Below, piece by piece: positions 1-64,000 of a stretch of DNA of 64,000 bases. Location: IMG/VR virus record IMGVR_UViG_3300001199_000002, positions 112,062 to 176,061 of that record. One strand, 5' to 3'. The position numbers and the translations under genes were made by a program. This stretch comes from a virus. Taxonomy: Duplodnaviria > Heunggongvirae > Uroviricota > Caudoviricetes. Every line of letters starts with the position of its first letter. The stretch's first letter is position 1. The notes beneath the pieces were generated by a model. That model searched no databases. It saw only the letters and a list, made by a program, of their open reading frames with translations, and was not told the origin of the DNA.

Positions 1-9
1 GTAAGGTAT

Positions 10-558
10 ATGCCATTTGGTATCCCAACTATCTGTGATCGTCTAGATGTGGATAAGAAATACGATGTCTCATTTGTTGGTCAGAAGCACGGTATTCGCG
101 GTGAAGTTGTTGACGCTTTTCTTAGGGCTGGTATTCGGGTCCATCTTTTTGGTCACTACTGGGACGGGTATCCTGACTGGCATGGTCGCCCGTCTCCTAC
201 TGAGATGGTCAGGATTTTCAACGAAACCAAAGTCAACCTCAACTTCCGATGGACCTCAAGAAATCCAGAAAGAGGACTTGTCAACGGAAGATCGTTCGAA
301 CTCATGGGATGCGGAGCCTTTATGCTTGCCACCCAACACAAAGAGTCAGACGAGTTCAGAGAACTTTACGAGAGAGATTGGGACTTCTCCGAGTGCCACT
401 TCGTAAATGAGATGATTCAAAATACTATGTATTACACCGATCCTGACCATGATCATCTAAGGTATGGAATGGCGAATCGCGCATACCTCAAACGTGATCA
501 ACATCTTTGGACAGTGCGACTTAAGCGATTCTTGGAGAATGAACTGTGGAAGAAATAA
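10..558 (+). CDS. Glycosyltransferase, C-terminal domain of a GT1/CgeB-like protein; 5' end lies outside the window
   Basis: ORF runs to the window edge; ELMGCGAFMLA motif resembles the CgeB/GT1 C-terminal region; sits in the sugar cluster. Confidence 0.45.
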   Translation: MPFGIPTICDRLDVDKKYDVSFVGQKHGIRGEVVDAFLRAGIRVHLFGHYWDGYPDWHGRPSPTEMVRIFNETKVNLNFRWTSRNPERGLVNGRSFELMGCGAFMLATQHKESDEFRELYERDWDFSECHFVNEMIQNTMYYTDPDHDHLRYGMANRAYLKRDQHLWTVRLKRFLENELWKK

Positions 559-1016
559 CATCCTGGGCTACGTTCAGTCCATGTAGAACACATAGATTTG
601 TGCTTGGTCGCAAATGGAGTGACAAGTCGCTTGTTATGTTTATTGGCTTGAATCCAAGTACGGCCGACGAAACTAAAAACGATCCAACGATCAGACGATG
701 TATTGGATACGCCAAAGACTGGGGATATGGCGGCTTATTGATGACAAACATCTTTGCATATCGATCTACTGATCCCAAACATCTTCTAGAATGTCAGGAT
801 CCTATTGGTTCGGGGAATGACGAGGCGTTGCTTCAATGCTATACAGAAGCTGATATGGCAATCGCCGCCTGGGGAACACACGGAACTTTGATGGATAGAC
901 ACTTGGCAGTTCGTAAGTTGCTACCCAATTTGCACTATCTAAAGCTTACTAAAGATGGACATCCTGGCCATCCATTGTATCTGCCTAAGTTATTGAGGCC
1001 AACTCTATGGCAATAG
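546..1016 (+). CDS. DUF1643-like protein
   Basis: GLNPSTAD...DPT motif pattern typical of the DUF1643 family. Confidence 0.4.
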   Translation: MEEITSWATFSPCRTHRFVLGRKWSDKSLVMFIGLNPSTADETKNDPTIRRCIGYAKDWGYGGLLMTNIFAYRSTDPKHLLECQDPIGSGNDEALLQCYTEADMAIAAWGTHGTLMDRHLAVRKLLPNLHYLKLTKDGHPGHPLYLPKLLRPTLWQ

Positions 1017-1708
1017 ACATTCATCTAGGTGATTCTATTGATGGACTAGATAAACAACACTCAGAGTCTATCGACTGTATGGTGACCAGCCCGCCGTATA
1101 AGGACTCCGATGGATATACAGAGTCTTTGATTCGTCATGTATTTGAAGCAGCCTTCTATACAATGAAGAAGAACTCATTGCTCTTTGTAAACTTTGGGCA
1201 TCTTGCAGAAGATAAGATGCGACCATTCAAGGTTGCAATGATTATTCAGGAGTGCGGCTTTACTTTACAAGAAACCTTTGTATGGATTAAGAATCACTAT
1301 CGACCCATTCAGGGTAAGCGGCGCGTCAACAATCTCACTGAGTTCATTTTCATGTTTTCAAAGGGCGACATGCCAGAGCTAGATAGACTAGCAGTAGGAA
1401 TACCATATGCGGATAAGAGCAACATCGGACGATACGCAGTATCGGATCTTAAGTGCGCAGGCAACGTTTGGAACATTGCTTACGACACTATTCAGTCGAG
1501 TGAAGACAAGCTTCACAACGATCGCTTTCCACTTGACCTACCGCTCAGGTGTCTCAAGCTTGCTGGCATCAAACCCGGACAGCTTGTATGTGATCCTTTT
1601 ACTGGGAGTGGCACTACAGCCCTTGCTTGCAAGCAACTAGGACTGAACTACGTCGGGTGGGAGATCAATCAGACGCACTATGAGACAGCGCTAAAGAGGC
1701 TTACATGA
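1007..1708 (+). CDS. DNA methyltransferase (N6-adenine/N4-cytosine class)
   Basis: TSPPY catalytic motif; C-terminal DPFTGSGTT AdoMet-binding motif. Confidence 0.75.
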   Translation: MAIDIHLGDSIDGLDKQHSESIDCMVTSPPYKDSDGYTESLIRHVFEAAFYTMKKNSLLFVNFGHLAEDKMRPFKVAMIIQECGFTLQETFVWIKNHYRPIQGKRRVNNLTEFIFMFSKGDMPELDRLAVGIPYADKSNIGRYAVSDLKCAGNVWNIAYDTIQSSEDKLHNDRFPLDLPLRCLKLAGIKPGQLVCDPFTGSGTTALACKQLGLNYVGWEINQTHYETALKRLT

Positions 1709-2124
1709 AGATCATCGTAGCTAGTGGATACTTCAACCCTCTACACAAAGGGCACGTCGAGTATCTTGAGCGTGCTCGAACGTTGGGTGATATGTTGATT
1801 GTAATTGTCAACACAGATTTGCAACGAGCTATCAAGGGATCAAAAGAGTTTATGGATCAATATGAACGTATCATGATCGTGAACGCCCTGCGATGCGTAG
1901 ACCAGTCAGTCCTCGCTATTGATATAGACGGCACAGTATGCAAAACACTAGAGATGCTAAGATCGAATATGCTTAGTACAGATCATCTTACCTTTGCTAA
2001 GGGTGGAGATCGGTTTGCCTCTGAAATTCCAGAGGCTGAAGTTTGCCATAGACTAGGAATCGATATGGTAGATGGATTGGGAAACAAGATTCAGAGTTCA
2101 TCATGGCTCCTAAGATCACAGTAG
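1705..2124 (+). CDS. Cytidylyltransferase-like nucleotidyltransferase (RfaE domain II / TagD-like)
   Basis: GYFNPLHKGH HxGH nucleotidyltransferase motif; start overlaps upstream stop (ATGA). Confidence 0.65.
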   Translation: MKIIVASGYFNPLHKGHVEYLERARTLGDMLIVIVNTDLQRAIKGSKEFMDQYERIMIVNALRCVDQSVLAIDIDGTVCKTLEMLRSNMLSTDHLTFAKGGDRFASEIPEAEVCHRLGIDMVDGLGNKIQSSSWLLRSQ

Positions 2125-2855
2125 TTACATACTGCCACGAGAAGCACAAGAAGTGGATCCCATTCTGGATCTCACAACTAGAGAAGCAGACATTTCGTGA
2201 CTTCAATATTCTCTTCATTGCGCATAACTGGAAGTTTGATTTCACAGAATACCAATGCTGGCTAGATGGCCATACCAAGAACGAAGACGGAACGCTAACG
2301 CTGCATACTGGTACTTATCTTGGTGAAGATTTGTGGGATAACTTCGCTAGCTTAGAGCATAGCGGACCTCCAGTTATTGGAGATGTCATCAACTTTGCCC
2401 TTAAGCATGTCGATACCGAATACTTTGCACACTGGGACGTGGATGACTGGATTCATCCAGATCGTCTCAAGTTACAGGCAGAGTATCTAGAAGCACATCC
2501 AGAAGTAGACTTCCTTGGCACGCGCATGGTTGGTTTTAGAGGAGAGCCTACTGACGAAATGATGAAGCTCGACTATTACGAGCCTAACGAACCTAACGCC
2601 AACGTAACAGAACATAAAGACATCTATCAGTGCATGTGGCACAGGGGTCAGAACTGCTTGGGCCATACGACTATGATCTATAAGGTTCAGGCAATGAAGG
2701 ATCTAGGTGGCTTCTCTATGTCAGACGTTAAGCTAGATGGTAGAAGTCCAGACTTTGAAACGTGGAAGAAGGCACTAATAGCCGGATACGAGTTTCATCG
2801 CCTTCCGCAACTATGCGCACTATGGCGACTTGATAGTAGCAGCATAAGATTGTAA
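2103..2855 (+). CDS. Glycosyltransferase family 2-like
   Basis: WDVDDW DxD-type motif; GT-A-like N-terminal region. Confidence 0.5.
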   Translation: MAPKITVVTYCHEKHKKWIPFWISQLEKQTFRDFNILFIAHNWKFDFTEYQCWLDGHTKNEDGTLTLHTGTYLGEDLWDNFASLEHSGPPVIGDVINFALKHVDTEYFAHWDVDDWIHPDRLKLQAEYLEAHPEVDFLGTRMVGFRGEPTDEMMKLDYYEPNEPNANVTEHKDIYQCMWHRGQNCLGHTTMIYKVQAMKDLGGFSMSDVKLDGRSPDFETWKKALIAGYEFHRLPQLCALWRLDSSSIRL

Positions 2856-2887
2856 ACAAAAATCATTTACAGACACATACTATTAAG

Positions 2888-3442
2888 ATGACCCATCAAT
2901 CTGGTATCTATCAAATACGTAACTTAAAGAATGGGAAGCGCTATATTGGTAGTGCTGTGACTATCAGAACTCGATGGAACGAACATCGTCATGAGTTGCG
3001 ACACCAATGCCATCATTCTCCAAAGTTGCAAAATTCTTGGAATAAGAATGGAGAAGACATTTTCGCCTTTGAGGTTCTGCTCTACTGCGATTCCGAGCAC
3101 TGCTTGATGTATGAACAGATCGCTCTCGATCATTTCAAACCAGCATATAACATTCAGCAAATAGCAAAAAGTCCTCTTGGAACAAAACGCACCCATGCTC
3201 AAAAACGTCGTATGAGCAAAGCTCATTTTGGTATAAAGCATAAAGATCAAGCTAAGAAGAAACTTATGGATCAACGTATTGGAGAACTAAATCCAAGCGC
3301 CAGGATAACAAAACAGATAGTCGTTCAAATTCGACAAATGTATAGAAATGGCATTACACAAACCGCCATAGCTCCTGTCGTTGGTTTAAGTCGTCAACAA
3401 GTTAACAGAATCTGTAATAGTAAAAGATGGAGTCATGTATGA
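2888..3442 (+). CDS. GIY-YIG homing endonuclease
   Basis: GIYQIRN...RYIGSA...RWNEH GIY-YIG core; C-terminal HTH-like tail. Confidence 0.8.
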   Translation: MTHQSGIYQIRNLKNGKRYIGSAVTIRTRWNEHRHELRHQCHHSPKLQNSWNKNGEDIFAFEVLLYCDSEHCLMYEQIALDHFKPAYNIQQIAKSPLGTKRTHAQKRRMSKAHFGIKHKDQAKKKLMDQRIGELNPSARITKQIVVQIRQMYRNGITQTAIAPVVGLSRQQVNRICNSKRWSHV

Positions 3443-4326
3443 CGCTAAAGATCGGAGTGATAGCATGGGGAGCAATGGCAGACATTCTGTATGCTACTCC
3501 TATCGTAAGATACGTGCGAAGCGAAAATCCAGACGCTGAAATCTCGTGGCTTGTGCGCGACAAGTTCGCAGAAGTCATTGAGACCAATCCAGATATCGAT
3601 CACGTAGTTAACTTCGTCCTACCAGATGGTCACAATAGTAGGCAAGAAGCTGAGTATGTAATGGATCGAGAAATTCTTACTTACGCAAAGACGAATTTCG
3701 ACAAGGTGATTGACCTACAGTATTGGCCACGCTACGCTAACTTTTATGAGCGTCCAAACGAGGACTTTATTTCTCTCAGAGCGCGTAACGCTGGGCTAGA
3801 ACCAACCGCTATCAAAGATCGTTCGATAGTTCTTGAGCCCACCGAAGATGACATTAAGCAAGCTCGTGACTTTCTAGGTAAATATAACCTAAGAGGTAAT
3901 TGGTTCATAACCGTAAATCATATTAGTTATGCTGCTGCACCAGTTTGCAACTTTGAATACTACCAACAGCTAGTCAATATCCTTAAGGGAGATGACGTAT
4001 CGGTTGTATTCACTGGAGCAACAAACGAACCAATCCCAGAGGGTGGTATCGATGCTCGTGGCATGCCATACCGCGTATGGTACTGCCTCATATCAATGAG
4101 CGACTTCTATCTTGGATTGGATAGTGGCGCTAAAACTCTTGCCTGCGCAACGGAAGTTCCAATGGCAATTCTACACTCGCGCGATTTTCCGCTCAAGAAG
4201 ACGGGCTGCGCATCAATGGGAATCCGTAGTTCCGACATCATGGAGCTAACAACGATTCCTTCAGTAACTAGTCTAGTTGACATAATCATGTCACATATCC
4301 CACCATGGAACAAGCAGACAAACTAA
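3427..4326 (+). CDS. Glycosyltransferase family 9 (heptosyltransferase-like)
   Basis: N-terminal IGVIAWGAMADILYATP resembles the ADP-heptose:LPS heptosyltransferase fold. Confidence 0.45.
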   Translation: MESCMTLKIGVIAWGAMADILYATPIVRYVRSENPDAEISWLVRDKFAEVIETNPDIDHVVNFVLPDGHNSRQEAEYVMDREILTYAKTNFDKVIDLQYWPRYANFYERPNEDFISLRARNAGLEPTAIKDRSIVLEPTEDDIKQARDFLGKYNLRGNWFITVNHISYAAAPVCNFEYYQQLVNILKGDDVSVVFTGATNEPIPEGGIDARGMPYRVWYCLISMSDFYLGLDSGAKTLACATEVPMAILHSRDFPLKKTGCASMGIRSSDIMELTTIPSVTSLVDIIMSHIPPWNKQTN

Positions 4327-4655
4327 TTCACGACTTCCTAAGATCAGATGTATGTAAGGAAGCGCTGGCATGCGACGATTTTCATATCAACACATCGCCA
4401 ATCACACTCACCTATCTAATTGAACGGCTTGTCATCACGCACGTAAAGCTCTTCATGATGGAGGATCAGGTAAGAGATCCTAAACTAACAGATGCAGAAG
4501 TTGGAGCTATCAAGCGAAAGATTGACTATTGGAATGGAGTGCAGAGACCAAGGTTGGTTGAAGGCATCGGAGAAATTATGGCTAAGGCAGTTAAGACAGG
4601 AAATGAAGAATTGGTTAGGGAACCAAACCTGAAGGACTACAAGGCAAGAGAATGA
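4305..4655 (+). CDS. Hypothetical protein
   Basis: ORF in operon context. Confidence 0.4.
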   Translation: MEQADKLIHDFLRSDVCKEALACDDFHINTSPITLTYLIERLVITHVKLFMMEDQVRDPKLTDAEVGAIKRKIDYWNGVQRPRLVEGIGEIMAKAVKTGNEELVREPNLKDYKARE

Positions 4656-5047
4656 ACACAATTGACAAGATCAGAAGTCACGCAAAGTTTCTACAACGCT
4701 CTCCTAGCACTAACTTTATTCTAGCAACCTCTCTACTAGACCTAAGTGACAGGATGGAAGAGATTGAACAAGAGATTGCAGACAACGAGCCAGAGATAGA
4801 TACGGAAACTCTTGCGTATACCACACGACTCCGTAATGGAGTCTTCAGTCACGAGAAGGGCCAGATCACTTGGCTCAAGAAGGCACGTAGACTATTCAAG
4901 CAAGGAATGCTTGAGCTTCGCACTTCGGTTTCAAAATCCTTTATCTCAAATATGGCGGTGAGCAATATGAGAAAGGCTCTGTTAACTCTAGATGACATCG
5001 AATTCTTGACAGCACTTACATCGCCAGAATGGATCAGCAACCGATGA
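4652..5047 (+). CDS. Hypothetical protein
   Basis: ORF in operon context. Confidence 0.4.
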   Translation: MNTIDKIRSHAKFLQRSPSTNFILATSLLDLSDRMEEIEQEIADNEPEIDTETLAYTTRLRNGVFSHEKGQITWLKKARRLFKQGMLELRTSVSKSFISNMAVSNMRKALLTLDDIEFLTALTSPEWISNR

Positions 5048-6201
5048 AGAGACAAATCACACTAGGCTCTGTATCGATCACTCCAGTTGAGAGACGTTAC
5101 GTTGAGCGAGTTCTAGAAACAACTCTAGTTGGTCCATTCGAGTTTAGCAAGCAGGTTGCTGCTAGGGTGGCTGAGTTACACGGATACAAATATGGTCGTT
5201 ACCTCAATAGTGGCCAATCCGCCTTGACTATCTCGCTGCGCGCCATCATCCAGCAAAAAGGTTGGACGCATCGCCCATTAGTTGCCACACCAGCATGCAC
5301 ATACATCTCGACCCAGGGATCATGCATCTTCGCTGGCTGTGACTTTGTTCTAGTTGATGTTGGAGTTGACGACATTAACATGGATCCAAAGGCGTTGCGA
5401 GATACGCTAGAACATCAGAAGTTGATGGGTCGTCCAGTAGATATTGTAATGCCTGTCCATCTGTGTGGCAAGCCAGTCAAGCGCGAGATTAAAGATATCT
5501 GCGATCTATACAATCTACCTACGGTAGTTGATAGTTGCGAAACAATCTTTGCACCCAAAGACCTAGATTGGGGAACGATCGTATGCTTCTCTACATTCAG
5601 TAACCACACACTCGGCGCTGGCGCTGGTGGTATTACGGTAACGAATGATAAGCAACTCGACTTCTTCCTATTCCAACAGATTTCGCACGGACGTGAAAAT
5701 GAGAGTGGCGGAACCGATCCTCATACAATGGGTGAACGCTTTCGATTTAGCGAATGGGGCGAGTCACTAAAACCATCAGACCTATATGCAGCAGTGGCTC
5801 TTGGTGGTATTGAACGTAGATACGAGATCATCAATGCACAACGATTCAACGCCCTAAGGCTACGAGAACTACTGGAAGGGTTGCCACTTGGATTGCCGTC
5901 CATGGATAATCACACCTTTATGTTCTATCCAATTGTGGCAAATGAATCAGTAGACGTTACTAAACTACTAAAGCACCTACATGACAATGGTGTCTTTACA
6001 CGTAGATTGATGCCGATCACCAATCAACCAGTCGTATTGAAGTATACTGGAATGACACAAGATCAGCTTGACGCGCTATGTCCAAATGCGGCGTTTATCA
6101 ATCGCCAAGGATTCTATGTTGGCTCTCATCCAGGTTTGATGACTGACGACATCCAGTATCTTGGCAAGAAGATCCGCGAGGGAGTTGAACTAGCATCATG
6201 A
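5029..6201 (+). CDS. DegT/DnrJ/EryC1/StrS-family PLP-dependent sugar aminotransferase (perosamine-synthase-like)
   Basis: Length and conserved blocks of sugar aminotransferases; adjacent to GDP-sugar genes. Confidence 0.75.
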   Translation: MDQQPMKRQITLGSVSITPVERRYVERVLETTLVGPFEFSKQVAARVAELHGYKYGRYLNSGQSALTISLRAIIQQKGWTHRPLVATPACTYISTQGSCIFAGCDFVLVDVGVDDINMDPKALRDTLEHQKLMGRPVDIVMPVHLCGKPVKREIKDICDLYNLPTVVDSCETIFAPKDLDWGTIVCFSTFSNHTLGAGAGGITVTNDKQLDFFLFQQISHGRENESGGTDPHTMGERFRFSEWGESLKPSDLYAAVALGGIERRYEIINAQRFNALRLRELLEGLPLGLPSMDNHTFMFYPIVANESVDVTKLLKHLHDNGVFTRRLMPITNQPVVLKYTGMTQDQLDALCPNAAFINRQGFYVGSHPGLMTDDIQYLGKKIREGVELAS

Positions 6202-7124
6202 AGATACTGATCACTGGTGCTCATGGCTTTCTAGGAAAGCACGTTGTTAATCTCCTTAGTAAGAGATCAGACCTTGCGTTGCTTACGCCAACTAGAGCAG
6301 AGCTTAACTTGATGCATAGACCTAGCATCGAGGATTATCTACAAGAACACTGGCCACATGTCGTTATTCATCTAGCTGCACAATGTGGTGGTATTGGAAT
6401 CAATCGCGAAAAGCCCGGCGAGTTCCTATACAATAACATGACAATGACGACAAATCTAATTGATGAAGTTCGTCTATACAACAAACAGTGTAAGTTCGTA
6501 GGAATAGGAACAGTATGTAGCTATCCAAAGCATACACCAGTTCCATTCAGGGAAGACGATCTTTACAATGGATATCCAGAAGAGACTAATGCGCCCTATG
6601 GATTGGCTAAGCGAATGCAGCTTGAAATGCTGCGCGCTTATCGCACTCAATACGGTCTGCGTGGAATCTTCCTTATCCCAGTCAATATGATTGGCGAGCA
6701 TGACAACTTCGATGATGACAGTAGTCACGTAGTGCCAGCTATGCTAAAGAAATTCCATCGCGCAAAGCTTAATGGTGACAAAAGCGTAACCCTATGGGGC
6801 GACGGTTCTGCATCAAGAGAGTTTTTGTATGCCGGTGATTGCGCTGAGGCAATTCTGCTAGCGACGATGTTTTGCGACTCTAGCGAACCAATCAATATTG
6901 GCACAGGAAAAGAGATCACGATTCGCGCTCTCGCAGAGAAGATCAAGAGCGTTGTCGGATTCGAAGGCGAGATTGTATGGGATACGTCTAAGCCTAATGG
7001 ACAGCCGCGTCGCTGTCTAGATGTCAGCAGGGCGAAGAAAGAGTTTGGTTTTACAGCCAAGTCGGACTTTGATAAAGTCCTAAGAGATACATACGAATGG
7101 GCACAACAGAACGGAGTACTATGA
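6198..7124 (+). CDS. fcl: NAD(P)-dependent GDP-sugar epimerase/reductase (GDP-L-fucose synthase-like)
   Basis: ILITGAHGFLGKHV Rossmann motif; SDR-extended YxxxK; lies next to gmd. Confidence 0.7.
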   Translation: MKILITGAHGFLGKHVVNLLSKRSDLALLTPTRAELNLMHRPSIEDYLQEHWPHVVIHLAAQCGGIGINREKPGEFLYNNMTMTTNLIDEVRLYNKQCKFVGIGTVCSYPKHTPVPFREDDLYNGYPEETNAPYGLAKRMQLEMLRAYRTQYGLRGIFLIPVNMIGEHDNFDDDSSHVVPAMLKKFHRAKLNGDKSVTLWGDGSASREFLYAGDCAEAILLATMFCDSSEPINIGTGKEITIRALAEKIKSVVGFEGEIVWDTSKPNGQPRRCLDVSRAKKEFGFTAKSDFDKVLRDTYEWAQQNGVL

Positions 7125-8194
7125 AGACAGCAATTGTAACTGGGATCAACGGACAGGATGGCTATTACCTGACCAAGCTTCTGCTCGAAAAGGGCTATCG
7201 AGTAGTTGGCGTCCAGCGCCGCACTAGTTCATCAACATCGTGGCGTCTTATAGACCTTCCGACTTATGAAGCGGCAGTAAAAGCCAATCGCCTTATCTTT
7301 GAGGCTGGCGACATTACCGACTTCTCTTCGATCTCGCGTATCGTAATGGCATACAAACCAGATGAGTTCTATAACCTAGCGGCTCAGTCCCAGGTATGGC
7401 ACTCATTCAAGTCGCCTCTGTCTACATTAGAGATTACTGGTCTAGGTGCCGCTGTATGTCTTGAAGCTGTAAGACAATTCGCACCTACATGTAAATTCTA
7501 CCAAGCAGGCTCGTCAGAGCAATATGGAAACTCGGCGATCCTTGGAAAGTTACAGCCTAAGAAGGGCGTAATCTATGAACGTGTTCTAGATGAGTCTTCT
7601 CCAATGATCCCAAGATCACCATATGGCGTAGCCAAGCTCATGGCCCACACGTTGGTCAGAAATTACCGCGAAGCTTACGACATGTTTGCTGTTGGTGGAA
7701 TCTTGTTTAATCATGAAAGTCCATATCGCGGTGTTGAATTCGTTACGCGAAAGATTACTAAGGGCATCGCAGACATCCTAGCTGGACAAGCTAAGTCGAT
7801 CGAACTAGGTAATCTAGATTCGTGGCGCGACTGGGGTCACGCGGAAGACTACATGCACGCAGCGTGGCTAATGCTTCAACAACCGTCGCCAGTCGATTAC
7901 GTGATTGCTACCGGAGAGACACACCAGATTAGTGAATTCTTAGATGAGGCTTTTGGTGTAGTAAACATCAAGGACTGGTCTCAGTATGTAACTGTCAATC
8001 AAGAGTTTGTGAGACCGTCAGAGGTTGACGTATTGATCGGTGACGCGAGCAAGGCCAGAGAGGAGCTTGGCTGGGAACCGAAGCACTCGTTCAGAGACCT
8101 TGTATATCAAATGGTATCTGCTGATTGCCTCCGCAAGGGTGTTGCACAACATCTTAATAGTCACGTAGAATTTCTCAAGAAGGATAGACAATGA
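7097..8194 (+). CDS. gmd: GDP-mannose 4,6-dehydratase
   Basis: KTAIVTGINGQDGYYLTKLLLEKGYRV is the canonical GMD N-terminus; full length. Confidence 0.9.
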   Translation: MGTTERSTMKTAIVTGINGQDGYYLTKLLLEKGYRVVGVQRRTSSSTSWRLIDLPTYEAAVKANRLIFEAGDITDFSSISRIVMAYKPDEFYNLAAQSQVWHSFKSPLSTLEITGLGAAVCLEAVRQFAPTCKFYQAGSSEQYGNSAILGKLQPKKGVIYERVLDESSPMIPRSPYGVAKLMAHTLVRNYREAYDMFAVGGILFNHESPYRGVEFVTRKITKGIADILAGQAKSIELGNLDSWRDWGHAEDYMHAAWLMLQQPSPVDYVIATGETHQISEFLDEAFGVVNIKDWSQYVTVNQEFVRPSEVDVLIGDASKAREELGWEPKHSFRDLVYQMVSADCLRKGVAQHLNSHVEFLKKDRQ

Positions 8195-8883
8195 ACGATA
8201 AAAAGAGACTTAACGCCGAGGGTAAGCATACGATTACTCAGGGCGAGAAAGACGCTTGGAAACGAGGACAGAAAGACTCAGCTAAGAATAGCAAGCTCGC
8301 CGAAATCAGAGGCGTAACGCCAGACAAGGCGATTAAGGTAGTTAGACTTTTTGCGGATGGTATGAGCGAACAACATATCATGCAGAAGACTGAACTGACT
8401 GCGGATAACGTAAAGAAGGTGCTGGCCAAGTTTAGCATCAACTCAATCGAAGACGCTCGTCGGGTAGTTAAGCGTGGCATCATAGCTGAGCTAGATGATG
8501 CAAAGCTTCAGGCGCAAGAAGACGCAACTAGTCAACAGAGAGTGGTGGAAGCAGAACAGTCAAGTCGGCTTGCCGACCATAAGAAGGACTTTGGCGAAAA
8601 GCCCAAGCTCTCAAATGAGGAGAAGGATATCAAGTTGCGCGATCGGCGCGACGAGGCTCAGGAGAAGAATAAGCTGGATAAGTTGCGAAGCCTGATTGAT
8701 CAGGGTATCAAGACTATCCATACTGGATTTCAGATTAGGCTTGTAGATACAGCCGCATTCAAGTCAATGATTCCACATGGAGTTAGCGCGCTACAACGAC
8801 GCTTCGGTGGATCTAAAAAGGACATCGTTGCTGAGATCCGGCGTCTATCGCCTGGAACAGACACCGATATGTTGAGACCATAA
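8191..8883 (+). CDS. Hypothetical protein, charged and coiled-coil-rich
   Basis: ORF. Confidence 0.4.
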   Translation: MNDKKRLNAEGKHTITQGEKDAWKRGQKDSAKNSKLAEIRGVTPDKAIKVVRLFADGMSEQHIMQKTELTADNVKKVLAKFSINSIEDARRVVKRGIIAELDDAKLQAQEDATSQQRVVEAEQSSRLADHKKDFGEKPKLSNEEKDIKLRDRRDEAQEKNKLDKLRSLIDQGIKTIHTGFQIRLVDTAAFKSMIPHGVSALQRRFGGSKKDIVAEIRRLSPGTDTDMLRP

Positions 8884-8884
8884 C

Positions 8885-9643
8885 ATGGCAGAAATCAACG
8901 AAGAAGAAGCCCGCCGTCTTTATCAAGATGAGGGGCTTAGTATGAGACAGGTGGCAACGAAGATGGGCGTTCCACTAGCAACTCTCTCGCGCTTTATGAA
9001 GAAGCACGGTATCTCGTCACGAGATAAGGCAGATGCTCAAAAGAACTATCTCAAAGACCACGAACATCAAATGAAGGGTAAGAAGCATTCAGACTCTACC
9101 AAGCAGAAGATTTCAAAAGGACTTGGAGAATTCTGGGATAAGTTGTCTGAAGAAGACAAGGAAGAGTTGAAGAAGAAGATTGGAAGTGCTTGGCGTCGTA
9201 AGTGGCAACAGATGTCTGACAGCGATCGTCGTTCGATGATGGAATCGCTATCTAACAAAGCCAAGGAAATGCAGGGCAACGGCTCTAGATTGGAAAGGTT
9301 CGTAGCTGAAGAATTGCGTCAGCGTGGTTATACAGTAGAGGAACGGTCTACTCACTACACCGCAGGCAAGCAGTTCGAAGTAGATATTGCACTCCCTAAG
9401 GAAAGAATTGCAATCGAAATTGATGGACCGACACACTTCTTACCCATACACGGTGAGGATCACCTGAAAGAGCAACAAGAGCGTGACGCTCGCAAAGACG
9501 AATTGATCACTAGTGCTGGCATGAATATGTTGCGCATTAGAGACAACAATGGACCGCTAAGTAAGGTCCGCATTGACAGAATCGAACAAGCAATCAAGGA
9601 GATCAAAGCAGATGGTAGAACATCAGTCTGGTACGTTGAGTGA
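8885..9643 (+). CDS. HTH-containing putative endonuclease (DUF559/Vsr-like C-terminal domain)
   Basis: N-terminal HTH (LSMRQVATKMGV); C-terminal FEVDIALPKERIAIEIDGPTHF restriction-endonuclease-like motif. Confidence 0.5.
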   Translation: MAEINEEEARRLYQDEGLSMRQVATKMGVPLATLSRFMKKHGISSRDKADAQKNYLKDHEHQMKGKKHSDSTKQKISKGLGEFWDKLSEEDKEELKKKIGSAWRRKWQQMSDSDRRSMMESLSNKAKEMQGNGSRLERFVAEELRQRGYTVEERSTHYTAGKQFEVDIALPKERIAIEIDGPTHFLPIHGEDHLKEQQERDARKDELITSAGMNMLRIRDNNGPLSKVRIDRIEQAIKEIKADGRTSVWYVE

Positions 9644-10397
9644 ACTAGCAGTTGAACAGCCAGTTCTTCCAAATGGTGTTGAGGCACAAAGCGCAGTCGC
9701 GCCACCAACAGAAGCACCAATTGTTACGCCAGACCTCGACACCGAGGATTGGTATTCGAAACTTAAGGAAGATGAGTTGTTTAATGGACCGGAAGGTCCG
9801 GCTCCTCGCCTACATGGTTTGCGCCGACTAGCACGTCCGTTCGTCAAGTGCGAACGCAGCCAAGTTAATGCGCTAATTGTAGTTCCTCGCCAAGTTAAGC
9901 AGACGCTTGAACATAAGAATGGCGATGGCAACCTTATGTCAACTAACGAAGTCATCTGTAATCAGAACTTCCCAATGGCGTCCGTAACGTTCTATATTGA
10001 ACTTAAGGATGGTCGCGTATTCTCTGATAGTGCAGACGCATACTACCTTAGTTGCAACGAGTTGGGATTGTTCCCAACGGCTGTAGCTTCCGCAAGAGCA
10101 GAGGCACGAGCCCTGCGAAAGGTTCTCGGTATCCGTCAGCACGCCGCTGAAGAGATTACTGAGAAGGATGCTGGCGAAGAACTAGCACCAGATGACAATA
10201 GTCCAATCAAGCCTGAGCAAGCGAAGTTGATCGAGCGAATGCTTGGTCAAGAAATTACGCTTAAGGATGCATTGGCCAATGTAACGACTAGAGAAGTCTT
10301 TACGATAGAAGACCTAACAACCGGCGAAGCTCGCAAGACGCTACGCGCTCTGAACGATTTGAAGAAGAAGAAGCCTAAGAAGGAGGCAAAGAAGTGA
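9573..10397 (+). CDS. Hypothetical protein (true start probably internal)
   Basis: ORF overlaps the upstream gene by 70 nt. Confidence 0.4.
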   Translation: MTESNKQSRRSKQMVEHQSGTLSELAVEQPVLPNGVEAQSAVAPPTEAPIVTPDLDTEDWYSKLKEDELFNGPEGPAPRLHGLRRLARPFVKCERSQVNALIVVPRQVKQTLEHKNGDGNLMSTNEVICNQNFPMASVTFYIELKDGRVFSDSADAYYLSCNELGLFPTAVASARAEARALRKVLGIRQHAAEEITEKDAGEELAPDDNSPIKPEQAKLIERMLGQEITLKDALANVTTREVFTIEDLTTGEARKTLRALNDLKKKKPKKEAKK

Positions 10398-10900
10398 ACT
10401 CTCAAGATACCAAGAAGCAATTCAAAAGCAAGCCATACTACAATATCTACAAGCCTCTCACTAAGGAAGGCGCTGGCGCTGCGCTACAGTTCTCTTACGA
10501 TGCAACCAAGCAGTCCGTATATCTCGAAGCCGCTCGCCAGAAGGGAGCGAAGCTTGAGATCGGAAGCAAGGAACAGTTTGACTGGGAGAATAAGATTGTA
10601 TTCAAGCTAGGTGTAACTGATGTTGGACAACTATCACTGTTGTTCACCGGCAAGAAGCTTGAAGTCAAATGTATCCACAAGCCACCGGATGGTAAGCATA
10701 CATCTGTTCTTGAGATTCGCAAGCAGACTGGTGAGTATGATAACTACGGTCTAAAGCTGAGCAAGACAGAAAAGGGCGAAGAGGGTAACGTTACAAACAG
10801 CGTTGCGCTCTATGTAGACCATCACGAGCTACAGATCCTATCTCACTTCTTTCGCGAAGCACTAACGCGGATGTTGGGATTCAATGATCTGGCCTCTTAA
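10394..10900 (+). CDS. Hypothetical protein
   Basis: ORF. Confidence 0.45.
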   Translation: MNSQDTKKQFKSKPYYNIYKPLTKEGAGAALQFSYDATKQSVYLEAARQKGAKLEIGSKEQFDWENKIVFKLGVTDVGQLSLLFTGKKLEVKCIHKPPDGKHTSVLEIRKQTGEYDNYGLKLSKTEKGEEGNVTNSVALYVDHHELQILSHFFREALTRMLGFNDLAS

Positions 10901-11336
10901 GCCAAAACTGATCTGGCATCTGCCAGAGGATAAGAAGGAACTACTCCCTACGAAAGGAACGCCTGATGCAATGGCTTACGACCTAAAGTCGCCAAGTCAT
11001 GAAACGATTCCTCCGCGTAGTTCTATCCTCATCAATACGCTAGTTGCGGTTACGATCCCAAAAGGATATGCTATCATTTTTGGATCAAGATCGGGTATGG
11101 CCGCAAATAGCAGGGTGACAGTTGAGGCTGGTTGGATCGATAGTGATTACCGAGGACTGCTTAAAGTCCTTCTATACAATCACGACGACAAGCCAGTAGA
11201 AATTCTGGCTGGACAGCGAGTTGCACAAGCCATGCTTGTCAAAACGCATACAGTAAGAGAACAAACGTCTTTCGCATATCCAGACACCAATGCTACCAAG
11301 CGTGGTGCTGGAGGATTTGGATCAACAGGAAAGTGA
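10884..11336 (+). CDS. dut: dUTP diphosphatase (dUTPase)
   Basis: GWIDSDYRGLL and FGSRSG motifs of trimeric dUTPase. Confidence 0.75.
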   Translation: MIWPLKPKLIWHLPEDKKELLPTKGTPDAMAYDLKSPSHETIPPRSSILINTLVAVTIPKGYAIIFGSRSGMAANSRVTVEAGWIDSDYRGLLKVLLYNHDDKPVEILAGQRVAQAMLVKTHTVREQTSFAYPDTNATKRGAGGFGSTGK

Positions 11337-11799
11337 GGAAGTTATGAGTCACGATGTTAAGCTACCGAATGATGCCTTCGATGCCATGAAGGGATGCGCA
11401 TCAGAACTACCACCAAGTCAGATTCGTCCCGCTGGGATGACTCGTCAGGAGTGGCGTCGTAAGCAACGAGAGGAAGTTAGTGTTGCTCTCGCCACCGCAC
11501 CAACACGCACTGGTGTCCGTAAGGATCCAATTCCAACGATCAAATTGGTAAAGTGTCCTAACTGTCAGAAGGATCGCCTCGGTAAGTATCTAGGTGAAGA
11601 TGGCCAGCCATTCCCAGTCTCTAGCGAGAAGGTGGATGTTCGTGGTAAGGAACGCTTCCTGGATATTTGTGGAACGTGCGCAATGAGATTCCGCGAAGAG
11701 GATACACGCTTCGTAATGGCAAACCTTAAGAAGATCCAAGAAGCTATGCGCGCTCGTAAGGACGGCACTAGCAACAAGGACTTCTCAATTGATCTCTAA
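11290..11799 (+). CDS. Hypothetical zinc-finger protein
   Basis: CPNCQ...CGTC Cys pairs. Confidence 0.4.
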   Translation: MLPSVVLEDLDQQESEEVMSHDVKLPNDAFDAMKGCASELPPSQIRPAGMTRQEWRRKQREEVSVALATAPTRTGVRKDPIPTIKLVKCPNCQKDRLGKYLGEDGQPFPVSSEKVDVRGKERFLDICGTCAMRFREEDTRFVMANLKKIQEAMRARKDGTSNKDFSIDL

Positions 11800-13039
11800 A
11801 CGTCATTCGTTCTGGTGGGACCAGACGGCTCCCGACTTCTGCTATCAATCACAACTACCAGGATATGCCGATGTTGTAATCATCGGCGCTGGTATTGCTG
11901 GACTTTCGACTGCCTATTGGCTTGCTCGATCAGTTAAGAAAGCAAAGAAGACGTTCCGTGTTCTGGTTCTTGAACAGGCACCACATCCAGCCTTTAAGGC
12001 TAGTGGAAGACATGGAGGCGCTGTCTATCTTGGCAGCAACAAGTCGCCAATCACGATTGCTCAAACTATTGGTGACGATAAGGCAGCCGCGCTGTATCGC
12101 TTTAGCAAAGAGAACAATAACATGCTCTTCAATTTGCTAGGTGGTGGATTGCAGTGTGGGCTAGAGGATAACGGTGGATTGCGAATGGCAACTACCGCTA
12201 AAGAAGTTGTTGAGCTAGATGATAGCCAAGAGTTCTTACGAACTAGAGTCGGCATTACTAGCACGCGCTTTGATCAGAAACAAACACAACATCTTGTCAC
12301 AGCACCATTAGTTAATGGATCTCTATTCGTGCCTTTTGAGGGCATGATGGATCCATTTGCGTTTTGTAACAATCTATCACGACTGTTAAGAAATGCTGGT
12401 GGTGTCTCAGTTGTGTATGGTGCTTCGGTGTGTGACTCTGGATTGAATGAAGATGGAACTTACGTTAGACTAAGCAATGGTCACGTTATCCATGCCGGTG
12501 CTATTGTTCACGCAACAACAAAAACTTGTCAATGGAAAGAACTCTTCAAACACATAGTGTATAAGAGAGAACATGTTATTCGAACAACTCCATTCGGAGA
12601 AGACCTTGATGACATGGCGCTGCCACTCATGCCAATTGAAATTGGCACATCTAACGACTCAGCGAGACTTACGGGAAGATCGCTGATGATAACCGGAGGA
12701 AAATCTGGTCTAAAGAAGGATGTAGAAATGGGTGTGCTAGATGATAGCGACTACAACAAACGTATTTTCGACAACCTGAATGCGGAGATGCTATCGCAAC
12801 TTCCATTTACTAATCTTCTCGAACTTACTCACGTCTGGACTTACATCGAAACTAGTGCGAAAGACTTGCTACCAGTAATGGGACCACTCAAAGAGCTTCC
12901 CGGTCATTACCTAAACGTAGCTCATGGACGCAACAAGCTAGGCTTGGCGTTCCTCGGCGGAAAGAATATCGCAGAGTCTATCCTTGGTTCAAAAGTCAGC
13001 AACGAGGAGTTCGAAATTTTCTCACCAAATAGACTCTAA
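11789..13039 (+). CDS. FAD-dependent oxidoreductase (DAO family)
   Basis: VVIIGAGIAGLSTAYWLA dinucleotide-binding motif. Confidence 0.6.
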   Translation: MISKRHSFWWDQTAPDFCYQSQLPGYADVVIIGAGIAGLSTAYWLARSVKKAKKTFRVLVLEQAPHPAFKASGRHGGAVYLGSNKSPITIAQTIGDDKAAALYRFSKENNNMLFNLLGGGLQCGLEDNGGLRMATTAKEVVELDDSQEFLRTRVGITSTRFDQKQTQHLVTAPLVNGSLFVPFEGMMDPFAFCNNLSRLLRNAGGVSVVYGASVCDSGLNEDGTYVRLSNGHVIHAGAIVHATTKTCQWKELFKHIVYKREHVIRTTPFGEDLDDMALPLMPIEIGTSNDSARLTGRSLMITGGKSGLKKDVEMGVLDDSDYNKRIFDNLNAEMLSQLPFTNLLELTHVWTYIETSAKDLLPVMGPLKELPGHYLNVAHGRNKLGLAFLGGKNIAESILGSKVSNEEFEIFSPNRL

Positions 13040-13048
13040 GAGGCACGA

Positions 13049-15103
13049 ATGTTCCGACTGTCTGAAGGATTCCTTGCTCAGTTCAAGGGCAAACAACCAG
13101 CGTGGGGTTTTGGCGACCTAAGTTACGTTGTGTATAAGCGAAGTTACGCACGTCAGAAAGAAGACGGCAATCAAGAAGAGTTCTGGGAAACGGCTCAAAG
13201 AGTCGTAGAAGGAGTCTTCAACATTCAACTCAAGCACTGCCAACAGGTTGGCTTGCCTTGGAATGCTATGAAGGCACAGACATCTGCTCAAAAGATGTTT
13301 GCCAAGATTTGGGAGATGAAGTTCCTTCCACCTGGACGCGGATTATGGCTAATGGGCACGCCAGTCATCGAAAAGATTGGAAGTGCTGGCCTTAACAACT
13401 GTGGCTTCATCTCGACTAAAGAGATCCATAAGGATTTCTCTTATCCATTCTGCTGGTCGGCAGATATGCTTATGCTAGGTGTCGGTATTGGATTCGATAC
13501 TAAGGGTGCTGGAAAACTAACTATTCATGCACCAACCAAAGAAGAGACCACATTCGTCGTTCCCGACTCTCGCGAGGGTTGGGTTGACGCTATTCGCCAG
13601 CTATTAGAGTCGTACGCGAAGACGGGTCGGCACACCGTCCGGTTCGACTTTAGCCTAGTAAGAGGCCCTGGGCTGCCAATCAAGGGCTTCGGTGGCACGT
13701 CAAGTGGACCTGAGCCACTGCGCTCTGGCCTAGAATCGATTCGTTTACTGCTCGACGAAAACGCTGGCAAGCCGATTACGTCAGTAGTTATTACCGACAT
13801 CATGAATTTCATTGGCAAACTAGTTGTCAGTGGTAACGTTAGACGATCAGCCGAGATCGCTATTGGCGAAGTAGAAGACGTTGACTTCCTTCAAATGAAG
13901 GATTGGCGTCTGTTCCCCAATGAACTGAACGATCGGCGCTGGGCATCTAACAACTCAGTGTTTGTGAAATCCACAACGAACTTCGAAGAAGTCGTAAAGC
14001 GCACCATTGTAAATGGCGAGCCAGGATTTATCTTCCTTGAGAACGCGCGCCACTATGGCAGAGTTAAGGATGGTTGGAACGATGTCTCTAGCGACAAGTA
14101 TGATGATGTAGATGGCTTTAATCCCTGTGCGGAGCAAGGCTTGCGTCACGGTGAACTATGTTGTCTAGTTGAAACATTTCCCGCCAACCACGAAAGCGCA
14201 GAAGAATACTTGGATACACTCAAGTATGCATTTCTATACGCGAAGACTGTAACACTTGTGGCAACACATAGTCCGCTCACCAATCAGGTGATGTTGCAGA
14301 ATCGTCGTATCGGACTTAGCATGTCTGGTATTCAGCAGGCGATCAAGAAGTTTACCTTCGGCAAGTTTTTCACAGAGTTCTGTGATCAGGGTTATGAGAA
14401 GGTGCGTCACTGGGACAAAATCTATTCTAGATGGCTCGGTATCCCAACCTCTATCAAGGTTACTACTGTTAAGCCAAGCGGAAGTGTTTCGCTACTTGCT
14501 GGTGCTACGCCAGGAGTTCACTGCACACACGCACCATTCTATCTAAGAACGGTTCGTATGCCAGCGCTTGATCCTATGGTAGTCAAGCTACTGAACGCGG
14601 GATACCGCATCGAGGTAGAGTTGCGCGAAGTGGATAGACGAAAGGCAAGTGATATCGAAAATCACCTATTGCTTACGGCTGCGCTTCATGCGTCGGAAGG
14701 CTATCAGAAGTTTGGCGATCTAGGTGGTTCTGTTGTTGTCTACTTCCCAGTCAAGGAAGAGAACTTCACCAAGTCCAAGTTTGAGATTTCCCTATGGGAA
14801 CAGCTTTGCCTTGCGCGCGAACTACAAGATAAGTGGTCAGACAATTCGGTAAGTGTTACCGTAACCTTCAAGCCAGAAGAGGCTAAGGATCTGAAGAGCG
14901 CCATCGAATACATGGCACCTTACGTAAAGACACTCAGCTTCCTTCCACTAGAAGATCACAACTATGCACAGGCTCCATATCAGACGTGTTCGGAAAGTGA
15001 ACATAATGAATATGCACGTAGCTTGAAGAAGATCCGCCTTGGTTCTGTAAAGGGCAAGGAAGGTGGTAGTAAGTTCTGTACCAATGATTCGTGTGAAATA
15101 TGA
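13049..15103 (+). CDS. nrdJ: Ribonucleotide reductase, class II (monomeric, adenosylcobalamin-dependent, RTPR-like)
   Basis: NPCAEQ active-site Cys motif; LNNCGF; 684 aa; no separate small subunit seen. Confidence 0.65.
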   Translation: MFRLSEGFLAQFKGKQPAWGFGDLSYVVYKRSYARQKEDGNQEEFWETAQRVVEGVFNIQLKHCQQVGLPWNAMKAQTSAQKMFAKIWEMKFLPPGRGLWLMGTPVIEKIGSAGLNNCGFISTKEIHKDFSYPFCWSADMLMLGVGIGFDTKGAGKLTIHAPTKEETTFVVPDSREGWVDAIRQLLESYAKTGRHTVRFDFSLVRGPGLPIKGFGGTSSGPEPLRSGLESIRLLLDENAGKPITSVVITDIMNFIGKLVVSGNVRRSAEIAIGEVEDVDFLQMKDWRLFPNELNDRRWASNNSVFVKSTTNFEEVVKRTIVNGEPGFIFLENARHYGRVKDGWNDVSSDKYDDVDGFNPCAEQGLRHGELCCLVETFPANHESAEEYLDTLKYAFLYAKTVTLVATHSPLTNQVMLQNRRIGLSMSGIQQAIKKFTFGKFFTEFCDQGYEKVRHWDKIYSRWLGIPTSIKVTTVKPSGSVSLLAGATPGVHCTHAPFYLRTVRMPALDPMVVKLLNAGYRIEVELREVDRRKASDIENHLLLTAALHASEGYQKFGDLGGSVVVYFPVKEENFTKSKFEISLWEQLCLARELQDKWSDNSVSVTVTFKPEEAKDLKSAIEYMAPYVKTLSFLPLEDHNYAQAPYQTCSESEHNEYARSLKKIRLGSVKGKEGGSKFCTNDSCEI

Positions 15104-15549
15104 AACCTAATTGGGACCAGTATTTCATCTCGATCGCTAAAGTTGTATCAACTAGGTCTGAGTGTCTAAGGGCTAAGCATGGTGCCGTAATCGTAAGTGC
15201 TAGCAATAGGATACTCAGTACGGGATATAACAATCCTCCAGCAGGATTACCTGGATGTGAAGAGCTAGGTAAGTGTATAATTGTAGATAGACCTGGATAT
15301 GGTCCAAGTTGTCGCAATACAGTTCATGCCGAAATGAATGCTCTGTTTCACCTAGGTGGTAGGGCTGATGAAGCACACAAGCTGTATGTAACCGGCACTA
15401 CTTGCACAACTTGCCTAGAGCATATCTTGAAATTTGGCATTAAACACATCACCTGTGGACAACACTACAACAGCGATAAAGGGGCAGAAGAACGCGATAG
15501 TCTTCTAAAGACATTTGGCGCTACACTGACCTTCATGCAGGAGAATTGA
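15100..15549 (+). CDS. dCMP deaminase
   Basis: HAEMNAL ... CTTCLEHI zinc-binding CDA motifs. Confidence 0.8.
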   Translation: MKPNWDQYFISIAKVVSTRSECLRAKHGAVIVSASNRILSTGYNNPPAGLPGCEELGKCIIVDRPGYGPSCRNTVHAEMNALFHLGGRADEAHKLYVTGTTCTTCLEHILKFGIKHITCGQHYNSDKGAEERDSLLKTFGATLTFMQEN

Positions 15550-15550
15550 C

Positions 15551-17587
15551 ATGGTTAACGTTAACGTTCGGTTTCCCAACCTTTCACAAGCACCAAGAAC
15601 AGAGATAGCATATGCCGCTCTTCCTTTTGCACAAGGAGAGTGGAATGGTATAACTCCTCTTGTTCTAAGAGATGCGCAGGAACAGCTTGTTGATTCTCAT
15701 ATTGAACCACTTGGTGTTAGATGGCCCGATGGCTCTGTGAGATACGGAAAGCTACTAGCAAGAGTAAGTCTTGGTCCTAATGAAACCAAGCAAATGGTTG
15801 TAACTGAAGGAACGCCTCAGACTACTCCATTCATTGTACACGAAAGCCTTTTGGCTTCTGCTGGCAACATTGCAATGGCGCTACGCATTAAGGTAGATGG
15901 TCAGTGGACATCAACCAACCTTGTCAATAACCTACGTGTTCTAGAAGACAATCGTCTTCGAAAAGTAATTCGTTCGCGTGAGCGTATCGGCAACTTCGTT
16001 GTAGATGTCAAAGTATATCTGATGTCACAGCAACAACTTGTCAAGTTTGAATTGTCAGTAACTGGATCCAATCCAGCTAATACTCTCCTGATGTATCCAT
16101 TCGAGGAGATTCAACTTGTTGTAGATGGCAACTGCTATGCTAATATTAGAGGCGCGGCTCGCCGTGGTGTTACATCAATTGTGCCATACAAACAATTCAG
16201 ATTGATGGCTAACGATTATTTTGGCAATGGTCAAAAGCAGTCTTGGTATGGGGAAATTTTCCCACAACTTGATTTCAATAACATGGATCAGGTTTCAAAT
16301 GCAGTTTCTTCTGTCCAATACGTTCTTTATGGAATGTCTCCAGACTGGAAGAACAAGGATGCCTATGCTTCTCTAGGTGTAGTACAGCAACCAGATAATC
16401 CTAACGTCAATAATCATTGGACTCAACTAGTCCAAGAGTTCCATCAATACTACAACTTTGTAAACTCTCAAGGTGGACCATGGGATGATTACATGTTGGG
16501 TGTTACTGCCACTCCAGGACAAACCGGAGCCCAGGCAGACTTCGGCAATCTTGAAGCTGGTGCCGTTCTTCATATGGGCGCGGCAGAACTTCTAGATATG
16601 CTTTACTTCATGGCGACAGAAGAGACGAAGCGTCCTGGTCACTACTTTGAAGTTGATGGAAGAGAGGTAACATCAGCCGCACACCCAAACTGGGTAGCTT
16701 GGGCTGGTCAGACACACTGGCACACGGTGGTATCACCTGATCGTCTAGGAAAAACAGGACCAAACCTTGGTGGAAATCATCATGGTTGGTTTGGCAAAGA
16801 CGCAGAGCACTGGTCAAGCAACCTACTATCACTAGCATCTTTGATGACTGGTTCATATCTATTGCTAGATGAAGTAAATACAGAGATAGAACTCTATCTT
16901 GCCGAGCACACAATTCCAAGCATGAAGCCTGGATGGTCAACAAACGGTCGTGGAGCACCAAGAGCTTTTGGTAGAACTCATCATGCAATGTGTAACCACT
17001 ATCTACTTACTGGTCGTCAGGATCTAGTAACTAGAATGCTTGCTAGATTTACTGAATGTGTCCTGCCTAATTGGGATGGCGCTACACGCTCACCAGTTAG
17101 AAACTGGTCAAATCTAAGAGACGATCGTGTTCTTGGATCTACGACTGATGCGTGGGTTCCATGGAATGAATCTCTGGGATTCGTTGGTGCTGTTGCTCTA
17201 TACAACGTTACTCGAAACGTTGCAGTTAAAGAGATGCTTACAGCCTGGGGAAATACTATCCTAAACTATGGATGGCATGCTGACTTCGATGGATCTAGTA
17301 TCGTAAGTCTAAGCCATGGTGGTGGGGTTAGATGGTTTAATGATGGACATGCTCTAGTAGAGTCAGAGTATCACAATCCATCATATTATGTTCCTGCTGG
17401 TGGCGGTTTGATCCTATGGGGAGTCCAGGTGCTTGAGGTTATTAGAAACAACCCACAAGTCTTTGGAGAAGAAAACGCGAACAAAGCATCTATGTATGCA
17501 CAATACATGAGAGCACAGTATACTCCACAACCCAACGTTCCATTCTCGGAGTTCGGACAATGGCTAGCAATTAAGCTCATGCCATAA
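15551..17587 (+). CDS. Large hypothetical protein (678 aa)
   Basis: Long uninterrupted ORF; no motif I recognise. Confidence 0.5.
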   Translation: MVNVNVRFPNLSQAPRTEIAYAALPFAQGEWNGITPLVLRDAQEQLVDSHIEPLGVRWPDGSVRYGKLLARVSLGPNETKQMVVTEGTPQTTPFIVHESLLASAGNIAMALRIKVDGQWTSTNLVNNLRVLEDNRLRKVIRSRERIGNFVVDVKVYLMSQQQLVKFELSVTGSNPANTLLMYPFEEIQLVVDGNCYANIRGAARRGVTSIVPYKQFRLMANDYFGNGQKQSWYGEIFPQLDFNNMDQVSNAVSSVQYVLYGMSPDWKNKDAYASLGVVQQPDNPNVNNHWTQLVQEFHQYYNFVNSQGGPWDDYMLGVTATPGQTGAQADFGNLEAGAVLHMGAAELLDMLYFMATEETKRPGHYFEVDGREVTSAAHPNWVAWAGQTHWHTVVSPDRLGKTGPNLGGNHHGWFGKDAEHWSSNLLSLASLMTGSYLLLDEVNTEIELYLAEHTIPSMKPGWSTNGRGAPRAFGRTHHAMCNHYLLTGRQDLVTRMLARFTECVLPNWDGATRSPVRNWSNLRDDRVLGSTTDAWVPWNESLGFVGAVALYNVTRNVAVKEMLTAWGNTILNYGWHADFDGSSIVSLSHGGGVRWFNDGHALVESEYHNPSYYVPAGGGLILWGVQVLEVIRNNPQVFGEENANKASMYAQYMRAQYTPQPNVPFSEFGQWLAIKLMP

Positions 17588-17614
17588 GAATGGACGTGAA
17601 ACATCTAACAAGAC

Positions 17615-18451
17615 ATGATCGAAGCAAAGATTATCGCTGACTCAATCAGTCAAACAAACGCACGTCTCACCACCTTTCAACTTATCTATCCGCGAATGGT
17701 CCACGCGGAATTGATGACGCACCGTGTGTTCAGCAGGAACGCATCGAGTTCGCGCGCAATTCCCGTGGCCAAGATCATTCAGCAGGTAATCGATAATCCA
17801 GCCATGCCCGTTTACTGGGGAAAAAACCAGAAGGGCATGCAGGCTAGAGAGGAACTTACAGGTGAGGCGCTAGAAAAAGCCAAGCAAATTTGGCTAGCCG
17901 CACGAGATGCGGCGGTTGTGGAGGCTCGGAAGTTGGTTGAGATTGATCTGCATAAGCAGATCGCCAATCGTATCCTAGAGCCATGGCACCATATTCACGT
18001 CGTTGTAACCGCAACAGACTTTGACAACTTCTTTGCCCTCCGTTGTCACCCGGACGCGCAACCAGAAATCAAGATTCTTGCCGAACAGATGCGTGATTTG
18101 TTCTATACTAACAAACCAAAAGTAGCAGAGATCGGAATGTGGCACCTACCATATGTAGGATATGCGCCAATTCTTGTTCCACAAAATCAGGGTGAGATTA
18201 AGGCTTCTGTTGCTAGATGTGCTCGTGTATCTTATATGACTCACGACAATCAGAATCCTACCCTTGAAAAGGACATTGAGCTACACGATCAGTTGCTAGC
18301 GTCTGTTCATATGTCGCCCTTCGAACATCCTGCGACTCCAATGGTTGATCCTAGTCAGTACAGTGGAAACTTCCGTGGCTGGATTCAGTATCGCAAAACC
18401 ATTAAGGGTGAGTGTTACACAAACTATGTTAGACCAACCCAAAAGTCATGA
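17615..18451 (+). CDS. thyX: FAD-dependent thymidylate synthase ThyX
   Basis: RHRVFSRNASSSRAIP matches the RHRxxSxxxxSxR signature. Confidence 0.9.
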   Translation: MIEAKIIADSISQTNARLTTFQLIYPRMVHAELMTHRVFSRNASSSRAIPVAKIIQQVIDNPAMPVYWGKNQKGMQAREELTGEALEKAKQIWLAARDAAVVEARKLVEIDLHKQIANRILEPWHHIHVVVTATDFDNFFALRCHPDAQPEIKILAEQMRDLFYTNKPKVAEIGMWHLPYVGYAPILVPQNQGEIKASVARCARVSYMTHDNQNPTLEKDIELHDQLLASVHMSPFEHPATPMVDPSQYSGNFRGWIQYRKTIKGECYTNYVRPTQKS

Positions 18452-18914
18452 AGAAGTCCTAGCAGAATATCGCAGGGCTTTACATCGTGGAGAGGATGTT
18501 TTCGTAGATAAGATTCCTGTCTACGCGCTTGGAACGGCACAACCAGTTGCGCATGCAACAGTATCACTGCCAGTAGCTCCTCAGACAATTCCAATTGTCT
18601 CTGGTATGATCTCTGGTGTCTTTCTAAGTGGCCTCATGCCTATGAATGGATCACTATGGAATGAAGCAGCCGAAGACCAAGAACAAAGAAAAGAGAGGAT
18701 GTTGAAGATGGGAAACAAAGTTCTACGACATGTGAATGCGCACGAGACTGCTAGACTCGGAGAACTCTCTGATATCATTCGTAAAAGAATGCAATACCTT
18801 AGAGACTCTGCATCATTTACAAATGCACAATGGAAGGATTTCGCTGTACTTTCCGAGGCGCTCAACGAGATGATTGGAGATCCATATGATACAGAATCTA
18901 CTGAATCTGACTGA
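18426..18914 (+). CDS. Hypothetical protein
   Basis: ORF with in-frame ATG at 18426 (MLDQPKSHEE). Confidence 0.4.
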   Translation: MLDQPKSHEEVLAEYRRALHRGEDVFVDKIPVYALGTAQPVAHATVSLPVAPQTIPIVSGMISGVFLSGLMPMNGSLWNEAAEDQEQRKERMLKMGNKVLRHVNAHETARLGELSDIIRKRMQYLRDSASFTNAQWKDFAVLSEALNEMIGDPYDTESTESD

Positions 18915-19224
18915 AGTAGCAGCGTTGGAGATCAAAAGACTCGCTTCTCAAGCGAGCCAACTACCCAAAGTTAGATTGGCTTGTAGGGGCGGTGGATGTG
19001 CTGGCTATACTATCCACATGGACCTTACGTCTAACCCGCCCGATCCTGAGATGGATCTCCTCTACGAGAATCAGGGTGTGACGTTCGTAGTTGATTACAA
19101 GAGCGCTACGTTCTTTGACGGCGCTACACTTGACTTTGGTGGCACTATGCTAGACCGTGGTTTCAAGTGGACTTTTCCGCAAGCTCGCGGAGGGTGTGGC
19201 TGCGGTACGAGCTTTACCTTCTAG
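18886..19224 (+). CDS. IscA/HesB-family iron-sulfur cluster insertion protein
   Basis: C-terminal GGCGCGTSF motif; VRLACRGGGCAGY. Confidence 0.7.
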   Translation: MIQNLLNLTEVAALEIKRLASQASQLPKVRLACRGGGCAGYTIHMDLTSNPPDPEMDLLYENQGVTFVVDYKSATFFDGATLDFGGTMLDRGFKWTFPQARGGCGCGTSFTF

Positions 19225-19391
19225 GTAGCCTGTCCTTCTGAATCAGCCCTCTTTGGCTCTTCTTCATCGATTATCTCACATAGAGTTTCGATGCACTTAC
19301 TGAGCTTTTTGCCAGACTTTCCGTTGAGATTTTTGATCTCTTGGGCTAGGCGGGGCACTTCTGGCTTCTGATCTTTAGTTGGCTTGTTCAT
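19221..19391 (-). CDS. Small charged protein (56 aa), hypothetical
   Basis: ATG at 19389-19391; below the ORF-track cutoff. Confidence 0.25.
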   Translation of the reverse strand: MNKPTKDQKPEVPRLAQEIKNLNGKSGKKLSKCIETLCEIIDEEEPKRADSEGQAT

Positions 19392-19392
19392 A

Positions 19393-19638
19393 CTACAGTT
19401 CTCTTAGCTGCGAGATAAGCAAATTGATAAATGCAATCTCGCCTGCTGTAAGTGGTTGATTGACATTTGGTTGATCAATAGATAAACTAATTCTAGCTGT
19501 CAATGTTGTGATTAGAAGCTCAATGTCATTCCATCGAGGATCCTGTTGTGCTGCCTCAAGCGATCCGCTCACCCTTATCAACCTTTCTTTCATGCGAACA
19601 AGTCGCTCAAGTCTTCTTAGCCTTACATCTAGGTTCAT
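19393..19638 (-). CDS. Hypothetical protein
   Basis: ORF. Confidence 0.4.
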   Translation of the reverse strand: MNLDVRLRRLERLVRMKERLIRVSGSLEAAQQDPRWNDIELLITTLTARISLSIDQPNVNQPLTAGEIAFINLLISQLREL

Positions 19639-19901
19639 GATCGTTTGTCCTTGATGGTTTCCTTTAGTTGACGAAGCTGTTCTGCCAACTTATTGACAGC
19701 CTGAGACATCTTCTCATCTGTATGGTTTTTGCTAACTAGTGCGGAAGTAACCTCTGTTACCAACTCGATCAACGATTCGTTATACTCTTTTTCACGAGCA
19801 TAAGATTTGCTATCCTTTTTGATATAGGACTTCCATAGCATAACTAGAATTGGTACCGTAATACCAAGCTGTGCTAGTTGCATTATTTCTGTTGCGCCCA
19901 T
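19635..19901 (-). CDS. Hypothetical small protein, N-terminal hydrophobic segment
   Basis: ORF. Confidence 0.4.
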   Translation of the reverse strand: MGATEIMQLAQLGITVPILVMLWKSYIKKDSKSYAREKEYNESLIELVTEVTSALVSKNHTDEKMSQAVNKLAEQLRQLKETIKDKRS

Positions 19902-19902
19902 A

Positions 19903-22170
19903 TTAGAGTAGGGTTGGAAAGGGTTGATGTGCTAGGATGCAGTGGAATCCACTATAACTTGCGTTAGTCGATGCGGTTCCAAGTTGTATTGATACACGAA
20001 GATTTACAGGAGTGCTGAAGTCTACAGTACCGCTTGTGGCAACACTTGACCAACTACCACCGACGTTAGCTGTACCAAAATCTCCGTTTCCAGTTATTGA
20101 TCCGGCTGTTCTAGTTGCAAGTTCTACAGATCCACGTACGCGTTGACCAGTTAGAGATCCAAGAGAACAAATATCAGCGTATAGAACAAAATCTGCTGGT
20201 CGTGGACCTTGAGCTACAGAAAGCAGGTCTCCCCAAATGGCAGTACCATTTATGTAGACGCGCGGTGTCAAGTTTACGTTTGCACCAGCCATATTTGTGA
20301 AGCTACCAACACACTCTAGATAAAGTTTTCCACTTGCACTTAATGTATTAGCAGGAATCGTGTAGTTGTAGATGTCTCGTTCTGCGCTACTATTGATGAT
20401 TGCGCCGCTATTGGCAGTGATTACAGCGTGAACGGTTGTGCGCGCATCACGGTTAGTTACAACAGGAGCACTCTTAATTGTTGCTCTAGTTGCAAATGTT
20501 CCACTTGCAGCTTGTAATTCGGCCCATCTATTGGTGCTACTTCCTAGATTGAATGCTAGGTCTCTACCGGGTAGATTATGACCATGAGTCATTAGATAGC
20601 CACCAGATGGATTTGGAATAAGTGATTCAATAAATCCACTTACCGCATAGAACTGAGACCAACGCAGTCCTTGTAGACCTAGTGGAAATGTTGCATCTGG
20701 CGATGGTGCAGCAGCATTACCGAAGAATGTTCCGCCGTTCATTATGGCTAGACCAAAAACACCGAATGAACTAAGAGCAACTAGGTTAGTTGTTGCTGTG
20801 ATATCACCAGCAGTAATCGTAGTTGAGCCAAGTGTTCCTATGGTTCCACTTGCTGCAAAGATGTTCTCCCAACGTAAAGCACTTGTGCCTAGCGAATAGA
20901 GCGCATCTCTTTCTGGAACGATACTTCCAATTGAGGTTACATAAGTTCCAGATGTTTGTGGCGATAGTGTATTGAATACACCACTTGCTGCATGCATCCG
21001 TGAATAACGGAGCGCACTGGTACCAATCGCATAAAGGCGATCTGTCTGAGGAACGATATTGCGAGTTGTTAACGTTCCAGTAATCTGTGCAGTACTTGAA
21101 ACCGTAAGTGTGTCTGCTGCAACGCCACCATTAAGTGTAGCACCAGTAGATGTAGATATGCTCTCAAAGTTTACAGCACCATTAGAGAAGTCAAGAGTTG
21201 CTGCTCCAAGATCCCAAAGTGTTTGTCCAACTTGAGATATTTGGAAGCCATCTACATTTAGTAGAAGTGAGCGATCAAGTGTTAGGTCGCGAATCGTAGC
21301 ACTAGTAGCCGACAGCGAATCGGTTACAATATCAGTACTCGACAAGGTTGCTACTGTACCACTGGTAGCAAATAGATTTGCCCAGCGCTGTCCTGTAGTT
21401 CCTAGTGAGTAGATGTTGTGTCTATTGGGAACGATGCTAGCAGCAGCATCTACACGAGTTCCAGACGCAGGAGCACCAATCGTATTGAAGATACCACTTG
21501 CGGCGTGCATACGAGCCCAGCGACGACTAAGTGCGCCGACTGATCTACGAGCATCTACAATAGGAACAAGATCACCATCTTCAACTACGATGAAAGTTCC
21601 TGAAGTTGGTGGTGCTAGGTGATTAAAGACACCACTACCAGCATACATAGCATCGTAACGTAGTCCAACTGCTCCAATAGATCCAAAGTCGTTTCCAGCA
21701 ATATCATTAGCTGGAACAACTCGTGATGATGTAAGAGTACCTGTTAGTCCACCCTGGAAATCTGCGGTACCATCTACGCTGAGGTCTGCACCACCAATAA
21801 GCTGTAACGTTCCACCGGCTATTCCAACGTCCATTTGGGTAAATAAAAACGTCTTGGTGATTGGGAAATCTCCTTGAACGCTGAAACCCTGATCGTTCCA
21901 CTCCATGGTTGGGAATGGTGATGCACTAGTTGGATCTGGTCCCAGATATCCGCTATTAGCAGCTAGATGTCCTGTATGTGTCGTAAACCATCTAAGGTCT
22001 GGACGACCCAAATCTATAACAAGGTCTCTATCTGGACGGAGCGCTACTCCGCTACCAACAATAATGGAGCGTGTGTTTGTGCTGTCAGCGCGGAGGGTGA
22101 GGTCACCACTTTGTGCCCTCACCTGCCCGCTGGTATCAACGAATACTACGTCCCCATTAAAGTTGGGCAT
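19903..22170 (-). CDS. Tail fibre / receptor-binding protein with internal repeats
   Basis: 755 aa, Gly/Ser/Thr/Ala-rich; at least 6 copies of an R(W/Y)xxxxAASGxFxTLxxxxSGT repeat. Confidence 0.65.
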   Translation of the reverse strand: MPNFNGDVVFVDTSGQVRAQSGDLTLRADSTNTRSIIVGSGVALRPDRDLVIDLGRPDLRWFTTHTGHLAANSGYLGPDPTSASPFPTMEWNDQGFSVQGDFPITKTFLFTQMDVGIAGGTLQLIGGADLSVDGTADFQGGLTGTLTSSRVVPANDIAGNDFGSIGAVGLRYDAMYAGSGVFNHLAPPTSGTFIVVEDGDLVPIVDARRSVGALSRRWARMHAASGIFNTIGAPASGTRVDAAASIVPNRHNIYSLGTTGQRWANLFATSGTVATLSSTDIVTDSLSATSATIRDLTLDRSLLLNVDGFQISQVGQTLWDLGAATLDFSNGAVNFESISTSTGATLNGGVAADTLTVSSTAQITGTLTTRNIVPQTDRLYAIGTSALRYSRMHAASGVFNTLSPQTSGTYVTSIGSIVPERDALYSLGTSALRWENIFAASGTIGTLGSTTITAGDITATTNLVALSSFGVFGLAIMNGGTFFGNAAAPSPDATFPLGLQGLRWSQFYAVSGFIESLIPNPSGGYLMTHGHNLPGRDLAFNLGSSTNRWAELQAASGTFATRATIKSAPVVTNRDARTTVHAVITANSGAIINSSAERDIYNYTIPANTLSASGKLYLECVGSFTNMAGANVNLTPRVYINGTAIWGDLLSVAQGPRPADFVLYADICSLGSLTGQRVRGSVELATRTAGSITGNGDFGTANVGGSWSSVATSGTVDFSTPVNLRVSIQLGTASTNASYSGFHCILAHQPFPTLL

Positions 22171-22171
22171 C

Positions 22172-22690
22172 TTAGCTTACTCTTGCTCTGTATCCTGTAA
22201 CGATGAAGAATCCTGAAGCCGCAGAGTCTAGTTCAACTCGCACAACGTTTGTGCTAATTGGACTGTAGTTTACGATCACTGGCTTCGCAACACCTGGGAA
22301 ACCAGATGGGTCAGCGCTGTACATATCGACCGTTACATCGTATGTTCCAAGTGCGTGAGTTAGATCGTGAACGAATGCTGCTGTGTCAACGCCACGAACA
22401 TAGCCCAATACTCTTGGTGTAGTTGCAGCGATAGCTCCAGACGTTCCGACAACGTTGTCTTTTAGCTCGTTCAAAGCGCCAACTACTGAAGATGCTACGA
22501 AACGTGCATCTAGACCAGCATGGCCAGTCTGGCAGAAGGCTAGTGGATTGGTTAGGAATGTGTCGTCGAAGAAGATCGAACTTACATTTGAAGTGATCTT
22601 TCCGCTACCGACAAAGACGATTGGTGTATTGAAAAGGACCATGGAACCTCTTGTTTGTGGTAAATGTGGGCGCGCGTACTGTTTATACAC
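22172..22690 (-). CDS. Hypothetical structural protein
   Basis: ORF adjacent to tail fibre. Confidence 0.45.
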   Translation of the reverse strand: MYKQYARPHLPQTRGSMVLFNTPIVFVGSGKITSNVSSIFFDDTFLTNPLAFCQTGHAGLDARFVASSVVGALNELKDNVVGTSGAIAATTPRVLGYVRGVDTAAFVHDLTHALGTYDVTVDMYSADPSGFPGVAKPVIVNYSPISTNVVRVELDSAASGFFIVTGYRARVS

Positions 22691-23157
22691 TAACCAACAA
22701 AGACTATACGACCTGATGTTGGAACATCTAAACTTATCACAGCGTGATTGAGTCCAGACGCATAAACGTTTGTCGGAAACATTACTGTTGGTGGACTTTC
22801 AACCGTTGACCACATTGACCATGTAAAATCCGATGTGTTTAGATGGTGAGCGAGAACAAATTCATAGCCAGAAGTTGGCGTGAAGTTCAGCGCTGCCTTG
22901 GAAAGCATTACTCCACTGAGTGTCAGTAGATCGGCTGAGTGTTGTTGTAATACCGCACCAGACGCTGGTGTGAAGATTGCATTTAGCTGAATTACTTGAC
23001 CGCTAGTTGATATCGCGATACTTCGATTTGGTGAATCTAGATCGATAATACCTGACAAACTTTCAAGTGATTGAACTCCCGCAGTGGTCGTAACTATGGC
23101 AGAGCCCGAAACTGGGGCTGCCTGTGTTCCGATAATTCCACCACGCATGATTCCCAT
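22690..23157 (-). CDS. Hypothetical structural protein
   Basis: ORF, Ser/Thr-rich. Confidence 0.45.
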   Translation of the reverse strand: MGIMRGGIIGTQAAPVSGSAIVTTTAGVQSLESLSGIIDLDSPNRSIAISTSGQVIQLNAIFTPASGAVLQQHSADLLTLSGVMLSKAALNFTPTSGYEFVLAHHLNTSDFTWSMWSTVESPPTVMFPTNVYASGLNHAVISLDVPTSGRIVFVG

Positions 23158-23561
23158 TACGATAGTTCCAAAATACGAACATCTACGTTAGATACTGCAA
23201 CGCCATAGATTTCAATCTCTGCGTTCATATCAAATGGAATCGAAGCACCAGGAGGAAGTGGCCATCCGTTATTGACAGTAAGTGATGTATCAAAGCCAAT
23301 GTAAAGAGTAACCGAAGAGCTATTGTTATAGACAGCAATCGCTCGACGATTTCGCATAGCTGATGTTGGCAGCTTGGTAGCAGTACTACCTACTGTCTTC
23401 ATTGATACCAATCCACTAGCGCCTACACTTGAGTCTTCTGGATTGATAATGACCGCATTGGTTCCTCTTAGGTGTCGTTCATGACTTACCGAGTTTTCCG
23501 GTATCACTCTTTTGAGTGGATTTAGACCACTGCCTACTACGACGCTACTTTCATTTGCCAT
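23157..23561 (-). CDS. Hypothetical protein, paralog of 23929..24333
   Basis: 134 aa; shares SVVVGSGLNP...NERHLRGT...INPED...RRAIA(I/V)YN...LYIGF...V(R/D)VRI(L/I)EL blocks with the neighbouring gene. Confidence 0.5.
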   Translation of the reverse strand: MANESSVVVGSGLNPLKRVIPENSVSHERHLRGTNAVIINPEDSSVGASGLVSMKTVGSTATKLPTSAMRNRRAIAVYNNSSSVTLYIGFDTSLTVNNGWPLPPGASIPFDMNAEIEIYGVAVSNVDVRILELS

Positions 23562-23569
23562 AGTGATAC

Positions 23570-23836
23570 CTAGTCAATGTGGAAATGCCAGACTTGATGT
23601 TTGGCAAAGAACGTAATACGATATGAACCAGATTCTAGCCTTGATTCAAGATCGACAATAAGTTGATCGTTCAGTGTTAGCTTCTTAGCATTGACCAAGC
23701 TAACCACCTGCTCTCTAGAGAGCCCCATTACAACAGATAGGGCTCTGCCAGTCACTGGCTTCAGATCATACTTACCATAGTGGTGTTCTGTGATCTTCTT
23801 CTTGCTAGAGAAGATGTTTTTGACCCATTGAAACAT
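23570..23836 (-). CDS. Hypothetical protein
   Basis: ORF between the paralogs. Confidence 0.4.
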   Translation of the reverse strand: MFQWVKNIFSSKKKITEHHYGKYDLKPVTGRALSVVMGLSREQVVSLVNAKKLTLNDQLIVDLESRLESGSYRITFFAKHQVWHFHID

Positions 23837-23928
23837 ATCATATCCTATCCTATCGGACTACTCCAATTATTGAACTGGTCAGAAGACCACCTAGCGATCC
23901 CAAGAGGGATGTGCTTGAGCCTAACATG

Positions 23929-24333
23929 TTAGGCTAGCTCAATGATGCGAACATCTACTGGAGATGCCGAGATACCCCAAACCTTGATTGCTCCATTCAC
24001 TTGGAGTGGAAGGGTTTGTCCCGATGCTAGCGGGAAACCATTGCTGGCGCTGACGTTGGAGTTGAATCCAATGTATAGCGGCGCGGCTGACGCATTATAG
24101 ATTGCAATCGCGCGTCGATAGGGAAGTGGCGTAAGTGGCAGCAGCGTTGGTACGTTGCTAGTAGTTGTTCGTTGGCTACCAGAACCGACCAGACCAGCAC
24201 TATTGTCTTCTGGATTGATAACGCACACGTCAGTTCCGCGAAGGTGCCGCTCATTAGAGCGCGCGTTAAACGGAGTTGCGTATTTTGCTGGATTGAGACC
24301 CGACCCAATGATTACTGAACTTTCTTGTGCCAT
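23929..24333 (-). CDS. Hypothetical protein, paralog of 23157..23561
   Basis: 134 aa, same length and conserved blocks as its paralog. Confidence 0.5.
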   Translation of the reverse strand: MAQESSVIIGSGLNPAKYATPFNARSNERHLRGTDVCVINPEDNSAGLVGSGSQRTTTSNVPTLLPLTPLPYRRAIAIYNASAAPLYIGFNSNVSASNGFPLASGQTLPLQVNGAIKVWGISASPVDVRIIELA

Positions 24334-24401
24334 GTTTTAACCTCTAGGGTGTGATGGTAGATGATGAGTTCTACCATCTCATACACTAAAGGTCAGAGCG
24401 A

Positions 24402-24641
24402 TCAGATCGTCTTTGGCTTGGGCATGCCAGGATTTCCACGGTGTCCGGCCTCCTGATTCACCTTATCTCCTGCTAGGCTGGCTTCTTGCGTCATGATGGT
24501 GACACCATGCTTCTTGCCAACTTGAGTTTTTGACTGCTCTACTGCGCGCATGATGTCTACATGCAGGGCGCGCTTCTGTTCTTCGGTAACGATCTTTGGA
24601 CGACTGCTGATGAGTTCCCAAACTGTTTGATTTAGATCCAT
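24402..24641 (-). CDS. Hypothetical protein
   Basis: ORF. Confidence 0.35.
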   Translation of the reverse strand: MDLNQTVWELISSRPKIVTEEQKRALHVDIMRAVEQSKTQVGKKHGVTIMTQEASLAGDKVNQEAGHRGNPGMPKPKTI

Positions 24642-24642
24642 G

Positions 24643-25518
24643 TTAGTTCTCTACTTTGGTAATGGTTGATTGCGCTTTTTCTAGAAGTTCTCTTACTGTA
24701 TGACCTTTGAGTACAACGGCTAGATTTGTCACAGGATGTCCCATGTGTGTATGCACTAGTCCATTGTAGATACCTATGACTTTTCCCTGTCTATTGAAGA
24801 CTGGACCGCCAGATGCTCCATAGAAGATACCATGGTAAACTCTAAAGAAAGCATCTTGATTGATATCCCAAGGATACTGATATGCGAACATACCAATGAA
24901 TGGTTGTGTTCCATTTGTAGATGCGATTATGCCCTCTCTTAGAAAGAGACCATCCGCATTATCTGATCCTAGACCATAGATGTGGTCGTATGGTTGGATT
25001 GATTCGAATTCCTCTTTTGTTGCTAGTTGTGCGCATGGTAGTTTCACAGCTAGTTCCATAGAGAAAATTCCCCAATCTGAACCAGGAACCATCCAATCAA
25101 AATCGATCAATGATGTATTCAGCATTGTGAGTGGAGCATGAAAACCGTCTTGATAAACGATAGTCATCTTTTTGATCTTCTCTGCTTCTTCTGGTTTCTT
25201 TGTAAGAGCATCACGAAGATCCTCAAGTACATGATACGCTGTTAGAACTCTGTATCGCCAGTTGCCATTCTCTGTCTTGGTGCGCCCAATGAGAATACCA
25301 GTTCCAACGCTGCCAACGCTATTTAGTCTAATCGTTACACCAGACTTGATTGCCTCGGTAAGTGGATCTCCTGCAACTAGGTTAGAAACGTGTGGTAAAG
25401 GAACAGGAACATTGCTGGTTGCCGCTATGTGTATTCCTGCAATTGCAGAGAATAATAGGGCAAACAACAAAACGAAAGGGCGGGCAGTGTTCATACAGAC
25501 TCCTCTACTTAATTGCAA
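24643..25518 (-). CDS. Secreted trypsin-like serine protease (S1 family)
   Basis: N-terminal signal peptide; His block (TAYHVLED); GASGGPVF Ser motif. Confidence 0.7.
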   Translation of the reverse strand: MQLSRGVCMNTARPFVLLFALLFSAIAGIHIAATSNVPVPLPHVSNLVAGDPLTEAIKSGVTIRLNSVGSVGTGILIGRTKTENGNWRYRVLTAYHVLEDLRDALTKKPEEAEKIKKMTIVYQDGFHAPLTMLNTSLIDFDWMVPGSDWGIFSMELAVKLPCAQLATKEEFESIQPYDHIYGLGSDNADGLFLREGIIASTNGTQPFIGMFAYQYPWDINQDAFFRVYHGIFYGASGGPVFNRQGKVIGIYNGLVHTHMGHPVTNLAVVLKGHTVRELLEKAQSTITKVEN

Positions 25519-25783
25519 TGGCAGCGGCTTTAGCTGCTAGTAGAATGGCACCAATTAAGCGTGCGCACGATTCTTTTGTCGCCGTAGCCCTTTTGATGTC
25601 TGCGATGGTTTCTCTAATCTTCTTCTCATCTGGTAGTGAAAACACTGGAGTATCTCTATCGAAGACACTGCCAATGTTGGATTGACCTGCAATTGCATCA
25701 GCCTTAGCTTGATCTGCAACGTTTGTTAGAAACGCGGTGAGCATCTCACGGATTTTATTCTCGTCCACGACTTGCCTCCACAA
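25505..25783 (-). CDS. Hypothetical protein
   Basis: ORF. Confidence 0.3.
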   Translation of the reverse strand: MWRQVVDENKIREMLTAFLTNVADQAKADAIAGQSNIGSVFDRDTPVFSLPDEKKIRETIADIKRATATKESCARLIGAILLAAKAAAIAIK

Positions 25784-26246
25784 TCTTTACGATCCAAAAA
25801 TCTACATTATCAACGGTAATTGGTGTTGCTGACATGTAGCTGTATACAGCTTCAATAAGCTGCTTGGTCGCAATAATGTTCTGACCAATTGGGCCAGTCA
25901 TATCTTTGCGGCGCTTCTCTATCTTCGCAAAGGTGGAGCGCAATTCTTCATCTCTTTTGCCCTCTAGCTCTGCTATTTGCTTAATCTTGTCCTCGTCGGA
26001 CATTTGCGCAAGTCTAACAGCCTGGATCTTTTCTTCGTAAACAAATGTTACGTGATACAGAACTGCCGCCTTACAATCTTCTTCGTAGGTGTTCAGGATC
26101 GTTTCTACGTTCTGCTGAATCACCAGCATTCCCTGATATGCTCCACGCTGTCCATCAATAACCTTAGATGGAGTACTGCTAAATAGCGAACAAGAGGCTA
26201 GGAGTGAAATACAAAAGCCGTATAGGAAGCTTTTTAGTATTCCCAT
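25755..26246 (-). CDS. Putative lipoprotein
   Basis: LLASCSLF lipobox-like signal. Confidence 0.4.
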   Translation of the reverse strand: MGILKSFLYGFCISLLASCSLFSSTPSKVIDGQRGAYQGMLVIQQNVETILNTYEEDCKAAVLYHVTFVYEEKIQAVRLAQMSDEDKIKQIAELEGKRDEELRSTFAKIEKRRKDMTGPIGQNIIATKQLIEAVYSYMSATPITVDNVDFWIVKIVEASRGRE

Positions 26247-26563
26247 GTTTCTCTTAGCCTTCTCTTAACATCGCGCATCTTGTTAACGATGGCATGTTCG
26301 AGTTCTGAAATAGCAGCCTCTACGAACTGCTTCTCATGATGTGGAATGTCATCATTAAGCATAGCCTGGAACATCTCTAGATGTCTTACCATTTGCTTTA
26401 GAAGCTCAACGTCTCGTATGGGATAGGGGCTCATTGAGCTTACGCTTGATAGTAGTTGGTGAACATTTCTCGACTCTGATTCGCTTAAACCTTGGTAGGT
26501 CATAGCTAATATAGTAGAGACGTGAGTCGCTTGCGAACTTGCTGTCTGTTTTGACTTCGCCAT
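26234..26563 (-). CDS. Hypothetical protein (overlaps the next ORF)
   Basis: ORF; start may be internal. Confidence 0.3.
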   Translation of the reverse strand: MAKSKQTASSQATHVSTILAMTYQGLSESESRNVHQLLSSVSSMSPYPIRDVELLKQMVRHLEMFQAMLNDDIPHHEKQFVEAAISELEHAIVNKMRDVKRRLRETWEY

Positions 26564-26792
26564 TCAACTCCTCAACCAATCTGCTATCAGTGTATAGCAA
26601 TAACTCCTCTCCAGCAGGAGGATCACCAAGCTCGCGTAATTGTTCCATGAGGTTGTTGAATACATACCACCTGAAACAATAAAGCGCCGTGGCATCATAT
26701 TCGATACCAACCGGCGCGTCGTATGTTCTGATTACTTCTCCGAGTGGGCCTTCTAATCTAAATCCCTGCTCATTGAAGTATCCTAAGATCAT
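26406..26792 (-). CDS. Hypothetical protein
   Basis: ORF. Confidence 0.35.
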   Translation of the reverse strand: MILGYFNEQGFRLEGPLGEVIRTYDAPVGIEYDATALYCFRWYVFNNLMEQLRELGDPPAGEELLLYTDSRLVEELNGEVKTDSKFASDSRLYYISYDLPRFKRIRVEKCSPTTIKRKLNEPLSHTRR

Positions 26793-26793
26793 C

Positions 26794-27252
26794 TTACTTC
26801 ATGCCCACTTCGATACCAGTTAGCACAGCTAGCAATACAGCCTTAGTGCGCTCTGATCCAATTCCTTCTACACCAAGCTGTACACCACCAAGGGCAGAGT
26901 TGGCTAGTCGAACGCAAGCACGGATAAGCGCAATGTCGTCCTCTTCTAGTCCTGCCTTTGCTAGTTGTTCTGCAAACTGGACCATCAGCGCATCTACCGA
27001 ATTAGGTAGCGAAATAGTTCCACCCTCAATAACCTGCTTGGTCTGAGTTGAAACTAGCACGAGCGCGTCGCGTATCTCTTGCTTGAGTTCCTTCTTGAGA
27101 AGGATCGCACCAATCGTTACGGCGCTTTCGGTGTCTTGGACTACTTGATTGAACTGCTGTTCAGTCATTTCGCCCATGTTTTGTCCACCAACTACGCAAC
27201 ATGGCAGAACCAGCATAAGTGCAGCCATCATACCTGTAAAAGTCTTCTTCAT
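26794..27252 (-). CDS. Secreted hypothetical protein
   Basis: Signal peptide MKKTFTGMMAALMLVLPCCV. Confidence 0.45.
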   Translation of the reverse strand: MKKTFTGMMAALMLVLPCCVVGGQNMGEMTEQQFNQVVQDTESAVTIGAILLKKELKQEIRDALVLVSTQTKQVIEGGTISLPNSVDALMVQFAEQLAKAGLEEDDIALIRACVRLANSALGGVQLGVEGIGSERTKAVLLAVLTGIEVGMK

Positions 27253-27254
27253 TG

Positions 27255-27767
27255 CTATTCTCCTCTTACTCTTGCCCGATCGGGAAGAGGTCTTTGTGTG
27301 TCTTCAAATCTGTCTTCCCACTGGCTCTTCAGCTTTTCCTGAGCAGCAGACCGTGCCTTTCCAGGAGTTAGCGCCCTAAGGGTGCCCTCTTGAAACCGAA
27401 CAGAGTCAGCGATCACGGAGTCAGCCTGGGCAGTGGTTGGTACAGGCAAACGCTCACGAGTAGAGGCGGGGATGGCAATAGGCGGAACGGAACCAGCCTG
27501 GGGCGCTGGTGTTGGCTCTAGAACGTCACCTGGGGTGGCTGGTGCCTCTTGGTTAGCCTCAACGCTAACTACGGGTGCCGCAACAGGGGTTACGATTCGA
27601 ACCGGCGTAGGGGCTTGTAGAACCTCGTCGCCTTCTAATCGTGCCTTAATCTGTGCTAGGGCTTCGTCAGAAATCTCATACTCATTACCACCTAGGATAA
27701 GCGTATGAGTCTGAGCGTCCTTCGCCAGTCTCTTCTTCGTCCAGTCACAAAGTCTGATCGTAGCCAT
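27255..27767 (-). CDS. Pro/Ala-rich hypothetical protein
   Basis: ORF with low-complexity PAPxxG segments. Confidence 0.45.
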   Translation of the reverse strand: MATIRLCDWTKKRLAKDAQTHTLILGGNEYEISDEALAQIKARLEGDEVLQAPTPVRIVTPVAAPVVSVEANQEAPATPGDVLEPTPAPQAGSVPPIAIPASTRERLPVPTTAQADSVIADSVRFQEGTLRALTPGKARSAAQEKLKSQWEDRFEDTQRPLPDRARVRGE

Positions 27768-27791
27768 ACTTCCTCCAACTCCTATGATACA

Positions 27792-28520
27792 CTAAAAGGG
27801 ATTGTCCTCTAGCTCACCGAATCGCTCCATAATATCAACTAGGGCAGGATTGCGTTGAACGTCACGATAGTCATTAAGTTCTACGATACCTACACTCTTG
27901 AGTAGCGTAGGTGTTCTTAGTTTGTCAATAGCATGCTTTAGAGCAGAGTCACCATCTTGTAGGTCTGACTGTCTCAGGTCTCCGTTAAAGACCATCCGAG
28001 AGTGAATACCAAGACGACTCATAACCATATAGACGCCATTGGCCGATTGGCGAATGTTCTGAGCCTCTTCGACGATGACGAATGCGTGGTTAAGACTTCT
28101 GCCACGTAGCAACGTAAGTGGAATGAACTCAATGAAGCCGCCAGTGACTAGCTTTTCAATTGAAGTCTTGTCAAGAAACATTCCCATATTGTCGATGACG
28201 CTTGAACCATATGGAACCATCTTCTCTAGAATGGTTCCTGGAAGTGCGCCAATTGACTCGCCAAACTTGTTACCAATGACTGGGCGAACAATAACGATCT
28301 TCTCGATCTTGTCTTTTGGATCTAGCAAAGCCTGAACAGCAGCATATGCTGCAAGTAGAGTCTTGCCAGTTCCAGCCAAGCCTACCCCAAACGTGAATGT
28401 CTTTCTGTAGATGCTTTCGAGATAGTTCTCCTGATTGGTAGAACGTGGCTCGATCATTCTACTGATGGCAATACCATCGAGAGGATTGGATCTTGGGGTC
28501 TTTGGTTGTTGATGATTCAT
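27792..28520 (-). CDS. phoH: PhoH-like P-loop ATPase
   Basis: GLAGTGKTLLA Walker A; PhoH family length. Confidence 0.9.
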   Translation of the reverse strand: MNHQQPKTPRSNPLDGIAISRMIEPRSTNQENYLESIYRKTFTFGVGLAGTGKTLLAAYAAVQALLDPKDKIEKIVIVRPVIGNKFGESIGALPGTILEKMVPYGSSVIDNMGMFLDKTSIEKLVTGGFIEFIPLTLLRGRSLNHAFVIVEEAQNIRQSANGVYMVMSRLGIHSRMVFNGDLRQSDLQDGDSALKHAIDKLRTPTLLKSVGIVELNDYRDVQRNPALVDIMERFGELEDNPF

Positions 28521-29041
28521 CAGAGTGAACTCCAGCCGTTTAGCTTGTCCTTATCGATCATGAGATTACCTTCTAGATGGTCAGTTTCGTGTTGAAAGAT
28601 ACGCGCTTCCATACCAGTCAATTGTGTACTAATACGTTCACCGATCTCATTGTCGTATTGAACAGAGATTGATTTTGAACGTGAAACAATAGCACCGACT
28701 CCTGGCATAAGCGGAATTGAAAAGCATCCTTCTGGGGACGCTGCGTATTCATCGGAACGCTCTACAATCTTTGGATTGATGACAGCAATGATTTCGTTTG
28801 TCTTTCTGCGCATGACGAAGATACGCTTCGCTATACCTAGCTGAATAGCCGACATGCCAAGCCCGTTGTGTTCTGTTACGAACGACTTGAGGTCGTCGAT
28901 TAGTTCGCCAGTAACTCTATCAAGGCATAGGTTGCCGTCGCCAAGTACGGTAAATGGAACCTCCACGCTTGGTGTGCGCAATAGAGTTAGTCCATCATCT
29001 GTGAGCACTGTTGCAACGGTACGCTTACGTGTTTCTGTCAT
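28520..29041 (-). CDS. def: Peptide deformylase
   Basis: GxGxSAxQ, EGCFS and HETDHLEG motifs. Confidence 0.9.
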   Translation of the reverse strand: MTETRKRTVATVLTDDGLTLLRTPSVEVPFTVLGDGNLCLDRVTGELIDDLKSFVTEHNGLGMSAIQLGIAKRIFVMRRKTNEIIAVINPKIVERSDEYAASPEGCFSIPLMPGVGAIVSRSKSISVQYDNEIGERISTQLTGMEARIFQHETDHLEGNLMIDKDKLNGWSSL

Positions 29042-29042
29042 A

Positions 29043-29783
29043 CTAATTGGTTAGATTAAAGATACCTACGTTAGACACAAAGATGGTGTCTTCCATATGG
29101 GCGGTTAAGCAATCAGCCGATACTACCCATCCATCATCACCATCACTCAGGACATACTTTTTCCTGAGTGCTACGACTGGTTCAACAGCATATGCCCGAC
29201 CGATTTGAAAGATGCTGTCATCGTTTGTTCTTGACGATGGAATCTGAGGAGGCTCGTGGATGTCTCGCCCAATTCCATGACCACAGAATTCTTTGATGAT
29301 GCCAGCATTACAAATCTCTTCTGCGATACGCTGGCAGAACTCTGCATAGACTCGAATCTGTAGGTTTGGCGTAATGATGCTAAGAGAGTTGGTGTGGATG
29401 GTGGTAACTTTTTCGACCATCGACTTCTTGGCATGATCGGCAGAGAACGTAAACGTTCTTGCGCTATCGGCGTGCCAGCCCTTGTGAGAGACAACTAGAT
29501 CAATAGTGATCAGGTCTTCTTTACTTAGGGCGGCGTCTTTTGGAACGCCATGGACAGCTTCCATATTGCGGGCTAAGCAAATGGTGTGTCGATAGGTTCT
29601 ATCAGAAAACGGTGGCTTATATCCCTTGAGAGAGGGCGCACAACCATTATCCTTGATGAACTCTTCTAGACGAGTGTCTAGCTGTGTGCCGGTGACTTCT
29701 TTTTCACAGAGTGTAATACCTAGCTTGATAGCGTCTCGCGCGACCCTACCAGCTATGATCTGTTCGTCACTCGGTCTTTCCAT
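29043..29783 (-). CDS. map: Methionine aminopeptidase type I (M24)
   Basis: HGIGRDIHEPPQIP and other metal-ligand blocks; start placed at internal Met (ORF extends to 29864). Confidence 0.7.
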   Translation of the reverse strand: MERPSDEQIIAGRVARDAIKLGITLCEKEVTGTQLDTRLEEFIKDNGCAPSLKGYKPPFSDRTYRHTICLARNMEAVHGVPKDAALSKEDLITIDLVVSHKGWHADSARTFTFSADHAKKSMVEKVTTIHTNSLSIITPNLQIRVYAEFCQRIAEEICNAGIIKEFCGHGIGRDIHEPPQIPSSRTNDDSIFQIGRAYAVEPVVALRKKYVLSDGDDGWVVSADCLTAHMEDTIFVSNVGIFNLTN

Positions 29784-30744
29784 CTTCCTCTTCGAACACC
29801 TTTTCTCTACCCATGTTGGTGAGAATACGGCCCTTGTTTGTGATCTTAATCCACTGCTTTTCAAGCAGGAATGGTTCGATTCTATCCACGATCTCTTCCT
29901 TGCTGATCTTTAGATATCCAGCGAGGGTGGCGAGACTGGCGATGCCGTTGGTTGCAATGTATTCGAGATAGCTGCGATCCAGGTCATTAGCTCCGTTCTC
30001 ATCAATACCAAGAATAGAGTCCATTACACCTAGACGCTCTTGTGGACTTCCTTCATATACTACACTAACGTCAATGAAAGCTTCGCACAACTCCTCGCGT
30101 AGTTGTCTAATGCTACGACAACGCTTAGCGAGTTCTTCATAGATACTGAGGTCTTGTAGAACAACACCCTGGTTGGCGAGATGATCCATAGCAATACGGA
30201 TCTTATCCTCCATCGAATATGGTTCAAGATTAATCTTACGGAGTCGATTATGAATCGTCTCCTTGAGGCACGATGCGTCTGTGGTAGCAAATACGAATGA
30301 CAAGTTAGATGGTAGTGCTTCGCGCATTACGTCACCCTTGTCGATCCATCGTGTAATGCCATCACAGCAAAGAACGTTACCTACTTCCTTAGTTGCAACA
30401 GTACAGAGCACTGCTGGTTGTTCAAGGACTGACAGTAGATTCTCTTGAACCTTATTTGGAAGCATATGACATTCGTCGATGAATACGATATACTTCGTAT
30501 GCTTATCCTTGTCCGCTTCCTTAAAGTAAGCGCGGAACGCCAGCGCGTCACGGATAGCAGTGCCGTTGATGTAGATAACCTTCGCACCAAGCTCCTTTGC
30601 CCATTCAGTTACTAGGTGCGTCTTGCCATACCCAGAAGGACCGAAGATTCCCAACGGAGGCATATGCCCGGTACGGCTAAAGGTCTGTGCGACAAGTTCG
30701 AACATTTGCTTGGCCCTGAGTTGACCGACGACGTTATCTAGCAT
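29767..30744 (-). CDS. RuvB-like AAA+ ATPase (Holliday junction branch-migration helicase-like)
   Basis: GPSGYGKTHL Walker A; FIDECHML Walker B; C-terminal winged-helix region matches the RuvB domain III pattern. Confidence 0.55.
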   Translation of the reverse strand: MLDNVVGQLRAKQMFELVAQTFSRTGHMPPLGIFGPSGYGKTHLVTEWAKELGAKVIYINGTAIRDALAFRAYFKEADKDKHTKYIVFIDECHMLPNKVQENLLSVLEQPAVLCTVATKEVGNVLCCDGITRWIDKGDVMREALPSNLSFVFATTDASCLKETIHNRLRKINLEPYSMEDKIRIAMDHLANQGVVLQDLSIYEELAKRCRSIRQLREELCEAFIDVSVVYEGSPQERLGVMDSILGIDENGANDLDRSYLEYIATNGIASLATLAGYLKISKEEIVDRIEPFLLEKQWIKITNKGRILTNMGREKVFEEEDGKTE

Positions 30745-30747
30745 GTG

Positions 30748-31287
30748 CTAAGCCTTCCACCTGTTGGTTTGGTATTGAGTAAGTAGTCTTTCGAACAATG
30801 CAGCTAGCCCCTCCCACTCTGATCGTCCACGATCTTTTAGTTGAGCAGAAGCACGAGCGAAGCTGTATTCTTCTGGATTAAGTATAGCATAGAATCTTGA
30901 GGTTGTCAAGTCCTCAACATCGAATTCCTTACCAGATTGTGCCTTAAAGGATCTGAGCGTCTTGTTTTTTAGGATCTCTGTTGCCTCTTGACCAGATGTA
31001 ACGATCAATAGTGGCTTCATTATTTCAAGGATCTCTTTGAGAATAAGTCTATTCTCTTTTTGAGACAATCCTTGAACTATCTCTCTAGGCACACGATATG
31101 TTTCGTCTAATAGACCGAATCTTTTTAGCGCACCAGTCGTCCCATCTCGTTCTGGAATCGTATGATCATGATGAACAATCACCAATTTTGCATATACATT
31201 TCCAGTTCCAACATTCACGCTGGATTCTGGATACATTGATGCTATCCGAAACTGTAGATTATCTAGGATGAACTGTCGCTGGGTCAT
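30748..31287 (-). CDS. Hypothetical protein
   Basis: ORF. Confidence 0.4.
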   Translation of the reverse strand: MTQRQFILDNLQFRIASMYPESSVNVGTGNVYAKLVIVHHDHTIPERDGTTGALKRFGLLDETYRVPREIVQGLSQKENRLILKEILEIMKPLLIVTSGQEATEILKNKTLRSFKAQSGKEFDVEDLTTSRFYAILNPEEYSFARASAQLKDRGRSEWEGLAALFERLLTQYQTNRWKA

Positions 31288-32290
31288 TGCCGGTTCCGAT
31301 GAAGAGTTGCCTATTACTAAACCTGTTACCTTCTACGAAACCATTTGCATCCACCGATGCAGCATTAGCCTTTGTGGGCTCTGCATAATTGCTAGTTGTG
31401 CTATCAGCCATATCAGCCATATGCACTACCTGTGCCTCAATGGACTTTGGCGTGACTGGCGATCCGTGCTCTAGCTTTCCGTGGTGGGCGAGAATACAGT
31501 GGTGAATGTGGTCTTTGATTTCTTGTGGAACTTGTTTATGCAACACTTCATGCTCTAGGCGGTCGAACAATAGTGTAGACATAGCGTAGCTAATTGGAAG
31601 ATGTTCCAAAAGCATACCTTGTCTGGTGACCTTTGCCATTCCATTAGCGTCAATCTCATATGCATACATCTTTCCATGATCATGCATAATAACGCCAGCA
31701 ACTACAATGTCGTAGTCAATCTTTGCTTTGATGTGACCAGCGCCCTGAGTCTTGATTAGAAACTCTGCGTTCATCATCACCTTGGCAACGTGTTCAACAA
31801 GGCCACCACGATATGCTCCACGGTTGGAGTATGATGCTGGTGCCTGACAGAATCTCTTTTTGTGATCGTCAGTAGAGAAGACGAAGTTGAGATACTCTTT
31901 GATGTATGGATTGGTTACCTTACTTTTTGCATCTAGAAGAATTTGGTAGTAGGCATCACACTCTTGATCTGTTAGCCCATTTTGATTCTGATAGGGCGAC
32001 ATATCATCTGGTGCCTTTACAACCATTGGTGGTGTAGCAGTGGCGCTCTTACTGCCCTTATAGTCTTCGATCTTCAACTTGAAGACAGCGAATACTCCTG
32101 GCTTAAGATCCGAGATGTCTGCGGCGCTGGTCTGCCAGATATTGATAGGCAAGGAACCACTATTATCCTTCACCACAACCTTGACGAATGGCTTACCAGC
32201 TTTGGTAGTCTTAGACTCGACTTGGCTGACTAGACAAATCTGTTCTAGTTGTTCGTCTACAACCATTTCTCGTATTAGCTTGTATGTCAC
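31259..32290 (-). CDS. OB-fold + HD-domain phosphohydrolase (YhaM-like 3'-5' exonuclease)
   Basis: N-terminal OB-fold-like region; HD motif H..HDHGK...D; ILAHHG. Confidence 0.6.
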   Translation of the reverse strand: MTYKLIREMVVDEQLEQICLVSQVESKTTKAGKPFVKVVVKDNSGSLPINIWQTSAADISDLKPGVFAVFKLKIEDYKGSKSATATPPMVVKAPDDMSPYQNQNGLTDQECDAYYQILLDAKSKVTNPYIKEYLNFVFSTDDHKKRFCQAPASYSNRGAYRGGLVEHVAKVMMNAEFLIKTQGAGHIKAKIDYDIVVAGVIMHDHGKMYAYEIDANGMAKVTRQGMLLEHLPISYAMSTLLFDRLEHEVLHKQVPQEIKDHIHHCILAHHGKLEHGSPVTPKSIEAQVVHMADMADSTTSNYAEPTKANAASVDANGFVEGNRFSNRQLFIGTGNDPATVHPR

Positions 32291-32490
32291 TTGATTCTCT
32301 TACCAGTTCTATTGTATGTTGGTCTGTCAATTTCTTTGGCAAAACCTTCACTACATGCTGGGCAGTGTGGCACTGTCAGCGTAATGAATTGAATCTGATC
32401 TTGAACCTTAAGCTCAACATCTTCTGCCGACCATGCCGAATTACATCTACGACATTGACGGATTTGTATTGTCTTAGTTGTGAATGCCAT
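32287..32490 (-). CDS. Small zinc-ribbon protein
   Basis: CRRC...CPAC. Confidence 0.35.
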   Translation of the reverse strand: MAFTTKTIQIRQCRRCNSAWSAEDVELKVQDQIQFITLTVPHCPACSEGFAKEIDRPTYNRTGKRIK

Positions 32491-32700
32491 TTACGACAGA
32501 ACTCTAGCGTTGGCTCCGCTCATTGGATAGCGACACTTCTCACATGCTACGACTGTATTTGCATCAATGGTGACAGGAGGAAACTCCTCGACGATATCAC
32601 CATTCGCATTCTTAATTGGAACACCACTCACAAGATCAGACTCGTTGAGTACGTTGATTGCTCCACAGTTAGAGCACTTAATCTCGATTTTCCTGTTCAT
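32491..32700 (-). CDS. Small zinc-ribbon protein
   Basis: CSNCG...CEKC. Confidence 0.35.
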   Translation of the reverse strand: MNRKIEIKCSNCGAINVLNESDLVSGVPIKNANGDIVEEFPPVTIDANTVVACEKCRYPMSGANARVLS

Positions 32701-33304
32701 AGTATGCTACCCTCTCCCTCATTCTTTTTGAAAGCCTATCGATAGTCGTATACACGCTCGACTTTGACACATTGTAATTTCTTGCGATCTCTTGCAAAGT
32801 CTTCTCTTCGAAGACATGCTCTTTGAACATCGATACTTCGAGTGGTGAAAAACCACGGAAGTAGAATTCCTCAAACTCATTCTCTCCTACTTCGACACCA
32901 GATCCTACCGGGATGTCGATTGATCTCTCCTGGTCGTCGCTAGCTCCCCTCGGTTGGTCAATACGAACGACACCAATACTAGTCATCTCTGCTAGATGAT
33001 CTCTGGACTCTTTCTCTGAAATGCTTAGTTGATGACAATTCCTTTTGCAGAAGGTCTGCATGGCATTTAGAACATACATGTATGTGTAACTTGTCCATGC
33101 GCCTTTTGCTGGATCGAAGTTCTTGTATGCATTACACGCGGCTGCCATTCCCTCAGACACTAGGTCTTGTTGAGAAACAATGGGATGTTCTCTAGCGAAT
33201 CGATAAGACGATCGCAGCGCCTTATACGATAGAGTCTCAACCATTGTCTTAAAGTTCTTGTCTTCGATTAGCGATTCTAGTGTCGGTTTGCTAGGCTGAT
33301 TCAT
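32678..33304 (-). CDS. Sigma-70-family RNA polymerase sigma factor
   Basis: Region 2-like block; C-terminal region-4 HTH (LQEIARNYNVSKSSVYTTIDRLSKRMR). Confidence 0.6.
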   Translation of the reverse strand: MNQPSKPTLESLIEDKNFKTMVETLSYKALRSSYRFAREHPIVSQQDLVSEGMAAACNAYKNFDPAKGAWTSYTYMYVLNAMQTFCKRNCHQLSISEKESRDHLAEMTSIGVVRIDQPRGASDDQERSIDIPVGSGVEVGENEFEEFYFRGFSPLEVSMFKEHVFEEKTLQEIARNYNVSKSSVYTTIDRLSKRMRERVAYYEQENRD

Positions 33305-33705
33305 ACTTCTCCGTTATCTACATATGACTGCACGGCAGAAACCATCATGTCTATCCAGGTCTGTTTCTGTTCGGCTGTCATGTTTTTGAATTCGATCACG
33401 ATACTAGCGTGACCAGATGTCGGTATACTCTCTAGTGCCTCTTCCCTCTCCGCAGCCTTTGCTGACCATAGTGGTTTATTTGACTTCGCATCTAGAACAA
33501 AGATGCCTATGAGATTGTTATCACCCTCACACTCGAACAAGAAGCTCTGTAGTTGTTCGAACTTAATCTTTGTTCTGACTGGATCAGAACCCCTATACAG
33601 GGTCATTACCAGAATTTCTGATAGGGGTTGAAAACCTTGGCGGGCGAGATGGTCTCTAAGACCTTTTACTTGAGTCCAGTTGATTCGCAGCATCATACTA
33701 CTCAC
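33301..33705 (-). CDS. Hypothetical protein
   Basis: ORF. Confidence 0.4.
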   Translation of the reverse strand: MSSMMLRINWTQVKGLRDHLARQGFQPLSEILVMTLYRGSDPVRTKIKFEQLQSFLFECEGDNNLIGIFVLDAKSNKPLWSAKAAEREEALESIPTSGHASIVIEFKNMTAEQKQTWIDMMVSAVQSYVDNGEV

Positions 33706-33883
33706 CTTTGTAGAAAGGGTCGTTCGTTACCTCACCCCAAAGGACCATTTCATCAACATCGTCGAGACGGTTGTTGACTACAAATCGTTGAGGTTGACTC
33801 CGCTGCGGACTGGTGGACAGGCACCTATGAAGGATGCCGATTAGGATGCCCACCAAAAAGACAACTACGTACCAGAGTGTCAT
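33698..33883 (-). CDS. Small membrane protein
   Basis: TM helix; promoter-like motif immediately upstream. Confidence 0.35.
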   Translation of the reverse strand: MTLWYVVVFLVGILIGILHRCLSTSPQRSQPQRFVVNNRLDDVDEMVLWGEVTNDPFYKGE

Positions 33884-33904
33884 ATGTAAGTATACACTAA
33901 GGGG

Positions 33905-34396
33905 CTAGGCGAGCAATTTTTTCACACCAAACTCGTCCACCACATAGTGACCCATACCCCAGGTTACAAATGGCGACTTGAGTTGCCACATGATCCTTGT
34001 ACGATACCTCAGTAGTTTATTACTAAGGTCTCGCAATGATGTATTGGTAGTTTCAATCTCTTCAATCTCTGGAGAGAAATAGTTAGCGCCACTTACAATT
34101 GCTATGTCGCGGATAACTCGACGCGGACAATAGCCAATAACGTAGAACGTCTTAGGATCAGGTGCGGCGGAGTTTAGATTGATATCTCTAGTTGACGAGC
34201 CAATCAACTTAGCTTCTAGTCCAAAGCCATTGCTTAGCTGTACATCAGGTGAACTTTCTACGTTACGGTAACACTTAGTGTCTTGAACCTTGGCAAGCCG
34301 ATAAATGAGCGCTTCAAAATCCTTCCAGCTTTGGATCTGGAGTTGACTAGCTCTTATGTCGTGTACCAGTTTTTGCAGACTGAACGTCTCTTCCAT
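33905..34396 (-). CDS. Hypothetical protein
   Basis: ORF. Confidence 0.4.
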   Translation of the reverse strand: MEETFSLQKLVHDIRASQLQIQSWKDFEALIYRLAKVQDTKCYRNVESSPDVQLSNGFGLEAKLIGSSTRDINLNSAAPDPKTFYVIGYCPRRVIRDIAIVSGANYFSPEIEEIETTNTSLRDLSNKLLRYRTRIMWQLKSPFVTWGMGHYVVDEFGVKKLLA

Positions 34397-34682
34397 TGGT
34401 AAGCTTTAGAGTTTCTAGCTCTTTGTTTTTGTCTTCTAGCATGCGCTCATACGTGGCACGTAAACTGGCGATTCCGTGAATATCAGATTTTAGCGCATCA
34501 ACTAGCTCTGTCATGAACTTGAGATCAAGCATGACACGACAGAGCGTAAGCTCGTCTTCCTGAGACCCAACACCTTGCTTAAGGCGTATACGTCTAGCCA
34601 TTCCCGCGACGAGATCGAGATTGGCCATCATATCACGAGGACTCAGCGTCGTGAGATATACTTCAAGCTGTTCCGGTGTCAC
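34347..34682 (-). CDS. Hypothetical protein
   Basis: ORF. Confidence 0.35.
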   Translation of the reverse strand: MTPEQLEVYLTTLSPRDMMANLDLVAGMARRIRLKQGVGSQEDELTLCRVMLDLKFMTELVDALKSDIHGIASLRATYERMLEDKNKELETLKLTNGRDVQSAKTGTRHKS

Positions 34683-34957
34683 GCGCCGAGCTTGGTAAGA
34701 AGAGCTTCTAGATGCTTAGTAAGATCAGGATGCCCGTTCTTCTGGCACTGTCGCACGGTAGCAGCCAATGCCATCAGTTCACCTAGATGATCTGGTGATG
34801 GAACGTTTGGTGCTGGTGTGCTACGACGATCTTCACCACTACGACGATCCACCTTTGGAGGACCATCCGTAAGTTCGCCACGTCTTGCTTGCTCTAGACC
34901 CTTCTGAACATCGGAATTCTCACGCGCTCTACGTTCCTTGTCTGGATCGAAAATCAT
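34679..34957 (-). CDS. Hypothetical protein
   Basis: ORF. Confidence 0.35.
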   Translation of the reverse strand: MIFDPDKERRARENSDVQKGLEQARRGELTDGPPKVDRRSGEDRRSTPAPNVPSPDHLGELMALAATVRQCQKNGHPDLTKHLEALLTKLGA

Positions 34958-35565
34958 GATTGGTTCTCCTTCTTTAGATCAGCCACAAACTCGGCGAACG
35001 CTGCATCTCTGGTAAGAGTCCCAGCCGCGATACGATTCTGTTGTTCTGTGGTCACACGAAATCTACGACCTGTAAGTGTGCGAAAGTTCTCGGTCGTCAA
35101 CTGTTCTGGCGTAACACCAGCGGGTAGATGAAAACGTGGAGCCTTCGGGCTAGTCTGAGTTTGCGACTCAGGATTCTTCTGTTGCTCTTCCATTGCAGTC
35201 TCCTTTTGCTTTAGTTCATCGACTGTATGTTTTAGTCGATAGATAAATTCTATGTCAAACTTTGCGTTAGGTGCTTCTTTAGGTAGCGCGAGTGGCCAAG
35301 CCGCTCTGCCAACAAACAAACTAGGCAGCCTATGCTTTGCTACGTCTTTGATTTGGTTTCTACTTCTGTCTCTAATTGCATCTAACACCTTCAACTTCTT
35401 CCACTCATCAGTATCGTAGACGTGGAACAAGTAGTCTCTTACAACCTGATTTAGTATCGGCGTTTGCATTGTGTTGACATTCCACTGAATACCAACAAAG
35501 CCTCCAAGAACATAGGCGTAGAACTCTACATCCTTACTTGGAAACGCAACAGGCTGTCGTACCAC
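34954..35565 (-). CDS. Hypothetical protein
   Basis: ORF. Confidence 0.4.
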   Translation of the reverse strand: MVRQPVAFPSKDVEFYAYVLGGFVGIQWNVNTMQTPILNQVVRDYLFHVYDTDEWKKLKVLDAIRDRSRNQIKDVAKHRLPSLFVGRAAWPLALPKEAPNAKFDIEFIYRLKHTVDELKQKETAMEEQQKNPESQTQTSPKAPRFHLPAGVTPEQLTTENFRTLTGRRFRVTTEQQNRIAAGTLTRDAAFAEFVADLKKENQS

Positions 35566-35566
35566 G

Positions 35567-35848
35567 TTATGGCTTTCTCACTAGTCCGTTGATGCGGCTC
35601 AGGCGATAAGTGCGCACACCGCGATCATTATCATCAACTCGATAGAGATTCACACCAGCGAATACCCACTCTCCGTCCTTGGTGCGACGAAGGCTGTTGT
35701 TAATCACTCGAACGATTGGACGTTGCTCGACATCACCACTAGCAGATTCTGGTGCGAAGTAGTCGAACACCAACACTTGCGCTCCAACGAATTTATTAAG
35801 ATTCGCAGCACGAACCTTGTTGAGATTAACGACTTTGTTGCTTGTCAT
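35567..35848 (-). CDS. Hypothetical protein
   Basis: ORF. Confidence 0.4.
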   Translation of the reverse strand: MTSNKVVNLNKVRAANLNKFVGAQVLVFDYFAPESASGDVEQRPIVRVINNSLRRTKDGEWVFAGVNLYRVDDNDRGVRTYRLSRINGLVRKP

Positions 35849-35945
35849 TGTTTTCCTTTCGTAAGTTACCTAATAGGGTTTGGGCCTGGATAGAAGTCCT
35901 GTCCAGTAAATCTCCAATGAGACACCCAGACCCTATATGGTTCGC

Positions 35946-36338
35946 TCAGTTAGAGCGTGCTCGCGCAAACACCTTACCGATGTTGTATGCGCGCTTAGCT
36001 CCCATCTCGTCAGTTGGGAACAGGGCTGCGTAAGCAGCGGCGAACTCGGCTGGAAGATCCGTAGCACCGAGATTAGGGACAAGAGTCCATGAGTGCTTCT
36101 GAGCACGACCGAAGATGCGATTACGCACCTTCATACGCCCCATTGCGCGAACGAACTGATCCTTGCGCGAGCAAGTGGAACGCGCCACAAGAAGATGGCC
36201 ATCCGCAGTAACGGCGATACCGTTAGTACGAGTGCGCTTCTTGCTGTCCTTATCATACCAGAAAAGAACCTGGGTCGCAAGACCATTGCTCTTCTCTTCA
36301 TCGCTTCGACGATCCACAAACTTGTTTACTTCAGTCAT
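35946..36338 (-). CDS. Hypothetical protein
   Basis: ORF. Confidence 0.4.
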   Translation of the reverse strand: MTEVNKFVDRRSDEEKSNGLATQVLFWYDKDSKKRTRTNGIAVTADGHLLVARSTCSRKDQFVRAMGRMKVRNRIFGRAQKHSWTLVPNLGATDLPAEFAAAYAALFPTDEMGAKRAYNIGKVFARARSN

Positions 36339-36778
36339 ACTACTACTCCTAGTGCTTTACGCACTATTTCTAAGTGATCTGCTGCAAGTGATTGCAACTC
36401 TGTTACTCGAAACCATCTGGCTTCCTCCGCATCATCGCCAGCACATACTTCCGTGTGTTCGAACCGATCAACTACGGCTGTGTAAACAACCGAGATGATT
36501 CGATCGCGGGGATCACGATTCAGTCTACCGACTGCAACTACTTGTTGCAAATCGCTAGATGGAATATCTAAGCCTGTCTCTTCATATAGTTCACGCGCGG
36601 CACCAACCTCCAGTTCCTCATCCATTTCAAGGAAGCCACCGGGGATTGCCCACATGCCTTTGAAGGGTTCATTCTTTCGTTTGATGAGCAGAACCTTTGG
36701 GATCTTGTCGTCATCATGCATATCGAAGATTACCGCATCAACTGTTACTGCCGGTCTTGGGAACTGATACTGGAACAT
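36335..36778 (-). CDS. NUDIX hydrolase (MutT-like)
   Basis: Nudix box GGFLEMDEELEVGAARELYEETGL. Confidence 0.8.
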   Translation of the reverse strand: MFQYQFPRPAVTVDAVIFDMHDDDKIPKVLLIKRKNEPFKGMWAIPGGFLEMDEELEVGAARELYEETGLDIPSSDLQQVVAVGRLNRDPRDRIISVVYTAVVDRFEHTEVCAGDDAEEARWFRVTELQSLAADHLEIVRKALGVVV

Positions 36779-36781
36779 TGT

Positions 36782-36991
36782 TTACTTTGATCCGTCTGAG
36801 GCGTTTTTACCGCCATAATCTTTTGAGTAGAAGCCAGTTCCTTTGAAGATCACACCAGCACCTGGGCCAATCAATCTCACCAGCTTTAGCTTACCACAGT
36901 TTGGGCACTTACGCTTTGGATGTTCCGACATTTTCTGAAACATCTCTAGTGCTTCACCACAAGCATTACAAATATAGTCGTATGTTGGCAT
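36782..36991 (-). CDS. FmdB-family zinc-ribbon protein
   Basis: MPTYDYICNACG...CPNCG. Confidence 0.55.
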   Translation of the reverse strand: MPTYDYICNACGEALEMFQKMSEHPKRKCPNCGKLKLVRLIGPGAGVIFKGTGFYSKDYGGKNASDGSK

Positions 36992-37527
36992 TACACACAG
37001 AGAAGAACTACGCCAGTAATCGCCGCAATCATCAGAGCGGAGAATAGCATGCCGTATCTAATACCCCTCATGAAGTTATCCTGCGCTGTTTGAGCAATCA
37101 AACGTTCGCCAAGTTCTAGCATACGGCTATATGAAGCTTCTTGTTCAGTTTTCATATTTGTGAAATCTGACTTCTCGATATTGCTAGCGGCTTCTGGCGT
37201 CAAGAAGCGAGCCCTAAATGAAGCCTCAATCTTGTCGATCATGACCCATAGATAGTTCTCTGGACTTAGTTGTTCGCCAGAGTAGTCAGCGTTAACCATT
37301 GAGCCATGGCATACGATCTTAGTATTGTCTTCTTCATCTAGAGAAACAAAGATGATGCCCTTTGTCTCACAACCCATAACTTCCCACGAGATCACTCCAT
37401 GGTTCTCTACAATCTTAGACATCAGTTCTTTGATGTCGTAGTTCATGGTCGTTGAAGTGTCAACGCTCAACTGTCCAGTATGGAGTGCGAACTTATTCAT
37501 TGTTAATTGCCACCCTCTTATTTCCAT
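36991..37527 (-). CDS. Hypothetical protein with C-terminal TM helix
   Basis: ORF. Confidence 0.4.
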   Translation of the reverse strand: MEIRGWQLTMNKFALHTGQLSVDTSTTMNYDIKELMSKIVENHGVISWEVMGCETKGIIFVSLDEEDNTKIVCHGSMVNADYSGEQLSPENYLWVMIDKIEASFRARFLTPEAASNIEKSDFTNMKTEQEASYSRMLELGERLIAQTAQDNFMRGIRYGMLFSALMIAAITGVVLLCV

Positions 37528-37825
37528 CAGATGTGGTGTTCATGTTGAAACTATTGAGTCGTGACATTCTATTCGTTTCTGCACTAAGATTGCTATAGAA
37601 CTCATATGTTGCTTCGCATAGCACTATGTGAAGCTTACTATCTACGTGATGTGCGGTATCAACCGTGAACCACGACGTGCCATAGTTAAGGTCTTCATCA
37701 TTTGTAAAGAACTGAATCTGTTTAGTTACAAAGCGGAACTTTCGCCAATTGAACTTAGTTAATTCAACTAGAATCAACCAGCCACCACTCTTGAGCTTCT
37801 GACTATCTATTAGTTTTGCTTCCAT
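37493..37825 (-). CDS. Hypothetical protein
   Basis: ORF. Confidence 0.35.
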   Translation of the reverse strand: MEAKLIDSQKLKSGGWLILVELTKFNWRKFRFVTKQIQFFTNDEDLNYGTSWFTVDTAHHVDSKLHIVLCEATYEFYSNLSAETNRMSRLNSFNMNTTSDGNKRVAINNE

Positions 37826-37828
37826 AGT

Positions 37829-38959
37829 TCACTCATGCTTTAGCAACCACTCGTTGCTGATTGCTTTGAAGCTAAGGCTTCCATCCAAAGCCTTGAATAC
37901 CAACCCTTCTCGCATGGTATTGCCATTCAACGCACTAACTCCATCGGCAAGAGTGAGAACACTATCAAGACTCATCGGAGTATCCTGATTCCAAACCATG
38001 ATAGGCACATGCTTTAGTCCGAGTTCGTGCGCAAGCTCGAAACGTTCGCGAGCACCTAGATACTTCTTTGCATCAATATCGTAGATGTCGAACACGTAGA
38101 ACTCTTGCTTGGCGAGATGGTATTTATTGCCCTGGATTGCAGGCCCGATGATCTCACCCTGAATGGCGATGTTACGTCCCAGTTCCCAAAGCTTATTGAC
38201 CAGATCGCTCTCTCTTAGAGTCTTGCTGTATACGTTATCATCGTCCTTCTGCATCTCCCAATTGCGGGATGCTACACCTACGACATCCTTCTTGAGACGT
38301 TCTACTTCTTCTGGCTTGCTGATATCATATCCCTGACCATCAAGCTTCTTGCCGAGACCCACAATCTCTTGTGTGATGAATGACCAGATGGTGCAGCTAG
38401 TTCCATCCAGCTTCTCTGTTACTTCAAAGTCCGAGATATTTCTGCCGTTCAACACATCTGTAATGTTCTGGATTCGTTCTTGATCTGTCTTTGGCACTAG
38501 GTGCGTTGGGAATGTTCCAGCCTGCTTACCACCAGTAGGAAGGGGTGGCTCGTACTTCTGAACACCTAGAACAGTAGTGAGTTCTTCGCCAGCACCTACA
38601 CGAGCGACTTCATCAGGAGTCAGACTCGTCGCCGGTATAAGAAGCCCTTGCGATAGAGTTCCTTTAAGACGGATGGTCTTGATGCGCGCGAACGGTGTGA
38701 CCTTGCCCTTAGCCAGGAATGCAAAGCGTGGATCAGTTGCGGGCAGCATCGAATCAATTTCGAAGTATACGCCCTCATCACCCACATTGAATTCGCCCTT
38801 CTTAACAACGCACTGCCAGCCATCGATACGGGCAAGTTCAATACGATCAGCCCCAGCGATAGGTGCCAGTTCGCGAACTACTCTCTTTGTTGCTAGTTGT
38901 CTCATAGTGCTAGAACTCCAAGCATTACTACTACCACGGCGATGAATCCAATTACGCAC
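37829..38959 (-). CDS. ATP-dependent RNA ligase (DraRnl/Rnl5-like: N-terminal extension + nucleotidyltransferase domain)
   Basis: Motif I KLDGTS near residue 183; motif IV EGLVFK; roughly 180-aa N-terminal domain precedes the NTase domain. Confidence 0.6.
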   Translation of the reverse strand: MRNWIHRRGSSNAWSSSTMRQLATKRVVRELAPIAGADRIELARIDGWQCVVKKGEFNVGDEGVYFEIDSMLPATDPRFAFLAKGKVTPFARIKTIRLKGTLSQGLLIPATSLTPDEVARVGAGEELTTVLGVQKYEPPLPTGGKQAGTFPTHLVPKTDQERIQNITDVLNGRNISDFEVTEKLDGTSCTIWSFITQEIVGLGKKLDGQGYDISKPEEVERLKKDVVGVASRNWEMQKDDDNVYSKTLRESDLVNKLWELGRNIAIQGEIIGPAIQGNKYHLAKQEFYVFDIYDIDAKKYLGARERFELAHELGLKHVPIMVWNQDTPMSLDSVLTLADGVSALNGNTMREGLVFKALDGSLSFKAISNEWLLKHE

Positions 38960-39285
38960 GCACCAAGATTTCTCATCATGAAATACTTTGCTGCCATATT
39001 TTGGTGACCGGCAAGAGCATCATCATATGAGGTATAGCGTTGCTGTTCAATTCCTCTGTAGCTGTTTCCACGAAACACCATTGTTTCGAACAACACCGGC
39101 TTTGGTTCGCCAGATCCGATATCGTCTGATAGAATTCCATGATCGATACCAAGGAACACCGTTGAGACGGACCATGGCCAGAATGTTTCTTGCTTTACGA
39201 TCCGACGAGGATCGTTCATCCAACCGGCACACTCCTGCATTGTGGCAGGCTTTGGTTGGTTATCGTCGTCTAGGATGTAGAACAT
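38902..39285 (-). CDS. Hypothetical protein, C-terminal TM helix
   Basis: ORF. Confidence 0.35.
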   Translation of the reverse strand: MFYILDDDNQPKPATMQECAGWMNDPRRIVKQETFWPWSVSTVFLGIDHGILSDDIGSGEPKPVLFETMVFRGNSYRGIEQQRYTSYDDALAGHQNMAAKYFMMRNLGACVIGFIAVVVVMLGVLAL

Positions 39286-39689
39286 TACTTCTTCTCAGTG
39301 AGAACAATCTCTGGAACACGAATTCGAACAGTCTCAGTACCGTCAGGACTAGTAAGCTCTACCACATAGGCGCGCATTACAACCTCTTCCCTAGTCATGC
39401 TATTGATCCAAGTGGCCATCCCCTGGACTTCTACAATCTTAGCATCATATGGAATGTCCTCAACCACAACAGCATCTCCAACCTTAAACTTAGTTGGCTG
39501 TTCTACTGGAACTTCCACGGTTGGTTCAACTGGCTTTGTGACTGGCACAACTGGTTCTGAACATGCTACAAGTGTAGCTAACAGCAGCAAAGAAACATTC
39601 TTCATACACAACTCCTTTATTGTTCGAATCTTCGTGCCATCCTCAAAATGGCATCTCGCGGCACCCCATGAGTGTTGCGCTTTGCGCAC
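39285..39689 (-). CDS. Putative lipoprotein
   Basis: LLLLATLVACSEP lipobox. Confidence 0.4.
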   Translation of the reverse strand: MRKAQHSWGAARCHFEDGTKIRTIKELCMKNVSLLLLATLVACSEPVVPVTKPVEPTVEVPVEQPTKFKVGDAVVVEDIPYDAKIVEVQGMATWINSMTREEVVMRAYVVELTSPDGTETVRIRVPEIVLTEKK

Positions 39690-40066
39690 ATGTCGATGTA
39701 ACTATCATCAAAGATAGCTTCACCCGCCACTGGTGAGATCAGCACTTCTTGAACTTCATAGCCAGCAGCTTGCGCGAAGTCCTTGTATGGCTGCATCTCT
39801 TTGTGTGTGGTATTAGTATTGTCAACGTAGATGATCTCGACACCAGCGTTCATCATCTTCTGACACTTGACTTGGTTATTACGATGGTTCACACCAAGCT
39901 TCGTAGCATCGAAGACATACTGTCCATCAGCATTCAAGAATTGGTCATCGGTCGAACAGATCGCAATACTGCGCACGCCAGCTTGCAACTGTGCGGAGAT
40001 ATCCATCTGAACCCAAGTGGACTTGCCGCCACCAGGAAGACCACGCATGATGTAGAGCTTCTTCAT
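39617..40066 (-). CDS. Polynucleotide 5'-kinase (T4 Pnk kinase-domain-like, stand-alone)
   Basis: MKKLYIMRGLPGGGKSTW parallels T4 Pnk MKKIILTIGCPGSGKSTW; DNTN and RNTHGVPRDAILRM blocks also conserved. Confidence 0.65.
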   Translation of the reverse strand: MKKLYIMRGLPGGGKSTWVQMDISAQLQAGVRSIAICSTDDQFLNADGQYVFDATKLGVNHRNNQVKCQKMMNAGVEIIYVDNTNTTHKEMQPYKDFAQAAGYEVQEVLISPVAGEAIFDDSYIDMCAKRNTHGVPRDAILRMARRFEQ

Positions 40067-40108
40067 GTCAGTATAGTATCACAACTAGATGAGTTGTCAA
40101 GTTGATTC

Positions 40109-41311
40109 TCAGAAAGATGCCTTTGCGCTTTCTCCATCCGAGGATTGAATACCCAATTCGGACAGCTTCTTGTCGAGAGTATAGCGATTGTTACCACGCT
40201 TCACATAGTCTCGCGCACCAACACTGCTCGACATTCTGAAAGCTTCACTCATCAACGATGCTTGCGTGACCTCTTTACCACTAAAGGTAGTGTCAAAAAC
40301 ATCTCCATCTAGCTTGAGCGTATTGGTCCAGAAATTTCTGGCATCATCTCGACCTAGTGCATTAAGCTTCAAGAAGTCGAAGCAACGTCCCGGACGGATA
40401 AGTGCAGAGTCAATCTCTTTTACTGCTTGATTCGTCGTGATGATGATCTTGACCTTACCCTGAGTGAAGATACCGTCACTATAGCTCAGTAGTTGAGTCA
40501 TGAACGTGCTCTCGGTATTCTTCCTACGAGGTAGCAAGTTGATATCTAGATCATCGAAAATGACAAGATCGTAGTTAGCGCCAGTCAGAGAACTCCAAAG
40601 CTCTCCGTCCTCCATCACCCTGGGATCTTTGATGTAGGCGGCGTTCTTGAAGTCACCATGCGCAATGATGTACTTTACGAAGGTGGTCTTACCAACACCC
40701 GGCTCGCCATACAACATCAGGATTGGCTCGTTTGCATTGTTGTATTGATAAACAAGCTTGCTAATGTCAATGTCTGGATAGAGGTCGGGATAGATGTCTG
40801 TAAAATCATCAAGTGCTACATACAGGTCTCTATTGGTTAGACCATGCTTAGTAGACATATAGAAGTATGCAAGGTCTAGCGACAGTGAGTCACCAACATC
40901 AGTAGTTGGAACGAGATTTAAGAACTCGATTAGGACTTTTTCGCTACTGTTCGTAGTGACAAAGAGTTGTAGCTTGCTTGTTTCATGCGCCATCTCGCGC
41001 AAGAATACGACGATCTCGTGACCCTCATAGTTGAGTTCGAAGTTAAAACAATTGTCGCTCTTTAGTTTAGTTACTTTTGCACCGCTAACCTCAACCAAAA
41101 ATTTCAAGACATCAGGCAAATGTCTCTTCCTGAATGAGATTCGATCCAAGAAGTGAAAGCCACGTTCCTTGTAGAGGTTCAGAAATGGCAAAAACGTTGC
41201 CAGATCACCAATGCCATCTAGATTAGGTGCGATGACAAAATCGCGTTGTTGTCTTTGTGTAGTCAAGTGACCTTTGTTTTTGAAGTGTTTAGGAAGTGGA
41301 AAGAGTTTCAC
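40109..41311 (-). CDS. AAA-family ATPase
   Basis: GEPGVGKTT Walker A; DLVIFDDLD Walker B; second-region-of-homology block ALIRPGRCFD. Confidence 0.6.
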   Translation of the reverse strand: MKLFPLPKHFKNKGHLTTQRQQRDFVIAPNLDGIGDLATFLPFLNLYKERGFHFLDRISFRKRHLPDVLKFLVEVSGAKVTKLKSDNCFNFELNYEGHEIVVFLREMAHETSKLQLFVTTNSSEKVLIEFLNLVPTTDVGDSLSLDLAYFYMSTKHGLTNRDLYVALDDFTDIYPDLYPDIDISKLVYQYNNANEPILMLYGEPGVGKTTFVKYIIAHGDFKNAAYIKDPRVMEDGELWSSLTGANYDLVIFDDLDINLLPRRKNTESTFMTQLLSYSDGIFTQGKVKIIITTNQAVKEIDSALIRPGRCFDFLKLNALGRDDARNFWTNTLKLDGDVFDTTFSGKEVTQASLMSEAFRMSSSVGARDYVKRGNNRYTLDKKLSELGIQSSDGESAKASF

Positions 41312-41601
41312 GCTGGCTTGGTATCTGGTCCGTCTAGGCTGTCTGGATCAATCCACACCACCTTGGTCTTTCCGTCATGTCCATGAATAGATCGAAGATT
41401 TCTTACGTTACGAAAGAATGTGATGCTTGTCTTATGTGAGAGCCATTGCATTGCGACAGCACCATCTTCGAACTCGACACCTTCCGCGACTCTACCAGTG
41501 CCACTCACACCACTCTCATCTTCGGTTCGTTGTAGATAAAATCTACGCATTGTCTTCCTCTTCTTTTGGATATCCACTCTCGATTTCAACACCAAGATCA
41601 T
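41308..41601 (-). CDS. Hypothetical protein
   Basis: ORF. Confidence 0.35.
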   Translation of the reverse strand: MILVLKSRVDIQKKRKTMRRFYLQRTEDESGVSGTGRVAEGVEFEDGAVAMQWLSHKTSITFFRNVRNLRSIHGHDGKTKVVWIDPDSLDGPDTKPA

Positions 41602-42331
41602 TTACCTCAAATACAACCGGAGGTCTAATAGTCTTGTAGTCTCTATCAAGAGACGATACGTTTGCATACAGCTTATTATCGCACAGCAGAAGTCTCTTAA
41701 ATCCACGAGCTTCATGAATATGGCCACCGATGGTGAGCTTCAACTTCTTCAATTGTTGAGTGCGCCTCAATAGATCGTTTGATCCAAGTCTTTCATCCGA
41801 GTTCGCATCGCCACCCTCGTCGGCACAGCCATATGCAGGACCGTGACAGATAAGGATATCGGTATCGTCGTCGATATGACTATAGATGTCAGCAAGTCTT
41901 GGGTTGTTGCTAAACGGAACTGTACCACCTTCGATACCATTAAATGCCCAGTCATGAAACCACGGAGTCCATGGCGTTCCATAGAACTTAATACCGTCGA
42001 TCACTACAGAGCGATTCTCTAGATATGTGATACGATCGAATGGATCGTTAGCGATGATGTCGCGCACAGAAGGATCATACTTCCTATGACCCTTGTCAAA
42101 GGTTAGTTCATGATTACCTGCGACAACAAGGATCCGCCTCGCAGGCTGTTCACGCAACCAGGAGGCGAAGTCAACAACCTCACCCCACTTGCCGGTATAA
42201 GTAAAGTCCCCTGCAACAACTAGAACATCACACTCTGGGATGACGAGTTGCTTGTGCTCGGTATGCGTATCGCTAATTGCTACGATCTTCATTTGGGCCA
42301 CACATAAGGTAGGGTTGCTGGTTCGATCCAA
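41543..42331 (-). CDS. Calcineurin-like metallophosphoesterase
   Basis: AISDTH, VVAGDF and AGNHE motifs. Confidence 0.75.
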   Translation of the reverse strand: MDRTSNPTLCVAQMKIVAISDTHTEHKQLVIPECDVLVVAGDFTYTGKWGEVVDFASWLREQPARRILVVAGNHELTFDKGHRKYDPSVRDIIANDPFDRITYLENRSVVIDGIKFYGTPWTPWFHDWAFNGIEGGTVPFSNNPRLADIYSHIDDDTDILICHGPAYGCADEGGDANSDERLGSNDLLRRTQQLKKLKLTIGGHIHEARGFKRLLLCDNKLYANVSSLDRDYKTIRPPVVFEVNDLGVEIESGYPKEEEDNA

Positions 42332-42693
42332 CCAAACTGTCCATAGTGAGTTGGATCTTTTCTGAGTAGATTACTTCTGTGAGAAGCGTGGAACATCGCG
42401 TCACCAAACCAACTAGGCATAGATGGTTGTGTGCTATGATCCAATAGCCTCATTGTGTTGTTGTAGCCTCGCTTGATCCATTCCATGATTGCGAGGTTGT
42501 GATACATCTTTAATGCATCTAGATGATCTCTCCACATCACTGCTGCTGGATGATTGATCCAGCCACGCTTTTGCGTTGTGCCAGAGTTTACGTTGATGAG
42601 TTGCATTGCTTCGACTCGCTGCTTACCAAGGCGGCGGTAGTCAAGGCACTCAATGGAACGCTGAAGGTCTGGATATGGCAAGAACGTTTGCAT
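42289..42693 (-). CDS. Pyrimidine-dimer DNA glycosylase-like (DenV/Pyr_excise family)
   Basis: LD..RLGKQRVEA..L...GW.NHPA..MWR block pattern, recalled from memory. Confidence 0.45.
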   Translation of the reverse strand: MQTFLPYPDLQRSIECLDYRRLGKQRVEAMQLINVNSGTTQKRGWINHPAAVMWRDHLDALKMYHNLAIMEWIKRGYNNTMRLLDHSTQPSMPSWFGDAMFHASHRSNLLRKDPTHYGQFGWIEPATLPYVWPK

Positions 42694-42699
42694 TACACT

Positions 42700-42727
42700 A
42701 TTATACTACTTCTTAGCTAGTTGTCAA
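42700..42727 (-). promoter_or_regulatory. Sigma70-type promoter TTGACA-N16-TATAAT
   Basis: Perfect consensus hexamers; -10 ends 7 nt before the ATG of 42289..42693. Confidence 0.6.
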
Positions 42728-42732
42728 GTCTT

Positions 42733-43026
42733 TCACAAGAATCCTTTCTTGTCGAGACATACGCCTTTCTCAGGACTTTTACATGTCATTAGAGATGGTG
42801 TCTCAACTCCTATTTCATCATCTCCATAGAAGCATGGTACTTCCAAAATGATAGATGATCGATTAATCTTCACTACCCTACCAGCGGTAGGTGGCGCACC
42901 ATAGAAATAGGCATCGCCTATCTCAATTAGGTTGCCGAAGTAGTCTACGATTGGTTTCTTTGGACGCATAGATGTTGGCGGAGAGCGTGGGAACCGAGCC
43001 CACCCTGAGAGATCAACCCCAGGCAT
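42733..43026 (-). CDS. Hypothetical protein
   Basis: ORF. Confidence 0.35.
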   Translation of the reverse strand: MPGVDLSGWARFPRSPPTSMRPKKPIVDYFGNLIEIGDAYFYGAPPTAGRVVKINRSSIILEVPCFYGDDEIGVETPSLMTCKSPEKGVCLDKKGFL

Positions 43027-43097
43027 ATCCCGTAGGATGTCCGCTTAGCTCTCCAAATCTTACTTACCACTTCTTGTTTTTGTATCCCATCGTAATG

Positions 43098-43176
43098 TGG
43101 TGACAACGGTGGGACTTGAACCCACAAGACGCCCCGTTTTGAGCGGGACAGGTTTGCCAATTTCCGTCACGTTGCC
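43098..43176 (-). tRNA. tRNA, CCA-encoded; anticodon loop read as CUCAAAA (CAA?); D-region irregular
   Basis: Acceptor GGCAACG/CGUUGUC; T-arm GUGGG-UUCAAGU-CCCAC; hand fold. Confidence 0.5.
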
Positions 43177-43370
43177 TCAGTCCAGTCCTCACGAATGAAA
43201 CAGCCGTCTGCTACTAATCGCGCACGATCTTCTTCGGCTAACTGCAAGATATGCCTTAGCCACAGATCACTTAGTTTTTCTAGTTGAGTTCTAATACCAA
43301 TGTCATCCATTGATATGGACACATACTTCATCCACCTGCGGATGATTGCCAGCTTTTGTTCTCTTGACAT
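43167..43370 (-). CDS. Hypothetical protein
   Basis: ORF. Confidence 0.3.
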   Translation of the reverse strand: MSREQKLAIIRRWMKYVSISMDDIGIRTQLEKLSDLWLRHILQLAEEDRARLVADGCFIREDWTEAT

Positions 43371-43682
43371 TTATGCCTCTTCTTTGCTTTGCAATTTCAA
43401 GATTGCATCTCTGACATCAGCATATGGCGTTACTGTATAGATCACAGCCTGTCCTACTAGTTGCATTACCGCACCACTGCTTGGAAGTTCCTCTACAGCA
43501 GACACTCTAATGCTTGGATCGGTCGATGCCTTCTCGATTGCCATAGCGCGTCCAGCGGCATACGCATCACGGTGTCGCTTTGCGATCGGCTGAAACTGAG
43601 CAATCGAATTCATGTTCAGCATGATTGTCGTATAAGGGATATCCTTATCGTTGAACTCAACTACGTCTACTTCGATGAACAT
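43371..43682 (-). CDS. Hypothetical protein
   Basis: ORF. Confidence 0.35.
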   Translation of the reverse strand: MFIEVDVVEFNDKDIPYTTIMLNMNSIAQFQPIAKRHRDAYAAGRAMAIEKASTDPSIRVSAVEELPSSGAVMQLVGQAVIYTVTPYADVRDAILKLQSKEEA

Positions 43683-43700
43683 ATCCTATCCTTTTGTAAA

Positions 43701-43777
43701 TGGTGACTCGGGTGGGATTCGAACCCACACTGTATGGCTTCTAAGACCATTGCCTCCTGCCGTTGGGCTACCGAGCC
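43701..43777 (-). tRNA. tRNA with anticodon UAG (Leu by anticodon) but short variable loop (type-I body)
   Basis: Acceptor GGCUCGG/CCGAGUC; anticodon arm AUGGU-CUUAGAA-GCCAU; T-arm GUGGG-UUCGAAU-CCCAC; CCA. Confidence 0.6.
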
Positions 43778-44247
43778 GTAATTCGTTTCTTGTTACTAAA
43801 TGTGGGTGTTTGAGAATGACAGTTCGGACAAAGGAACCGTAGATTCTCTGCTCTATTGTTTAGAGGATTGCCGTCAATGTGATCGATATGTAGGGTGATC
43901 TCTTTTGCCAGCCAAAACTCTCCAACTGCACAACCGACTCCTTCACATGCGTATCTTCTACCAATTTCAATTAGTGCTCTACGAAGCTGATGAGTCTTGG
44001 TTCTTTCAAGACTATAGATATCGTAGCATAGGATCTGTTCTGCCGTCAGCCTGTTGCTAGGTGAACATCCCTTGCTCCAATTTTTCCCAGTAAAATGTGA
44101 AGTGTCTACTCCTAGTTTGGTTGACATCTTTCTTATGTGAGAGTGCATACCGCCGCTTTGTTTTACCTTGAGGTAACGCAACATACCAGCATATGAGTTA
44201 CTGGCGTTGGCTGCTTCTTGTAAAACTTGCTTGGTATACTTACTCAT
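43768..44247 (-). CDS. HNH homing endonuclease
   Basis: C-terminal HIDHIDGNPLNNRAENLRFLCPNCH; start set at Met 44247 because the ORF's N-terminal extension runs through a tRNA gene. Confidence 0.7.
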   Translation of the reverse strand: MSKYTKQVLQEAANASNSYAGMLRYLKVKQSGGMHSHIRKMSTKLGVDTSHFTGKNWSKGCSPSNRLTAEQILCYDIYSLERTKTHQLRRALIEIGRRYACEGVGCAVGEFWLAKEITLHIDHIDGNPLNNRAENLRFLCPNCHSQTPTFSNKKRITAR

Positions 44248-44252
44248 GATAT

Positions 44253-44328
44253 TGGTGCTCACACCAGGATTCGAACCTGGAACATTTCGGCTCTCGACCG
44301 AACGCCTCTGCCATTGGGCTATGCGAGC
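44253..44328 (-). tRNA. tRNA with non-canonical anticodon loop UCGAGAG (C33)
   Basis: Perfect acceptor GCUCGCA/UGUGAGC; T-arm CCAGG-UUCGAAU-CCUGG; CCA; anticodon stem UUCGG/CCGAA. Confidence 0.5.
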
Positions 44329-44338
44329 TAGTTGTAAA

Positions 44339-44412
44339 TGGTACCCCGTGCGAGAATCGAACTCGCGCTTCAACGTTGAGAGCGTGGCGATCTACCACTA
44401 ATCTAACGGGGC
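44339..44412 (-). tRNA. tRNA-Glu(CUC)-like
   Basis: Anticodon arm CCACG-CUCUCAA-CGUUG; T-arm GCGAG-UUCGAUU-CUCGC; G1-U72; paralog of the next tRNA. Confidence 0.55.
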
Positions 44413-44415
44413 AAA

Positions 44416-44489
44416 TGGTACTCTCATCGGGTATCGATCCCGAGTTTCCACGTTGAAAGCGTGGCGATCTACCATTGATCTATGAGAGC
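44416..44489 (-). tRNA. tRNA-Glu(UUC)
   Basis: D-arm GAUC-AAUGGUA-GAUC; anticodon arm CCACG-CUUUCAA-CGUGG; T-arm UCGGG-AUCGAUA-CCCGA; CCA. Confidence 0.65.
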
Positions 44490-44669
44490 ATGTTGACTAC
44501 TTTAGTAGTCGAAGTTCTCGTTCTGGAATCTTACGTTCCTCTAGCCAATCCGTGTATTCGTTTGGCGTCCAGCCTAAGAACTCGCACAGGGATAGAGGAG
44601 CATCTGAATTGTGCCACTCCATCACTCTGCGTTCGATCGATTCTCGAATTGTCTTAAGTCGTTCGTCCA

Positions 44670-45062
44670 TTAGAATATCAAAACCCCACCAAAGTAGAAG
44701 ATTGGATTCTCGTCCTGCCAAGGATCCAGCCTAGTGTCGTCATCTCGATACCTGTCGAGCAGATCACTATCTTTGTATACACTATCTCTGATGCCTAATT
44801 CGAAGGATTTACTGTCGTTGACGTAGTATACCACACCTATTCCGAGAAGCAACTCTTCTTGGCGAATAAATTCGCCGCCCAGGTATGGCCTAATCTTACC
44901 CTGATCTGTGAAGAAAATCTTAGCCTTAGGGCCTACCCTTGGATCTAGTCCTGGCTTAGTTCTAGACCATCCAATATACTTGTCAGGCATGTTGGGTCTG
45001 GATAGGCGATACTCAATACAACTAGAAAAGACTAGTGTTATGGCGAGACAGAGTAGTTTCAC
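44670..45062 (-). CDS. Putative lipoprotein
   Basis: LVFSSC lipobox. Confidence 0.4.
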   Translation of the reverse strand: MKLLCLAITLVFSSCIEYRLSRPNMPDKYIGWSRTKPGLDPRVGPKAKIFFTDQGKIRPYLGGEFIRQEELLLGIGVVYYVNDSKSFELGIRDSVYKDSDLLDRYRDDDTRLDPWQDENPIFYFGGVLIF

Positions 45063-45763
45063 TTATCTAGTAGGTCATACAACTCTTTGTAACCATGGCT
45101 GTCTATTAGATTATGAACTCGTTGGCGCTCTTCGTTAGTCTTCTTATCCCATTCTGCAAAGACTCTTAGTAGATTTTTGTTTGCAATCTTGTAACCCTTA
45201 GCCGCATACTTCATACATCGCTGTAGTGTAGCGAGTGGATTACTTATATGGAGTATATGCATCTTTTGATTCGTTTCGCCCCACAGAAAGCCTTGACTGA
45301 CATACCCCTTGAGGGTATTTTGTGGAGTAATGACCAGCGCCGCCTGACAAATGTTCAGATCAAACTTATCTAATACATCATAGACGGTACCCATACGACC
45401 ATCATATGGCTTAATGAGTTGAACACTAATCCCAATACCAAACTCTACTGTATTTGGTTGACTAAGTGTTAAAGCATTCTTAGTTTCTAGGGCTACTACG
45501 AATCCTTCGTGACCTAGAATAAACTTAGCCTTACAAAACGAATCATCGTTCTCAAAGTAGATATCAATATCACTAGGATGTGGAGTGCTTGCATCTGGAC
45601 TAAGCACCCATCGAGCAAATCCACCAGCAATGAAACATTTGACCCCATCGTTCCGCAGCATAGTCATAAGACCAACTACAGCATCGCCACCCCGTTGAGG
45701 AACAGCAATACTGTATGGATGCCTTACGGCTTCTTTTAGATCGTTAGGGTCAACAAATGTCAC
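45059..45763 (-). CDS. Pol-beta-superfamily nucleotidyltransferase (possible tRNA nucleotidyltransferase-like)
   Basis: IAGGFARWVL...SDIDIYF, GG...DxD spacing. Confidence 0.4.
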   Translation of the reverse strand: MTFVDPNDLKEAVRHPYSIAVPQRGGDAVVGLMTMLRNDGVKCFIAGGFARWVLSPDASTPHPSDIDIYFENDDSFCKAKFILGHEGFVVALETKNALTLSQPNTVEFGIGISVQLIKPYDGRMGTVYDVLDKFDLNICQAALVITPQNTLKGYVSQGFLWGETNQKMHILHISNPLATLQRCMKYAAKGYKIANKNLLRVFAEWDKKTNEERQRVHNLIDSHGYKELYDLLDK

Positions 45764-47154
45764 TTGGTGGCTCGGCGGCGAATGTTGTCAAAGACATCTA
45801 GATGAGTAAATTCACCATTCTCAAACACGGTGCGCATCAGGTCTTCGCGACCATTCAGTTCGTCTACTCTGAAGGTGCTCACACCATAGTCAGTCTTGCC
45901 TAGAGTAATACGACCACCCTTCGAGTTCTTGGTTGGGTCGCTCTTTGGACGCTTAAACACATCGGTCCATACACCATCCTTCTGGATTGCACTGCATTTG
46001 AATGCAAATCGTTGAGTGTCGCGATTGACCTTTTGAAGGAGGCCACCACCCATACCGAATGCCACATTATCCAGCGACCAACCAGCGGTGATCATTGCGT
46101 CAATGACAGCCTTGATCGTTTCAGGTTCACAACCATCACCCTGAATGACACGAACCTTATCGTTAAGAACTCGATAGCCCTTTTCGTTTTGGTAGGTGCC
46201 AAATGCATCAGCTAGACGACGTAGGACATTCAATACAGAGGATACAATCTCTCCACTGTCAGGACGAACAACTAGCGTGCCGTTACGCTTGAGCACTTCA
46301 TCCCTTAGTTCCTCACCCCATAGATGGGTGCAGGCATTGTCGATGTCGAAACTGTCGCTAACACAGGCTACCAAGCCGTCTGGATATTGTGTCAGCATAT
46401 TGCGATAGGCATCTACCTCACCAGCCTCACCCCAAGAAGTGATAGTGCTATGTTCGCTGGCGGGGATAGAGAATCCAGCCATACCGGCATCGTAATACTC
46501 CATACCACAACCGAGAGCCGCAAGGGTGTCTGTCCCCTTGAAGTTGACAAGGTGGGCGAGCCCGCCAATGCCCGCAGATTCGACGCTGGACACGCCACGG
46601 AAGCCGAAGTCGTGCAGCTTGAAGTCCACCAGAGCTGGGTTGCCGGTCTTCTCAAGGGCAGCCAGGATCATCTCACGACAGTAGTTGCTCTGTGTTGCTA
46701 CGGTAGATGGATACCACACCTGAACAAGAAGCGTCTCAAGGTAGTTCGTCAACCAGAAACACTTAGGATCAGTGTTCTCGATGGTCATTAGAACATTTCC
46801 AGTTGGGACGCGCGTTCCTTCTGGCACCGCGCGGATGCGGATAGGAAGGAAGCCATTATACTTATCGATGATGTATTGCCAACCTTCACGGTTGAATGCA
46901 CCCTCAGCGCCACCCATATGAATGCGCGCTACGCTTGCCGCCTGCTCAAGCTTTTCCTGCGTCACCACCTGACCTTGGAGGTATCGGCGGATGAAATATT
47001 GTAGTCCAAAGAAAACAGTATATGGAAACTTGGCACCAACACGACTCTCGAAGTAAGAGAAGACGGTTTGTGTGCCCTGAGGATACTGCTTGTAGTGCGA
47101 CAGCTTGTAGCTATCCGTCAGTAGAATAATGTTGTCGTGCAGTCGAGTGTTCAT
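45760..47154 (-). CDS. nadV: Nicotinamide phosphoribosyltransferase
   Basis: N-terminal NIILLTDSYKLSHYKQYP; about 464 aa. Confidence 0.85.
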   Translation of the reverse strand: MNTRLHDNIILLTDSYKLSHYKQYPQGTQTVFSYFESRVGAKFPYTVFFGLQYFIRRYLQGQVVTQEKLEQAASVARIHMGGAEGAFNREGWQYIIDKYNGFLPIRIRAVPEGTRVPTGNVLMTIENTDPKCFWLTNYLETLLVQVWYPSTVATQSNYCREMILAALEKTGNPALVDFKLHDFGFRGVSSVESAGIGGLAHLVNFKGTDTLAALGCGMEYYDAGMAGFSIPASEHSTITSWGEAGEVDAYRNMLTQYPDGLVACVSDSFDIDNACTHLWGEELRDEVLKRNGTLVVRPDSGEIVSSVLNVLRRLADAFGTYQNEKGYRVLNDKVRVIQGDGCEPETIKAVIDAMITAGWSLDNVAFGMGGGLLQKVNRDTQRFAFKCSAIQKDGVWTDVFKRPKSDPTKNSKGGRITLGKTDYGVSTFRVDELNGREDLMRTVFENGEFTHLDVFDNIRRRATK

Positions 47155-47158
47155 GATC

Positions 47159-48085
47159 TTACTCCTTTTCTAGGTGAGAAAGAACCATCTCCATGATGGG
47201 TCTGTGTTGTGGAACCAAAAGATTGGGATTGAAGTCCTTTAGATCAAAGAGCTTCGCTTCAGCCAAATCATCCTTACCCTCTACAATGCCGTAGAGATAG
47301 TCACAGATGAATACAGTTGTCATGATCTTATCGACTTCTTTGCGATAGCGCCAGTCGTCAACGATCATTGATCCAATGTAACGCGGTGAACTAATGCCAC
47401 ATCCGATCTCCTCATTTGCTTCTCTAGATGCAGCTAGATCGAATGATGTGTCTTTAGATGGATCAACAAATCCACCAGGGAATCGCCACAGACCATTAGG
47501 ATCATTCTTCTTGCGACCCAAGATGATATGCGTAGCATTGCCTTCTGGTGTTCGCTTTACAACAGCGATATCAACAGTAGCAAAGATAGCATGATGCCGA
47601 TTGTGTGCAGCGTAGATGATACCACGCCGAAACTCTGCGTTGCCACGAACCTCGTCAGACACGGCCTTGCGGATCTCTGTGCCAGAAACATTCTTAGCCG
47701 TATCTAGTTCGATAGTTGGATACTTGCCGCCGTAGTGAGGAATGAATGCATCCCTTGATCCATATAGGATGGCAGTGCCAATACCGAGAACTTCGTTGAT
47801 ACGCTCATCGACAGACCTAGACCAATCCTTGTCGGATGGCATGTCATGAATCGGAAGAACGATCACATCTGGATATGCTTCCCGCATCATGATTGCGCGA
47901 GTAAAGTAATCCAGTGGATTGTTTCGTGTAACGAGAACACTTGGAGTGCTACCAAGAAGGATCAATACCTTCTTATGCTTTGCGCGGACACTATCGATCA
48001 ACGCGCGATGTCCCTCGTGTAGTTCTGGGACTTGAAACCTTCCAATGATGACGCCGAGTTCAGCGTCCGCAGTCTTGACATCCAT
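47159..48085 (-). CDS. natV: Bifunctional NMN adenylyltransferase / Nudix ADP-ribose pyrophosphatase
   Basis: GRFQVPELHEGH NMNAT motif; C-terminal Nudix box REANEEIG. Confidence 0.8.
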   Translation of the reverse strand: MDVKTADAELGVIIGRFQVPELHEGHRALIDSVRAKHKKVLILLGSTPSVLVTRNNPLDYFTRAIMMREAYPDVIVLPIHDMPSDKDWSRSVDERINEVLGIGTAILYGSRDAFIPHYGGKYPTIELDTAKNVSGTEIRKAVSDEVRGNAEFRRGIIYAAHNRHHAIFATVDIAVVKRTPEGNATHIILGRKKNDPNGLWRFPGGFVDPSKDTSFDLAASREANEEIGCGISSPRYIGSMIVDDWRYRKEVDKIMTTVFICDYLYGIVEGKDDLAEAKLFDLKDFNPNLLVPQHRPIMEMVLSHLEKE

Positions 48086-48116
48086 ATTTAAACCCCTTGT
48101 TTAGGTGAGTTATCTT

Positions 48117-48144
48117 AGTATACACTAAGTGTGTCGCTTGTCAA
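48117..48144 (-). promoter_or_regulatory. Sigma70-type promoter TTGACA-N16-TATACT upstream of the natV/nadV operon
   Basis: Hexamers and spacing; AAGGGG Shine-Dalgarno follows. Confidence 0.55.
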
Positions 48145-48161
48145 CTTTCTTCCGATGAAAG

Positions 48162-48863
48162 TTAACCTTTAGCTATACGCCTAACCGTTCTTTCAAACTC
48201 GGAAAAGTCTACTTCACCGATCTCCACTACTTCACCATTATCGTCGGTGTCATATACACTGGCATTATCCAGCAGTTGAAGAGACGACTTCACCAGTTCG
48301 GTACGACCAGAAATGATGTTACGCATCAACTGGTGTTTCTTGATCGACTCTCTGATGTCATCCATGGCCCTATGAGCCGTGCTGGTCTCCGATCCAAAGA
48401 TAGAGGGGAACCCTACCTTATAGACACTGACATCTAGCTGTCGATAGTGTAGCATCTTCTCCAGACGAGGCATATGCTCCTTGAGAGCGTTACGATCATA
48501 TGAGATGCTGCTGCCGGCAATGACAAAGATGGTGGGCTCTTGTGCCGCGAACATCTTGAGTCGAGCGATCAGTTGGTCTTCGACGAATCTAATCGCCTCA
48601 TCTCCATAACACGTCTGATTGTCTTGGATAGACCGGAGTTCCTCCAGTAAACCATTCTTCTCGTGCATCTCACGCGCCTTGTCGGCGATGATGGCTTCGA
48701 TCCGTTCGATCTTGTGCGGGATCAAACCCTGATCTGCACCTAGTTCGTTCAGTTCAAGGTCAGTGAAGACCACAGCAAACTCTAGCAGTTCACCGTGTCC
48801 CTTACGGACATCGAGACCCGTGGCCTCGAAGTCCAACCAGAATAGAATCGTTCGTGCAGTCAT
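48162..48863 (-). CDS. DEDDh 3'-5' exonuclease (DnaQ/oligoribonuclease-like)
   Basis: WLDFEATGLD Exo I motif; HRAMDD Exo III motif. Confidence 0.65.
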   Translation of the reverse strand: MTARTILFWLDFEATGLDVRKGHGELLEFAVVFTDLELNELGADQGLIPHKIERIEAIIADKAREMHEKNGLLEELRSIQDNQTCYGDEAIRFVEDQLIARLKMFAAQEPTIFVIAGSSISYDRNALKEHMPRLEKMLHYRQLDVSVYKVGFPSIFGSETSTAHRAMDDIRESIKKHQLMRNIISGRTELVKSSLQLLDNASVYDTDDNGEVVEIGEVDFSEFERTVRRIAKG

Positions 48864-49081
48864 TTGCTCTTCTTGGTGATACGTCGCAGTCCGATTTGTC
48901 TCAGTTCTGATGCAGACATATTCTTGACGATATCTTCAAGCTTTACGCGAGTAAGCATTACGTCAGTTGGAACTGCTTCTGGAATATCCCCTTCGTAATA
49001 GCAAGAGGAATTATCCAGTTCAATATTAACATCTACCGCAAAGTGTAGATACTCTATGCTAGTTGGTATGATCTTAGACAT
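48860..49081 (-). CDS. Hypothetical protein
   Basis: ORF. Confidence 0.35.
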   Translation of the reverse strand: MSKIIPTSIEYLHFAVDVNIELDNSSCYYEGDIPEAVPTDVMLTRVKLEDIVKNMSASELRQIGLRRITKKSK

Positions 49082-49424
49082 CTACCTCTTCCTTCTTAGC
49101 GCGCGACTTACGAGCACCACTCGCGCGATTCTGCATCTTTCGCGTGTCGGTCTTGAGACGCTTGAGCGTCGAATACCAGCACGGATCGTTCATCAGCACC
49201 CTGATAGTGCGCGCAATTGACTTCTTGTGCGCCGGAGTGTTGGCATAGAACTCAGCCTCCCACGCGCCAGCCGCCCACTTGCAGTAGGCAAACTCTTCGC
49301 GCTTCTTCTTACCTTCGCCGCGAACAACTTCCACTTCAATCTTACCGTCTTCGTTCTTAGTCATTTTAGTTTTCCTTGTTTCAGTAACCGCAGTCGTAAT
49401 CGTCTGAGTGAATCGTAAAGCCAA
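49074..49424 (-). CDS. Basic hypothetical protein
   Basis: ORF. Confidence 0.4.
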   Translation of the reverse strand: MALRFTQTITTAVTETRKTKMTKNEDGKIEVEVVRGEGKKKREEFAYCKWAAGAWEAEFYANTPAHKKSIARTIRVLMNDPCWYSTLKRLKTDTRKMQNRASGARKSRAKKEEVDV

Positions 49425-49836
49425 GCTTAGCGTCCGATCGGCTAATGCTCAACTCAAAGTTAGTATTGAACAGGATCGCAAAGTCATCATCAAGGGCTTC
49501 TACGATCTTATGTGCCTTCTCATAAGTCACATGCTCAGGATGAGCTTCATCGTTGATATCCTGTTCGTCCTTGGGCCTTTCTTCGTCTTCATCATCTTCG
49601 TCACAGTCCTCGAAGTTTCCCCACGGGTCATAATTGCCCACGGCTGCTTCTTGGTGGTGAGTGCATGGATCGCCGTCATTGAATCCTGGAGTCCAACCTC
49701 GCACACGGATCTGATCAAGACTTGGAATCTCCGCAAAGATAGCTGAAAGCGCTTCGTTAACGTTCTTCTGTGCTGCTTCCTTACGTCCAGCGCTAGCGGC
49801 AATTGCCTTGTTGTATAGTTCGTCGAGCTTATTCAT
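49381..49836 (-). CDS. Acidic hypothetical protein
   Basis: ORF with a run of D/E. Confidence 0.4.
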   Translation of the reverse strand: MNKLDELYNKAIAASAGRKEAAQKNVNEALSAIFAEIPSLDQIRVRGWTPGFNDGDPCTHHQEAAVGNYDPWGNFEDCDEDDEDEERPKDEQDINDEAHPEHVTYEKAHKIVEALDDDFAILFNTNFELSISRSDAKLGFTIHSDDYDCGY

Positions 49837-49855
49837 TTGAGTTTCCTTTGTTAAG

Positions 49856-49967
49856 TGGTGCCCGGAGAGGGAATTGAACCCCCAACCCTCCGCATATCAG
49901 GCGGTGCCAGTTTTGAGGCTGGAGCAGATCATAAATCTACCGCTCTACCTAATTGAGCTATCCGGGC
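49856..49967 (-). tRNA. 112-nt tRNA-like gene; canonical acceptor, D- and T-arms; two anticodon-arm candidates (UAU, GAU) with a 40-nt variable region
   Basis: Acceptor GCCCGGA/UCCGGGC perfect; D-arm GCUC-AAUUAGGUA-GAGC; GUAGA-UUUAUGA-UCUGC; T-arm GGGGG-UUCAAUU-CCCUC; CCA. Confidence 0.45.
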
Positions 49968-49980
49968 TCATTGCACTACT

Positions 49981-50008
49981 AGTATACACCAGCAGTGCTA
50001 GTTGTCAA
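49981..50008 (-). promoter_or_regulatory. Sigma70-type promoter TTGACA-N16-TATACT upstream of the 112-nt tRNA-like gene
   Basis: Hexamers and spacing; -10 lies about 14 nt from the tRNA 5' end. Confidence 0.55.
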
Positions 50009-50022
50009 ATTCTTTCTACAAA

Positions 50023-51048
50023 TCACTTGCTGTCGCTAACAGTCGGCAACATCAACATCGTATTCGAACCACTACCCAGCGTATAGGTTGGAAGCTTTCC
50101 ATCCCAACGCTTAAGGTATTCATTTTGAATCAGAAGTGGGCTAAGTGATTCCGACACTCGTCGATTGAAGTCAGCCTGGGCCTCGCCACGAATCTTAAGC
50201 GCCTCAGCCTCAGCCTGCGCAGCCAGCTTGACGCTCTCAGCCTCGCCTGTGGCGCGAGCGATGCTGCTATCAGCCTTGCCCTTTGCCTCGGCAGCAGCCA
50301 TTTGCGCCTCTGTAACAGTCCGATCAAGTTCATACTTCTTCTGTAGAGCCTGTTGCTCTTGAACCTGCTTTGCTTCAATCGCGCTGTCATACTTCTCGCT
50401 GAAGTCGATCTCAGCGATAGCAACCTCAAGCACATCTAGATCATACTTATTGAGCCAGACGTTGATAGAGTCCTGAACATTCTTATGGATCTCAGGACGC
50501 TTCGAGATAAGCTCCGTCACCTTATACTTCGCGACCTCTGCCTTGATCGATTCGCGCACTGCTGGCGGGATGATCTTATTCGCATAGTCAGGTCCGTAGT
50601 TCTTAAAGAGATTACCAAGAGCCGCACCACGCGGACGCCAGTTAGTAATGACCTTGACAGTCACACTCTGCGTATCGCTGGTCTCAGCCTGATGCGCCTC
50701 TTCATCCTTCTCGACTCGCGCAGACATCTGCTTTACGCTTGATAGCGGATTCACAACGTGGAAGCCTTCTTCCAAAGTCGTCTCATTCACATTTCCAAAC
50801 AGAACAACTACGCCACGATGGCCAGCATCGACCACAACAAATCCACTCACAAAAAGCAGAAGGGCACCAAGTGCAGACAAGCCAGCGCCAGCCCAACTAA
50901 TTGCGGTCACCGTAGAAGTATCTGCCGACCGACCACGACTAGAGTTAGCCTGCGCAGCCACAATCATTGCGCTACGAGCGCGACGCGCGACGACGAACGC
51001 CGCGATACCAATCAACACCATCAGCAAACCGAAAATGATCTGAGTCAT
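50023..51048 (-). CDS. SPFH/band-7 domain membrane protein (HflK/C-, prohibitin-like)
   Basis: N-terminal TM helix; SPFH-like core; coiled-coil Ala/Glu-rich C-terminus. Confidence 0.65.
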   Translation of the reverse strand: MTQIIFGLLMVLIGIAAFVVARRARSAMIVAAQANSSRGRSADTSTVTAISWAGAGLSALGALLLFVSGFVVVDAGHRGVVVLFGNVNETTLEEGFHVVNPLSSVKQMSARVEKDEEAHQAETSDTQSVTVKVITNWRPRGAALGNLFKNYGPDYANKIIPPAVRESIKAEVAKYKVTELISKRPEIHKNVQDSINVWLNKYDLDVLEVAIAEIDFSEKYDSAIEAKQVQEQQALQKKYELDRTVTEAQMAAAEAKGKADSSIARATGEAESVKLAAQAEAEALKIRGEAQADFNRRVSESLSPLLIQNEYLKRWDGKLPTYTLGSGSNTMLMLPTVSDSK

Positions 51049-51069
51049 TGCTTTCTTTTCCTTGTTTAG

Positions 51070-51564
51070 TTAGATGATCTTACGTTCTTTCAATTCTTTC
51101 AACTGCCTTGCAAACTTGTGATTTGCGCTGGGGTTGAAGATTTCACTTTCTTCCTTTGGAATGCTATCCTTAAGCATGATATCATCCCAACAGTGATCCT
51201 TGATTGTTTGACGCCAATCCAATCCAAGTTCTCGCTCCCAGTAGATACCAAGGGCGGACGCTAGCTCTTCTTCTTGTTGAGCCATCTTTCCAGTCATCCC
51301 TTTAGCTAGGGACATGCTTGGACCCAGCCTAAAAGTATCGGGCGATTCGCCAAGCCCAAACTCGGGCAGCGTCCTTCGCTCTGGTGCGGCAACAACAAAA
51401 TGTGCGATGTCGTGGATGAGATTGCTTTCCGTGCGGCGCTTGGTAAGTGCTTCGTCTTGAAATTCAGCGATAGTTTTACCATTGAAAGCATAGTCACGAC
51501 AATGGCGCTTCCAAATTCTTGTGCCCCACTTGTGAGCTAGTTGTCTGATCTTTCTCATGTGCAT
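51070..51564 (-). CDS. Hypothetical protein
   Basis: ORF; consensus promoter immediately upstream. Confidence 0.4.
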   Translation of the reverse strand: MHMRKIRQLAHKWGTRIWKRHCRDYAFNGKTIAEFQDEALTKRRTESNLIHDIAHFVVAAPERRTLPEFGLGESPDTFRLGPSMSLAKGMTGKMAQQEEELASALGIYWERELGLDWRQTIKDHCWDDIMLKDSIPKEESEIFNPSANHKFARQLKELKERKII

Positions 51565-51566
51565 CT

Positions 51567-51594
51567 AGTATAGCACGTTCTTGGTTGTTGTCAA
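51567..51594 (-). promoter_or_regulatory. Sigma70-type promoter TTGACA-N16-TATACT
   Basis: Hexamers and spacing; immediately upstream of the 51564 start. Confidence 0.55.
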
Positions 51595-51806
51595 GAAATT
51601 TTGTCGAAACAACTGCTATACAGCATAAGCTGTGATAGTTCAGGATCATCTACCTCTATCAGCACGTCGTCTGCATCATCGAGAGGTATGTATTCTGTTC
51701 TTACAATAGTCAACACTTTGTGTTTCATGTGCGAAACACCAAATGCACTGCCAAACGCTACTTCAAGTCCGTAGTTGTTGAGTCTAACCTTATCACCAAC
51801 TTTCAT
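51591..51806 (-). CDS. Hypothetical protein
   Basis: ORF. Confidence 0.3.
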   Translation of the reverse strand: MKVGDKVRLNNYGLEVAFGSAFGVSHMKHKVLTIVRTEYIPLDDADDVLIEVDDPELSQLMLYSSCFDKIS

Positions 51807-52039
51807 GGTCGTTTTGTTTTCTTGCTTTTCTTCATTGACTCTAGGCAGTCTTCGAAAGCCTTTTCGAGGCTTGTGCCTACACCAAATCCTATCCGTGAGT
51901 CAGACTTTACAACAGTCTTCATCGCCTCAATAGCCTTGTGGACACTCACCTTATAGGTAAGGGTGTCGTATGTAGCCAGCCACATACACTCGGCTTTCAC
52001 TAGCTTCGTAAGCTTTGTGTTGAAATCAGATGGTGTCAT
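51803..52039 (-). CDS. Hypothetical protein
   Basis: ORF. Confidence 0.35.
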   Translation of the reverse strand: MTPSDFNTKLTKLVKAECMWLATYDTLTYKVSVHKAIEAMKTVVKSDSRIGFGVGTSLEKAFEDCLESMKKSKKTKRP

Positions 52040-52059
52040 TGTTTTTGTCCTAGTTGAAA

Positions 52060-52133
52060 TGGTAGCCGTGGAAAGAATTGAACTTTCATCGAGCGCGTAT
52101 CAGACGCCTATTCTACCGTTGAACTACACGGCT
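52060..52133 (-). tRNA. tRNA-Ile(GAU)
   Basis: Anticodon arm GGCGU-CUGAUAC-GCGCU; T-arm GAAAG-UUCAAUU-CUUUC; CCA. Confidence 0.65.
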
Positions 52134-52134
52134 A

Positions 52135-52209
52135 TGGTCCCGGCACTCCGAGTTGAACGGAGTCTTCTTGGTTCAGAGCCAAGCGTGACTGCCCCTACAC
52201 TATACCGGA
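52135..52209 (-). tRNA. tRNA-Gln(CUG)
   Basis: Anticodon arm CUUGG-CUCUGAA-CCAAG; T-arm CUCCG-UUCAACU-CGGAG; CCA. Confidence 0.6.
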
Positions 52210-52229
52210 TTGTTTATGTTTTATGAAAT

Positions 52230-52315
52230 TGGAGCCGGTAGTAGGATTCGAACCTACGTGGGATTGCTCCGGTAGTTTACAAAACTACTCCTGTCGGCCA
52301 CTGAGGCATACCGGC
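52230..52315 (-). tRNA. 86-nt tRNA with anticodon UGU (Thr by anticodon) and a 14-nt hairpin variable arm (type-II body)
   Basis: Acceptor GCCGGUA/UACCGGC; anticodon arm GUAGU-UUUGUAA-ACUAC; variable CGGAGCAAUCCCAC; T-arm GUAGG-UUCGAAU-CCUAC; U73-CCA. Confidence 0.5.
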
Positions 52316-52321
52316 ATTATG

Positions 52322-52612
52322 TTAGATTGGAAGTTCCACAAACTCGATATGACCTTCCTTCAGAAGTCGATCATACAAAGCATCAGCATTGGATCTACGT
52401 TGCCAGCTATCATGCATAGCGCAATAAGATTCAACATGATTTCTAATTGCGTTCTTTGCATCACCTAAACGCTTCCAAACTGTCTTACCAGAGATCGTAG
52501 TAATAAACTGTCCATCGATCTTGGCACGCCATACAGTTTTTGGAACTTTGATCGCTTTGTTAGTTTCGTTGAAGCGGAATGATTTCCGTACTGATTCAAA
52601 TGTAACAGTCAT
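52322..52612 (-). CDS. Hypothetical protein
   Basis: ORF. Confidence 0.35.
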   Translation of the reverse strand: MTVTFESVRKSFRFNETNKAIKVPKTVWRAKIDGQFITTISGKTVWKRLGDAKNAIRNHVESYCAMHDSWQRRSNADALYDRLLKEGHIEFVELPI

Positions 52613-52815
52613 TTGTCTAGTTTTGATTTGTTTTGGTTTTCGTGTCGGGCAAGTAGCTCACGATAGCAAGCCCACTCATCCATATAACGCTCTACAAACT
52701 TCTGATCTCCAGAGCCACCAAGTTCACATACTAGCTCTTCTACTAGTTGCTTCATCTTGGCCTTGCACTGAGCAGCAGTGTGGTCGTTTGGTTTGAAACG
52801 TCTAAAGTATCCCAT
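52609..52815 (-). CDS. Hypothetical protein
   Basis: ORF. Confidence 0.35.
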   Translation of the reverse strand: MGYFRRFKPNDHTAAQCKAKMKQLVEELVCELGGSGDQKFVERYMDEWACYRELLARHENQNKSKLDK

Positions 52816-53390
52816 AATATTGGTCGCGCAGGATGAATTTGAATCACCACCTATAGGCTTAGGATGCCCGTGCTCTGTCTCCAGGACTTTGTTTAGGAGG
52901 TTTCTTTTAAGCTACTGCGCAGTAAATTTGATCATCTAGATAGGATTTGCACCTATAGTAGTTAGGTCTGCTCTAAGCTGCATCCTAAACCATGCTCGTT
53001 CTCGGCGTCTCTTATTCTTGCCTACACACGCGCGGTTCTGCTAGTTGAACTACTAGATGTAATGATTGGTGTACTAGACGGGATTCCCACCCGTATCTCG
53101 GCCTTGGTTGCCGGCATTGTTAGATAGTTATGCTACTAGCACAAATGGAGCTTCGGGTAGGAGTTTCACCTACATCAGTTCGCGAACATGGTAATTGAGT
53201 AGTTATACGACCGAAGCATGAATGGAGCGGGAAGTCGGTACTGCCCCGACTTATCTAGTTTGGAAGACTAGCACATTACTTTTATGCTATACCCGCATGT
53301 TGCCCAAGCTACCTAGCTTACTTGGACTGGCCACCTTAACTAGTTTCAGTGCAACTACTGGCACTTCAAGTGGTCTTCTCTATCAAGCAC
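52816..53390 (-). ncRNA. Candidate non-coding transcript downstream of the 53394-53422 promoter
   Basis: About 570 nt with no ORF over 35 codons on the minus strand; several stable hairpins (AAGUCGG/CCGACUU; GCUUCGG...CCGAAGC enclosing GUAGG-N7-CCUAC). Confidence 0.3.
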
Positions 53391-53393
53391 TAG

Positions 53394-53422
53394 ATGATAC
53401 ACTAAGACAGCCACGTTGTCAA
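53394..53422 (-). promoter_or_regulatory. Sigma70-type promoter TTGACA-N17-TATCAT with TTAGTG motif
   Basis: Hexamers and spacing; downstream region has no ORF. Confidence 0.45.
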
Positions 53423-53428
53423 GTCTTT

Positions 53429-53950
53429 TTACTGAAACTGAAACGCGAATGGTCTAGTCACAGCAAACTTATTCTGAGTCAGATCCCATAGAGCACCTTG
53501 GCAAAACAAACCAAGTCCTTGGAGCCCAGGCAGGGGTGGAAGTGTAGTCCAAAAAGTCGATTGACATCCTGGAGATACTAGGACAAAGATGTTTGTAACC
53601 AGAATCGATGTGCTAACTACCCATTGACAATTAGGAAGAACAGTTCCAGGAAACTGGAATGGTGGTGGCTGAATCAAATCGATAGAGATGATTGCCTGAT
53701 AGGTAGCGGGATCTCCAAAGTAAGTAGGAATGTTATTCCATACGAACGAGAAGTTTCCACCTGTTGCCGCCACGGGCGCGGCGTTGACAGTTAGCCATGG
53801 CACTACGCCATTGCTGATCTCATTACAGCCCTGAGATGGGATACCTACGACGCCAACCACCCCAGGAAAAGGGTGGGTCTGGCACTGTGCCGTAACGAAT
53901 CCAAGGCTAAGAAACAAACTAAGCAAGTAACGAATCATGTTATACCTCAT
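53429..53950 (-). CDS. Secreted hypothetical protein
   Basis: Signal peptide. Confidence 0.4.
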   Translation of the reverse strand: MRYNMIRYLLSLFLSLGFVTAQCQTHPFPGVVGVVGIPSQGCNEISNGVVPWLTVNAAPVAATGGNFSFVWNNIPTYFGDPATYQAIISIDLIQPPPFQFPGTVLPNCQWVVSTSILVTNIFVLVSPGCQSTFWTTLPPLPGLQGLGLFCQGALWDLTQNKFAVTRPFAFQFQ

Positions 53951-55437
53951 TGGTTGAATCCATAAATCTTGTAAGCAGTCGAACAGAATCCAAACGGACC
54001 TGCATAATCCTTACCAAACGCCATATCTCCATAGATTTGACCAAGTGTAGTCGCTGCAACTTCTGGGATTGGTCCCATCCATTGTCTAACCATTTGACAC
54101 ATAGGCCCCATCTCTCCTTCGCGATTCATTAGCTTCATCACAAGAGCCGTTCCAACCTGAGCGGGCACTACTTGTGAGATATAGCGGAAGCACCATCCAA
54201 ACGTGCTATGCGTAGGTGAATTTGGATCACCCCAAGTAGATGGGTGATTAATCAGTTGGTCACCATTGAATCCAGGACTAGTGTTAAACGCCCAACCGGC
54301 GGTCCAACCAGCACCAAACCACCAAGCTGAAGGTTGCTTCGTGAAGTAACCACGATCCTCTTGGAGGGTGTTAGGAAAGTATGCTGAAGGATGACAGAAC
54401 GCCTCTACCTTCAATAGATGTCCAGCAACGATGATGAGAGCCTTACGTCCAGCACAGTGTCCACCTAGTGGATAGAGCACTCGCCCGTCACAAACAGATC
54501 CGATCTGATCCAATCCGCGTTGAACGATAGCATACGCCAACAGTCTACGTTGTTCAAGTGGCAGTGTCGAACACATTACACATAGCGCAGTTGACACCTG
54601 ACCAGCATAGAATGTGCCATATCCTTCATGCTGAGTCAAGGGCGCATAGGATGCCACTGGCCAACCATCGATATAGTCACCATTGAAACGTCCCATCTCT
54701 TCTAGTAGTCCATTAATCGTCGGGGGTGTTGCGCCCCAACTATTTTGGTCAACAGGACCACGCGGCTGATAGATGTTAGCGAAATCAATGACAGAAGGAC
54801 ATCTATCCATATCCATCTGGGACTCAAAGATTGGTGCGTTTCTAAAGAAACGAGGAAGGAATCCATCACCGATCAACGGTCCGTGAAACATTGGGGGTTG
54901 TCCGGCAACCTCAAACGGAACAAACACAACACCCATAGCCTCATCTACAGAGGAGAACGAACCAGCGGGAGCTTGGCTAACGATGACAAGCGCATCAGTA
55001 GCATAGACTTGCTTATTTGCTGGTAGTTGCATTCCGGCAATATCCGCTCCATTAAATCCACGAACGTTTAGCGCGGCACCAGCGCCACCCTGGCTAGACG
55101 TGTAACTAACAATGCGAGTGTTTGGCCCTACCTGAACCATCCAGGTCTTATCTCGGCACTGCACTGCACCTAGATGACCAGAGATAGTAACACTGATACT
55201 GCGATCTGAGTAAGTAGTTGCTGGAAGCGGAACAGCGTCCGCACTTGCGATCTTCATACTCAGCATGGGCTTTTGCAAGGACTCTGCAAAGCTCTTAGCA
55301 ACCTGCATCTCAAGATCGCGCTTCGTCGGCGCGGATGAGCATCCCACAAGCAAACCCAAAAGGGTCAAAGTTACAGTCTTATTCATCACTTCTCCTGTTG
55401 TTAAAAATGGTAGGTCCGGTGGGGTACGATCCCACAA
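53947..55437 (-). CDS. Large putative lipoprotein (496 aa)
   Basis: LLGLLVGCSS lipobox. Confidence 0.45.
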   Translation of the reverse strand: MWDRTPPDLPFLTTGEVMNKTVTLTLLGLLVGCSSAPTKRDLEMQVAKSFAESLQKPMLSMKIASADAVPLPATTYSDRSISVTISGHLGAVQCRDKTWMVQVGPNTRIVSYTSSQGGAGAALNVRGFNGADIAGMQLPANKQVYATDALVIVSQAPAGSFSSVDEAMGVVFVPFEVAGQPPMFHGPLIGDGFLPRFFRNAPIFESQMDMDRCPSVIDFANIYQPRGPVDQNSWGATPPTINGLLEEMGRFNGDYIDGWPVASYAPLTQHEGYGTFYAGQVSTALCVMCSTLPLEQRRLLAYAIVQRGLDQIGSVCDGRVLYPLGGHCAGRKALIIVAGHLLKVEAFCHPSAYFPNTLQEDRGYFTKQPSAWWFGAGWTAGWAFNTSPGFNGDQLINHPSTWGDPNSPTHSTFGWCFRYISQVVPAQVGTALVMKLMNREGEMGPMCQMVRQWMGPIPEVAATTLGQIYGDMAFGKDYAGPFGFCSTAYKIYGFNQ

Positions 55438-55484
55438 CCTTTCGCTTAAAAGGCGATTACTCTAGCCGATTGAGTTACGGACCA
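55408..55484 (-). tRNA. tRNA-Lys(UUU)
   Basis: Anticodon loop CUUUUAA; T-arm GUGGG-AUCGUAC-CCCAC; CCA; mismatch at 1-72. Confidence 0.55.
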
Positions 55485-55489
55485 GTGTA

Positions 55490-55565
55490 TGGTGCCCTCG
55501 GTAGGACTTGCACCTACAACCTTCTCCTTAAGAGGGAGTTACTCTAGCTATTGAGTTACGAGGGC
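55490..55565 (-). tRNA. tRNA-Lys(CUU)
   Basis: D-arm ACUC/GAGU; anticodon arm ACUCC-CUCUUAA-GGAGA; T-arm GUAGG-UGCAAGU-CCUAC; CCA. Confidence 0.65.
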
Positions 55566-55572
55566 TAGTTGT

Positions 55573-55929
55573 TCAGTCTACAAACTTCACAAGAACGCCA
55601 TGCTTACGGAAGAGCTTCTTGAGCTTCTCTTCTCGCAGTCTATCACTGATGTCTTCATCATCGTTAATGACGATTGCCTTATGGGAAAGGTCATTGTTGA
55701 CGATATCTAGTTCGCAGTCTTCATTACGCTCAGCAATAGTAAGAAACGATGATGCCTTATAGACATTGCATGGTTCGCCCTCGTCGGCAAGTTGCTTCTT
55801 AGGAATGCGACTAATTTGATTCGCAGCAAACCCAAGACAACACATACAACCTTGTCGATTAAGTAGCGCAGCTTCTCCATTCTGGCCACCGCGCGCCCAC
55901 TTCTTCCGCTTCACAGTGAACTTCTTCAT
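55573..55929 (-). CDS. Hypothetical protein
   Basis: ORF. Confidence 0.35.
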   Translation of the reverse strand: MKKFTVKRKKWARGGQNGEAALLNRQGCMCCLGFAANQISRIPKKQLADEGEPCNVYKASSFLTIAERNEDCELDIVNNDLSHKAIVINDDEDISDRLREEKLKKLFRKHGVLVKFVD

Positions 55930-56156
55930 TGCTTTTCCTCGTTGTTTTCTACATTCACGTCACAAATTTCAGCTTCTCCGGTTTCACGCAGATTCTCCAA
56001 GATGTATTCCATATTGGGAGCATCTGATGCGTCTACACGAAACTGGATAGTATAGACGATTGTCTTAGTAGTTGGTTTAAGCTTTGTCTTCATTGTTGTC
56101 TCACTAGGTTTTCTAGTTGTGTCTGCATACCAAGTTCGTATCTGAAATATGGACAA
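55926..56156 (-). CDS. Hypothetical protein
   Basis: ORF. Confidence 0.3.
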   Translation of the reverse strand: MSIFQIRTWYADTTRKPSETTMKTKLKPTTKTIVYTIQFRVDASDAPNMEYILENLRETGEAEICDVNVENNEEKQ

Positions 56157-56641
56157 CCCACATTGTAATCATAGGCTGGCATGATTACTAGTCCATTTGG
56201 ATTCTTTGCTTGCCACTTATCACAATAGGAGGGCCAGTCATCTACGAGAATATCACCCTGAATGGATGACTTATCCTCAGTGACATGCACTGCCTTTACA
56301 AATGGCATACGATCTCGCGCCCATTCTATCTTCTCTGACCACGCTTGCGTGTGATTAGCTGGACCACGAGTCGCAATCTGTATTTCGTATCCTAGTTGCT
56401 GTAGGACGTTTACGATCTGATCACCTACCTGCAACATAGGAAGAGAGCGCCACCAACCCGGCTTTGATTTGATTAGTTGGCATCGATTCCAAATGAAGTC
56501 TGGAAGTGTCATGCGACCATAACGATTGCATGCTTCAAGATAGGTTAGTTCTCCAGGACCAATCAGGCGACTATACGAGGCGGACATCGCGCCATCGTAG
56601 TCAGCTACCGTTCCGTCCATATCTATCAGAGCGATCTTCAC
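56090..56641 (-). CDS. HAD-superfamily phosphatase (nucleotidase / polynucleotide 3'-phosphatase-like)
   Basis: MKIALIDMDGTVADY DxDGT motif I. Confidence 0.55.
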   Translation of the reverse strand: MKIALIDMDGTVADYDGAMSASYSRLIGPGELTYLEACNRYGRMTLPDFIWNRCQLIKSKPGWWRSLPMLQVGDQIVNVLQQLGYEIQIATRGPANHTQAWSEKIEWARDRMPFVKAVHVTEDKSSIQGDILVDDWPSYCDKWQAKNPNGLVIMPAYDYNVGCPYFRYELGMQTQLENLVRQQ

Positions 56642-56841
56642 TTATCTAGTTGAAAGCGTTCAGCACTAAAACACGTATCACGATAATTGATGTATGCATT
56701 ACCATTACCCGTCTTGATAACTACATCACACTTGGCTTGCTTCTTGATACAATCGATTGCTGCATCTAGTGTAGAGAAGACACCTAGAATCTCCATCTCT
56801 GCTGCGGGAGCATAGAAACTTGATGTTACGAACACTTCCAT
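56638..56841 (-). CDS. Hypothetical protein
   Basis: ORF. Confidence 0.3.
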   Translation of the reverse strand: MEVFVTSSFYAPAAEMEILGVFSTLDAAIDCIKKQAKCDVVIKTGNGNAYINYRDTCFSAERFQLDK

Positions 56842-56945
56842 GTTAGTTGTCCTTGTTTTGAAACTGGCGGGGCTACCGAGTGCTGCCCTCGGGCCAACCG
56901 CTCGACAGGCGGTCGTACTACTGTTATACTATAACCCCAAATGAT

Positions 56946-57034
56946 TGGCATGTCCTGGTGGAATTGAACCACACGGCTCCACCCAGTTGCTTTGACGCCT
57001 CTAGTTTAGAAGACTAGTACCAGGGACAGGACAC
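56946..57034 (-). tRNA. Atypical 89-nt tRNA-like element (no clear D-arm); candidate anticodon loop CUUCUAA (UCU)
   Basis: Acceptor GUGUCCU/AGGACAU + G73-CCA; T-arm UGUGG-UUCAAUU-CCACC; 5' part overlaps the 3' end of CDS 57001..57432. Confidence 0.35.
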
Positions 57035-57432
57035 GTAAGATGTTCTGATGCAAGTCTAGACTTCTTTGTTGCTTTGCAATCTGTTCTAAGTGTAACACCG
57101 GCTACATTAGAGAAAGCAGAGTCAGACAAAAAGTAGACAGCGTTGTTAACTGGATTGTATGCAGCAAGGATATCGTAGTCTCCTTGCTTTCTATTAACGT
57201 CATGTGATCCATTGCGATCTGCCCAAGAGGATCGCAACTTCACCACTAAGATGTTACCTTTTGGAGTCGTGTACCTTACCTGCACACGATAGCAAACTCC
57301 ATTCATTTCTGCGATGATGTCATACTTAGTATGTTCAGACAAAGGCATTGCCACACGCCATCCTTGGATGGTAAGTGCTGCAATAGTAGCAGCTACACCA
57401 ATATCTCCCTTATCTTTCTTAGTATGAACCAT
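57001..57432 (-). CDS. Hypothetical protein, possible PD-(D/E)XK-fold nuclease
   Basis: YDIIAE...YRVQVR resembles a D..E.K-type core; 3' end overlaps a tRNA-like element. Confidence 0.35.
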   Translation of the reverse strand: MVHTKKDKGDIGVAATIAALTIQGWRVAMPLSEHTKYDIIAEMNGVCYRVQVRYTTPKGNILVVKLRSSWADRNGSHDVNRKQGDYDILAAYNPVNNAVYFLSDSAFSNVAGVTLRTDCKATKKSRLASEHLTCPVPGTSLLN

Positions 57433-57478
57433 GACCCTCGATCATCGTGGTCTGATCAAGGCGCTGCCAGCCTAACAC

Positions 57479-57691
57479 CTATTTAGACTCGCTGGCACGA
57501 GTGCGACCATCGCGAGGCTTCTTCAATGCCTCAAGGACTCTCCTCTTCCCCAACTCTACATCACCATCACCGAACATAGCGAACAAATCGGCGAAAAACT
57601 CATTGCTCTCTTTCTCACACATCTCACACTCATACTCCCAAAGGAGTCCGTGTTCGCAGCGTTCGGTTTCTAGTTCGTCGTCGTCGCTCAT
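57479..57691 (-). CDS. Small Cys-rich protein
   Basis: CEHG...CEMC; start set at the ATG (ORF track began at TTG 57697). Confidence 0.35.
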   Translation of the reverse strand: MSDDDELETERCEHGLLWEYECEMCEKESNEFFADLFAMFGDGDVELGKRRVLEALKKPRDGRTRASESK

Positions 57692-57696
57692 ACCCA

Positions 57697-57724
57697 ACTA
57701 TACCACGTTATATGTGGTTGTCAA
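57697..57724 (-). promoter_or_regulatory. Sigma70-type promoter TTGACA-N16-TATAGT
   Basis: Hexamers and spacing; -10 ends about 6 nt before the ATG at 57691. Confidence 0.5.
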
Positions 57725-57920
57725 CTCGTTTTTCGAAAAGTTCCACTAGTGTTGTGAGTATCCATAGTAGAACTAAACATAGCTGTATAATTGGACATAC
57801 TATTACAGCAAAAAAGATCATGATCAATACTAAGAGACCCTTCACTCCAACGTCCTCTTCGTGCCTAGCGGCATTAAAAGCGTCAGATACAAAGACGAAA
57901 CCGTTAGGAATCTTTTTCAT
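57708..57920 (-). CDS. Small membrane protein
   Basis: Two hydrophobic segments. Confidence 0.3.
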   Translation of the reverse strand: MKKIPNGFVFVSDAFNAARHEEDVGVKGLLVLIMIFFAVIVCPIIQLCLVLLWILTTLVELFEKRVDNHI

Positions 57921-57927
57921 AGAAAAT

Positions 57928-58003
57928 TGGTGCGCACGGAAGGACTCGAACCTTCGACATCCTCCTTGTAAGGGAGGCGTTCTAGCCGCTGAACTACGCG
58001 CGC
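57928..58003 (-). tRNA. tRNA-Val(UAC)
   Basis: Acceptor GCGCGCG; D-arm GUUC/GAAC; anticodon arm CCUCC-CUUACAA-GGAGG; T-arm GAAGG-UUCGAGU-CCUUC; CCA. Confidence 0.75.
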
Positions 58004-58004
58004 A

Positions 58005-58187
58005 TTATACTTTTACCTTGCGCTTGCCGCAAGTTTTGCAAGTCTTAGTCCATCCACGATAGATACCCTGGTATCCACCAATGTCCGAATAGACTCTAAC
58101 TCCATTTGGTGATTCAATCCAGATACTCTTTGGGTAGTTGAGTGAGAGGAAGGAATGGATCATCTGGCTTATGGCTAGACTCACCAA
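58005..58187 (-). CDS. Small protein with C-terminal zinc-ribbon-like CKTCGKRK
   Basis: ORF. Confidence 0.25.
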   Translation of the reverse strand: MVSLAISQMIHSFLSLNYPKSIWIESPNGVRVYSDIGGYQGIYRGWTKTCKTCGKRKVKV

Positions 58188-58319
58188 GTAGGAATGCTCT
58201 TACTTCCTTAAGCTTGCCAATTGCAAACCGATACTTGTGATGCAGTCCCTTGTCAACGACAAAGGGCTTGCGAAGGATGTGATCAATATGTGCGAGTGTT
58301 AGTTCCATGTTCTTTCTCC

Positions 58320-58402
58320 TAATGTAAATCGGAAGTGGCCTGGATTCGAACCAGGATTTGGCGGTAAACTCTTCAAGCGTAATGTAAAGGGCACATTACT
58401 AA
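58320..58402 (-). other. Orphan tRNA T-arm hairpin plus a 7-bp hairpin, flanked by a direct repeat; tRNA remnant or unknown small RNA
   Basis: CCUGG-UUCGAAU-CCAGG with no completing acceptor, D- or anticodon arms; GUAAUGU-GCCCUUU-ACAUUAC hairpin; taatgtaaa at 58321 and 58381. Confidence 0.3.
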
Positions 58403-58547
58403 GCCCATCTATCAACTCACTACTTATACTATTAGTTACAAATATCATCCGCCTGTTTTGCCAAGGTTTCGTCTCCCCTCCTAAATTATCTATACAATTC
58501 AAAGTTGTATATCTAGGACTCGATTCTAACCTTAAACTACCACTCCC

Positions 58548-59417
58548 TTAGTCGTCATCGTCATCTTGCATATCTTCTGCAATCTGACTGTAGTTTCTCA
58601 TTCGCTTCACCATGTCTTCGACCTTCTTATCGAGCACCAAGCAAGAGATCAAAATCTCTTTGAGTGCCGCAAAAGACAGACCGCCAGTCAGTGTAACGAA
58701 CTTGCTGTTATACTTTGTTTGGAACTTCTCGCATAGGCGTCGCACGTAAGTTTCGCGAGTTTCCCTATTGGGCATACCAACCTCGATCAAAAGATCGAAA
58801 CGCGATGGACGATAGATGCGAGGTTCAAGTTGTTCTAGATGATTTGTAGTCGCCAAGAACAACATGCCTGGACGATCGTTTGCAATACCGTCTAGAAGCT
58901 GGAGGAACTCCTGCTCTTGACGGGAAATCAAACGCTCAAGGTCTTCAAGAACCACCACAAGCTTGCGGTTAGGTTCCAACTTGTTTAGGAATGGAAGGAA
59001 GCTAGTAAACGTATCAGCACGCTTCACGAGCACTACCATACCATTCTGCTTAATGAGATTCTGCCCAACAAGACGAACGATACCACTCTTGCCAGTTCCG
59101 GGTGGACCATACATCAGAATGCCACGACGATAAGGAAGACCAAGCTTCTCATATCGCTTCTCTAGTCCCCAGAACTTGCCAACTTCTTCAACGATTTGTT
59201 GGCATGGACCAGACTTGAATGGGATCAACTCTTCTTGCTTGAGATCAACCGCACACATATATGGACCAGTAAAACCCATGTGGGCTTCGTAGGCTCCTGC
59301 TGGAAGATGAGCGATTGCTGGAGCGTCCATCTGAACGCTAAACACTTCGCCATTTTGTCGCCACTTGAGTCGTGACTCCAACAGTTCATCAATGTCTACT
59401 TCTTGATCGCGTCCCAT
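58548..59417 (-). CDS. AAA-family ATPase
   Basis: GPPGTGKS Walker A; VVLEDLE Walker B; SRFDLLIEVG second-region-of-homology block. Confidence 0.7.
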   Translation of the reverse strand: MGRDQEVDIDELLESRLKWRQNGEVFSVQMDAPAIAHLPAGAYEAHMGFTGPYMCAVDLKQEELIPFKSGPCQQIVEEVGKFWGLEKRYEKLGLPYRRGILMYGPPGTGKSGIVRLVGQNLIKQNGMVVLVKRADTFTSFLPFLNKLEPNRKLVVVLEDLERLISRQEQEFLQLLDGIANDRPGMLFLATTNHLEQLEPRIYRPSRFDLLIEVGMPNRETRETYVRRLCEKFQTKYNSKFVTLTGGLSFAALKEILISCLVLDKKVEDMVKRMRNYSQIAEDMQDDDDD

Positions 59418-59434
59418 GTGCTGTCCTTGTTTGT

Positions 59435-59470
59435 AGTTCTTTGAACTACTTAGTATACCCTATTGTGCCT
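59435..59470 (-). promoter_or_regulatory. Sigma70-type promoter TTGACA-N16-TATACT upstream of the AAA ATPase gene (coordinates approximate, plus or minus a few nt)
   Basis: rc of this stretch reads GAAGTTGACAGCTAGGCACAATAGGGTATACT. Confidence 0.45.
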
Positions 59471-59487
59471 AGCTGTCAACTTCTTTT

Positions 59488-59524
59488 CGAAAAAGAATGG
59501 GTAGGTGAGATTCGAACTCACATC
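59488..59524 (-). other. Orphan tRNA 3'-half (T-arm + 3' acceptor strand) abutting an intact tRNA
   Basis: GUGAG-UUCGAAU-CUCAC then CUACCCA; no matching 5' half. Confidence 0.3.
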
Positions 59525-59597
59525 TCCATGTCGCGATACTGGGTGGACTCGAACCACCGACCCGCCGATTCTAAGTCGGCTGCTCTACCAACTGAGC
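59525..59597 (-). tRNA. tRNA with anticodon UAG (Leu by anticodon) and type-I body; CCA not encoded
   Basis: Perfect stems: GAUACUG/CAGUAUC, GCUC/GAGC, GCCGA-CUUAGAA-UCGGC, GGUGG-UUCGAGU-CCACC. Confidence 0.65.
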
Positions 59598-59639
59598 TAC
59601 AGTATCCATAGTATAGTTTCCGATTACTACGACTACCCC

Positions 59640-59731
59640 TAAGTGTATTGGCGGAAGCGGTGAGACTCGAACTCACAAGACGCTGTTTAGACGCCCTACT
59701 TGTTTTCAAGACAAGCTCCTGATCCAGCCGG
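59640..59731 (-). tRNA. tRNA-Ser(UGA), type II (92 nt)
   Basis: Acceptor GGAAGUG/CGCUUCC; anticodon arm CUUGU-CUUGAAA-ACAAG; 22-nt variable arm; T-arm GUGAG-UUCGAGU-CUCAC; G73-CCA. Confidence 0.6.
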
Positions 59732-59741
59732 ATCACTTCCA

Positions 59742-59827
59742 TTTATCATGACTCCGTAGCAGGATTTGAACCTGCGATGACGCTTACGCGATACAGATTT
59801 GCAGTCTGTTGCCTTCGACCACTCGAC
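59742..59827 (-). tRNA. 86-nt type-II tRNA (Tyr-like body) with anticodon GCA (Cys by anticodon); CCA not encoded
   Basis: Acceptor CUCCGUA/UACGGAG; anticodon arm ACAGA-CUGCAAA-UCUGU; variable AUCGCGUAAGCGUCAUC (CGC-GUAA-GCG hairpin); T-arm GCAGG-UUCAAAU-CCUGC. Confidence 0.5.
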
Positions 59828-59832
59828 CATAC

Positions 59833-59922
59833 GGAGATAATTGGCGGAAGACACAGGAGTCGAACCTGTTTGGCCCTTTCGAACCAGCCTACGATTAGCA
59901 ATCGCGCACCTTACCACTTCGG
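59833..59922 (-). tRNA. tRNA-Ser(GCU), type II (90 nt)
   Basis: Acceptor GGAAGAC/GUCUUCC; anticodon loop UUGCUAA; T-arm ACAGG-UUCGACU-CCUGU; G73-CCA. Confidence 0.55.
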
Positions 59923-60069
59923 TCAGTCTTCCCTATTCACGAACTCTTCTAACTTCTTGATTCCTTTTTCGATGTAACGCTTACGACAAACTCTTTTTAG
60001 ACGTGGAATTTCTGCGACAACTACTAGAGTAAGTAGTATCGTAGCCACGACTATAAGAAGTGTCATCAT
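59914..60069 (-). CDS. Small membrane protein (51 aa)
   Basis: MMTLLIVVATILLTLVVVAEIPRLKR...; below the ORF-track cutoff. Confidence 0.25.
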
Positions 60070-60096
60070 ACATCATAGGACTGACCGAAGTAAAAT

Positions 60097-60172
60097 TGGT
60101 GTAACCTCTTGGAATCGAACCAAGTTGTCCCGCTCTTCAGGCGGGTGCTATGACCACACTAGCTCAAGTTAC
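60097..60172 (-). tRNA. tRNA-Phe(GAA)
   Basis: D-arm GCUA/UAGC; anticodon arm CCCGC-CUGAAGA-GCGGG; T-arm CUUGG-UUCGAUU-CCAAG; A73-CCA. Confidence 0.75.
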
Positions 60173-60177
60173 AAATT

Positions 60178-60252
60178 TGGTGGAGTCACAGGGAATCGCA
60201 CCCTGAATTCCTGCTTGCAAAGCAGGTGTGTTACTATTAGCACTATGACCCC
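60178..60252 (-). tRNA. tRNA-Ala(UGC)
   Basis: G3-U70 present; anticodon arm CCUGC-UUUGCAA-GCAGG; T-arm CAGGG-UGCGAUU-CCCUG; A73-CCA. Confidence 0.7.
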
Positions 60253-60707
60253 GCATTTTCTGATACACTAAGTGTGTGGGCCTCTACTAAAGAATCCCAT
60301 TCACCCATCGCTGTCAACCACATCTTGAATCTACTATCAATAGGTTGATTGTTTAGAAACTTGGACAGTCGCTTCTGGAAGTTGCGCTTCTGACGATCTG
60401 TCATTAGCTTGTAGGATGGCACGTTCTCTTCAAACTCATTGCCCTGATACGTCTTGTTTGGATACGCTCGCATATCAAGAGACACGACCACGCCGCTATC
60501 ATCAGCAATAGCATCTACAGGAACAGAGAAATACATGTTCCACATGGCCAACTTGTGTTCTTTTGAGACGCCACTATGAAAACCACGATCTGCCCACATA
60601 CTGCATGACGGGCTCATTGTCTCTTCAAAGTCGTCGTCAAAATGACAACCGCAAGTTCTGCATTGTATCTTCATCAGAGACCTACCTGCTTGAGTATTGC
60701 TCTCCAC
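60243..60707 (-). CDS. Hypothetical protein with CRTCGCHF zinc-binding-like motif
   Basis: ORF. Confidence 0.4.
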   Translation of the reverse strand: MESNTQAGRSLMKIQCRTCGCHFDDDFEETMSPSCSMWADRGFHSGVSKEHKLAMWNMYFSVPVDAIADDSGVVVSLDMRAYPNKTYQGNEFEENVPSYKLMTDRQKRNFQKRLSKFLNNQPIDSRFKMWLTAMGEWDSLVEAHTLSVSENAGS

Positions 60708-60874
60708 TCTTTCCTAGTTGCAATGACGCCTCCAATCTCTAGAGGTTCGTCAATATCCCTAAGTGTGTCCTCATCAAAGTAGATGGTCAGTTTCTTTTCA
60801 CAGTCTGAACAACTAACAAGCAATCGTGCTGATTGTTTGCCACGAGCTTTGCGTTTCGTTACTTTTGGTTTCAT
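60674..60874 (-). CDS. Small basic zinc-ribbon-like protein
   Basis: CSDCEKK. Confidence 0.3.
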   Translation of the reverse strand: MKPKVTKRKARGKQSARLLVSCSDCEKKLTIYFDEDTLRDIDEPLEIGGVIATRKEWRAILKQVGL

Positions 60875-60960
60875 TGTAAGGTGGGGTGACTAGGCGGATC
60901 TGCCCCGCCCCCTGTTGCGTCACAAGCAACCGCGCTTCTACTACACCATAGTCACAGTGC

Positions 60961-61362
60961 TTATGCTTTATGCATATCACATCGAATTCTCATCCAACCA
61001 GATTCGCTTAGTGTTCCTGGTTGACCACACTTATCACAAGTTACTGACGACAGTTGCTCAGCCGCTGCGATAAGTTCTTGCGCTCCATCAGGATAACTTT
61101 CCAGGTAGAAACGCAACAAACCAAACTTCTCCTTTACCTGGGCGGCTACACATCCCAACTTCTCTAGTTGTTCCGATAGCTGCCACACGATAAGAAACCA
61201 TCCATCTCCACAGTCAAAGCCCCAGGACATACATGATTGTGTCATGCTAGCCCTGCGCTTGCTATAGAGAGTTGGAAAGGTCTCGCACAGGATTTTGTCT
61301 AGTTGTGGATTCATTTGTTGTATTGGTGAGTGATGAGTGAATCGAACACCCTCGGCATCCAC
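60961..61362 (-). CDS. Hypothetical Cys-rich protein
   Basis: ORF. Confidence 0.4.
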   Translation of the reverse strand: MDAEGVRFTHHSPIQQMNPQLDKILCETFPTLYSKRRASMTQSCMSWGFDCGDGWFLIVWQLSEQLEKLGCVAAQVKEKFGLLRFYLESYPDGAQELIAAAEQLSSVTCDKCGQPGTLSESGWMRIRCDMHKA

Positions 61363-61414
61363 CCCACATATTTAGAGCCAACAGATTTACAGTCTGCCGT
61401 GGGGAACACCACTC
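61324..61414 (-). tRNA. 91-nt tRNA-like with Tyr anticodon GUA; atypical short D-region and 30-nt variable region
   Basis: Acceptor GAGUGGU/AUCACUC; GCAGA-CUGUAAA-UCUGU; T-arm GGGUG-UUCGAUU-CACUC; A73-CCA; long-range CCCCAC/GUGGGG pairing. Confidence 0.4.
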
Positions 61415-61420
61415 AAATAT

Positions 61421-61495
61421 TGGTAGGCATGCTAGGAGTCGCACCTAGACTACAACTTCCGTAGAGTTGTGTGTTATCTATTACACTACACGCCC
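61421..61495 (-). tRNA. tRNA-Arg(ACG)
   Basis: D-arm GUGU/ACAC; anticodon arm CAACU-CUACGGA-AGUUG; T-arm CUAGG-UGCGACU-CCUAG; A73-CCA. Confidence 0.7.
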
Positions 61496-61500
61496 ATATT

Positions 61501-61782
61501 CTAAAAGCCTAGTGATTTTCTTTCTTCTTCAGAAAGCTTCGCCAGCGCGGTCTTCTTAATCTCTTCAAGATGTCTCTTCTCGTCTAGCTTGTCGTGCTTT
61601 CTAATCCATTCTTGAAGTTCTTTGATCTCTGCTTTCTTTACAGATGGAGAATGCATCGTAACATCTTGATAGCGAATGATTTTAACTGCATTACATAGCA
61701 ATCGTGTAACTAAGTCAAGCTCCTTCTTTAGCTCTCCATCATTCGAAGAACTGTCTAGAGGTCCATCATAAGTGCATGGCAT
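61501..61782 (-). CDS. Hypothetical protein
   Basis: ORF. Confidence 0.35.
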   Translation of the reverse strand: MPCTYDGPLDSSSNDGELKKELDLVTRLLCNAVKIIRYQDVTMHSPSVKKAEIKELQEWIRKHDKLDEKRHLEEIKKTALAKLSEEERKSLGF

Positions 61783-61784
61783 GA

Positions 61785-62105
61785 TTAGTATCCTAGTTTC
61801 TTTTTGTTTTTGTCGATGATGTTACGATACCGATGCTGGTATGTTCTTACGAACATGTCAGGCTCTCTACCTTGACTTACTGTTTCTTTTGTGTGGATAT
61901 TCTTCCACTCTGTATGCCAAGATGAATACTCATCCTGCCAAGAGATATCAATGTGGTTTGTGTAGAACCACTCTGCATATTCTAGAAGCTTTCGCTCCTT
62001 CTCTTTATCAGCCGCGTCCTTCTTGATCGCCTTATCCAGTAGAGACAATTCTTCTGGCGATAGTCGAACGTGCAGATACTTCTTCGTCTTTTTGAGTAGC
62101 TTCAT
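61785..62105 (-). CDS. Hypothetical protein
   Basis: ORF. Confidence 0.35.
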   Translation of the reverse strand: MKLLKKTKKYLHVRLSPEELSLLDKAIKKDAADKEKERKLLEYAEWFYTNHIDISWQDEYSSWHTEWKNIHTKETVSQGREPDMFVRTYQHRYRNIIDKNKKKLGY

Positions 62106-62112
62106 AGAAAAT

Positions 62113-62186
62113 TGGAGGGTCGTGATGGAATCGAACCATCATAGGCATGTTAACAGCATGCTGCTCTACCATTGAGCTAACAACCC
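62113..62186 (-). tRNA. tRNA-Asn(GUU)
   Basis: D-arm GCUC-AAUGGUA-GAGC; anticodon arm GCAUG-CUGUUAA-CAUGC; T-arm GAUGG-UUCGAUU-CCAUC; U73-CCA. Confidence 0.75.
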
Positions 62187-62191
62187 ATGAG

Positions 62192-62281
62192 TGGTCTGGA
62201 TGGTAGGATTTGAACCTACGAGATCCCTTCGGGCCTCCTGTCTCCAAAACAGGCGCTCTGACCAAGCTGAGCTACATCCAG
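62192..62281 (-). tRNA. 90-nt tRNA with anticodon UGG (Pro by anticodon) and a 17-nt hairpin variable arm (type-II body)
   Basis: All stems perfect: CUGGAUG/CAUCCAG, GCUC/GAGC, CCUGU-UUUGGAG-ACAGG, variable AGGCCCGAAGGGAUCUC, GUAGG-UUCAAAU-CCUAC; A73-CCA. Confidence 0.55.
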
Positions 62282-62579
62282 GTGAAGGGTGTTAGCTACA
62301 ATTCCGACGCGACGCTCCATAACTAAATCGATGGTATTCCCTGCCGGGATTACGGTTCGCATTGCGATCGGCTCGATAGTTGTTATGTCGTGCGTTCATG
62401 ATCCTAATCCAAAAAAAAGATGGGGTGCTAGTTGTCTCTCGCCGTAGTTCCTAACGGGTCATGGTTCCAACTAAGCCATAGGTTGCGCTACTAGTAGACT
62501 TCTGGTGGTGCGTGGTTGCCTACAGCCGGTGCTTCCTCTCTTCGTTCCCTTCATCTCAACACCCCAAGTGTTGCAAGGT

Positions 62580-62592
62580 AGTATACACTAAA
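62580..62592 (-). promoter_or_regulatory. TTTAGTG-TATACT promoter-like motif upstream of the tRNA-Pro-like/tRNA-Asn pair (no good -35)
   Basis: Same motif recurs at 24373, 27790, 33886, 48120, 53398, 60272 and 63276. Confidence 0.4.
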
Positions 62593-62628
62593 TGGGCTCT
62601 GAGGCAAGTCTTTTCCAACAAAAATCAA

Positions 62629-63204
62629 CTAGAGATCATGATGATCTACGATTCCACCCTGCTCTGTAATCGCTATTACTTCGCGCAGACTAAGGGGTTG
62701 TAGATTGGAATACTCACCGTCTACACCGACATCTAGACGCTTTGTACCTCTATTTAGATGGTCGTTACTGCCATGGGCATGACCGTGGACATTAATGCTG
62801 CCACGAGCCGACCCATCCCATGTAAGGAAAGGGAAATGCATCATGACAAACTCATACGTCTTGCCGTCAAGCGATAGATTTTCTTTGTGGTATTGCTTAA
62901 TCCACTCAAACTTGCCTTTGTTCTGTAGAGCATCGACCTTACGCAGCCACTTGTCGTGATTACCCTTTACGAGTCTAATGGTGCCGTTGAGTTGCGCCAG
63001 GATCTGGTCAATCAACTCTACTCTAGTTGTCAGAGTGAAGTCACCTAGATGATAAACGATATCGTTCTTGCCGATCTTGGCATTCCAGCCAGCGATTAGT
63101 CCGCAGTTCATATCCTCGATTGTTGCCCACTTCCGTCCTGGGCAATACTCAAGGATATTGCGATGATAGAAGTGCGAATCACTAGTGAAAAAAATGTTAC
63201 TCAT
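62629..63204 (-). CDS. Calcineurin-like metallophosphoesterase
   Basis: SDSHFYH, LGDF and GNHD motifs. Confidence 0.7.
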   Translation of the reverse strand: MSNIFFTSDSHFYHRNILEYCPGRKWATIEDMNCGLIAGWNAKIGKNDIVYHLGDFTLTTRVELIDQILAQLNGTIRLVKGNHDKWLRKVDALQNKGKFEWIKQYHKENLSLDGKTYEFVMMHFPFLTWDGSARGSINVHGHAHGSNDHLNRGTKRLDVGVDGEYSNLQPLSLREVIAITEQGGIVDHHDL

Positions 63205-63489
63205 GTTTGTGGTTACGGTTTCCCCAGGTTGGTGTCTGGGTATGACAGTTCGGGCACAAGAACCGAAGATTCTCTATACACTAAATGTAGATCGGAAGAT
63301 AATACTAGGCATCAGTCTCAAATGGGCCTTCTATCAAATTAACTTCGATGACATTTGCCCCAGTCTTAGTAAGTAAATCACTAGCCTCTTTTGGATCATT
63401 TGCAAATACTCGTAGTGAGCTTGTAATACATGGATCTTTTCTCGTAAAGAAAATTACGTTAAAGATTGACTTACTATCAGTTGGATCTT

Positions 63490-63735
63490 TCATTCGATGA
63501 TCTTTTCGATTTCAAACTCTCTAACCGTCATTGATTCCATTGTATGCTGTCCGTTAGGCCCCGTAACCATCACGTTAACATGGTACCAGTCGCCCCATGA
63601 CTTCATGACAACTACGGCTGTCAGTCCTAACTTAAGCTGCACCTTGCTTCCTTCGGGAAATTTGGGCGGTAGTTGTGGAGTTCGCTCACCACAAGCACTA
63701 AATGCAATCAGAGCAATTAGAAGAGTTTTTCTCAT
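63490..63735 (-). CDS. Putative small lipoprotein
   Basis: LIAFSACG lipobox. Confidence 0.35.
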   Translation of the reverse strand: MRKTLLIALIAFSACGERTPQLPPKFPEGSKVQLKLGLTAVVVMKSWGDWYHVNVMVTGPNGQHTMESMTVREFEIEKIIE

Positions 63736-63983
63736 TGTAGTACGGAATATCCGTTGACGTTGCTTAGATATAGTCCACCATTAGGATCAAAACGAGCCCA
63801 TTGACTCACAACTGAATATCCTAGTAGAGTCGATGGAATCTGATATCCTACGTAGTAAAACGTATTGAATGGACTATAGATAGCATGAGTCGGGGTGGCA
63901 GTAATCGGAGTGTTGGCTAGAAAAGCCTTATTGAAACCATTTACAAATGGTGCTCCCAAAATAGTTGGTGGATTCAACCACAC
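63732..63983 (-). CDS. Hypothetical protein, partial (continues past the window end)
   Basis: ORF reaches the window end. Confidence 0.3.
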   Translation of the reverse strand: MWLNPPTILGAPFVNGFNKAFLANTPITATPTHAIYSPFNTFYYVGYQIPSTLLGYSVVSQWARFDPNGGLYLSNVNGYSVLQ

Positions 63984-64000
63984 ATTAGTGCATTGTCCAA

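Follow-up and report, generated by a model that had tools for sequence, protein, structure and literature searches.

A tRNA-Ile gene with two anticodon-type arms was located on the minus strand of a 64,000-nt stretch of phage DNA (the window, by which the whole stretch analysed is meant). The element is 112 nt long, with the RNA 5' end at 49967 and the 3' end at 49856, and this two-anticodon-arm tRNA-Ile was rated as a new variant of tRNA architecture. The evidence favours decoding by the UAU arm (arm 1) only. We tentatively propose that this arm decodes AUA and that the GAU arm (arm 2) may serve as a built-in recognition module for IleRS. With the same reserve, the element may be a functional elongator tRNA-Ile of new architecture, presumably charged with isoleucine. 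In the literature searched, no natural tRNA carrying two anticodon arms was found to have been described.

Anatomy and class of the 112-nt element

The features were assigned as follows, with positions given in the window.

49856..49967, minus strand: whole tRNA-Ile, with A73 at 49859 and CCA encoded at 49858-49856; 57 bits with Rfam RF00005 and 108 bits with the family model R1
49961..49967, minus strand: 5' strand of the acceptor stem, GCCCGGA, paired with UCCGGGC at 49860-49866 (7/7 Watson-Crick)
49942..49958, minus strand: D arm, GCUC-AAUUAGGUA-GAGC, with U12-A23 and G18 G19; A15 pairs with U48
49924..49940, minus strand: arm 1, GUAGA-UUUAUGA-UCUGC, with anticodon UAU at 49933-49931 and G37
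49907..49922, minus strand: spacer hairpin between arm 1 and arm 2, CCAG-CCUCAAAA-CUGG; a hairpin in all members
49890..49904, minus strand: arm 2, CCGC-CUGAUAU-GCGG, with anticodon-like GAU at 49898-49896, A37 and the equivalent of C29-G41
49884..49888, minus strand: variable loop GGGUU of the canonical 5 nt (positions 44-48), from the sequence parse
49867..49883, minus strand: T arm, GGGGG-UUCAAUU-CCCUC, from the RF00005 alignment and family covariation
49981..50008, minus strand: sigma-70-type promoter, TTGACA (50008-50003), N16, TATACT (49986-49981), with 11 of 12 consensus positions
49381..49836, minus strand: 151-aa ORF without an assigned function, starting 19 nt past the CCA, with an AAGGAAA ribosome-binding site

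A perfect 7-bp acceptor stem, an encoded CCA, the D, UAU and T arms and 40 nt holding two hairpins had been described in the initial annotation, and all of them were confirmed, on the minus strand. The distance from arm 1 to the T stem is exactly 40 nt, composed of U, the spacer hairpin, CA, arm 2, A and GGGUU. The helices were recovered by a single-sequence fold with a modest z-score (-2.2). The sequence of arm 2 resembles that of the sole anticodon arm of the tRNA of the related phage L002 (CCGU-CUUAUAU-GCGG).

The TTGACA-N16-TATACT promoter that had been noted upstream of the tRNA is present, no second site of this kind occurs in the 1 kb of DNA scanned, and the same hexamers are kept upstream of the syntenic tRNA in L002 and L007. 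Transcription is predicted to start near 49974, which would give a 5' leader of ~7 nt. As no terminator lies between the tRNA and the 151-aa ORF, the two are probably co-transcribed, and the order of tRNA and then ORF is conserved in L002, L005 and L007. The tRNA and the ORF behind it would share one transcript that starts at the tRNA's own promoter, and the ~7-nt leader would presumably be trimmed by RNase P.

The score of 57 bits with RF00005 (gathering score 29, E = 7e-12) covers model positions 1-71 of 71, with ~36 nt treated in the alignment as an insertion in the variable region, and relatives reached 54-61 bits with the same model. With the family model R1, members scored 95-126 bits and all other tRNAs compared scored 62 bits or less. 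The 7-bp acceptor stem, G18 G19, the UUCRAnU T loop, the 15-48 pair and the discriminator with CCA are those of a tRNA; in place of a single anticodon stem-loop, there are two anticodon-type stem-loops and a spacer hairpin. No call was made for the window element by ARAGORN at default settings, and with introns allowed inconsistent isotypes (Leu, Asp, Tyr, Ile and Stop) were reported.

Assignment to the known classes was rejected as follows. The variable arm of class II tRNAs is a single hairpin of roughly 10-24 nt; here, the 40 nt form two hairpins, with isoleucine anticodons, and not one variable-arm hairpin. For a group I intron, taken as ~200 nt or more with a P1-P9 core and usually placed in the anticodon loop, the insert of 35-36 nt is too small, and no intron family was matched even at E = 10; the earlier view that the extra region is too long for a variable arm and too short for such an intron is therefore shared by us on the basis of the Rfam search. 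A bulge-helix-bulge intron, defined by two 3-nt bulges with a 4-bp helix between them at the exon-intron boundaries, does not fit linkers of 1-2 nt, and the motif was absent by eye in all members and folds. Neither Rfam nor ARAGORN called a tmRNA, by which a tmRNA or tRNA-like structure (a tRNA-like domain together with a tag ORF or pseudoknots) was set aside, and the 7/5 acceptor/T configuration in every member is not that of an allo-tRNA. Two further suggestions of the initial annotation were not supported: a fusion in the sense of two tRNAs does not agree with the single set of acceptor, D and T, and nothing favours a regulatory RNA over a chargeable tRNA.

Family members and covariation

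Six helices (acceptor, D, UAU arm, spacer hairpin, GAU arm and T) are shared by ten distinct sequences. Besides the window element, these come from a second phage, recognised by synteny, from genomes of Nevskia and Lysobacteraceae, and from bacterial contigs of megabase scale. The bacterial members except L281 were collected by a pattern requiring TTAT and CTGATA, so the conservation of two anticodons in those members is partly a matter of ascertainment, and only L005 and L281 (both by synteny) are unbiased in this respect. In L005, UAU and GAU are kept, with every stem differing from that of the window element. The looser collection pattern gave 120+ matches, mostly ordinary tRNA-Ile genes, and the final layout pattern recovered both the window element and L005 and gave 0 matches in 100 shuffles of the window.

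The pairing was evaluated over 279 pair cells, 96.1% of which hold standard pairs, and 15 of the 28 pairs are changed on both sides; these values were reached by none of 500 shuffles, and the slid controls paired in 28-46%. In the acceptor stem 98.6% of the cells are paired, with two-sided changes in 4 of 7 pairs, and in the T arm 100%, with two-sided changes in 3 of 5. The spacer is a hairpin of 3 to 7 bp in every member, with unrelated sequences, and its outer pairs show two-sided changes in 3 of 3 and 100% of cells paired. The 15-48 tertiary pair also covaries (G-C in seven members, A-U in three), G18 G19 and the T loop are canonical across members, and CCA is encoded in 8 of 10 members (CUA in L166, none in L163). 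Minimum-free-energy folding gave the six-hairpin layout in almost all members, apart from minor differences in the length or register of the stems; in L163 the UAU and GAU arms were folded in a different register. The lineages of the family are only 59-73% identical and the layout persists among them, and in the QFCS group the tRNA is 83-90% conserved versus 66-70% for the flanks. The dual-anticodon tRNA suggested earlier is supported by a layout that is conserved and covaries in ten distinct phage and bacterial sequences, and the examination of homologs for covariation, which had been put forward as a check, gave compensatory changes in all six helices.

Outside these members, no match to the DNA of the region was found among 50,697 phage records, and the DNA of the bacterial variant gave only half-length matches to ordinary tRNAs among phages and plasmids. 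No family member was found in the IMG/VR viral contigs with the layout pattern, even with arm 1 left free; these contigs yielded only a different type of tRNA-Ile(GAU), with an insert in the anticodon stem. The distant homologs of the neighbouring proteins (P0009, P0010, P0013 and P0014) are at loci without the slot. The P0003 contig has a 180-nt gap at the tRNA slot. A 130-nt tRNA-like RNA in L001 was not accepted as a member, with no anticodon-type loops and 37 bits with the family model; it has the 9-mer AAAACUGGC in common with the window element. As to other pairings, the 5' strand of arm 1 could pair with that of arm 2 (GCGG with CCGC) in the bacterial members, and this was dropped because it cannot form in the window element or in L005. 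A single closing pair between G27 of arm 1 and C43 of arm 2 could form in 7 of 10 members and is not general.

Proposed separate arms for charging and reading

The bacterial isoleucine identity set consists of A73, C4-G69, U12-A23, C29-G41, G34 (or lysidine), A35, U36, A37 and A38 (PMC9976931). Across the family, A73 is found in 9 of 10 members and C4-G69 and U12-A23 in all ten, and C29-G41 is present in arm 2 of every member and in arm 1 of none. The window element has A73, C4-G69 and U12-A23, together with C29-G41, G34, A35, U36 and A37 in arm 2; position 38 of this arm is U, versus A in the bacterial members. The loop of arm 1 is Y32-U33-UAU-R37 in 10/10 members, with G37 in the window versus the A37 (t6A) that is usual in ANN-reading tRNAs, and an A31-C39 mismatch is present in arm 1 of L005 and L163. 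In L281, UAU and U33 are retained in arm 1, and the loop of arm 2 (UAGAUAA) keeps G34, A35, U36, A37 and A38 with C32 and U33 (the U-turn base) changed, which, for this one sequence, fits synthetase recognition rather than decoding.

A need to decode AUA exists in both settings: this codon accounts for 84 of the 947 Ile codons of the window phage, and genes around the bacterial copies, which lie in high-GC DNA, contain 0-3 of it each. The slot is regarded as an AUA-decoder slot because L002 and L007 carry an ordinary 76-nt tRNA-Ile(UAU) there, behind the same promoter. GAU decoding by the element would be redundant because an ordinary tRNA-Ile(GAU) is encoded in the same phage at 52060-52133 (ARAGORN). 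An aid to charging would be of use, since kcat/Km with E. coli IleRS falls to 1.1% of that of native tRNA-Ile2 when this tRNA is given a UAU anticodon (PMC3575796). B. subtilis can live on a UAU tRNA-Ile (PMC3919564), and this survival, together with the plain tRNA-Ile(UAU) of L002 and L007, indicates that a charging module is not always required.

In the proposed model, the single anticodon stem below the D stem would be replaced by a junction with three hairpins, of which the UAU arm would be connected to the D stem via the usual single nucleotide 26 and the GAU arm to the T stem via the usual 5-nt variable loop, with the spacer hairpin of variable length between the arms. The GAU arm would be recognised by IleRS and the UAU arm would read AUA at the ribosome. 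An AUA decoder of such a build would have no need of lysidine (TilS) and would escape the low efficiency with which bacterial-type IleRS charges plain UAU tRNAs. A four-helix junction would be formed by the D stem, the two arms and the spacer, with two stacking isomers, one with arm 2 under the D stem for charging and the other with arm 1 under the D stem for decoding, and the spacer hairpin would stack on whichever arm idles. A tRNA bound to a class I synthetase, the class to which IleRS belongs, turns its variable region away from the enzyme, so arm 2 would reach the anticodon-binding domain only after this rearrangement. The complete proposal, namely that the anticodon read by the synthetase and that read by the ribosome are separate stem-loops on one isomer-switching tRNA, and that AUA is thereby read without TilS/lysidine or a changed IleRS in Gammaproteobacteria-type hosts and their phages, is put forward a little more cautiously than the assignment of the two arms.

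Three other readings were weighed and each was considered unlikely. The element might be a dual decoder, with both arms entering the A site and one tRNA reading AUU/AUC (GAU) as well as AUA (UAU). Both loops are anticodon-like in 9/10 members (7 nt, U33 and a purine at 37), a single charging identity would suffice because the two anticodons are both for isoleucine, and either arm might in principle be presented by the junction. GAU decoding is, however, already supplied by the ordinary tRNA-Ile(GAU) of the same phage, and bacterial tRNA-Ile(GAU) genes are normally in rRNA operons; moreover, U33 and C32 are lost from arm 2 of L281 with G34-A38 kept, and the stem of arm 2 is only 4 bp long, with its flanking position 27-43 never Watson-Crick.

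It is similarly doubtful that part of the element is an intron-like insert, by which arm 1 and the spacer, or the spacer and arm 2, would be excised and the ends rejoined to a 76-nt tRNA-Ile (GAU or UAU). A canonical cloverleaf is indeed left in every member after removal of either block, and genes for an RNA ligase (37829-38959), an AAA_33 kinase and metallophosphoesterases are present in the window phage. In related phages the anticodon stem of a tRNA-Ile(GAU) is interrupted by 40-51 nt, and additional hairpins occur in tRNAs for Thr, Cys and Pro; archaeal tRNA-Ile(GAU) genes with non-canonical introns were picked up by the same pattern scans. The absence of a bulge-helix-bulge motif with linkers of 1-2 nt, a length far below that of a group I intron with no intron family at E = 10, and the lack of a conserved boundary sequence among the members argue against such excision. 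A discarded block would also not be expected to retain a canonical anticodon loop and C29-G41, and both loops are kept in L005 and L281; to our knowledge, no splicing endonuclease is known in bacteria, though the bacterial carriers would need one.

A role outside translation is improbable to a like degree, the element then being a decoy or sponge for anticodon nucleases or tRNA-targeting defences, with the two stem-loops as bait, or a sensor or regulator. The bacterial copies adjoin HEPN_Apea, HEPN/RES, PIN-TPR-GreABC and mobile-element genes, and the RNA-repair gene set of the phage suggests pressure from tRNA-cleaving defences. Yet neighbouring island genes would be expected anyway, since integration often takes place at tRNA genes, and we know of no nuclease that targets tRNA-Ile. 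The element also holds the slot of an ordinary tRNA-Ile(UAU) in sister phages and retains a charging-competent body (A73 in 9/10, CCA in 8/10, C4-G69, U12-A23, the T loop and 15-48).

A decaying or neutral product without function, arising by partial duplication or by illegitimate recombination between two tRNA-Ile genes, could account for the likeness of arm 2 to the L002 anticodon arm, since the layout could stem from insertion or recombination, and for the unusual G37 of arm 1, but is highly improbable and disfavoured, being contradicted by the compensatory changes in all six helices of a layout that persists across lineages 59-73% identical, by a spacer that varies in length and is always a hairpin, and by the QFCS group, where conservation is 83-90% in the tRNA versus 66-70% in the flanks.

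Comparison with known systems and significance

The element was compared with known tRNA systems. Class II tRNAs (Leu, Ser, bacterial Tyr and Sec) likewise have an extra helix between the anticodon and T stems, in a canonical cloverleaf with 15-48, and their extra arm can serve as a synthetase identity element (PMC9976931); unlike theirs, the region here has 35-40 nt and two hairpins, one of which is a copy of an anticodon arm with a 7-nt loop, GAU, A37 and C29-G41. UAU is also used for AUA without lysidine by the tRNA-Ile(UAU) of bacteria that lack TilS, Mycoplasma mobile among them (PMC3575796), and by the UAU suppressor of B. subtilis (PMC3919564), and the same charging problem with a bacterial-type IleRS arises; these are ordinary 76-nt tRNAs, whereas a second, GAU arm is proposed here. 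In M. mobile, charging was solved via an altered IleRS (Arg865) (PMC3575796).

In the nev-tRNAs of nematodes, which have a V-arm and UAU or CCC (PMC3333845, PMC4300185), it is also an extra arm and not the decoding anticodon that sets the charging identity, and UAU is found in one major isotype, as here; they are, however, class II tRNA-Leu-like and charged with the 'wrong' amino acid, whereas both anticodons are for isoleucine in the present element and the extra arm is a copy of an anticodon arm. Archaeal tRNAs with bulge-helix-bulge introns (PMC4090602) are similar in having inserts of 20-50 nt at unusual positions in genes of 105-120 nt, and differ in having bulge-helix-bulge boundaries, GGGCCCG... 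bodies, no encoded CCA and an insert without an anticodon loop, none of which applies here. Allo-tRNAs and other non-canonical cloverleaves from metagenomes (PMC7609411) are also of bacterial or phage origin, of odd architecture and mis-called by standard tools, but their acceptor/T stems are of the 8/4 or 9/3 type and their V arm is single and long, unlike the 7/5 configuration and two anticodon arms of this family.

Since these genes are missed or mis-typed by ARAGORN, there may be errors in the tRNA gene sets listed for some phages and for some Nevskiales-type genomes. Hydrocarboniphaga effusa is cultured, and the protein neighbouring the L181-type copy is identical to one named by NCBI for this species, so the idea may be directly testable there. 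If the model is true, a scaffold for codon reassignment or orthogonal decoders would be available, in which arm 1 is altered and native charging is retained, and the cloverleaf would be shown to tolerate a branched anticodon domain. The anticodon of most tRNAs, that of tRNA-Ile among them, reads the codon and is at the same time a major mark by which the synthetase identifies the tRNA. Owing to this coupling, bacteria need lysidine to decode AUA, and IleRS of the E. coli type charges plain UAU tRNAs poorly. The two-anticodon-arm tRNA-Ile would, if true, represent a third natural solution for AUA, beside lysidine/agmatidine modification and a changed IleRS.

Structure and setting of the window element

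The window element was parsed on the minus strand (49967 to 49856), and its RNA reads, 5' to 3', GCCCGGA UA GCUC AAUUAGGUA GAGC G GUAGA UUUAUGA UCUGC U in the 5' half and, after that U, CCAG CCUCAAAA CUGG CA CCGC CUGAUAU GCGG A GGGUU GGGGG UUCAAUU CCCUC UCCGGGC A CCA in the 3' half. The perfect 7-bp acceptor stem, the encoded CCA, the canonical D-arm and T-arm and the UUUAUGA loop with a UAU anticodon (on a 5-bp arm) were as described in the initial annotation, and the stretch ahead of the T-stem was exactly 40 nt, forming the reported hairpins CCAG-N8-CUGG and CCGC-CUGAUAU-GCGG. The promoter-like TTGACA-N16-TATACT site that had been noted was located at 50008..49981, with 11 of 12 consensus positions matched, as the sole such site within the 1 kb scanned. 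The UAU arm (arm 1) lies in canonical register from the 5' side (D stem, nucleotide 26, 5-bp stem), and the GAU arm (arm 2) from the 3' side (stem, 5-nt variable loop GGGUU, T stem). Read from its sequence, the element holds two equally valid cloverleaves, both with isoleucine anticodons, and this sets it apart from a tRNA interrupted by a random insertion.

The Rfam tRNA model matched the element with 57 bits (gathering score 29), the extra nucleotides being placed as a variable-region insertion, and no other Rfam family came near, even at E = 10. ARAGORN, which had been suggested as a check, did not call it at default settings. The start of a 151-aa ORF lies 19 nt past the tRNA CCA and is preceded by an AAGGAAA ribosome-binding site; between tRNA and ORF no terminator was found, so the two are probably co-transcribed.

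The window phage is large and tRNA-rich, and no close relative was found among 50,697 deposited phage genomes. Its window tRNAs (21 by ARAGORN and three more by Rfam) are all on the minus strand. NAMPT, RNase T and an SPFH protein are encoded, together with a NUDIX protein whose cytidylyltransferase-like match was weak and sub-threshold. Near the tRNA array lie genes for an AAA_33 kinase-like protein, for two metallophosphoesterases and for an RNA ligase (PHA02142 OB domain plus RNA_ligase), which together resemble a T4 Pnkp/Rnl-type set for RNA repair. Two Pistol ribozymes were detected (51.5 and 56.6 bits for the window and L002, a related phage locus, respectively). The 3' end of the window copy abuts the ATG (57432) of a PD-(D/E)XK endonuclease ORF, and the L002 copy abuts the 5' end of a tRNA-Arg(UCU); self-cleavage may create 5' ends for mRNA or tRNA.

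Features of the phage setting
Window 52060-52133, minus: ordinary tRNA-Ile(GAU), from the ARAGORN/Rfam listing
Window 37829-38959, 39617-40066, 41543-42331 and 62629-63204, minus: RNA-repair-like genes (RNA ligase, AAA_33 kinase-like, two metallophosphoesterases)
Window 57430-57502, minus: Pistol ribozyme RF02679, inside the tRNA array
L002:4415-4481, plus: Pistol ribozyme RF02679

Conservation and distribution of the two-arm layout

Syntenic loci were fetched through homologs of the downstream ORF, and the slot between the SPFH gene and this ORF was inspected. In L002 (ORF 83% identical) the TTGACA-N16-TATACT promoter is kept and is followed by an ordinary 76-nt tRNA-Ile(UAU); L007 also has an ordinary 76-nt tRNA-Ile(UAU) there, and in L003 and L004 the slot has no tRNA. 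In L005 and L006 (ORF 49% identical) the slot holds a 109-nt tRNA of the same double layout with different stems: arm 1 GCGGA-CUUAUAC-CCCGC, spacer CUGUC-GCAA-GACAG and arm 2 CCAU-CUGAUAC-AUGG, followed by AGAUU. The UAU and GAU anticodons kept in L005 are not a search artefact, since this locus was reached via synteny. The acceptor stem is topped by a C1-A72 mismatch in the L002, L005 and L007 tRNAs and by G1-C72 in the window copy; this mismatch is characteristic of bacterial initiator tRNA.

tRNA-Ile(UAU) genes with the C1-A72 mismatch, plain and double alike
L002:9906-9981
L005:1607-1715
L007:120-195

A layout pattern was checked against the window and L005 before being run over three collections, and the matches were parsed. 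The pattern demanded TTAT and CTGATA, and most bacterial members were found in this way; L005 and L281 alone are free of anticodon bias. Members of 109 nt (L161, L165, L166, L213, L225), 114 nt (L168, L169, L181) and 105 nt (L163) were obtained, L213 being a Nevskia MAG contig of 1.59 Mb and L225 belonging to a Lysobacteraceae MAG. A neighbour-gene search added L281, a member by synteny on a 1.11-Mb contig, and L285-L287. Nothing similar was found in the phage/plasmid reference collections or in IMG/VR viral contigs. A cultured Nevskiales species may carry the gene, because the metallophosphoesterase flanking the L181-type copy is matched exactly by a protein named by NCBI as Hydrocarboniphaga effusa.

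The bacterial copies always adjoin a Metallophos-unknown-Metallophos cassette, accompanied in some cases by a HAD hydrolase, and are flanked by defence or mobile genes (HEPN_Apea, PIN-TPR-GreABC, HEPN/RES, KfrA, MobA/MobL, IS3). The tRNA of the Nevskia/Lysobacteraceae group is carried on a common 4.4-kb segment that also holds RES/HEPN and KfrA genes; members of the QFCS group have the tRNA at a conserved chromosomal site, adjoining the metallophosphoesterase cassette.

Bacterial loci with the cassette beside the two-arm tRNA
L285:3834-8493
L281:6001-8935
L168:2923-10158
L213:4001-6553

The structure tested on 10 distinct sequences (alignment A2) has six helices: acceptor, D, arm 1, spacer, arm 2 and T. 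Standard pairs filled 96.1% of 279 pair cells, and both-side changes occurred in 15 of 28 pairs, with one (D stem) to four per helix. None of 500 column shuffles matched the observed values, and pairing was only 28-46% when partners were slid by 1-3 columns. Folded singly, nearly all members showed this six-hairpin layout, with slight shifts of stem length or register in some stems; in L163 the UAU and GAU arms were in a different register. Every member has a spacer hairpin, with a stem of 3 to 7 bp and loops that are unrelated between members (GCAA, UAGC, ACAC, CCUCAAAA). Covariation is also seen at the tertiary 15-48 pair, which is G15-C48 in seven members and A15-U48 in three, so the core is that of a real tRNA. 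The covariance model R1, built on nine member sequences, gave 95-126 bits for members, which match partly by construction, and at most 62 bits for every other tRNA compared; L281, left out of it, scored 113.6 bits. The proposed conservation check in homologs was thereby carried out, and the layout was kept with covariation in 10 distinct phage and bacterial sequences.

The window element is 70-73% identical to the bacterial forms and 61% to L005; it has the GCCCGGA acceptor of L168 and the CCGC/GCGG arm 2 of the bacterial forms. L005 and the plain L002 and L007 tRNAs have the C1-A72 mismatch in common, and the single arm of L002 (CCGU-CUUAUAU-GCGG) resembles an arm 2 carrying U in place of G34. 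Plain and double forms have evidently replaced each other in the slot on more than one occasion, and the gene has likely been transferred between phages and bacteria of the Nevskiales type.

Other unusual tRNA-like genes

Thr, Cys and Pro tRNAs usually have short variable loops, and the L003 versions are normal (73-76 nt); the three window tRNAs listed below carry an extra variable-region hairpin. Two further window tRNAs (Rfam 46 bits each, both missed by ARAGORN) have T loops without the usual UUC (..GGGGCAGUACCGAC.. and ..GAGGGCAGCACUCGG.., respectively). An L001 RNA has 68 nt where the anticodon arm would be, with no recognisable anticodon loop; it was rejected as a family member (37 bits with R1). 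Phages also have a second type of unusual tRNA-Ile(GAU), whose anticodon stem is interrupted in its 5' strand (GCG / UAC...insert... / GA-CUGAUAA-UCCGC) by 40-51 nt with conserved boundaries and GNRA hairpins; this insert may be a small intron or branched stem. A tmRNA-model match, far shorter than normal tmRNA, lies among the tRNAs of a 167-kb phage-like contig (L008).

Unusual tRNA-like genes in the window and relatives
Window 52230-52315, minus: tRNA-Thr, 86 nt, hairpin GGA-GCAA-UCC
Window 59750-59836, minus: tRNA-Cys, 87 nt, hairpin CGC-GUAA-GCG
Window 62192-62281, minus: tRNA-Pro, 90 nt, hairpin CCC-GAA-GGG
Window 53226-53296 and 56868-56938, minus: tRNAs whose apparent anticodons are UCC (Gly) and GUC (Asp)
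L001:1110-1239 (IMGVR_UViG_3300006899_000032), plus: 130-nt tRNA-like RNA with normal acceptor, D and T arms and encoded CCA
L155:2155-2270, L162, L170:2855-2969, L191, L277:2591-2717: second-type tRNA-Ile(GAU)
L008:3802-3938, plus: tmRNA-model match, 137 nt (RF00023, 49.9 bits vs 47)

Isoleucine identity and the roles of the two arms

In decoding loops, U33 is the almost universal U-turn base. Y32-U33-UAU-R37 was found in the arm 1 loop of all members. The arm 2 loop is CUGAUAN in nine members and UAGAUAA in L281, which retains all five identity nucleotides (G34-A38) but is altered at C32 and U33. In bacteria, the set of isoleucine identity elements comprises A73, C4-G69, U12-A23, C29-G41, G34 or lysidine, A35, U36, A37, A38 and D-loop bases (PMC9976931). 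C4-G69 and U12-A23 were each present in 10/10 family members and A73 in 9/10, and C29-G41 was present in arm 2 of 10/10 and in arm 1 of 0/10 (G-C in nine, A-U in one). The window element carries this set, with U at position 38 of arm 2. By E. coli IleRS, the UAU version of tRNA-Ile2 is used with 1.1% of the native kcat/Km, and UAU use in M. mobile required an IleRS change, Arg865 (PMC3575796); the M. mobile tRNA-Ile(UAU) poses the same problem as the two-arm tRNA, but there the solution lies in the enzyme. GAU decoding is already supplied in the window phage by a normal tRNA-Ile(GAU). AUA makes up 8.9% of its Ile codons and is nearly absent from the genes around the bacterial copies.

From the identity placement, the L281 loop, the GAU redundancy, the poor UAU charging and the AUA usage, it is proposed, tentatively and at somewhat less than an even chance, that the UAU arm would decode AUA and the GAU arm would serve as a cis-acting IleRS handle. 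The D stem, arm 1, spacer and arm 2 would form a four-helix junction with two stacking isomers, letting either arm occupy the canonical position, and such a junction would explain the constant spacer helix. Class I synthetases face away from the tRNA variable region, so the handle requires this putative rearrangement. Against the proposed division of roles, sister phages carry a plain tRNA-Ile(UAU), which makes the handle dispensable; the window arm 1 has G37, A37 (t6A) being usual; arm 1 of L005 and L163 has an A31-C39 mismatch; and the U33-loss argument comes from one sequence, L281.

Decoding by both arms, whose loops both resemble anticodon loops, is rather unlikely: it is weakened by the L281 arm 2 loop, GAU decoding would be redundant and the arm 2 stem has 4 bp. 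Intron-like removal of one block would leave a normal tRNA whichever block is excised, and the phage encodes a ligase and a kinase; yet no bulge-helix-bulge motif, group I core or conserved boundary was seen, and an anticodon loop with C29-G41 is not expected in a discarded block, so this reading is also improbable. A decoy or regulator, suggested by the HEPN, PIN and RES neighbours and the RNA-repair genes of the phage, is given a similarly low probability, since tRNA genes attract islands anyway, making such neighbours expected, and the charging features are kept (A73 in 9/10). A neutral relic is hardly credible, being contradicted by the covariation and by the better conservation of the tRNA than of its flanks.

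Among known forms, class II tRNA, tmRNA, allo-tRNA and group I intron and bulge-helix-bulge intron tRNAs were each rejected on their defining features. In class II and nev-tRNAs the extra arm sets identity, a functional analogy to the two-arm tRNA. The window element qualifies as a tRNA by the Rfam model; it departs from the cloverleaf in having more than one anticodon arm. With introns allowed, ARAGORN called six members as Leu, Asp, Tyr, Ile, Ile and Stop, respectively, and the family may have gone unnoticed because of these inconsistent isotype calls; no description of a two-anticodon-arm tRNA was found in full-text literature searches. The original suggestion of a dual-anticodon tRNA or a tRNA with a novel insertion is supported, the two-arm layout being conserved and covarying. 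The mechanism proposed for it stands as a plausible candidate short of being probable, and the two-arm tRNA itself is, on comparative sequence grounds, a real, conserved and structurally new form of tRNA-Ile.

Follow-up and report, generated by a model that had tools for sequence, protein, structure and literature searches.

Long-arm tRNAs with Pro, Thr and Cys anticodons and short-loop tRNAs with Leu anticodons in the tRNA cluster of an uncultured phage

Introduction

Does the amino acid identity of a tRNA follow its anticodon when the shape of its variable region belongs to a different structural class? The question is raised by a 64,000-nucleotide stretch of viral DNA (IMGVR_UViG_3300001199_000002:112062-176061; hereafter, the window), in which an initial sequence-only reading had folded three tRNAs with long variable arms and Pro, Cys, or Thr anticodons, as well as tRNAs with short variable loops and Leu anticodons. 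That reading proposed either that the anticodons are decoupled from canonical identity elements or that the tRNAs are chimeric, perhaps serving as decoys or repair substrates.

Results

We called tRNAs with ARAGORN and with the Rfam RF00005 covariance model at its gathering score of 29 bits, and both place every tRNA feature discussed here on the minus strand. The two methods agree on long-variable-arm tRNA-Pro(UGG), tRNA-Cys(GCA), and tRNA-Thr(UGU) and on short-variable-loop tRNAs with the Leu anticodons UAG, GAG, and CAA, bearing out both halves of the suspected mismatch. All seven (Pro, Cys, Thr, two UAG, GAG, and CAA) belong to RF00005 and cover model positions 1–71, and all tRNAs examined have a 7-bp acceptor stem and a 5-bp T stem in ARAGORN. 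If class II is taken to mean a variable region that spans 10 nt or more and folds into a stem-loop between the anticodon arm and the T arm, then the Pro and Cys tRNAs (17 nt each) and the Thr tRNA (14 nt) are of class II; each arm pairs over 3 bp (or an interrupted 6 bp) and is closed by a GNRA-like loop. In the Rfam alignment, the extra bases fall within the variable region, between positions 44 and 48 and outside the canonical intron site at 37/38, so we rejected introns, and the anticodon loops are intact 7-mers; no alternative anticodon loop that would restore the canonical class was found in the ARAGORN and Rfam folds. The class mismatch therefore persists on automated folding, with the added length explained neither by introns nor by other anticodon loops. 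Most of the coordinates first assigned by hand also match, although those of the Cys tRNA (59742–59827) and of one UAG tRNA (59525–59597) are each about 9 nt off.

Related phage contigs (L001, L003, and L004) hold orthologues with compensatory stem changes, including among the Pro, Thr, and Cys tRNAs, and the protein encoded by the anchor ORF at 53947–55437 is just 63% identical across the genomes with conserved tRNA orthologues. The long-arm Pro, Thr, and Cys tRNAs are the sole phage copies for their anticodons in the window. Several tRNA-like genes nearby are aberrant, UUC is missing from many T loops in the window, and the intron mode of ARAGORN yields two artefacts, a "Leu(CAA) with a 19-nt intron" at 49967 and a "Leu(UAG) with a 132-nt intron" at 58546.

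The tRNA-Pro(UGG) gene (62192–62281, minus strand; 90 nt; Rfam score, 60.6 bits) folds into a class-II shape with four perfect stems, and its 17-nt variable region includes the hairpin CCC-GAA-GGG. It carries C1:G72, A73, G35, G36, and G15:C48 and encodes CCA; the identity set of bacterial tRNA-Pro comprises G72, A73, G35, G36, and the G15:C48 Levitt pair (PMC9976931). We aligned its body with the type-I tRNA-Pro of Streptomyces phage Annadreamy, Mycobacterium phage Whirlwind, and E. coli (proM), and the alignment shows the predicted tRNA to be an ordinary tRNA-Pro that gained a 12-nt hairpin, with the insertion CCCGAAGGGAUC in the variable loop of a canonical Pro body. Its best INPHARED matches are annotated tRNA-Pro genes, and the variable arm is identical in L003 and L004, where the T-stem changes are compensatory. 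G37 (m1G37) also contributes to bacterial tRNA-Pro identity; here, the anticodon loop is UUUGGAG, with A rather than G at position 37.

The tRNA-Cys(GCA) gene (59750–59836, minus strand; 87 nt; 57.8 bits) has a class-II shape on a Tyr-like scaffold, as had been suggested from its fold, and among INPHARED sequences it is closest to the tRNA-Tyr(GUA) of Microcystis phage MaMV-DC. The two share 93% identity over the D arm and anticodon stem, and the Cys tRNA departs from this tRNA-Tyr by U35C and by U73 in place of A73. The variable hairpin is CGC-GUAA-GCG, and CCA is not encoded. This comparison shows the putative tRNA-Cys to rest on a type-II tRNA-Tyr scaffold whose identity was re-specified through U35C together with a U73 discriminator and a new acceptor stem. 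The earlier idea of chimeric tRNAs is thus apt for Cys, with its Tyr-derived D arm and anticodon stem, but not for Pro, a normal body with an insertion. In alloacceptor remoulding, of which there are mitochondrial and bacterial examples, an anticodon mutation recruits a tRNA gene to a new identity. The Cys tRNA resembles such cases in having the D and anticodon arms of a tRNA-Tyr(GUA) and a single anticodon change, but its shift crosses structural classes, placing a class-I identity on a class-II scaffold, and comes with the new discriminator and acceptor stem; in one orthologue, the arm was later lost. That orthologue (L004) has 73 nt, and the one in L003 has 82 nt and the hairpin UAU-GAAA-AUA. 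IMG/VR holds 11 distinct analogous long-arm Cys tRNAs, and one more occurs in the MAG locus L122; U73 and GCA, the major determinants of bacterial tRNA-Cys (PMC9976931), are present in all of these as well as in the window, L003, and L004. With G15:C48 as its Levitt pair, the window tRNA lacks the G15:G48 characteristic of E. coli and a few other species (PMC9976931).

The tRNA-Thr(UGU) gene (52230–52315, minus strand; 86 nt; 52.9 bits), also of class-II shape, has the variable hairpin GGA-GCAA-UCC, G1:C72, C2:G71, U73, G15:C48, and an encoded CCA. The E. coli tRNA-Thr pairs are G1:C72 and C2:G71, with anticodon bases G35 and U36, and the set of G1:C72, C2:G71, and UGU is found in the window, L001, L004, L177, L209, and L232. 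In bacteria generally, tRNA-Thr identity resides in acceptor-stem pairs and the anticodon, with a minor role for position 73 (PMC9976931). The orthologue in L001 (86 nt) shows compensatory anticodon-stem changes, that in L004 (89 nt) has the hairpin GGGA/UCCC, and in L003 an unrelated 74-nt Thr tRNA stands in place of the long-arm form. The variable arm CGGAGCAAUCCCCC is near-identical in the unrelated IMG/VR contig L209 despite diverged stems, and further long-arm Thr(UGU) tRNAs occur in L177 and L232. Over the end of the variable arm and the T arm, the window tRNA-Thr is 96% identical to a type-II Lys(CUU) tRNA of L004, an example of the similar 3' module that type-II tRNAs have in common. 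This Lys tRNA, with A73 and a Tyr-like D arm, is probably built on a related Tyr-like type-II scaffold, as tRNA-Thr(UGU) possibly is too.

The tRNA-Ile(UAU) (49857–49967, minus strand; 111 nt) is the same phenomenon, a long arm on a non-Leu/Ser/Tyr tRNA. The Rfam alignment puts its anticodon loop at UUUAUGA, by which the ARAGORN call of an intron-containing Leu(CAA) at this position was recognized as an artefact. The 40-nt variable region contains two hairpins, the second of which, CCGC-CUGAUAU-GCGG, resembles a GAU anticodon loop. The tRNA is conserved in L001, L003, and L004, and GAU-containing variable-arm loops also occur in L130, L209, and L232; four independent lineages have, at the end of the Ile(UAU) arm, the 7-nt loop C(U/A)GAU(N)(A/U), a copy of the tRNA-Ile(GAU) anticodon loop. 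A standard IleRS charges a tRNA with a UAU anticodon approximately 360-fold worse than one with LAU (PMC3575796).

Among the short-loop tRNAs, three type-I genes on the minus strand combine a Leu anticodon with A73: Leu(UAG) (43701–43777; 77 nt; 58.2 bits), with the variable loop ACAGU, A14, A15:U48, and an encoded CCA; Leu(GAG) (44253–44328; 76 nt; 54.0 bits), with A15:U48; and Leu(CAA) (43098–43176; 79 nt; 40.4 bits), with a short (5–6 nt) variable loop that ends in U48. The D arm GACGGAAAUUGGCAAACC and the T arm of Leu(CAA) are similar to those of E. coli tRNA-Leu, the closest D arm being that of E. coli Leu CAG. The anticodon loop UCGAGAG, initially flagged as aberrant, is real and belongs to Leu(GAG), whose C33 is conserved in L003 and L004 and is U33 in L001. 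The CUN-reading Leu tRNAs carry A37 instead of the usual G37 (m1G37). All three A73 tRNAs display the E. coli-type set of A14, A15, U48, and A73 together with G18G19; in E. coli, tRNA-Leu identity depends on A73, A14, A15:U48, and the placement of G18G19, and neither the anticodon nor the long arm is required (PMC9976931, PMC6614811). The same four bases mark the A73 Leu tRNAs of both types, except for U15 in the Leu(UAA) of L004, which was possibly scored from a shift in D-loop length.

In an alignment of 17 type-I Leu sequences, A15, U48, and A73 are invariant, pairing holds in 98.2% of cells, double changes occur at 18 of the 20 pairs, and none of 500 shuffles reached the observed covariation score, as expected of a structure under selection rather than of chance pairing. 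Leu(UAG) orthologues are of type II in L001 and L003 and of type I in the window and L004. The type-I family is annotated as tRNA-Leu in approximately 200 INPHARED phage records and occurs in at least 120 bacterial species, most of them Actinomycetota (Streptomyces among them); a search with the D arm and T arm of the window family at type-I spacing returned nothing but type-I tRNA-Leu among the matches listed, which span those 120 or more species. Collectively, these comparisons show the predicted Leu tRNAs of the window to be members of an old, widespread type-I family whose variable loop is just 5 nt long and which retains the core and acceptor determinants recognized by bacterial LeuRS.

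One such tRNA, the type-I tRNA-Leu(CAA) of Streptomyces coelicolor, has been leucylated experimentally (Fan et al. 2019, PMC6614811). E. coli LeuRS does not charge Streptomyces type-I tRNA-Leu (PMC6614811), and charging is therefore host-dependent. The window tRNAs share with the S. coelicolor tRNA a Leu anticodon, a 7/5 cloverleaf, and a short variable loop (ACAGC in S. coelicolor; ACAGU, AUGUU, and UCUU in the window), but they are phage-encoded, span three anticodons (UAG, GAG, and CAA), and replace all type-II Leu tRNAs of the window. They also retain A15:U48 together with A73, a base that S. coelicolor LeuRS does not require (PMC6614811).

An orphan type-I tRNA with the anticodon UAG (59533–59606, minus strand; 73.0 bits) has perfect stems throughout and no encoded CCA. 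We rejected an E. coli-type Leu identity for it, as it carries G73 and G15:C48 instead of A73 and A15:U48. Its best INPHARED matches are tRNA-Asn and tRNA-Lys genes, and its orthologue in L001/L002 has the loop CUUAUAC (UAU) where the window has CUUAGAA. This predicted tRNA is a true mismatch of body and anticodon, with an Asn/Lys-like body.

We applied published identity rules (PMC9976931) as an identity table across the tRNAs of the window, L001, L003, and L004. Each long-arm tRNA retains the acceptor and core marks of the amino acid of its own anticodon, and those that are not Leu tRNAs have G15:C48, without the Leu-specific A15:U48. We also compared the codons of one 496-aa protein with 35 distant homologues, in which CCA falls most often with Pro (47%), CUA with Leu (68%), ACA with Thr, and UGY with Cys; this check excludes reassignment, and low-level mistranslation lies outside its reach. 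With cognate marks kept in the Pro, Cys, Thr, and A73 Leu tRNAs and with standard codon meanings, the proposed decoupling of anticodons from identity elements is not supported, and amino acid identity, as read from these marks, most likely follows the anticodon rather than the structural class. Among orthologues, the arm is present or absent while the anticodon and acceptor stay unchanged (Cys of 87, 82, and 73 nt; Leu(UAG) of type II or type I), and by this comparison the arm is dispensable.

Discussion

We consider it fairly probable, from the comparative sequence evidence, that these genes of an uncultured large tailed phage encode genuine elongator tRNAs of the expressed type, in which the anticodon sets identity and the variable region is a plastic add-on. 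The host is plausibly an actinobacterium. Its ProRS, ThrRS, CysRS, and LysRS would read the anticodon and the acceptor end and should therefore tolerate an arm that projects from the variable pocket; its LeuRS would read neither the anticodon nor, if like that of E. coli, the long arm, and an enzyme of the S. coelicolor kind would charge type-I tRNA-Leu. Given these modes of reading, the tRNAs would most likely insert the usual amino acids at the standard codons and, during infection, add to the host tRNAs or take their place. Counted against this account are the failure of E. coli LeuRS to charge a Streptomyces type-I tRNA-Leu, A37 in the Pro and CUN-reading Leu tRNAs and C33 in Leu(GAG), which depart from canonical decoding loops, and the orphan UAG tRNA, whose G73 and G15:C48 do not fit it.

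A tentative possibility, which would refine cognate charging rather than exclude it, is that the class switch is an adaptive counter-defence, in which the shape altered by arm gain in type-I tRNAs or arm loss in tRNA-Leu spares phage tRNAs from host nucleases or from the phage's own degradation of host tRNAs, while the host copies are destroyed. In the face of tRNA-cleaving defences, phage tRNAs can rescue infection (Azam et al. 2024, PMC11555353), nuclease-evading loop changes are known in phage tRNAs (van den Berg et al. 2023, PMC10264068), prokaryotic Schlafens cut tRNAs during phage defence (PMC13056530), and a nuclease that prefers type-II tRNAs, SLFN11, is cited in PMC13462974. The array tRNAs are like these phage anti-nuclease tRNAs in differing from the host at nuclease-contacted positions and in lying among anti-defence-like genes; those cases, however, involve anticodon-loop substitutions or over-expression, whereas the window displays gain and loss of a whole arm. 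The T loops without UUC, the site that CbCash cuts, are other departures at nuclease targets, and in relatives the cluster contains or adjoins anti-defence-like genes (Gad2, Acb5-like) and a T4 Rnl1-type ligase. Independent arrays have long-armed forms of the same isoacceptors (Pro UGG, Thr UGU, Cys GCA, and Ile UAU), and the near-identity of the Thr arm in a distant array points the same way. On the other hand, we know of no bacterial nuclease that sorts tRNAs by variable-arm class, and the prokaryotic Schlafens studied so far act broadly or cut elsewhere in the tRNA. Some orthologues (Cys in L004, Thr in L003) have lost the arm, and no compensating change is visible in them. Type-I tRNA-Leu is also a chromosomal singleton at 97 of the 120 loci listed, many of them in Actinomycetota, which is more in keeping with an ordinary tRNA of the host type than with a phage weapon.

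It is unlikely, in our estimation, that the variable arm is a functional, transferable module of phage arrays, serving nuclease evasion or carrying identity information. Such a module would have been added to Pro UGG, Thr UGU, Cys GCA, Ile UAU, Met/Ile2 CAU, Lys, Trp, Asn, Asp, and Glu tRNAs and removed from Leu and occasionally Tyr tRNAs, with tRNA-Ile(UAU) as the sharpest instance, in which the GAU-like arm loop could let a standard IleRS accept an AUA decoder.

We regard as improbable a nev-like behavior of the long-arm tRNAs, whereby charging by LeuRS, SerRS, or TyrRS would cause mistranslation, or a role outside translation as nuclease decoys or repair substrates. LeuRS and SerRS do disregard the anticodon, and a yeast tRNA-Ser with a UGG anticodon is still serylated (PMC9976931); nematode nev-tRNAs, which are of class II, carry Gly or Ile anticodons (Hamashima et al. 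2012, PMC3333845) and are like the phage tRNAs in joining a long variable arm to a non-Leu/Ser/Tyr anticodon. The Cys and L004 Lys tRNAs have Tyr-like D arms, and A73 is present in the Pro and type-II Lys tRNAs. Nev-tRNAs reportedly have Leu-type bodies charged with leucine, a precedent for class-II tRNAs with odd anticodons taking Leu, and in a host whose LeuRS ignores A73, as that of S. coelicolor does, a barrier to leucylation of long-arm tRNAs is not evident. Unlike nev-tRNAs, however, the phage tRNAs have cognate marks (C1:G72 and A73 in Pro; G1:C72 and C2:G71 in Thr; U73 in Cys). We rejected assignment to a nev-like class based on U73 in Thr and Cys, a Pro body that is plainly tRNA-Pro, and G15:C48 in all four long-arm types, against A15:U48 in nearly every Leu tRNA here. 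With U73 and without U35, the Cys and Thr tRNAs therefore lack strong TyrRS and E. coli-type LeuRS determinants. SerRS substrates feature a long arm of Ser-type size and orientation, G73, and acceptor-stem elements (PMC9976931, PMC7609411); this type was also rejected, as no long-arm tRNA has G73 and the arms are short (3–4 bp, with an interrupted helix in Pro; 14–17 nt) compared with those of tRNA-Ser from the same phage (6–7 bp; 20–22 nt). Allo-tRNAs and selC* tRNA-Cys (Mukai et al. 2017, PMC5389517; PMC7609411) are likewise bacterial or phage-associated, with long arms and unexpected anticodons including Cys, but their 8/4 or 9/3 acceptor/T-stem geometry and Sec- or Ser-like bodies set them apart from the canonical 7/5 tRNAs of the window, and we rejected this class as well. 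Finally, because codon meanings are standard, mischarging would harm the phage's own proteins, and the long-arm tRNAs are the only window copies for their anticodons.

That the genes are decaying pseudogenes or prediction artefacts (introns or a mis-assigned anticodon loop) is very improbable and largely refuted by the comparative data: phage tRNA arrays evolve rapidly, and intron-mode artefacts and aberrant neighbors do occur here, but two independent methods agree on folds and anticodons, the stems are perfect, the anticodon loops are free of extra bases, orthologues are conserved with compensatory changes across genomes as diverged as the anchor protein indicates, and analogous tRNAs appear in unrelated arrays.

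The sequence-only reading had suggested that this pattern was undescribed. For the short Leu tRNAs this was mistaken, type-I tRNA-Leu being already known (PMC6614811), but for the long-arm Pro, Thr, and Cys tRNAs it is apparently correct: in the literature searched, we found no description of them or of the other long-arm phage forms outside Leu, Ser, and Tyr. Other uncultured phage arrays contain long-arm Pro, Thr, Cys, Ile(UAU), Met, Asn, Asp, Glu, and Trp tRNAs, and the same long-arm classes bear the same identity marks in independent phage arrays.

Class-switched tRNAs in the phage array

The tRNA array occupies the minus strand from about 42.9 kb to the window end at 64 kb, with small ORFs between its genes. 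ARAGORN identified 21 tRNAs in the window, Rfam contributed three further tRNAs and a Pistol ribozyme, and a custom scan for acceptor and T arms recovered several more aberrant tRNA-like genes. Elsewhere, the window encodes phage-type functions: a class II ribonucleotide reductase (RNR), NAMPT and NUDIX, AAA ATPases, an endosialidase-like tail-spike domain, a DenV-like glycosylase, and an RNase T-like exonuclease. A megablast search of the region found no close relative in INPHARED, an exact-protein look-up also gave no match, and the RNR is nearest to actinophage RNRs (41% identity). A Pfam scan of 30 ORFs in the cluster detected no phage synthetase or tRNA-modifying enzyme.

[quoted passage not shown] Both ARAGORN and Rfam nevertheless assign long (type-II) variable regions to tRNA-Pro(UGG) (62281-62192, minus strand; 90 nt, variable region 17 nt), tRNA-Cys(GCA) (59836-59750, minus; 87 nt, 17 nt), and tRNA-Thr(UGU) (52315-52230, minus; 86 nt, 14 nt). 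Conversely, short (type-I) variable regions are found in tRNA-Leu(UAG) (43777-43701, minus; 77 nt, 5 nt), tRNA-Leu(GAG) with the loop UCGAGAG (44328-44253, minus; 76 nt, 5 nt), tRNA-Leu(CAA) (43176-43098, minus; 79 nt, 5-6 nt), and an orphan UAG tRNA with a non-Leu body (59606-59533, minus; 74 nt, 5 nt). The two programs thus reproduce the folds proposed in the sequence-only reading, whose coordinates for tRNA-Cys and the second UAG tRNA were about 9 nt too low. Neither an alternative anticodon loop nor an intron restores the canonical class, because the anticodon loops are intact 7-mers and the additional nucleotides sit within the variable region, a position that rules out introns as the source of the extra length.

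Short Leu tRNAs belong to a published kind

Taken alone, the short Leu tRNAs are ordinary. A type-I tRNA-Leu(CAA) of S. coelicolor with the variable loop ACAGC is charged by its own LeuRS (Fan et al. 2019, PMC6614811), and E. coli LeuRS does not charge S. coelicolor type-I tRNA-Leu (PMC6614811). The window tRNA-Leu(UAG) has matches in 207 INPHARED records; in an evenly spread sample of these, nearly all are annotated as tRNA-Leu and align gap-free through the variable loop, and the hosts of the sampled phages are Streptomyces, Mycobacterium, Bacillus, Enterococcus, Erwinia, Cronobacter, Pseudomonas, Vibrio, Synechococcus, and Prochlorococcus. Type-I Leu folds were confirmed in ten matched INPHARED genes. 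In a 17-member type-I Leu alignment, 98.2% of cells pair and 18 of 20 pairs covary, the observed score being reached in none of 500 shuffles.

When one genome per GTDB species was scanned with a motif of this family, at least 120 loci were returned, and every match listed is a type-I tRNA-Leu. The matches listed come mostly from Actinomycetota, complete chromosomes included, and the 120 loci listed comprise 97 singletons and 13 arrays. This distribution, together with the actinophage affinity of the RNR and of tRNA-Pro, makes an actinobacterial host plausible for the window phage.

Origins of the long-arm tRNAs

The best full-length INPHARED matches to tRNA-Pro are annotated tRNA-Pro genes of 74-76 nt, and alignment shows a body near-identical to the tRNA-Pro of Streptomyces phage Annadreamy plus a clean 12-nt insertion, CCCGAAGGGAUC. 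tRNA-Cys has a sole INPHARED match, an unannotated tRNA-Tyr(GUA) gene in Microcystis phage MaMV-DC, to which its D arm and anticodon stem are 93% identical, above their identity to the Cys orthologue in the related contig L003. Relative to the MaMV-DC tRNA, the anticodon carries the change U35C and the discriminator is U, not A. Judged from these alignments, the window tRNA-Cys is a Tyr scaffold given Cys specificity.

An INPHARED search with tRNA-Thr gave no match. Its 3′ module, comprising the end of the variable arm and the T arm, is 96% identical to that of a type-II tRNA-Lys in the related contig L004, and Thr, Cys, and Pro share 78-87% identity in the same module. This likeness suggests that modules have been swapped between tRNAs within arrays. 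In an evolutionary sense, then, the word chimeric, offered earlier for these tRNAs, describes them fairly.

Variable arms are gained and lost among orthologues

Scans of viral and metagenome contigs with the Pro variable arm, the 5′ half of tRNA-Ile(GAU), and the anchor protein and its alignment found no match; relatives were reached solely via protein homologues and their contigs. Starting from homologues of the ORF at 53947-55437, which encodes the 496-residue anchor protein, we obtained contigs with syntenic arrays, whose anchor proteins are 91% (L001/L002) or 63% (L003 and L004/L005) identical to that of the window.

tRNA-Pro(UGG) is 90 nt long in the window, L003, and L004, with an identical variable arm and two compensatory T-stem changes. 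Purifying selection on this arm is not demonstrable, as its 17 nt show no differences but the whole 90-nt tRNA shows merely 4-5. The window, L001, and L004 share a long tRNA-Thr(UGU), which shows compensatory changes in the anticodon stem, acceptor, and T stem and a variable stem of either GGA/UCC or GGGA/UCCC; L003 has an unrelated 74-nt tRNA-Thr. The Cys orthologues measure 87 nt (CGC-GUAA-GCG), 82 nt (UAU-GAAA-AUA), and 73 nt (arm absent). tRNA-Leu(UAG) is type II in L001 and L003 and type I in the window and L004, the Leu(GAG), Leu(CAA), and Leu(UAA) genes are short throughout the compared arrays, and L004 has an additional 90-nt type-II tRNA-Lys(CUU). These comparisons indicate that the variable arm is gained or lost while the anticodon and acceptor stay constant.

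Long-arm forms occur beyond these relatives. A genome scan recovered an array with an 85-nt tRNA-Cys(GCA) that combines U73 with a Tyr-like D arm (L122), and contig L130 encodes an 88-nt tRNA-Trp(CCA) with the Trp marks A1:U72 and G73 as well as a 93-nt tRNA-Ile(UAU). Scanning IMG/VR for Tyr-bodied long-arm tRNA-Cys gave 13 real cases, 11 of them distinct and all with U73; the other 74 of the 87 pattern matches are one repeated coding sequence and no tRNA. Arrays on these Cys contigs also hold a 90-nt tRNA-Pro(UGG) with C1:G72, A73, and the loop UUUGGAG; tRNA-Thr(UGU) of 83-85 nt with G1:C72 and C2:G71, one of whose variable arms differs from the window arm by a single base; tRNA-Ile(UAU) of 91-92 nt; Met or Ile2(CAU) tRNAs of 87-91 nt; and Asn, Asp, and Glu tRNAs of 85-89 nt, with type-I Leu next to type-II Leu.

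Bacterial tRNA-Tyr is normally type II. A 15-tRNA array in a Chloroflexi MAG (L113, 7249-7324) contains a 76-nt type-I tRNA-Tyr(GUA) with a variable loop of merely 4 nt, so the class switch occurs for Tyr also.

The window tRNAs for Pro, Thr, and Cys with a long arm belong to a broader pattern in phage arrays, widespread and apparently unreported. Literature searches and full-text checks found no description of long-arm phage tRNAs other than Leu, Ser, and Tyr, and phages go unmentioned in a 2020 review of non-canonical tRNAs. The earlier impression of novelty thus appears to stand for the long-arm Pro, Thr, and Cys tRNAs but not for the short Leu tRNAs.

Identity nucleotides and codon meaning

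Using the identity rules of Giegé and Eriani 2023 (PMC9976931), we tabulated the diagnostic positions of each tRNA. tRNA-Pro has C1:G72, A73, G35, G36, and G15:C48; tRNA-Thr has G1:C72, C2:G71, and U73; tRNA-Cys has U73; and the type-II tRNA-Lys has A73. All long-arm non-Leu tRNAs carry G15:C48 instead of the Leu A15/U48. Among Leu tRNAs with A73, type I or II, from the window set and five cultured phages, A14, A15, U48, and A73 are present in all but Leu(UAA) of L004, scored U15, for which a shift in D-loop length is a possible cause. Nearest-neighbor scoring of bodies against 29 E. coli tRNAs found the own isotype for Pro, Gly, and type-II Leu only; this test has low power, as ordinary phage Val, Lys, and Arg tRNAs also failed to match theirs, and isotype was therefore judged from identity nucleotides and homologues.

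When the 496-residue ORF was compared with 35 distant homologues, CCA fell opposite Pro more often than opposite any other residue (47%, resembling the remaining Pro codons), and the usual partners were Thr for ACA, Cys for UGY, and Leu for CUA (68%). These standard meanings rule out sense-codon reassignment, so the class-switched tRNAs, if they translate, must bear the cognate residue. The proposal that anticodons are decoupled from identity finds no evidence here, as the identity nucleotides match the anticodons apart from the orphan UAG tRNA. The analysis likewise gave no evidence of a decoy role.

The best-supported explanation is that the class-switched tRNAs would be functional and cognately charged, with a variable region open to inserted or deleted bases and to re-use of scaffolds. 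Recognition by the synthetases concerned would lie in the anticodon and acceptor end, and that by LeuRS in the core and discriminator. A less probable but tenable idea is that the switch is a counter-defense against tRNA-targeting nucleases. Bacterial Schlafens and other tRNases take part in phage defense, a eukaryotic nuclease preferring type-II tRNAs exists (SLFN11, as cited in PMC13462974), many window T loops lack UUC, and the clusters of relatives have or adjoin anti-defense-like genes and an Rnl1-type ligase; however, no bacterial nuclease is known to discriminate by the variable arm, and some orthologues have lost it. Mischarging like that of nev-tRNAs, the nematode class-II tRNAs with odd anticodons, is improbable, since both the identity table and the codon test count against it. 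That the class-switched tRNAs are pseudogenes or artefacts is essentially excluded.

The chief interest lies in a general pattern that contradicts a textbook rule: in phage arrays, the long-arm rule is broken routinely and in both directions, with identity nucleotides retained. Shape-based isotype heuristics and "isotype mismatch" flags will mislead the annotation of phage tRNAs. Natural arm-plus/arm-minus pairs, such as the Cys tRNAs of 87, 82, and 73 nt, make the purpose of large phage tRNA arrays testable; they are also natural experiments on which synthetases accept an extra arm, of use in the engineering of orthogonal or tagged tRNAs. Should the switch give protection from tRNA-targeting immunity, it would add a new layer to the phage-host arms race.

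Unusual tRNAs and other elements of the array

The orphan UAG tRNA (59606-59533) has G73 and G15:C48, does not encode CCA, and is nearest in body to phage tRNA-Asn and tRNA-Lys genes in INPHARED. Its only orthologue (L001/L002) reads UAU and shows compensatory T-stem changes. By E. coli-type rules, this tRNA is not Leu.

A 111-nt tRNA-Ile(UAU) at 49857-49967 (minus) has the loop UUUAUGA and a 40-nt variable region with two hairpins. ARAGORN in intron mode called it Leu(CAA) with a 19-nt intron, but the CUCAAAA hairpin is unconserved, and Rfam and conservation point to the anticodon UAU. Long-arm Ile(UAU) genes also occur in L001 (10091-10200), L003 (15284-15388), L004 (14635-14739), and L130 (6350-6442), with one each on L209 and L232. 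The second variable hairpin, CCGC-CUGAUAU-GCGG, is unchanged in four genomes and resembles the tRNA-Ile(GAU) anticodon stem-loop; the unrelated Ile(UAU) tRNAs of L130, L209, and L232 have 7-nt arm loops with GAU in the same place (CAGAUCA, CAGAUAA, and CAGAUUA), and L084 lacks a terminal GAU loop in its variable arm. Because E. coli IleRS charges a UAU-anticodon tRNA about 360-fold worse than the LAU form (PMC3575796), it is conceivable that the arm acts as an identity mimic. We found no paper on a GAU-loop variable arm on tRNA-Ile(UAU).

A37 replaces the usual G37, the m1G37 site, in minus-strand tRNAs reading CCN or CUN codons (62192-62281, 43701-43777, and 44253-44328), and in Leu(GAG) of the window, L003, and L004, C33 replaces the near-universal U33. 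The T loop universally begins with UUC (T-Psi-C), a feature missing from about a third of window tRNAs: His (60955-60882), Asp (56938-56866), Gly (53296-53223), Ala (60252-60178), Arg (61495-61421), Lys (55565-55490 and 55484-55408), and Glu (44489-44416). The loop sequences are GGCAGAU, GGCAGCA, GGCAGUA, UGCGAUU, UGCGACU, UGCAAGU, AUCGUAC, and AUCGAUA. UUC in the T loop is the cut site of at least one CRISPR-associated Schlafen nuclease (PMC13462974).

A tRNA-Tyr(GUA)-like gene at 61325-61414 (minus) was missed by ARAGORN and Rfam and recurs in L002 (165-254), L003 (4140-4229), and L004 (3683-3772). It has a normal acceptor stem and T arm, A73, and CCA and is without a normal D arm; stacked on its anticodon stem is a 6-bp helix, CCCCAC/GUGGGG, and 12 nt, GGCUCUAAAUAU, bulge out on the 3′ side. 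Compensatory changes affect 14 of 27 predicted pairs across four genomes. A 218-nt element at 58329-58546 (minus), which is 80% conserved in L001 (2638-2860), combines a perfect acceptor stem, a GGUUCGAAUCC T arm, and about 130 nt of extra sequence; ARAGORN in intron mode reads it as Leu(UAG) interrupted by a 132-nt intron. The 100-nt tRNA-like gene at 52822-52921 (minus) has the loop AUCCUAA (CCU, Arg), A73, CCA, and a hairpin of about 25 nt within the D arm and is 91-95% identical in L001, L003, and L004. Four more minus-strand tRNA-like genes (53147-53217, 53068-53142, 52930-53059, and 42977-43054) have good acceptor and T arms and aberrant interiors. Most end in CCA, that at 52930-53059 ends in UCA, and relatives conserve some of the four. 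A CCA (Trp) anticodon in the loop AACCAAG occurs together with the T loop UGGGAAU in one gene, one gene measures 130 nt, and in that at 42977-43054 the variable loop is absent and a hairpin replaces the D arm.

Among the tRNAs of L001, L003, and L004 lie Gad2-like and Acb5-like (anti-defense) families, an RNase T-like exonuclease, and NT5C. In a relative on the P0003 contig, a T4 Rnl1-type RNA ligase is encoded about 9 kb upstream of the anchor gene, a position that projects just beyond the window end. The Pistol self-cleaving ribozyme (57430-57502, minus; Rfam 51.5 bits) is kept inside the array in all relatives (L001 3403-3473, L003 from 7654, L004 8105-8180). Its 3′ end adjoins tRNA-Arg(UCU) (8180-8256) in L004, and about 35 nt separate the ribozyme from the downstream tRNA-Arg(UCU) in L003; a role in 5′ processing is possible. 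In the window, the ribozyme is followed by a PD-(D/E)XK endonuclease ORF, not by tRNA-Arg(UCU).
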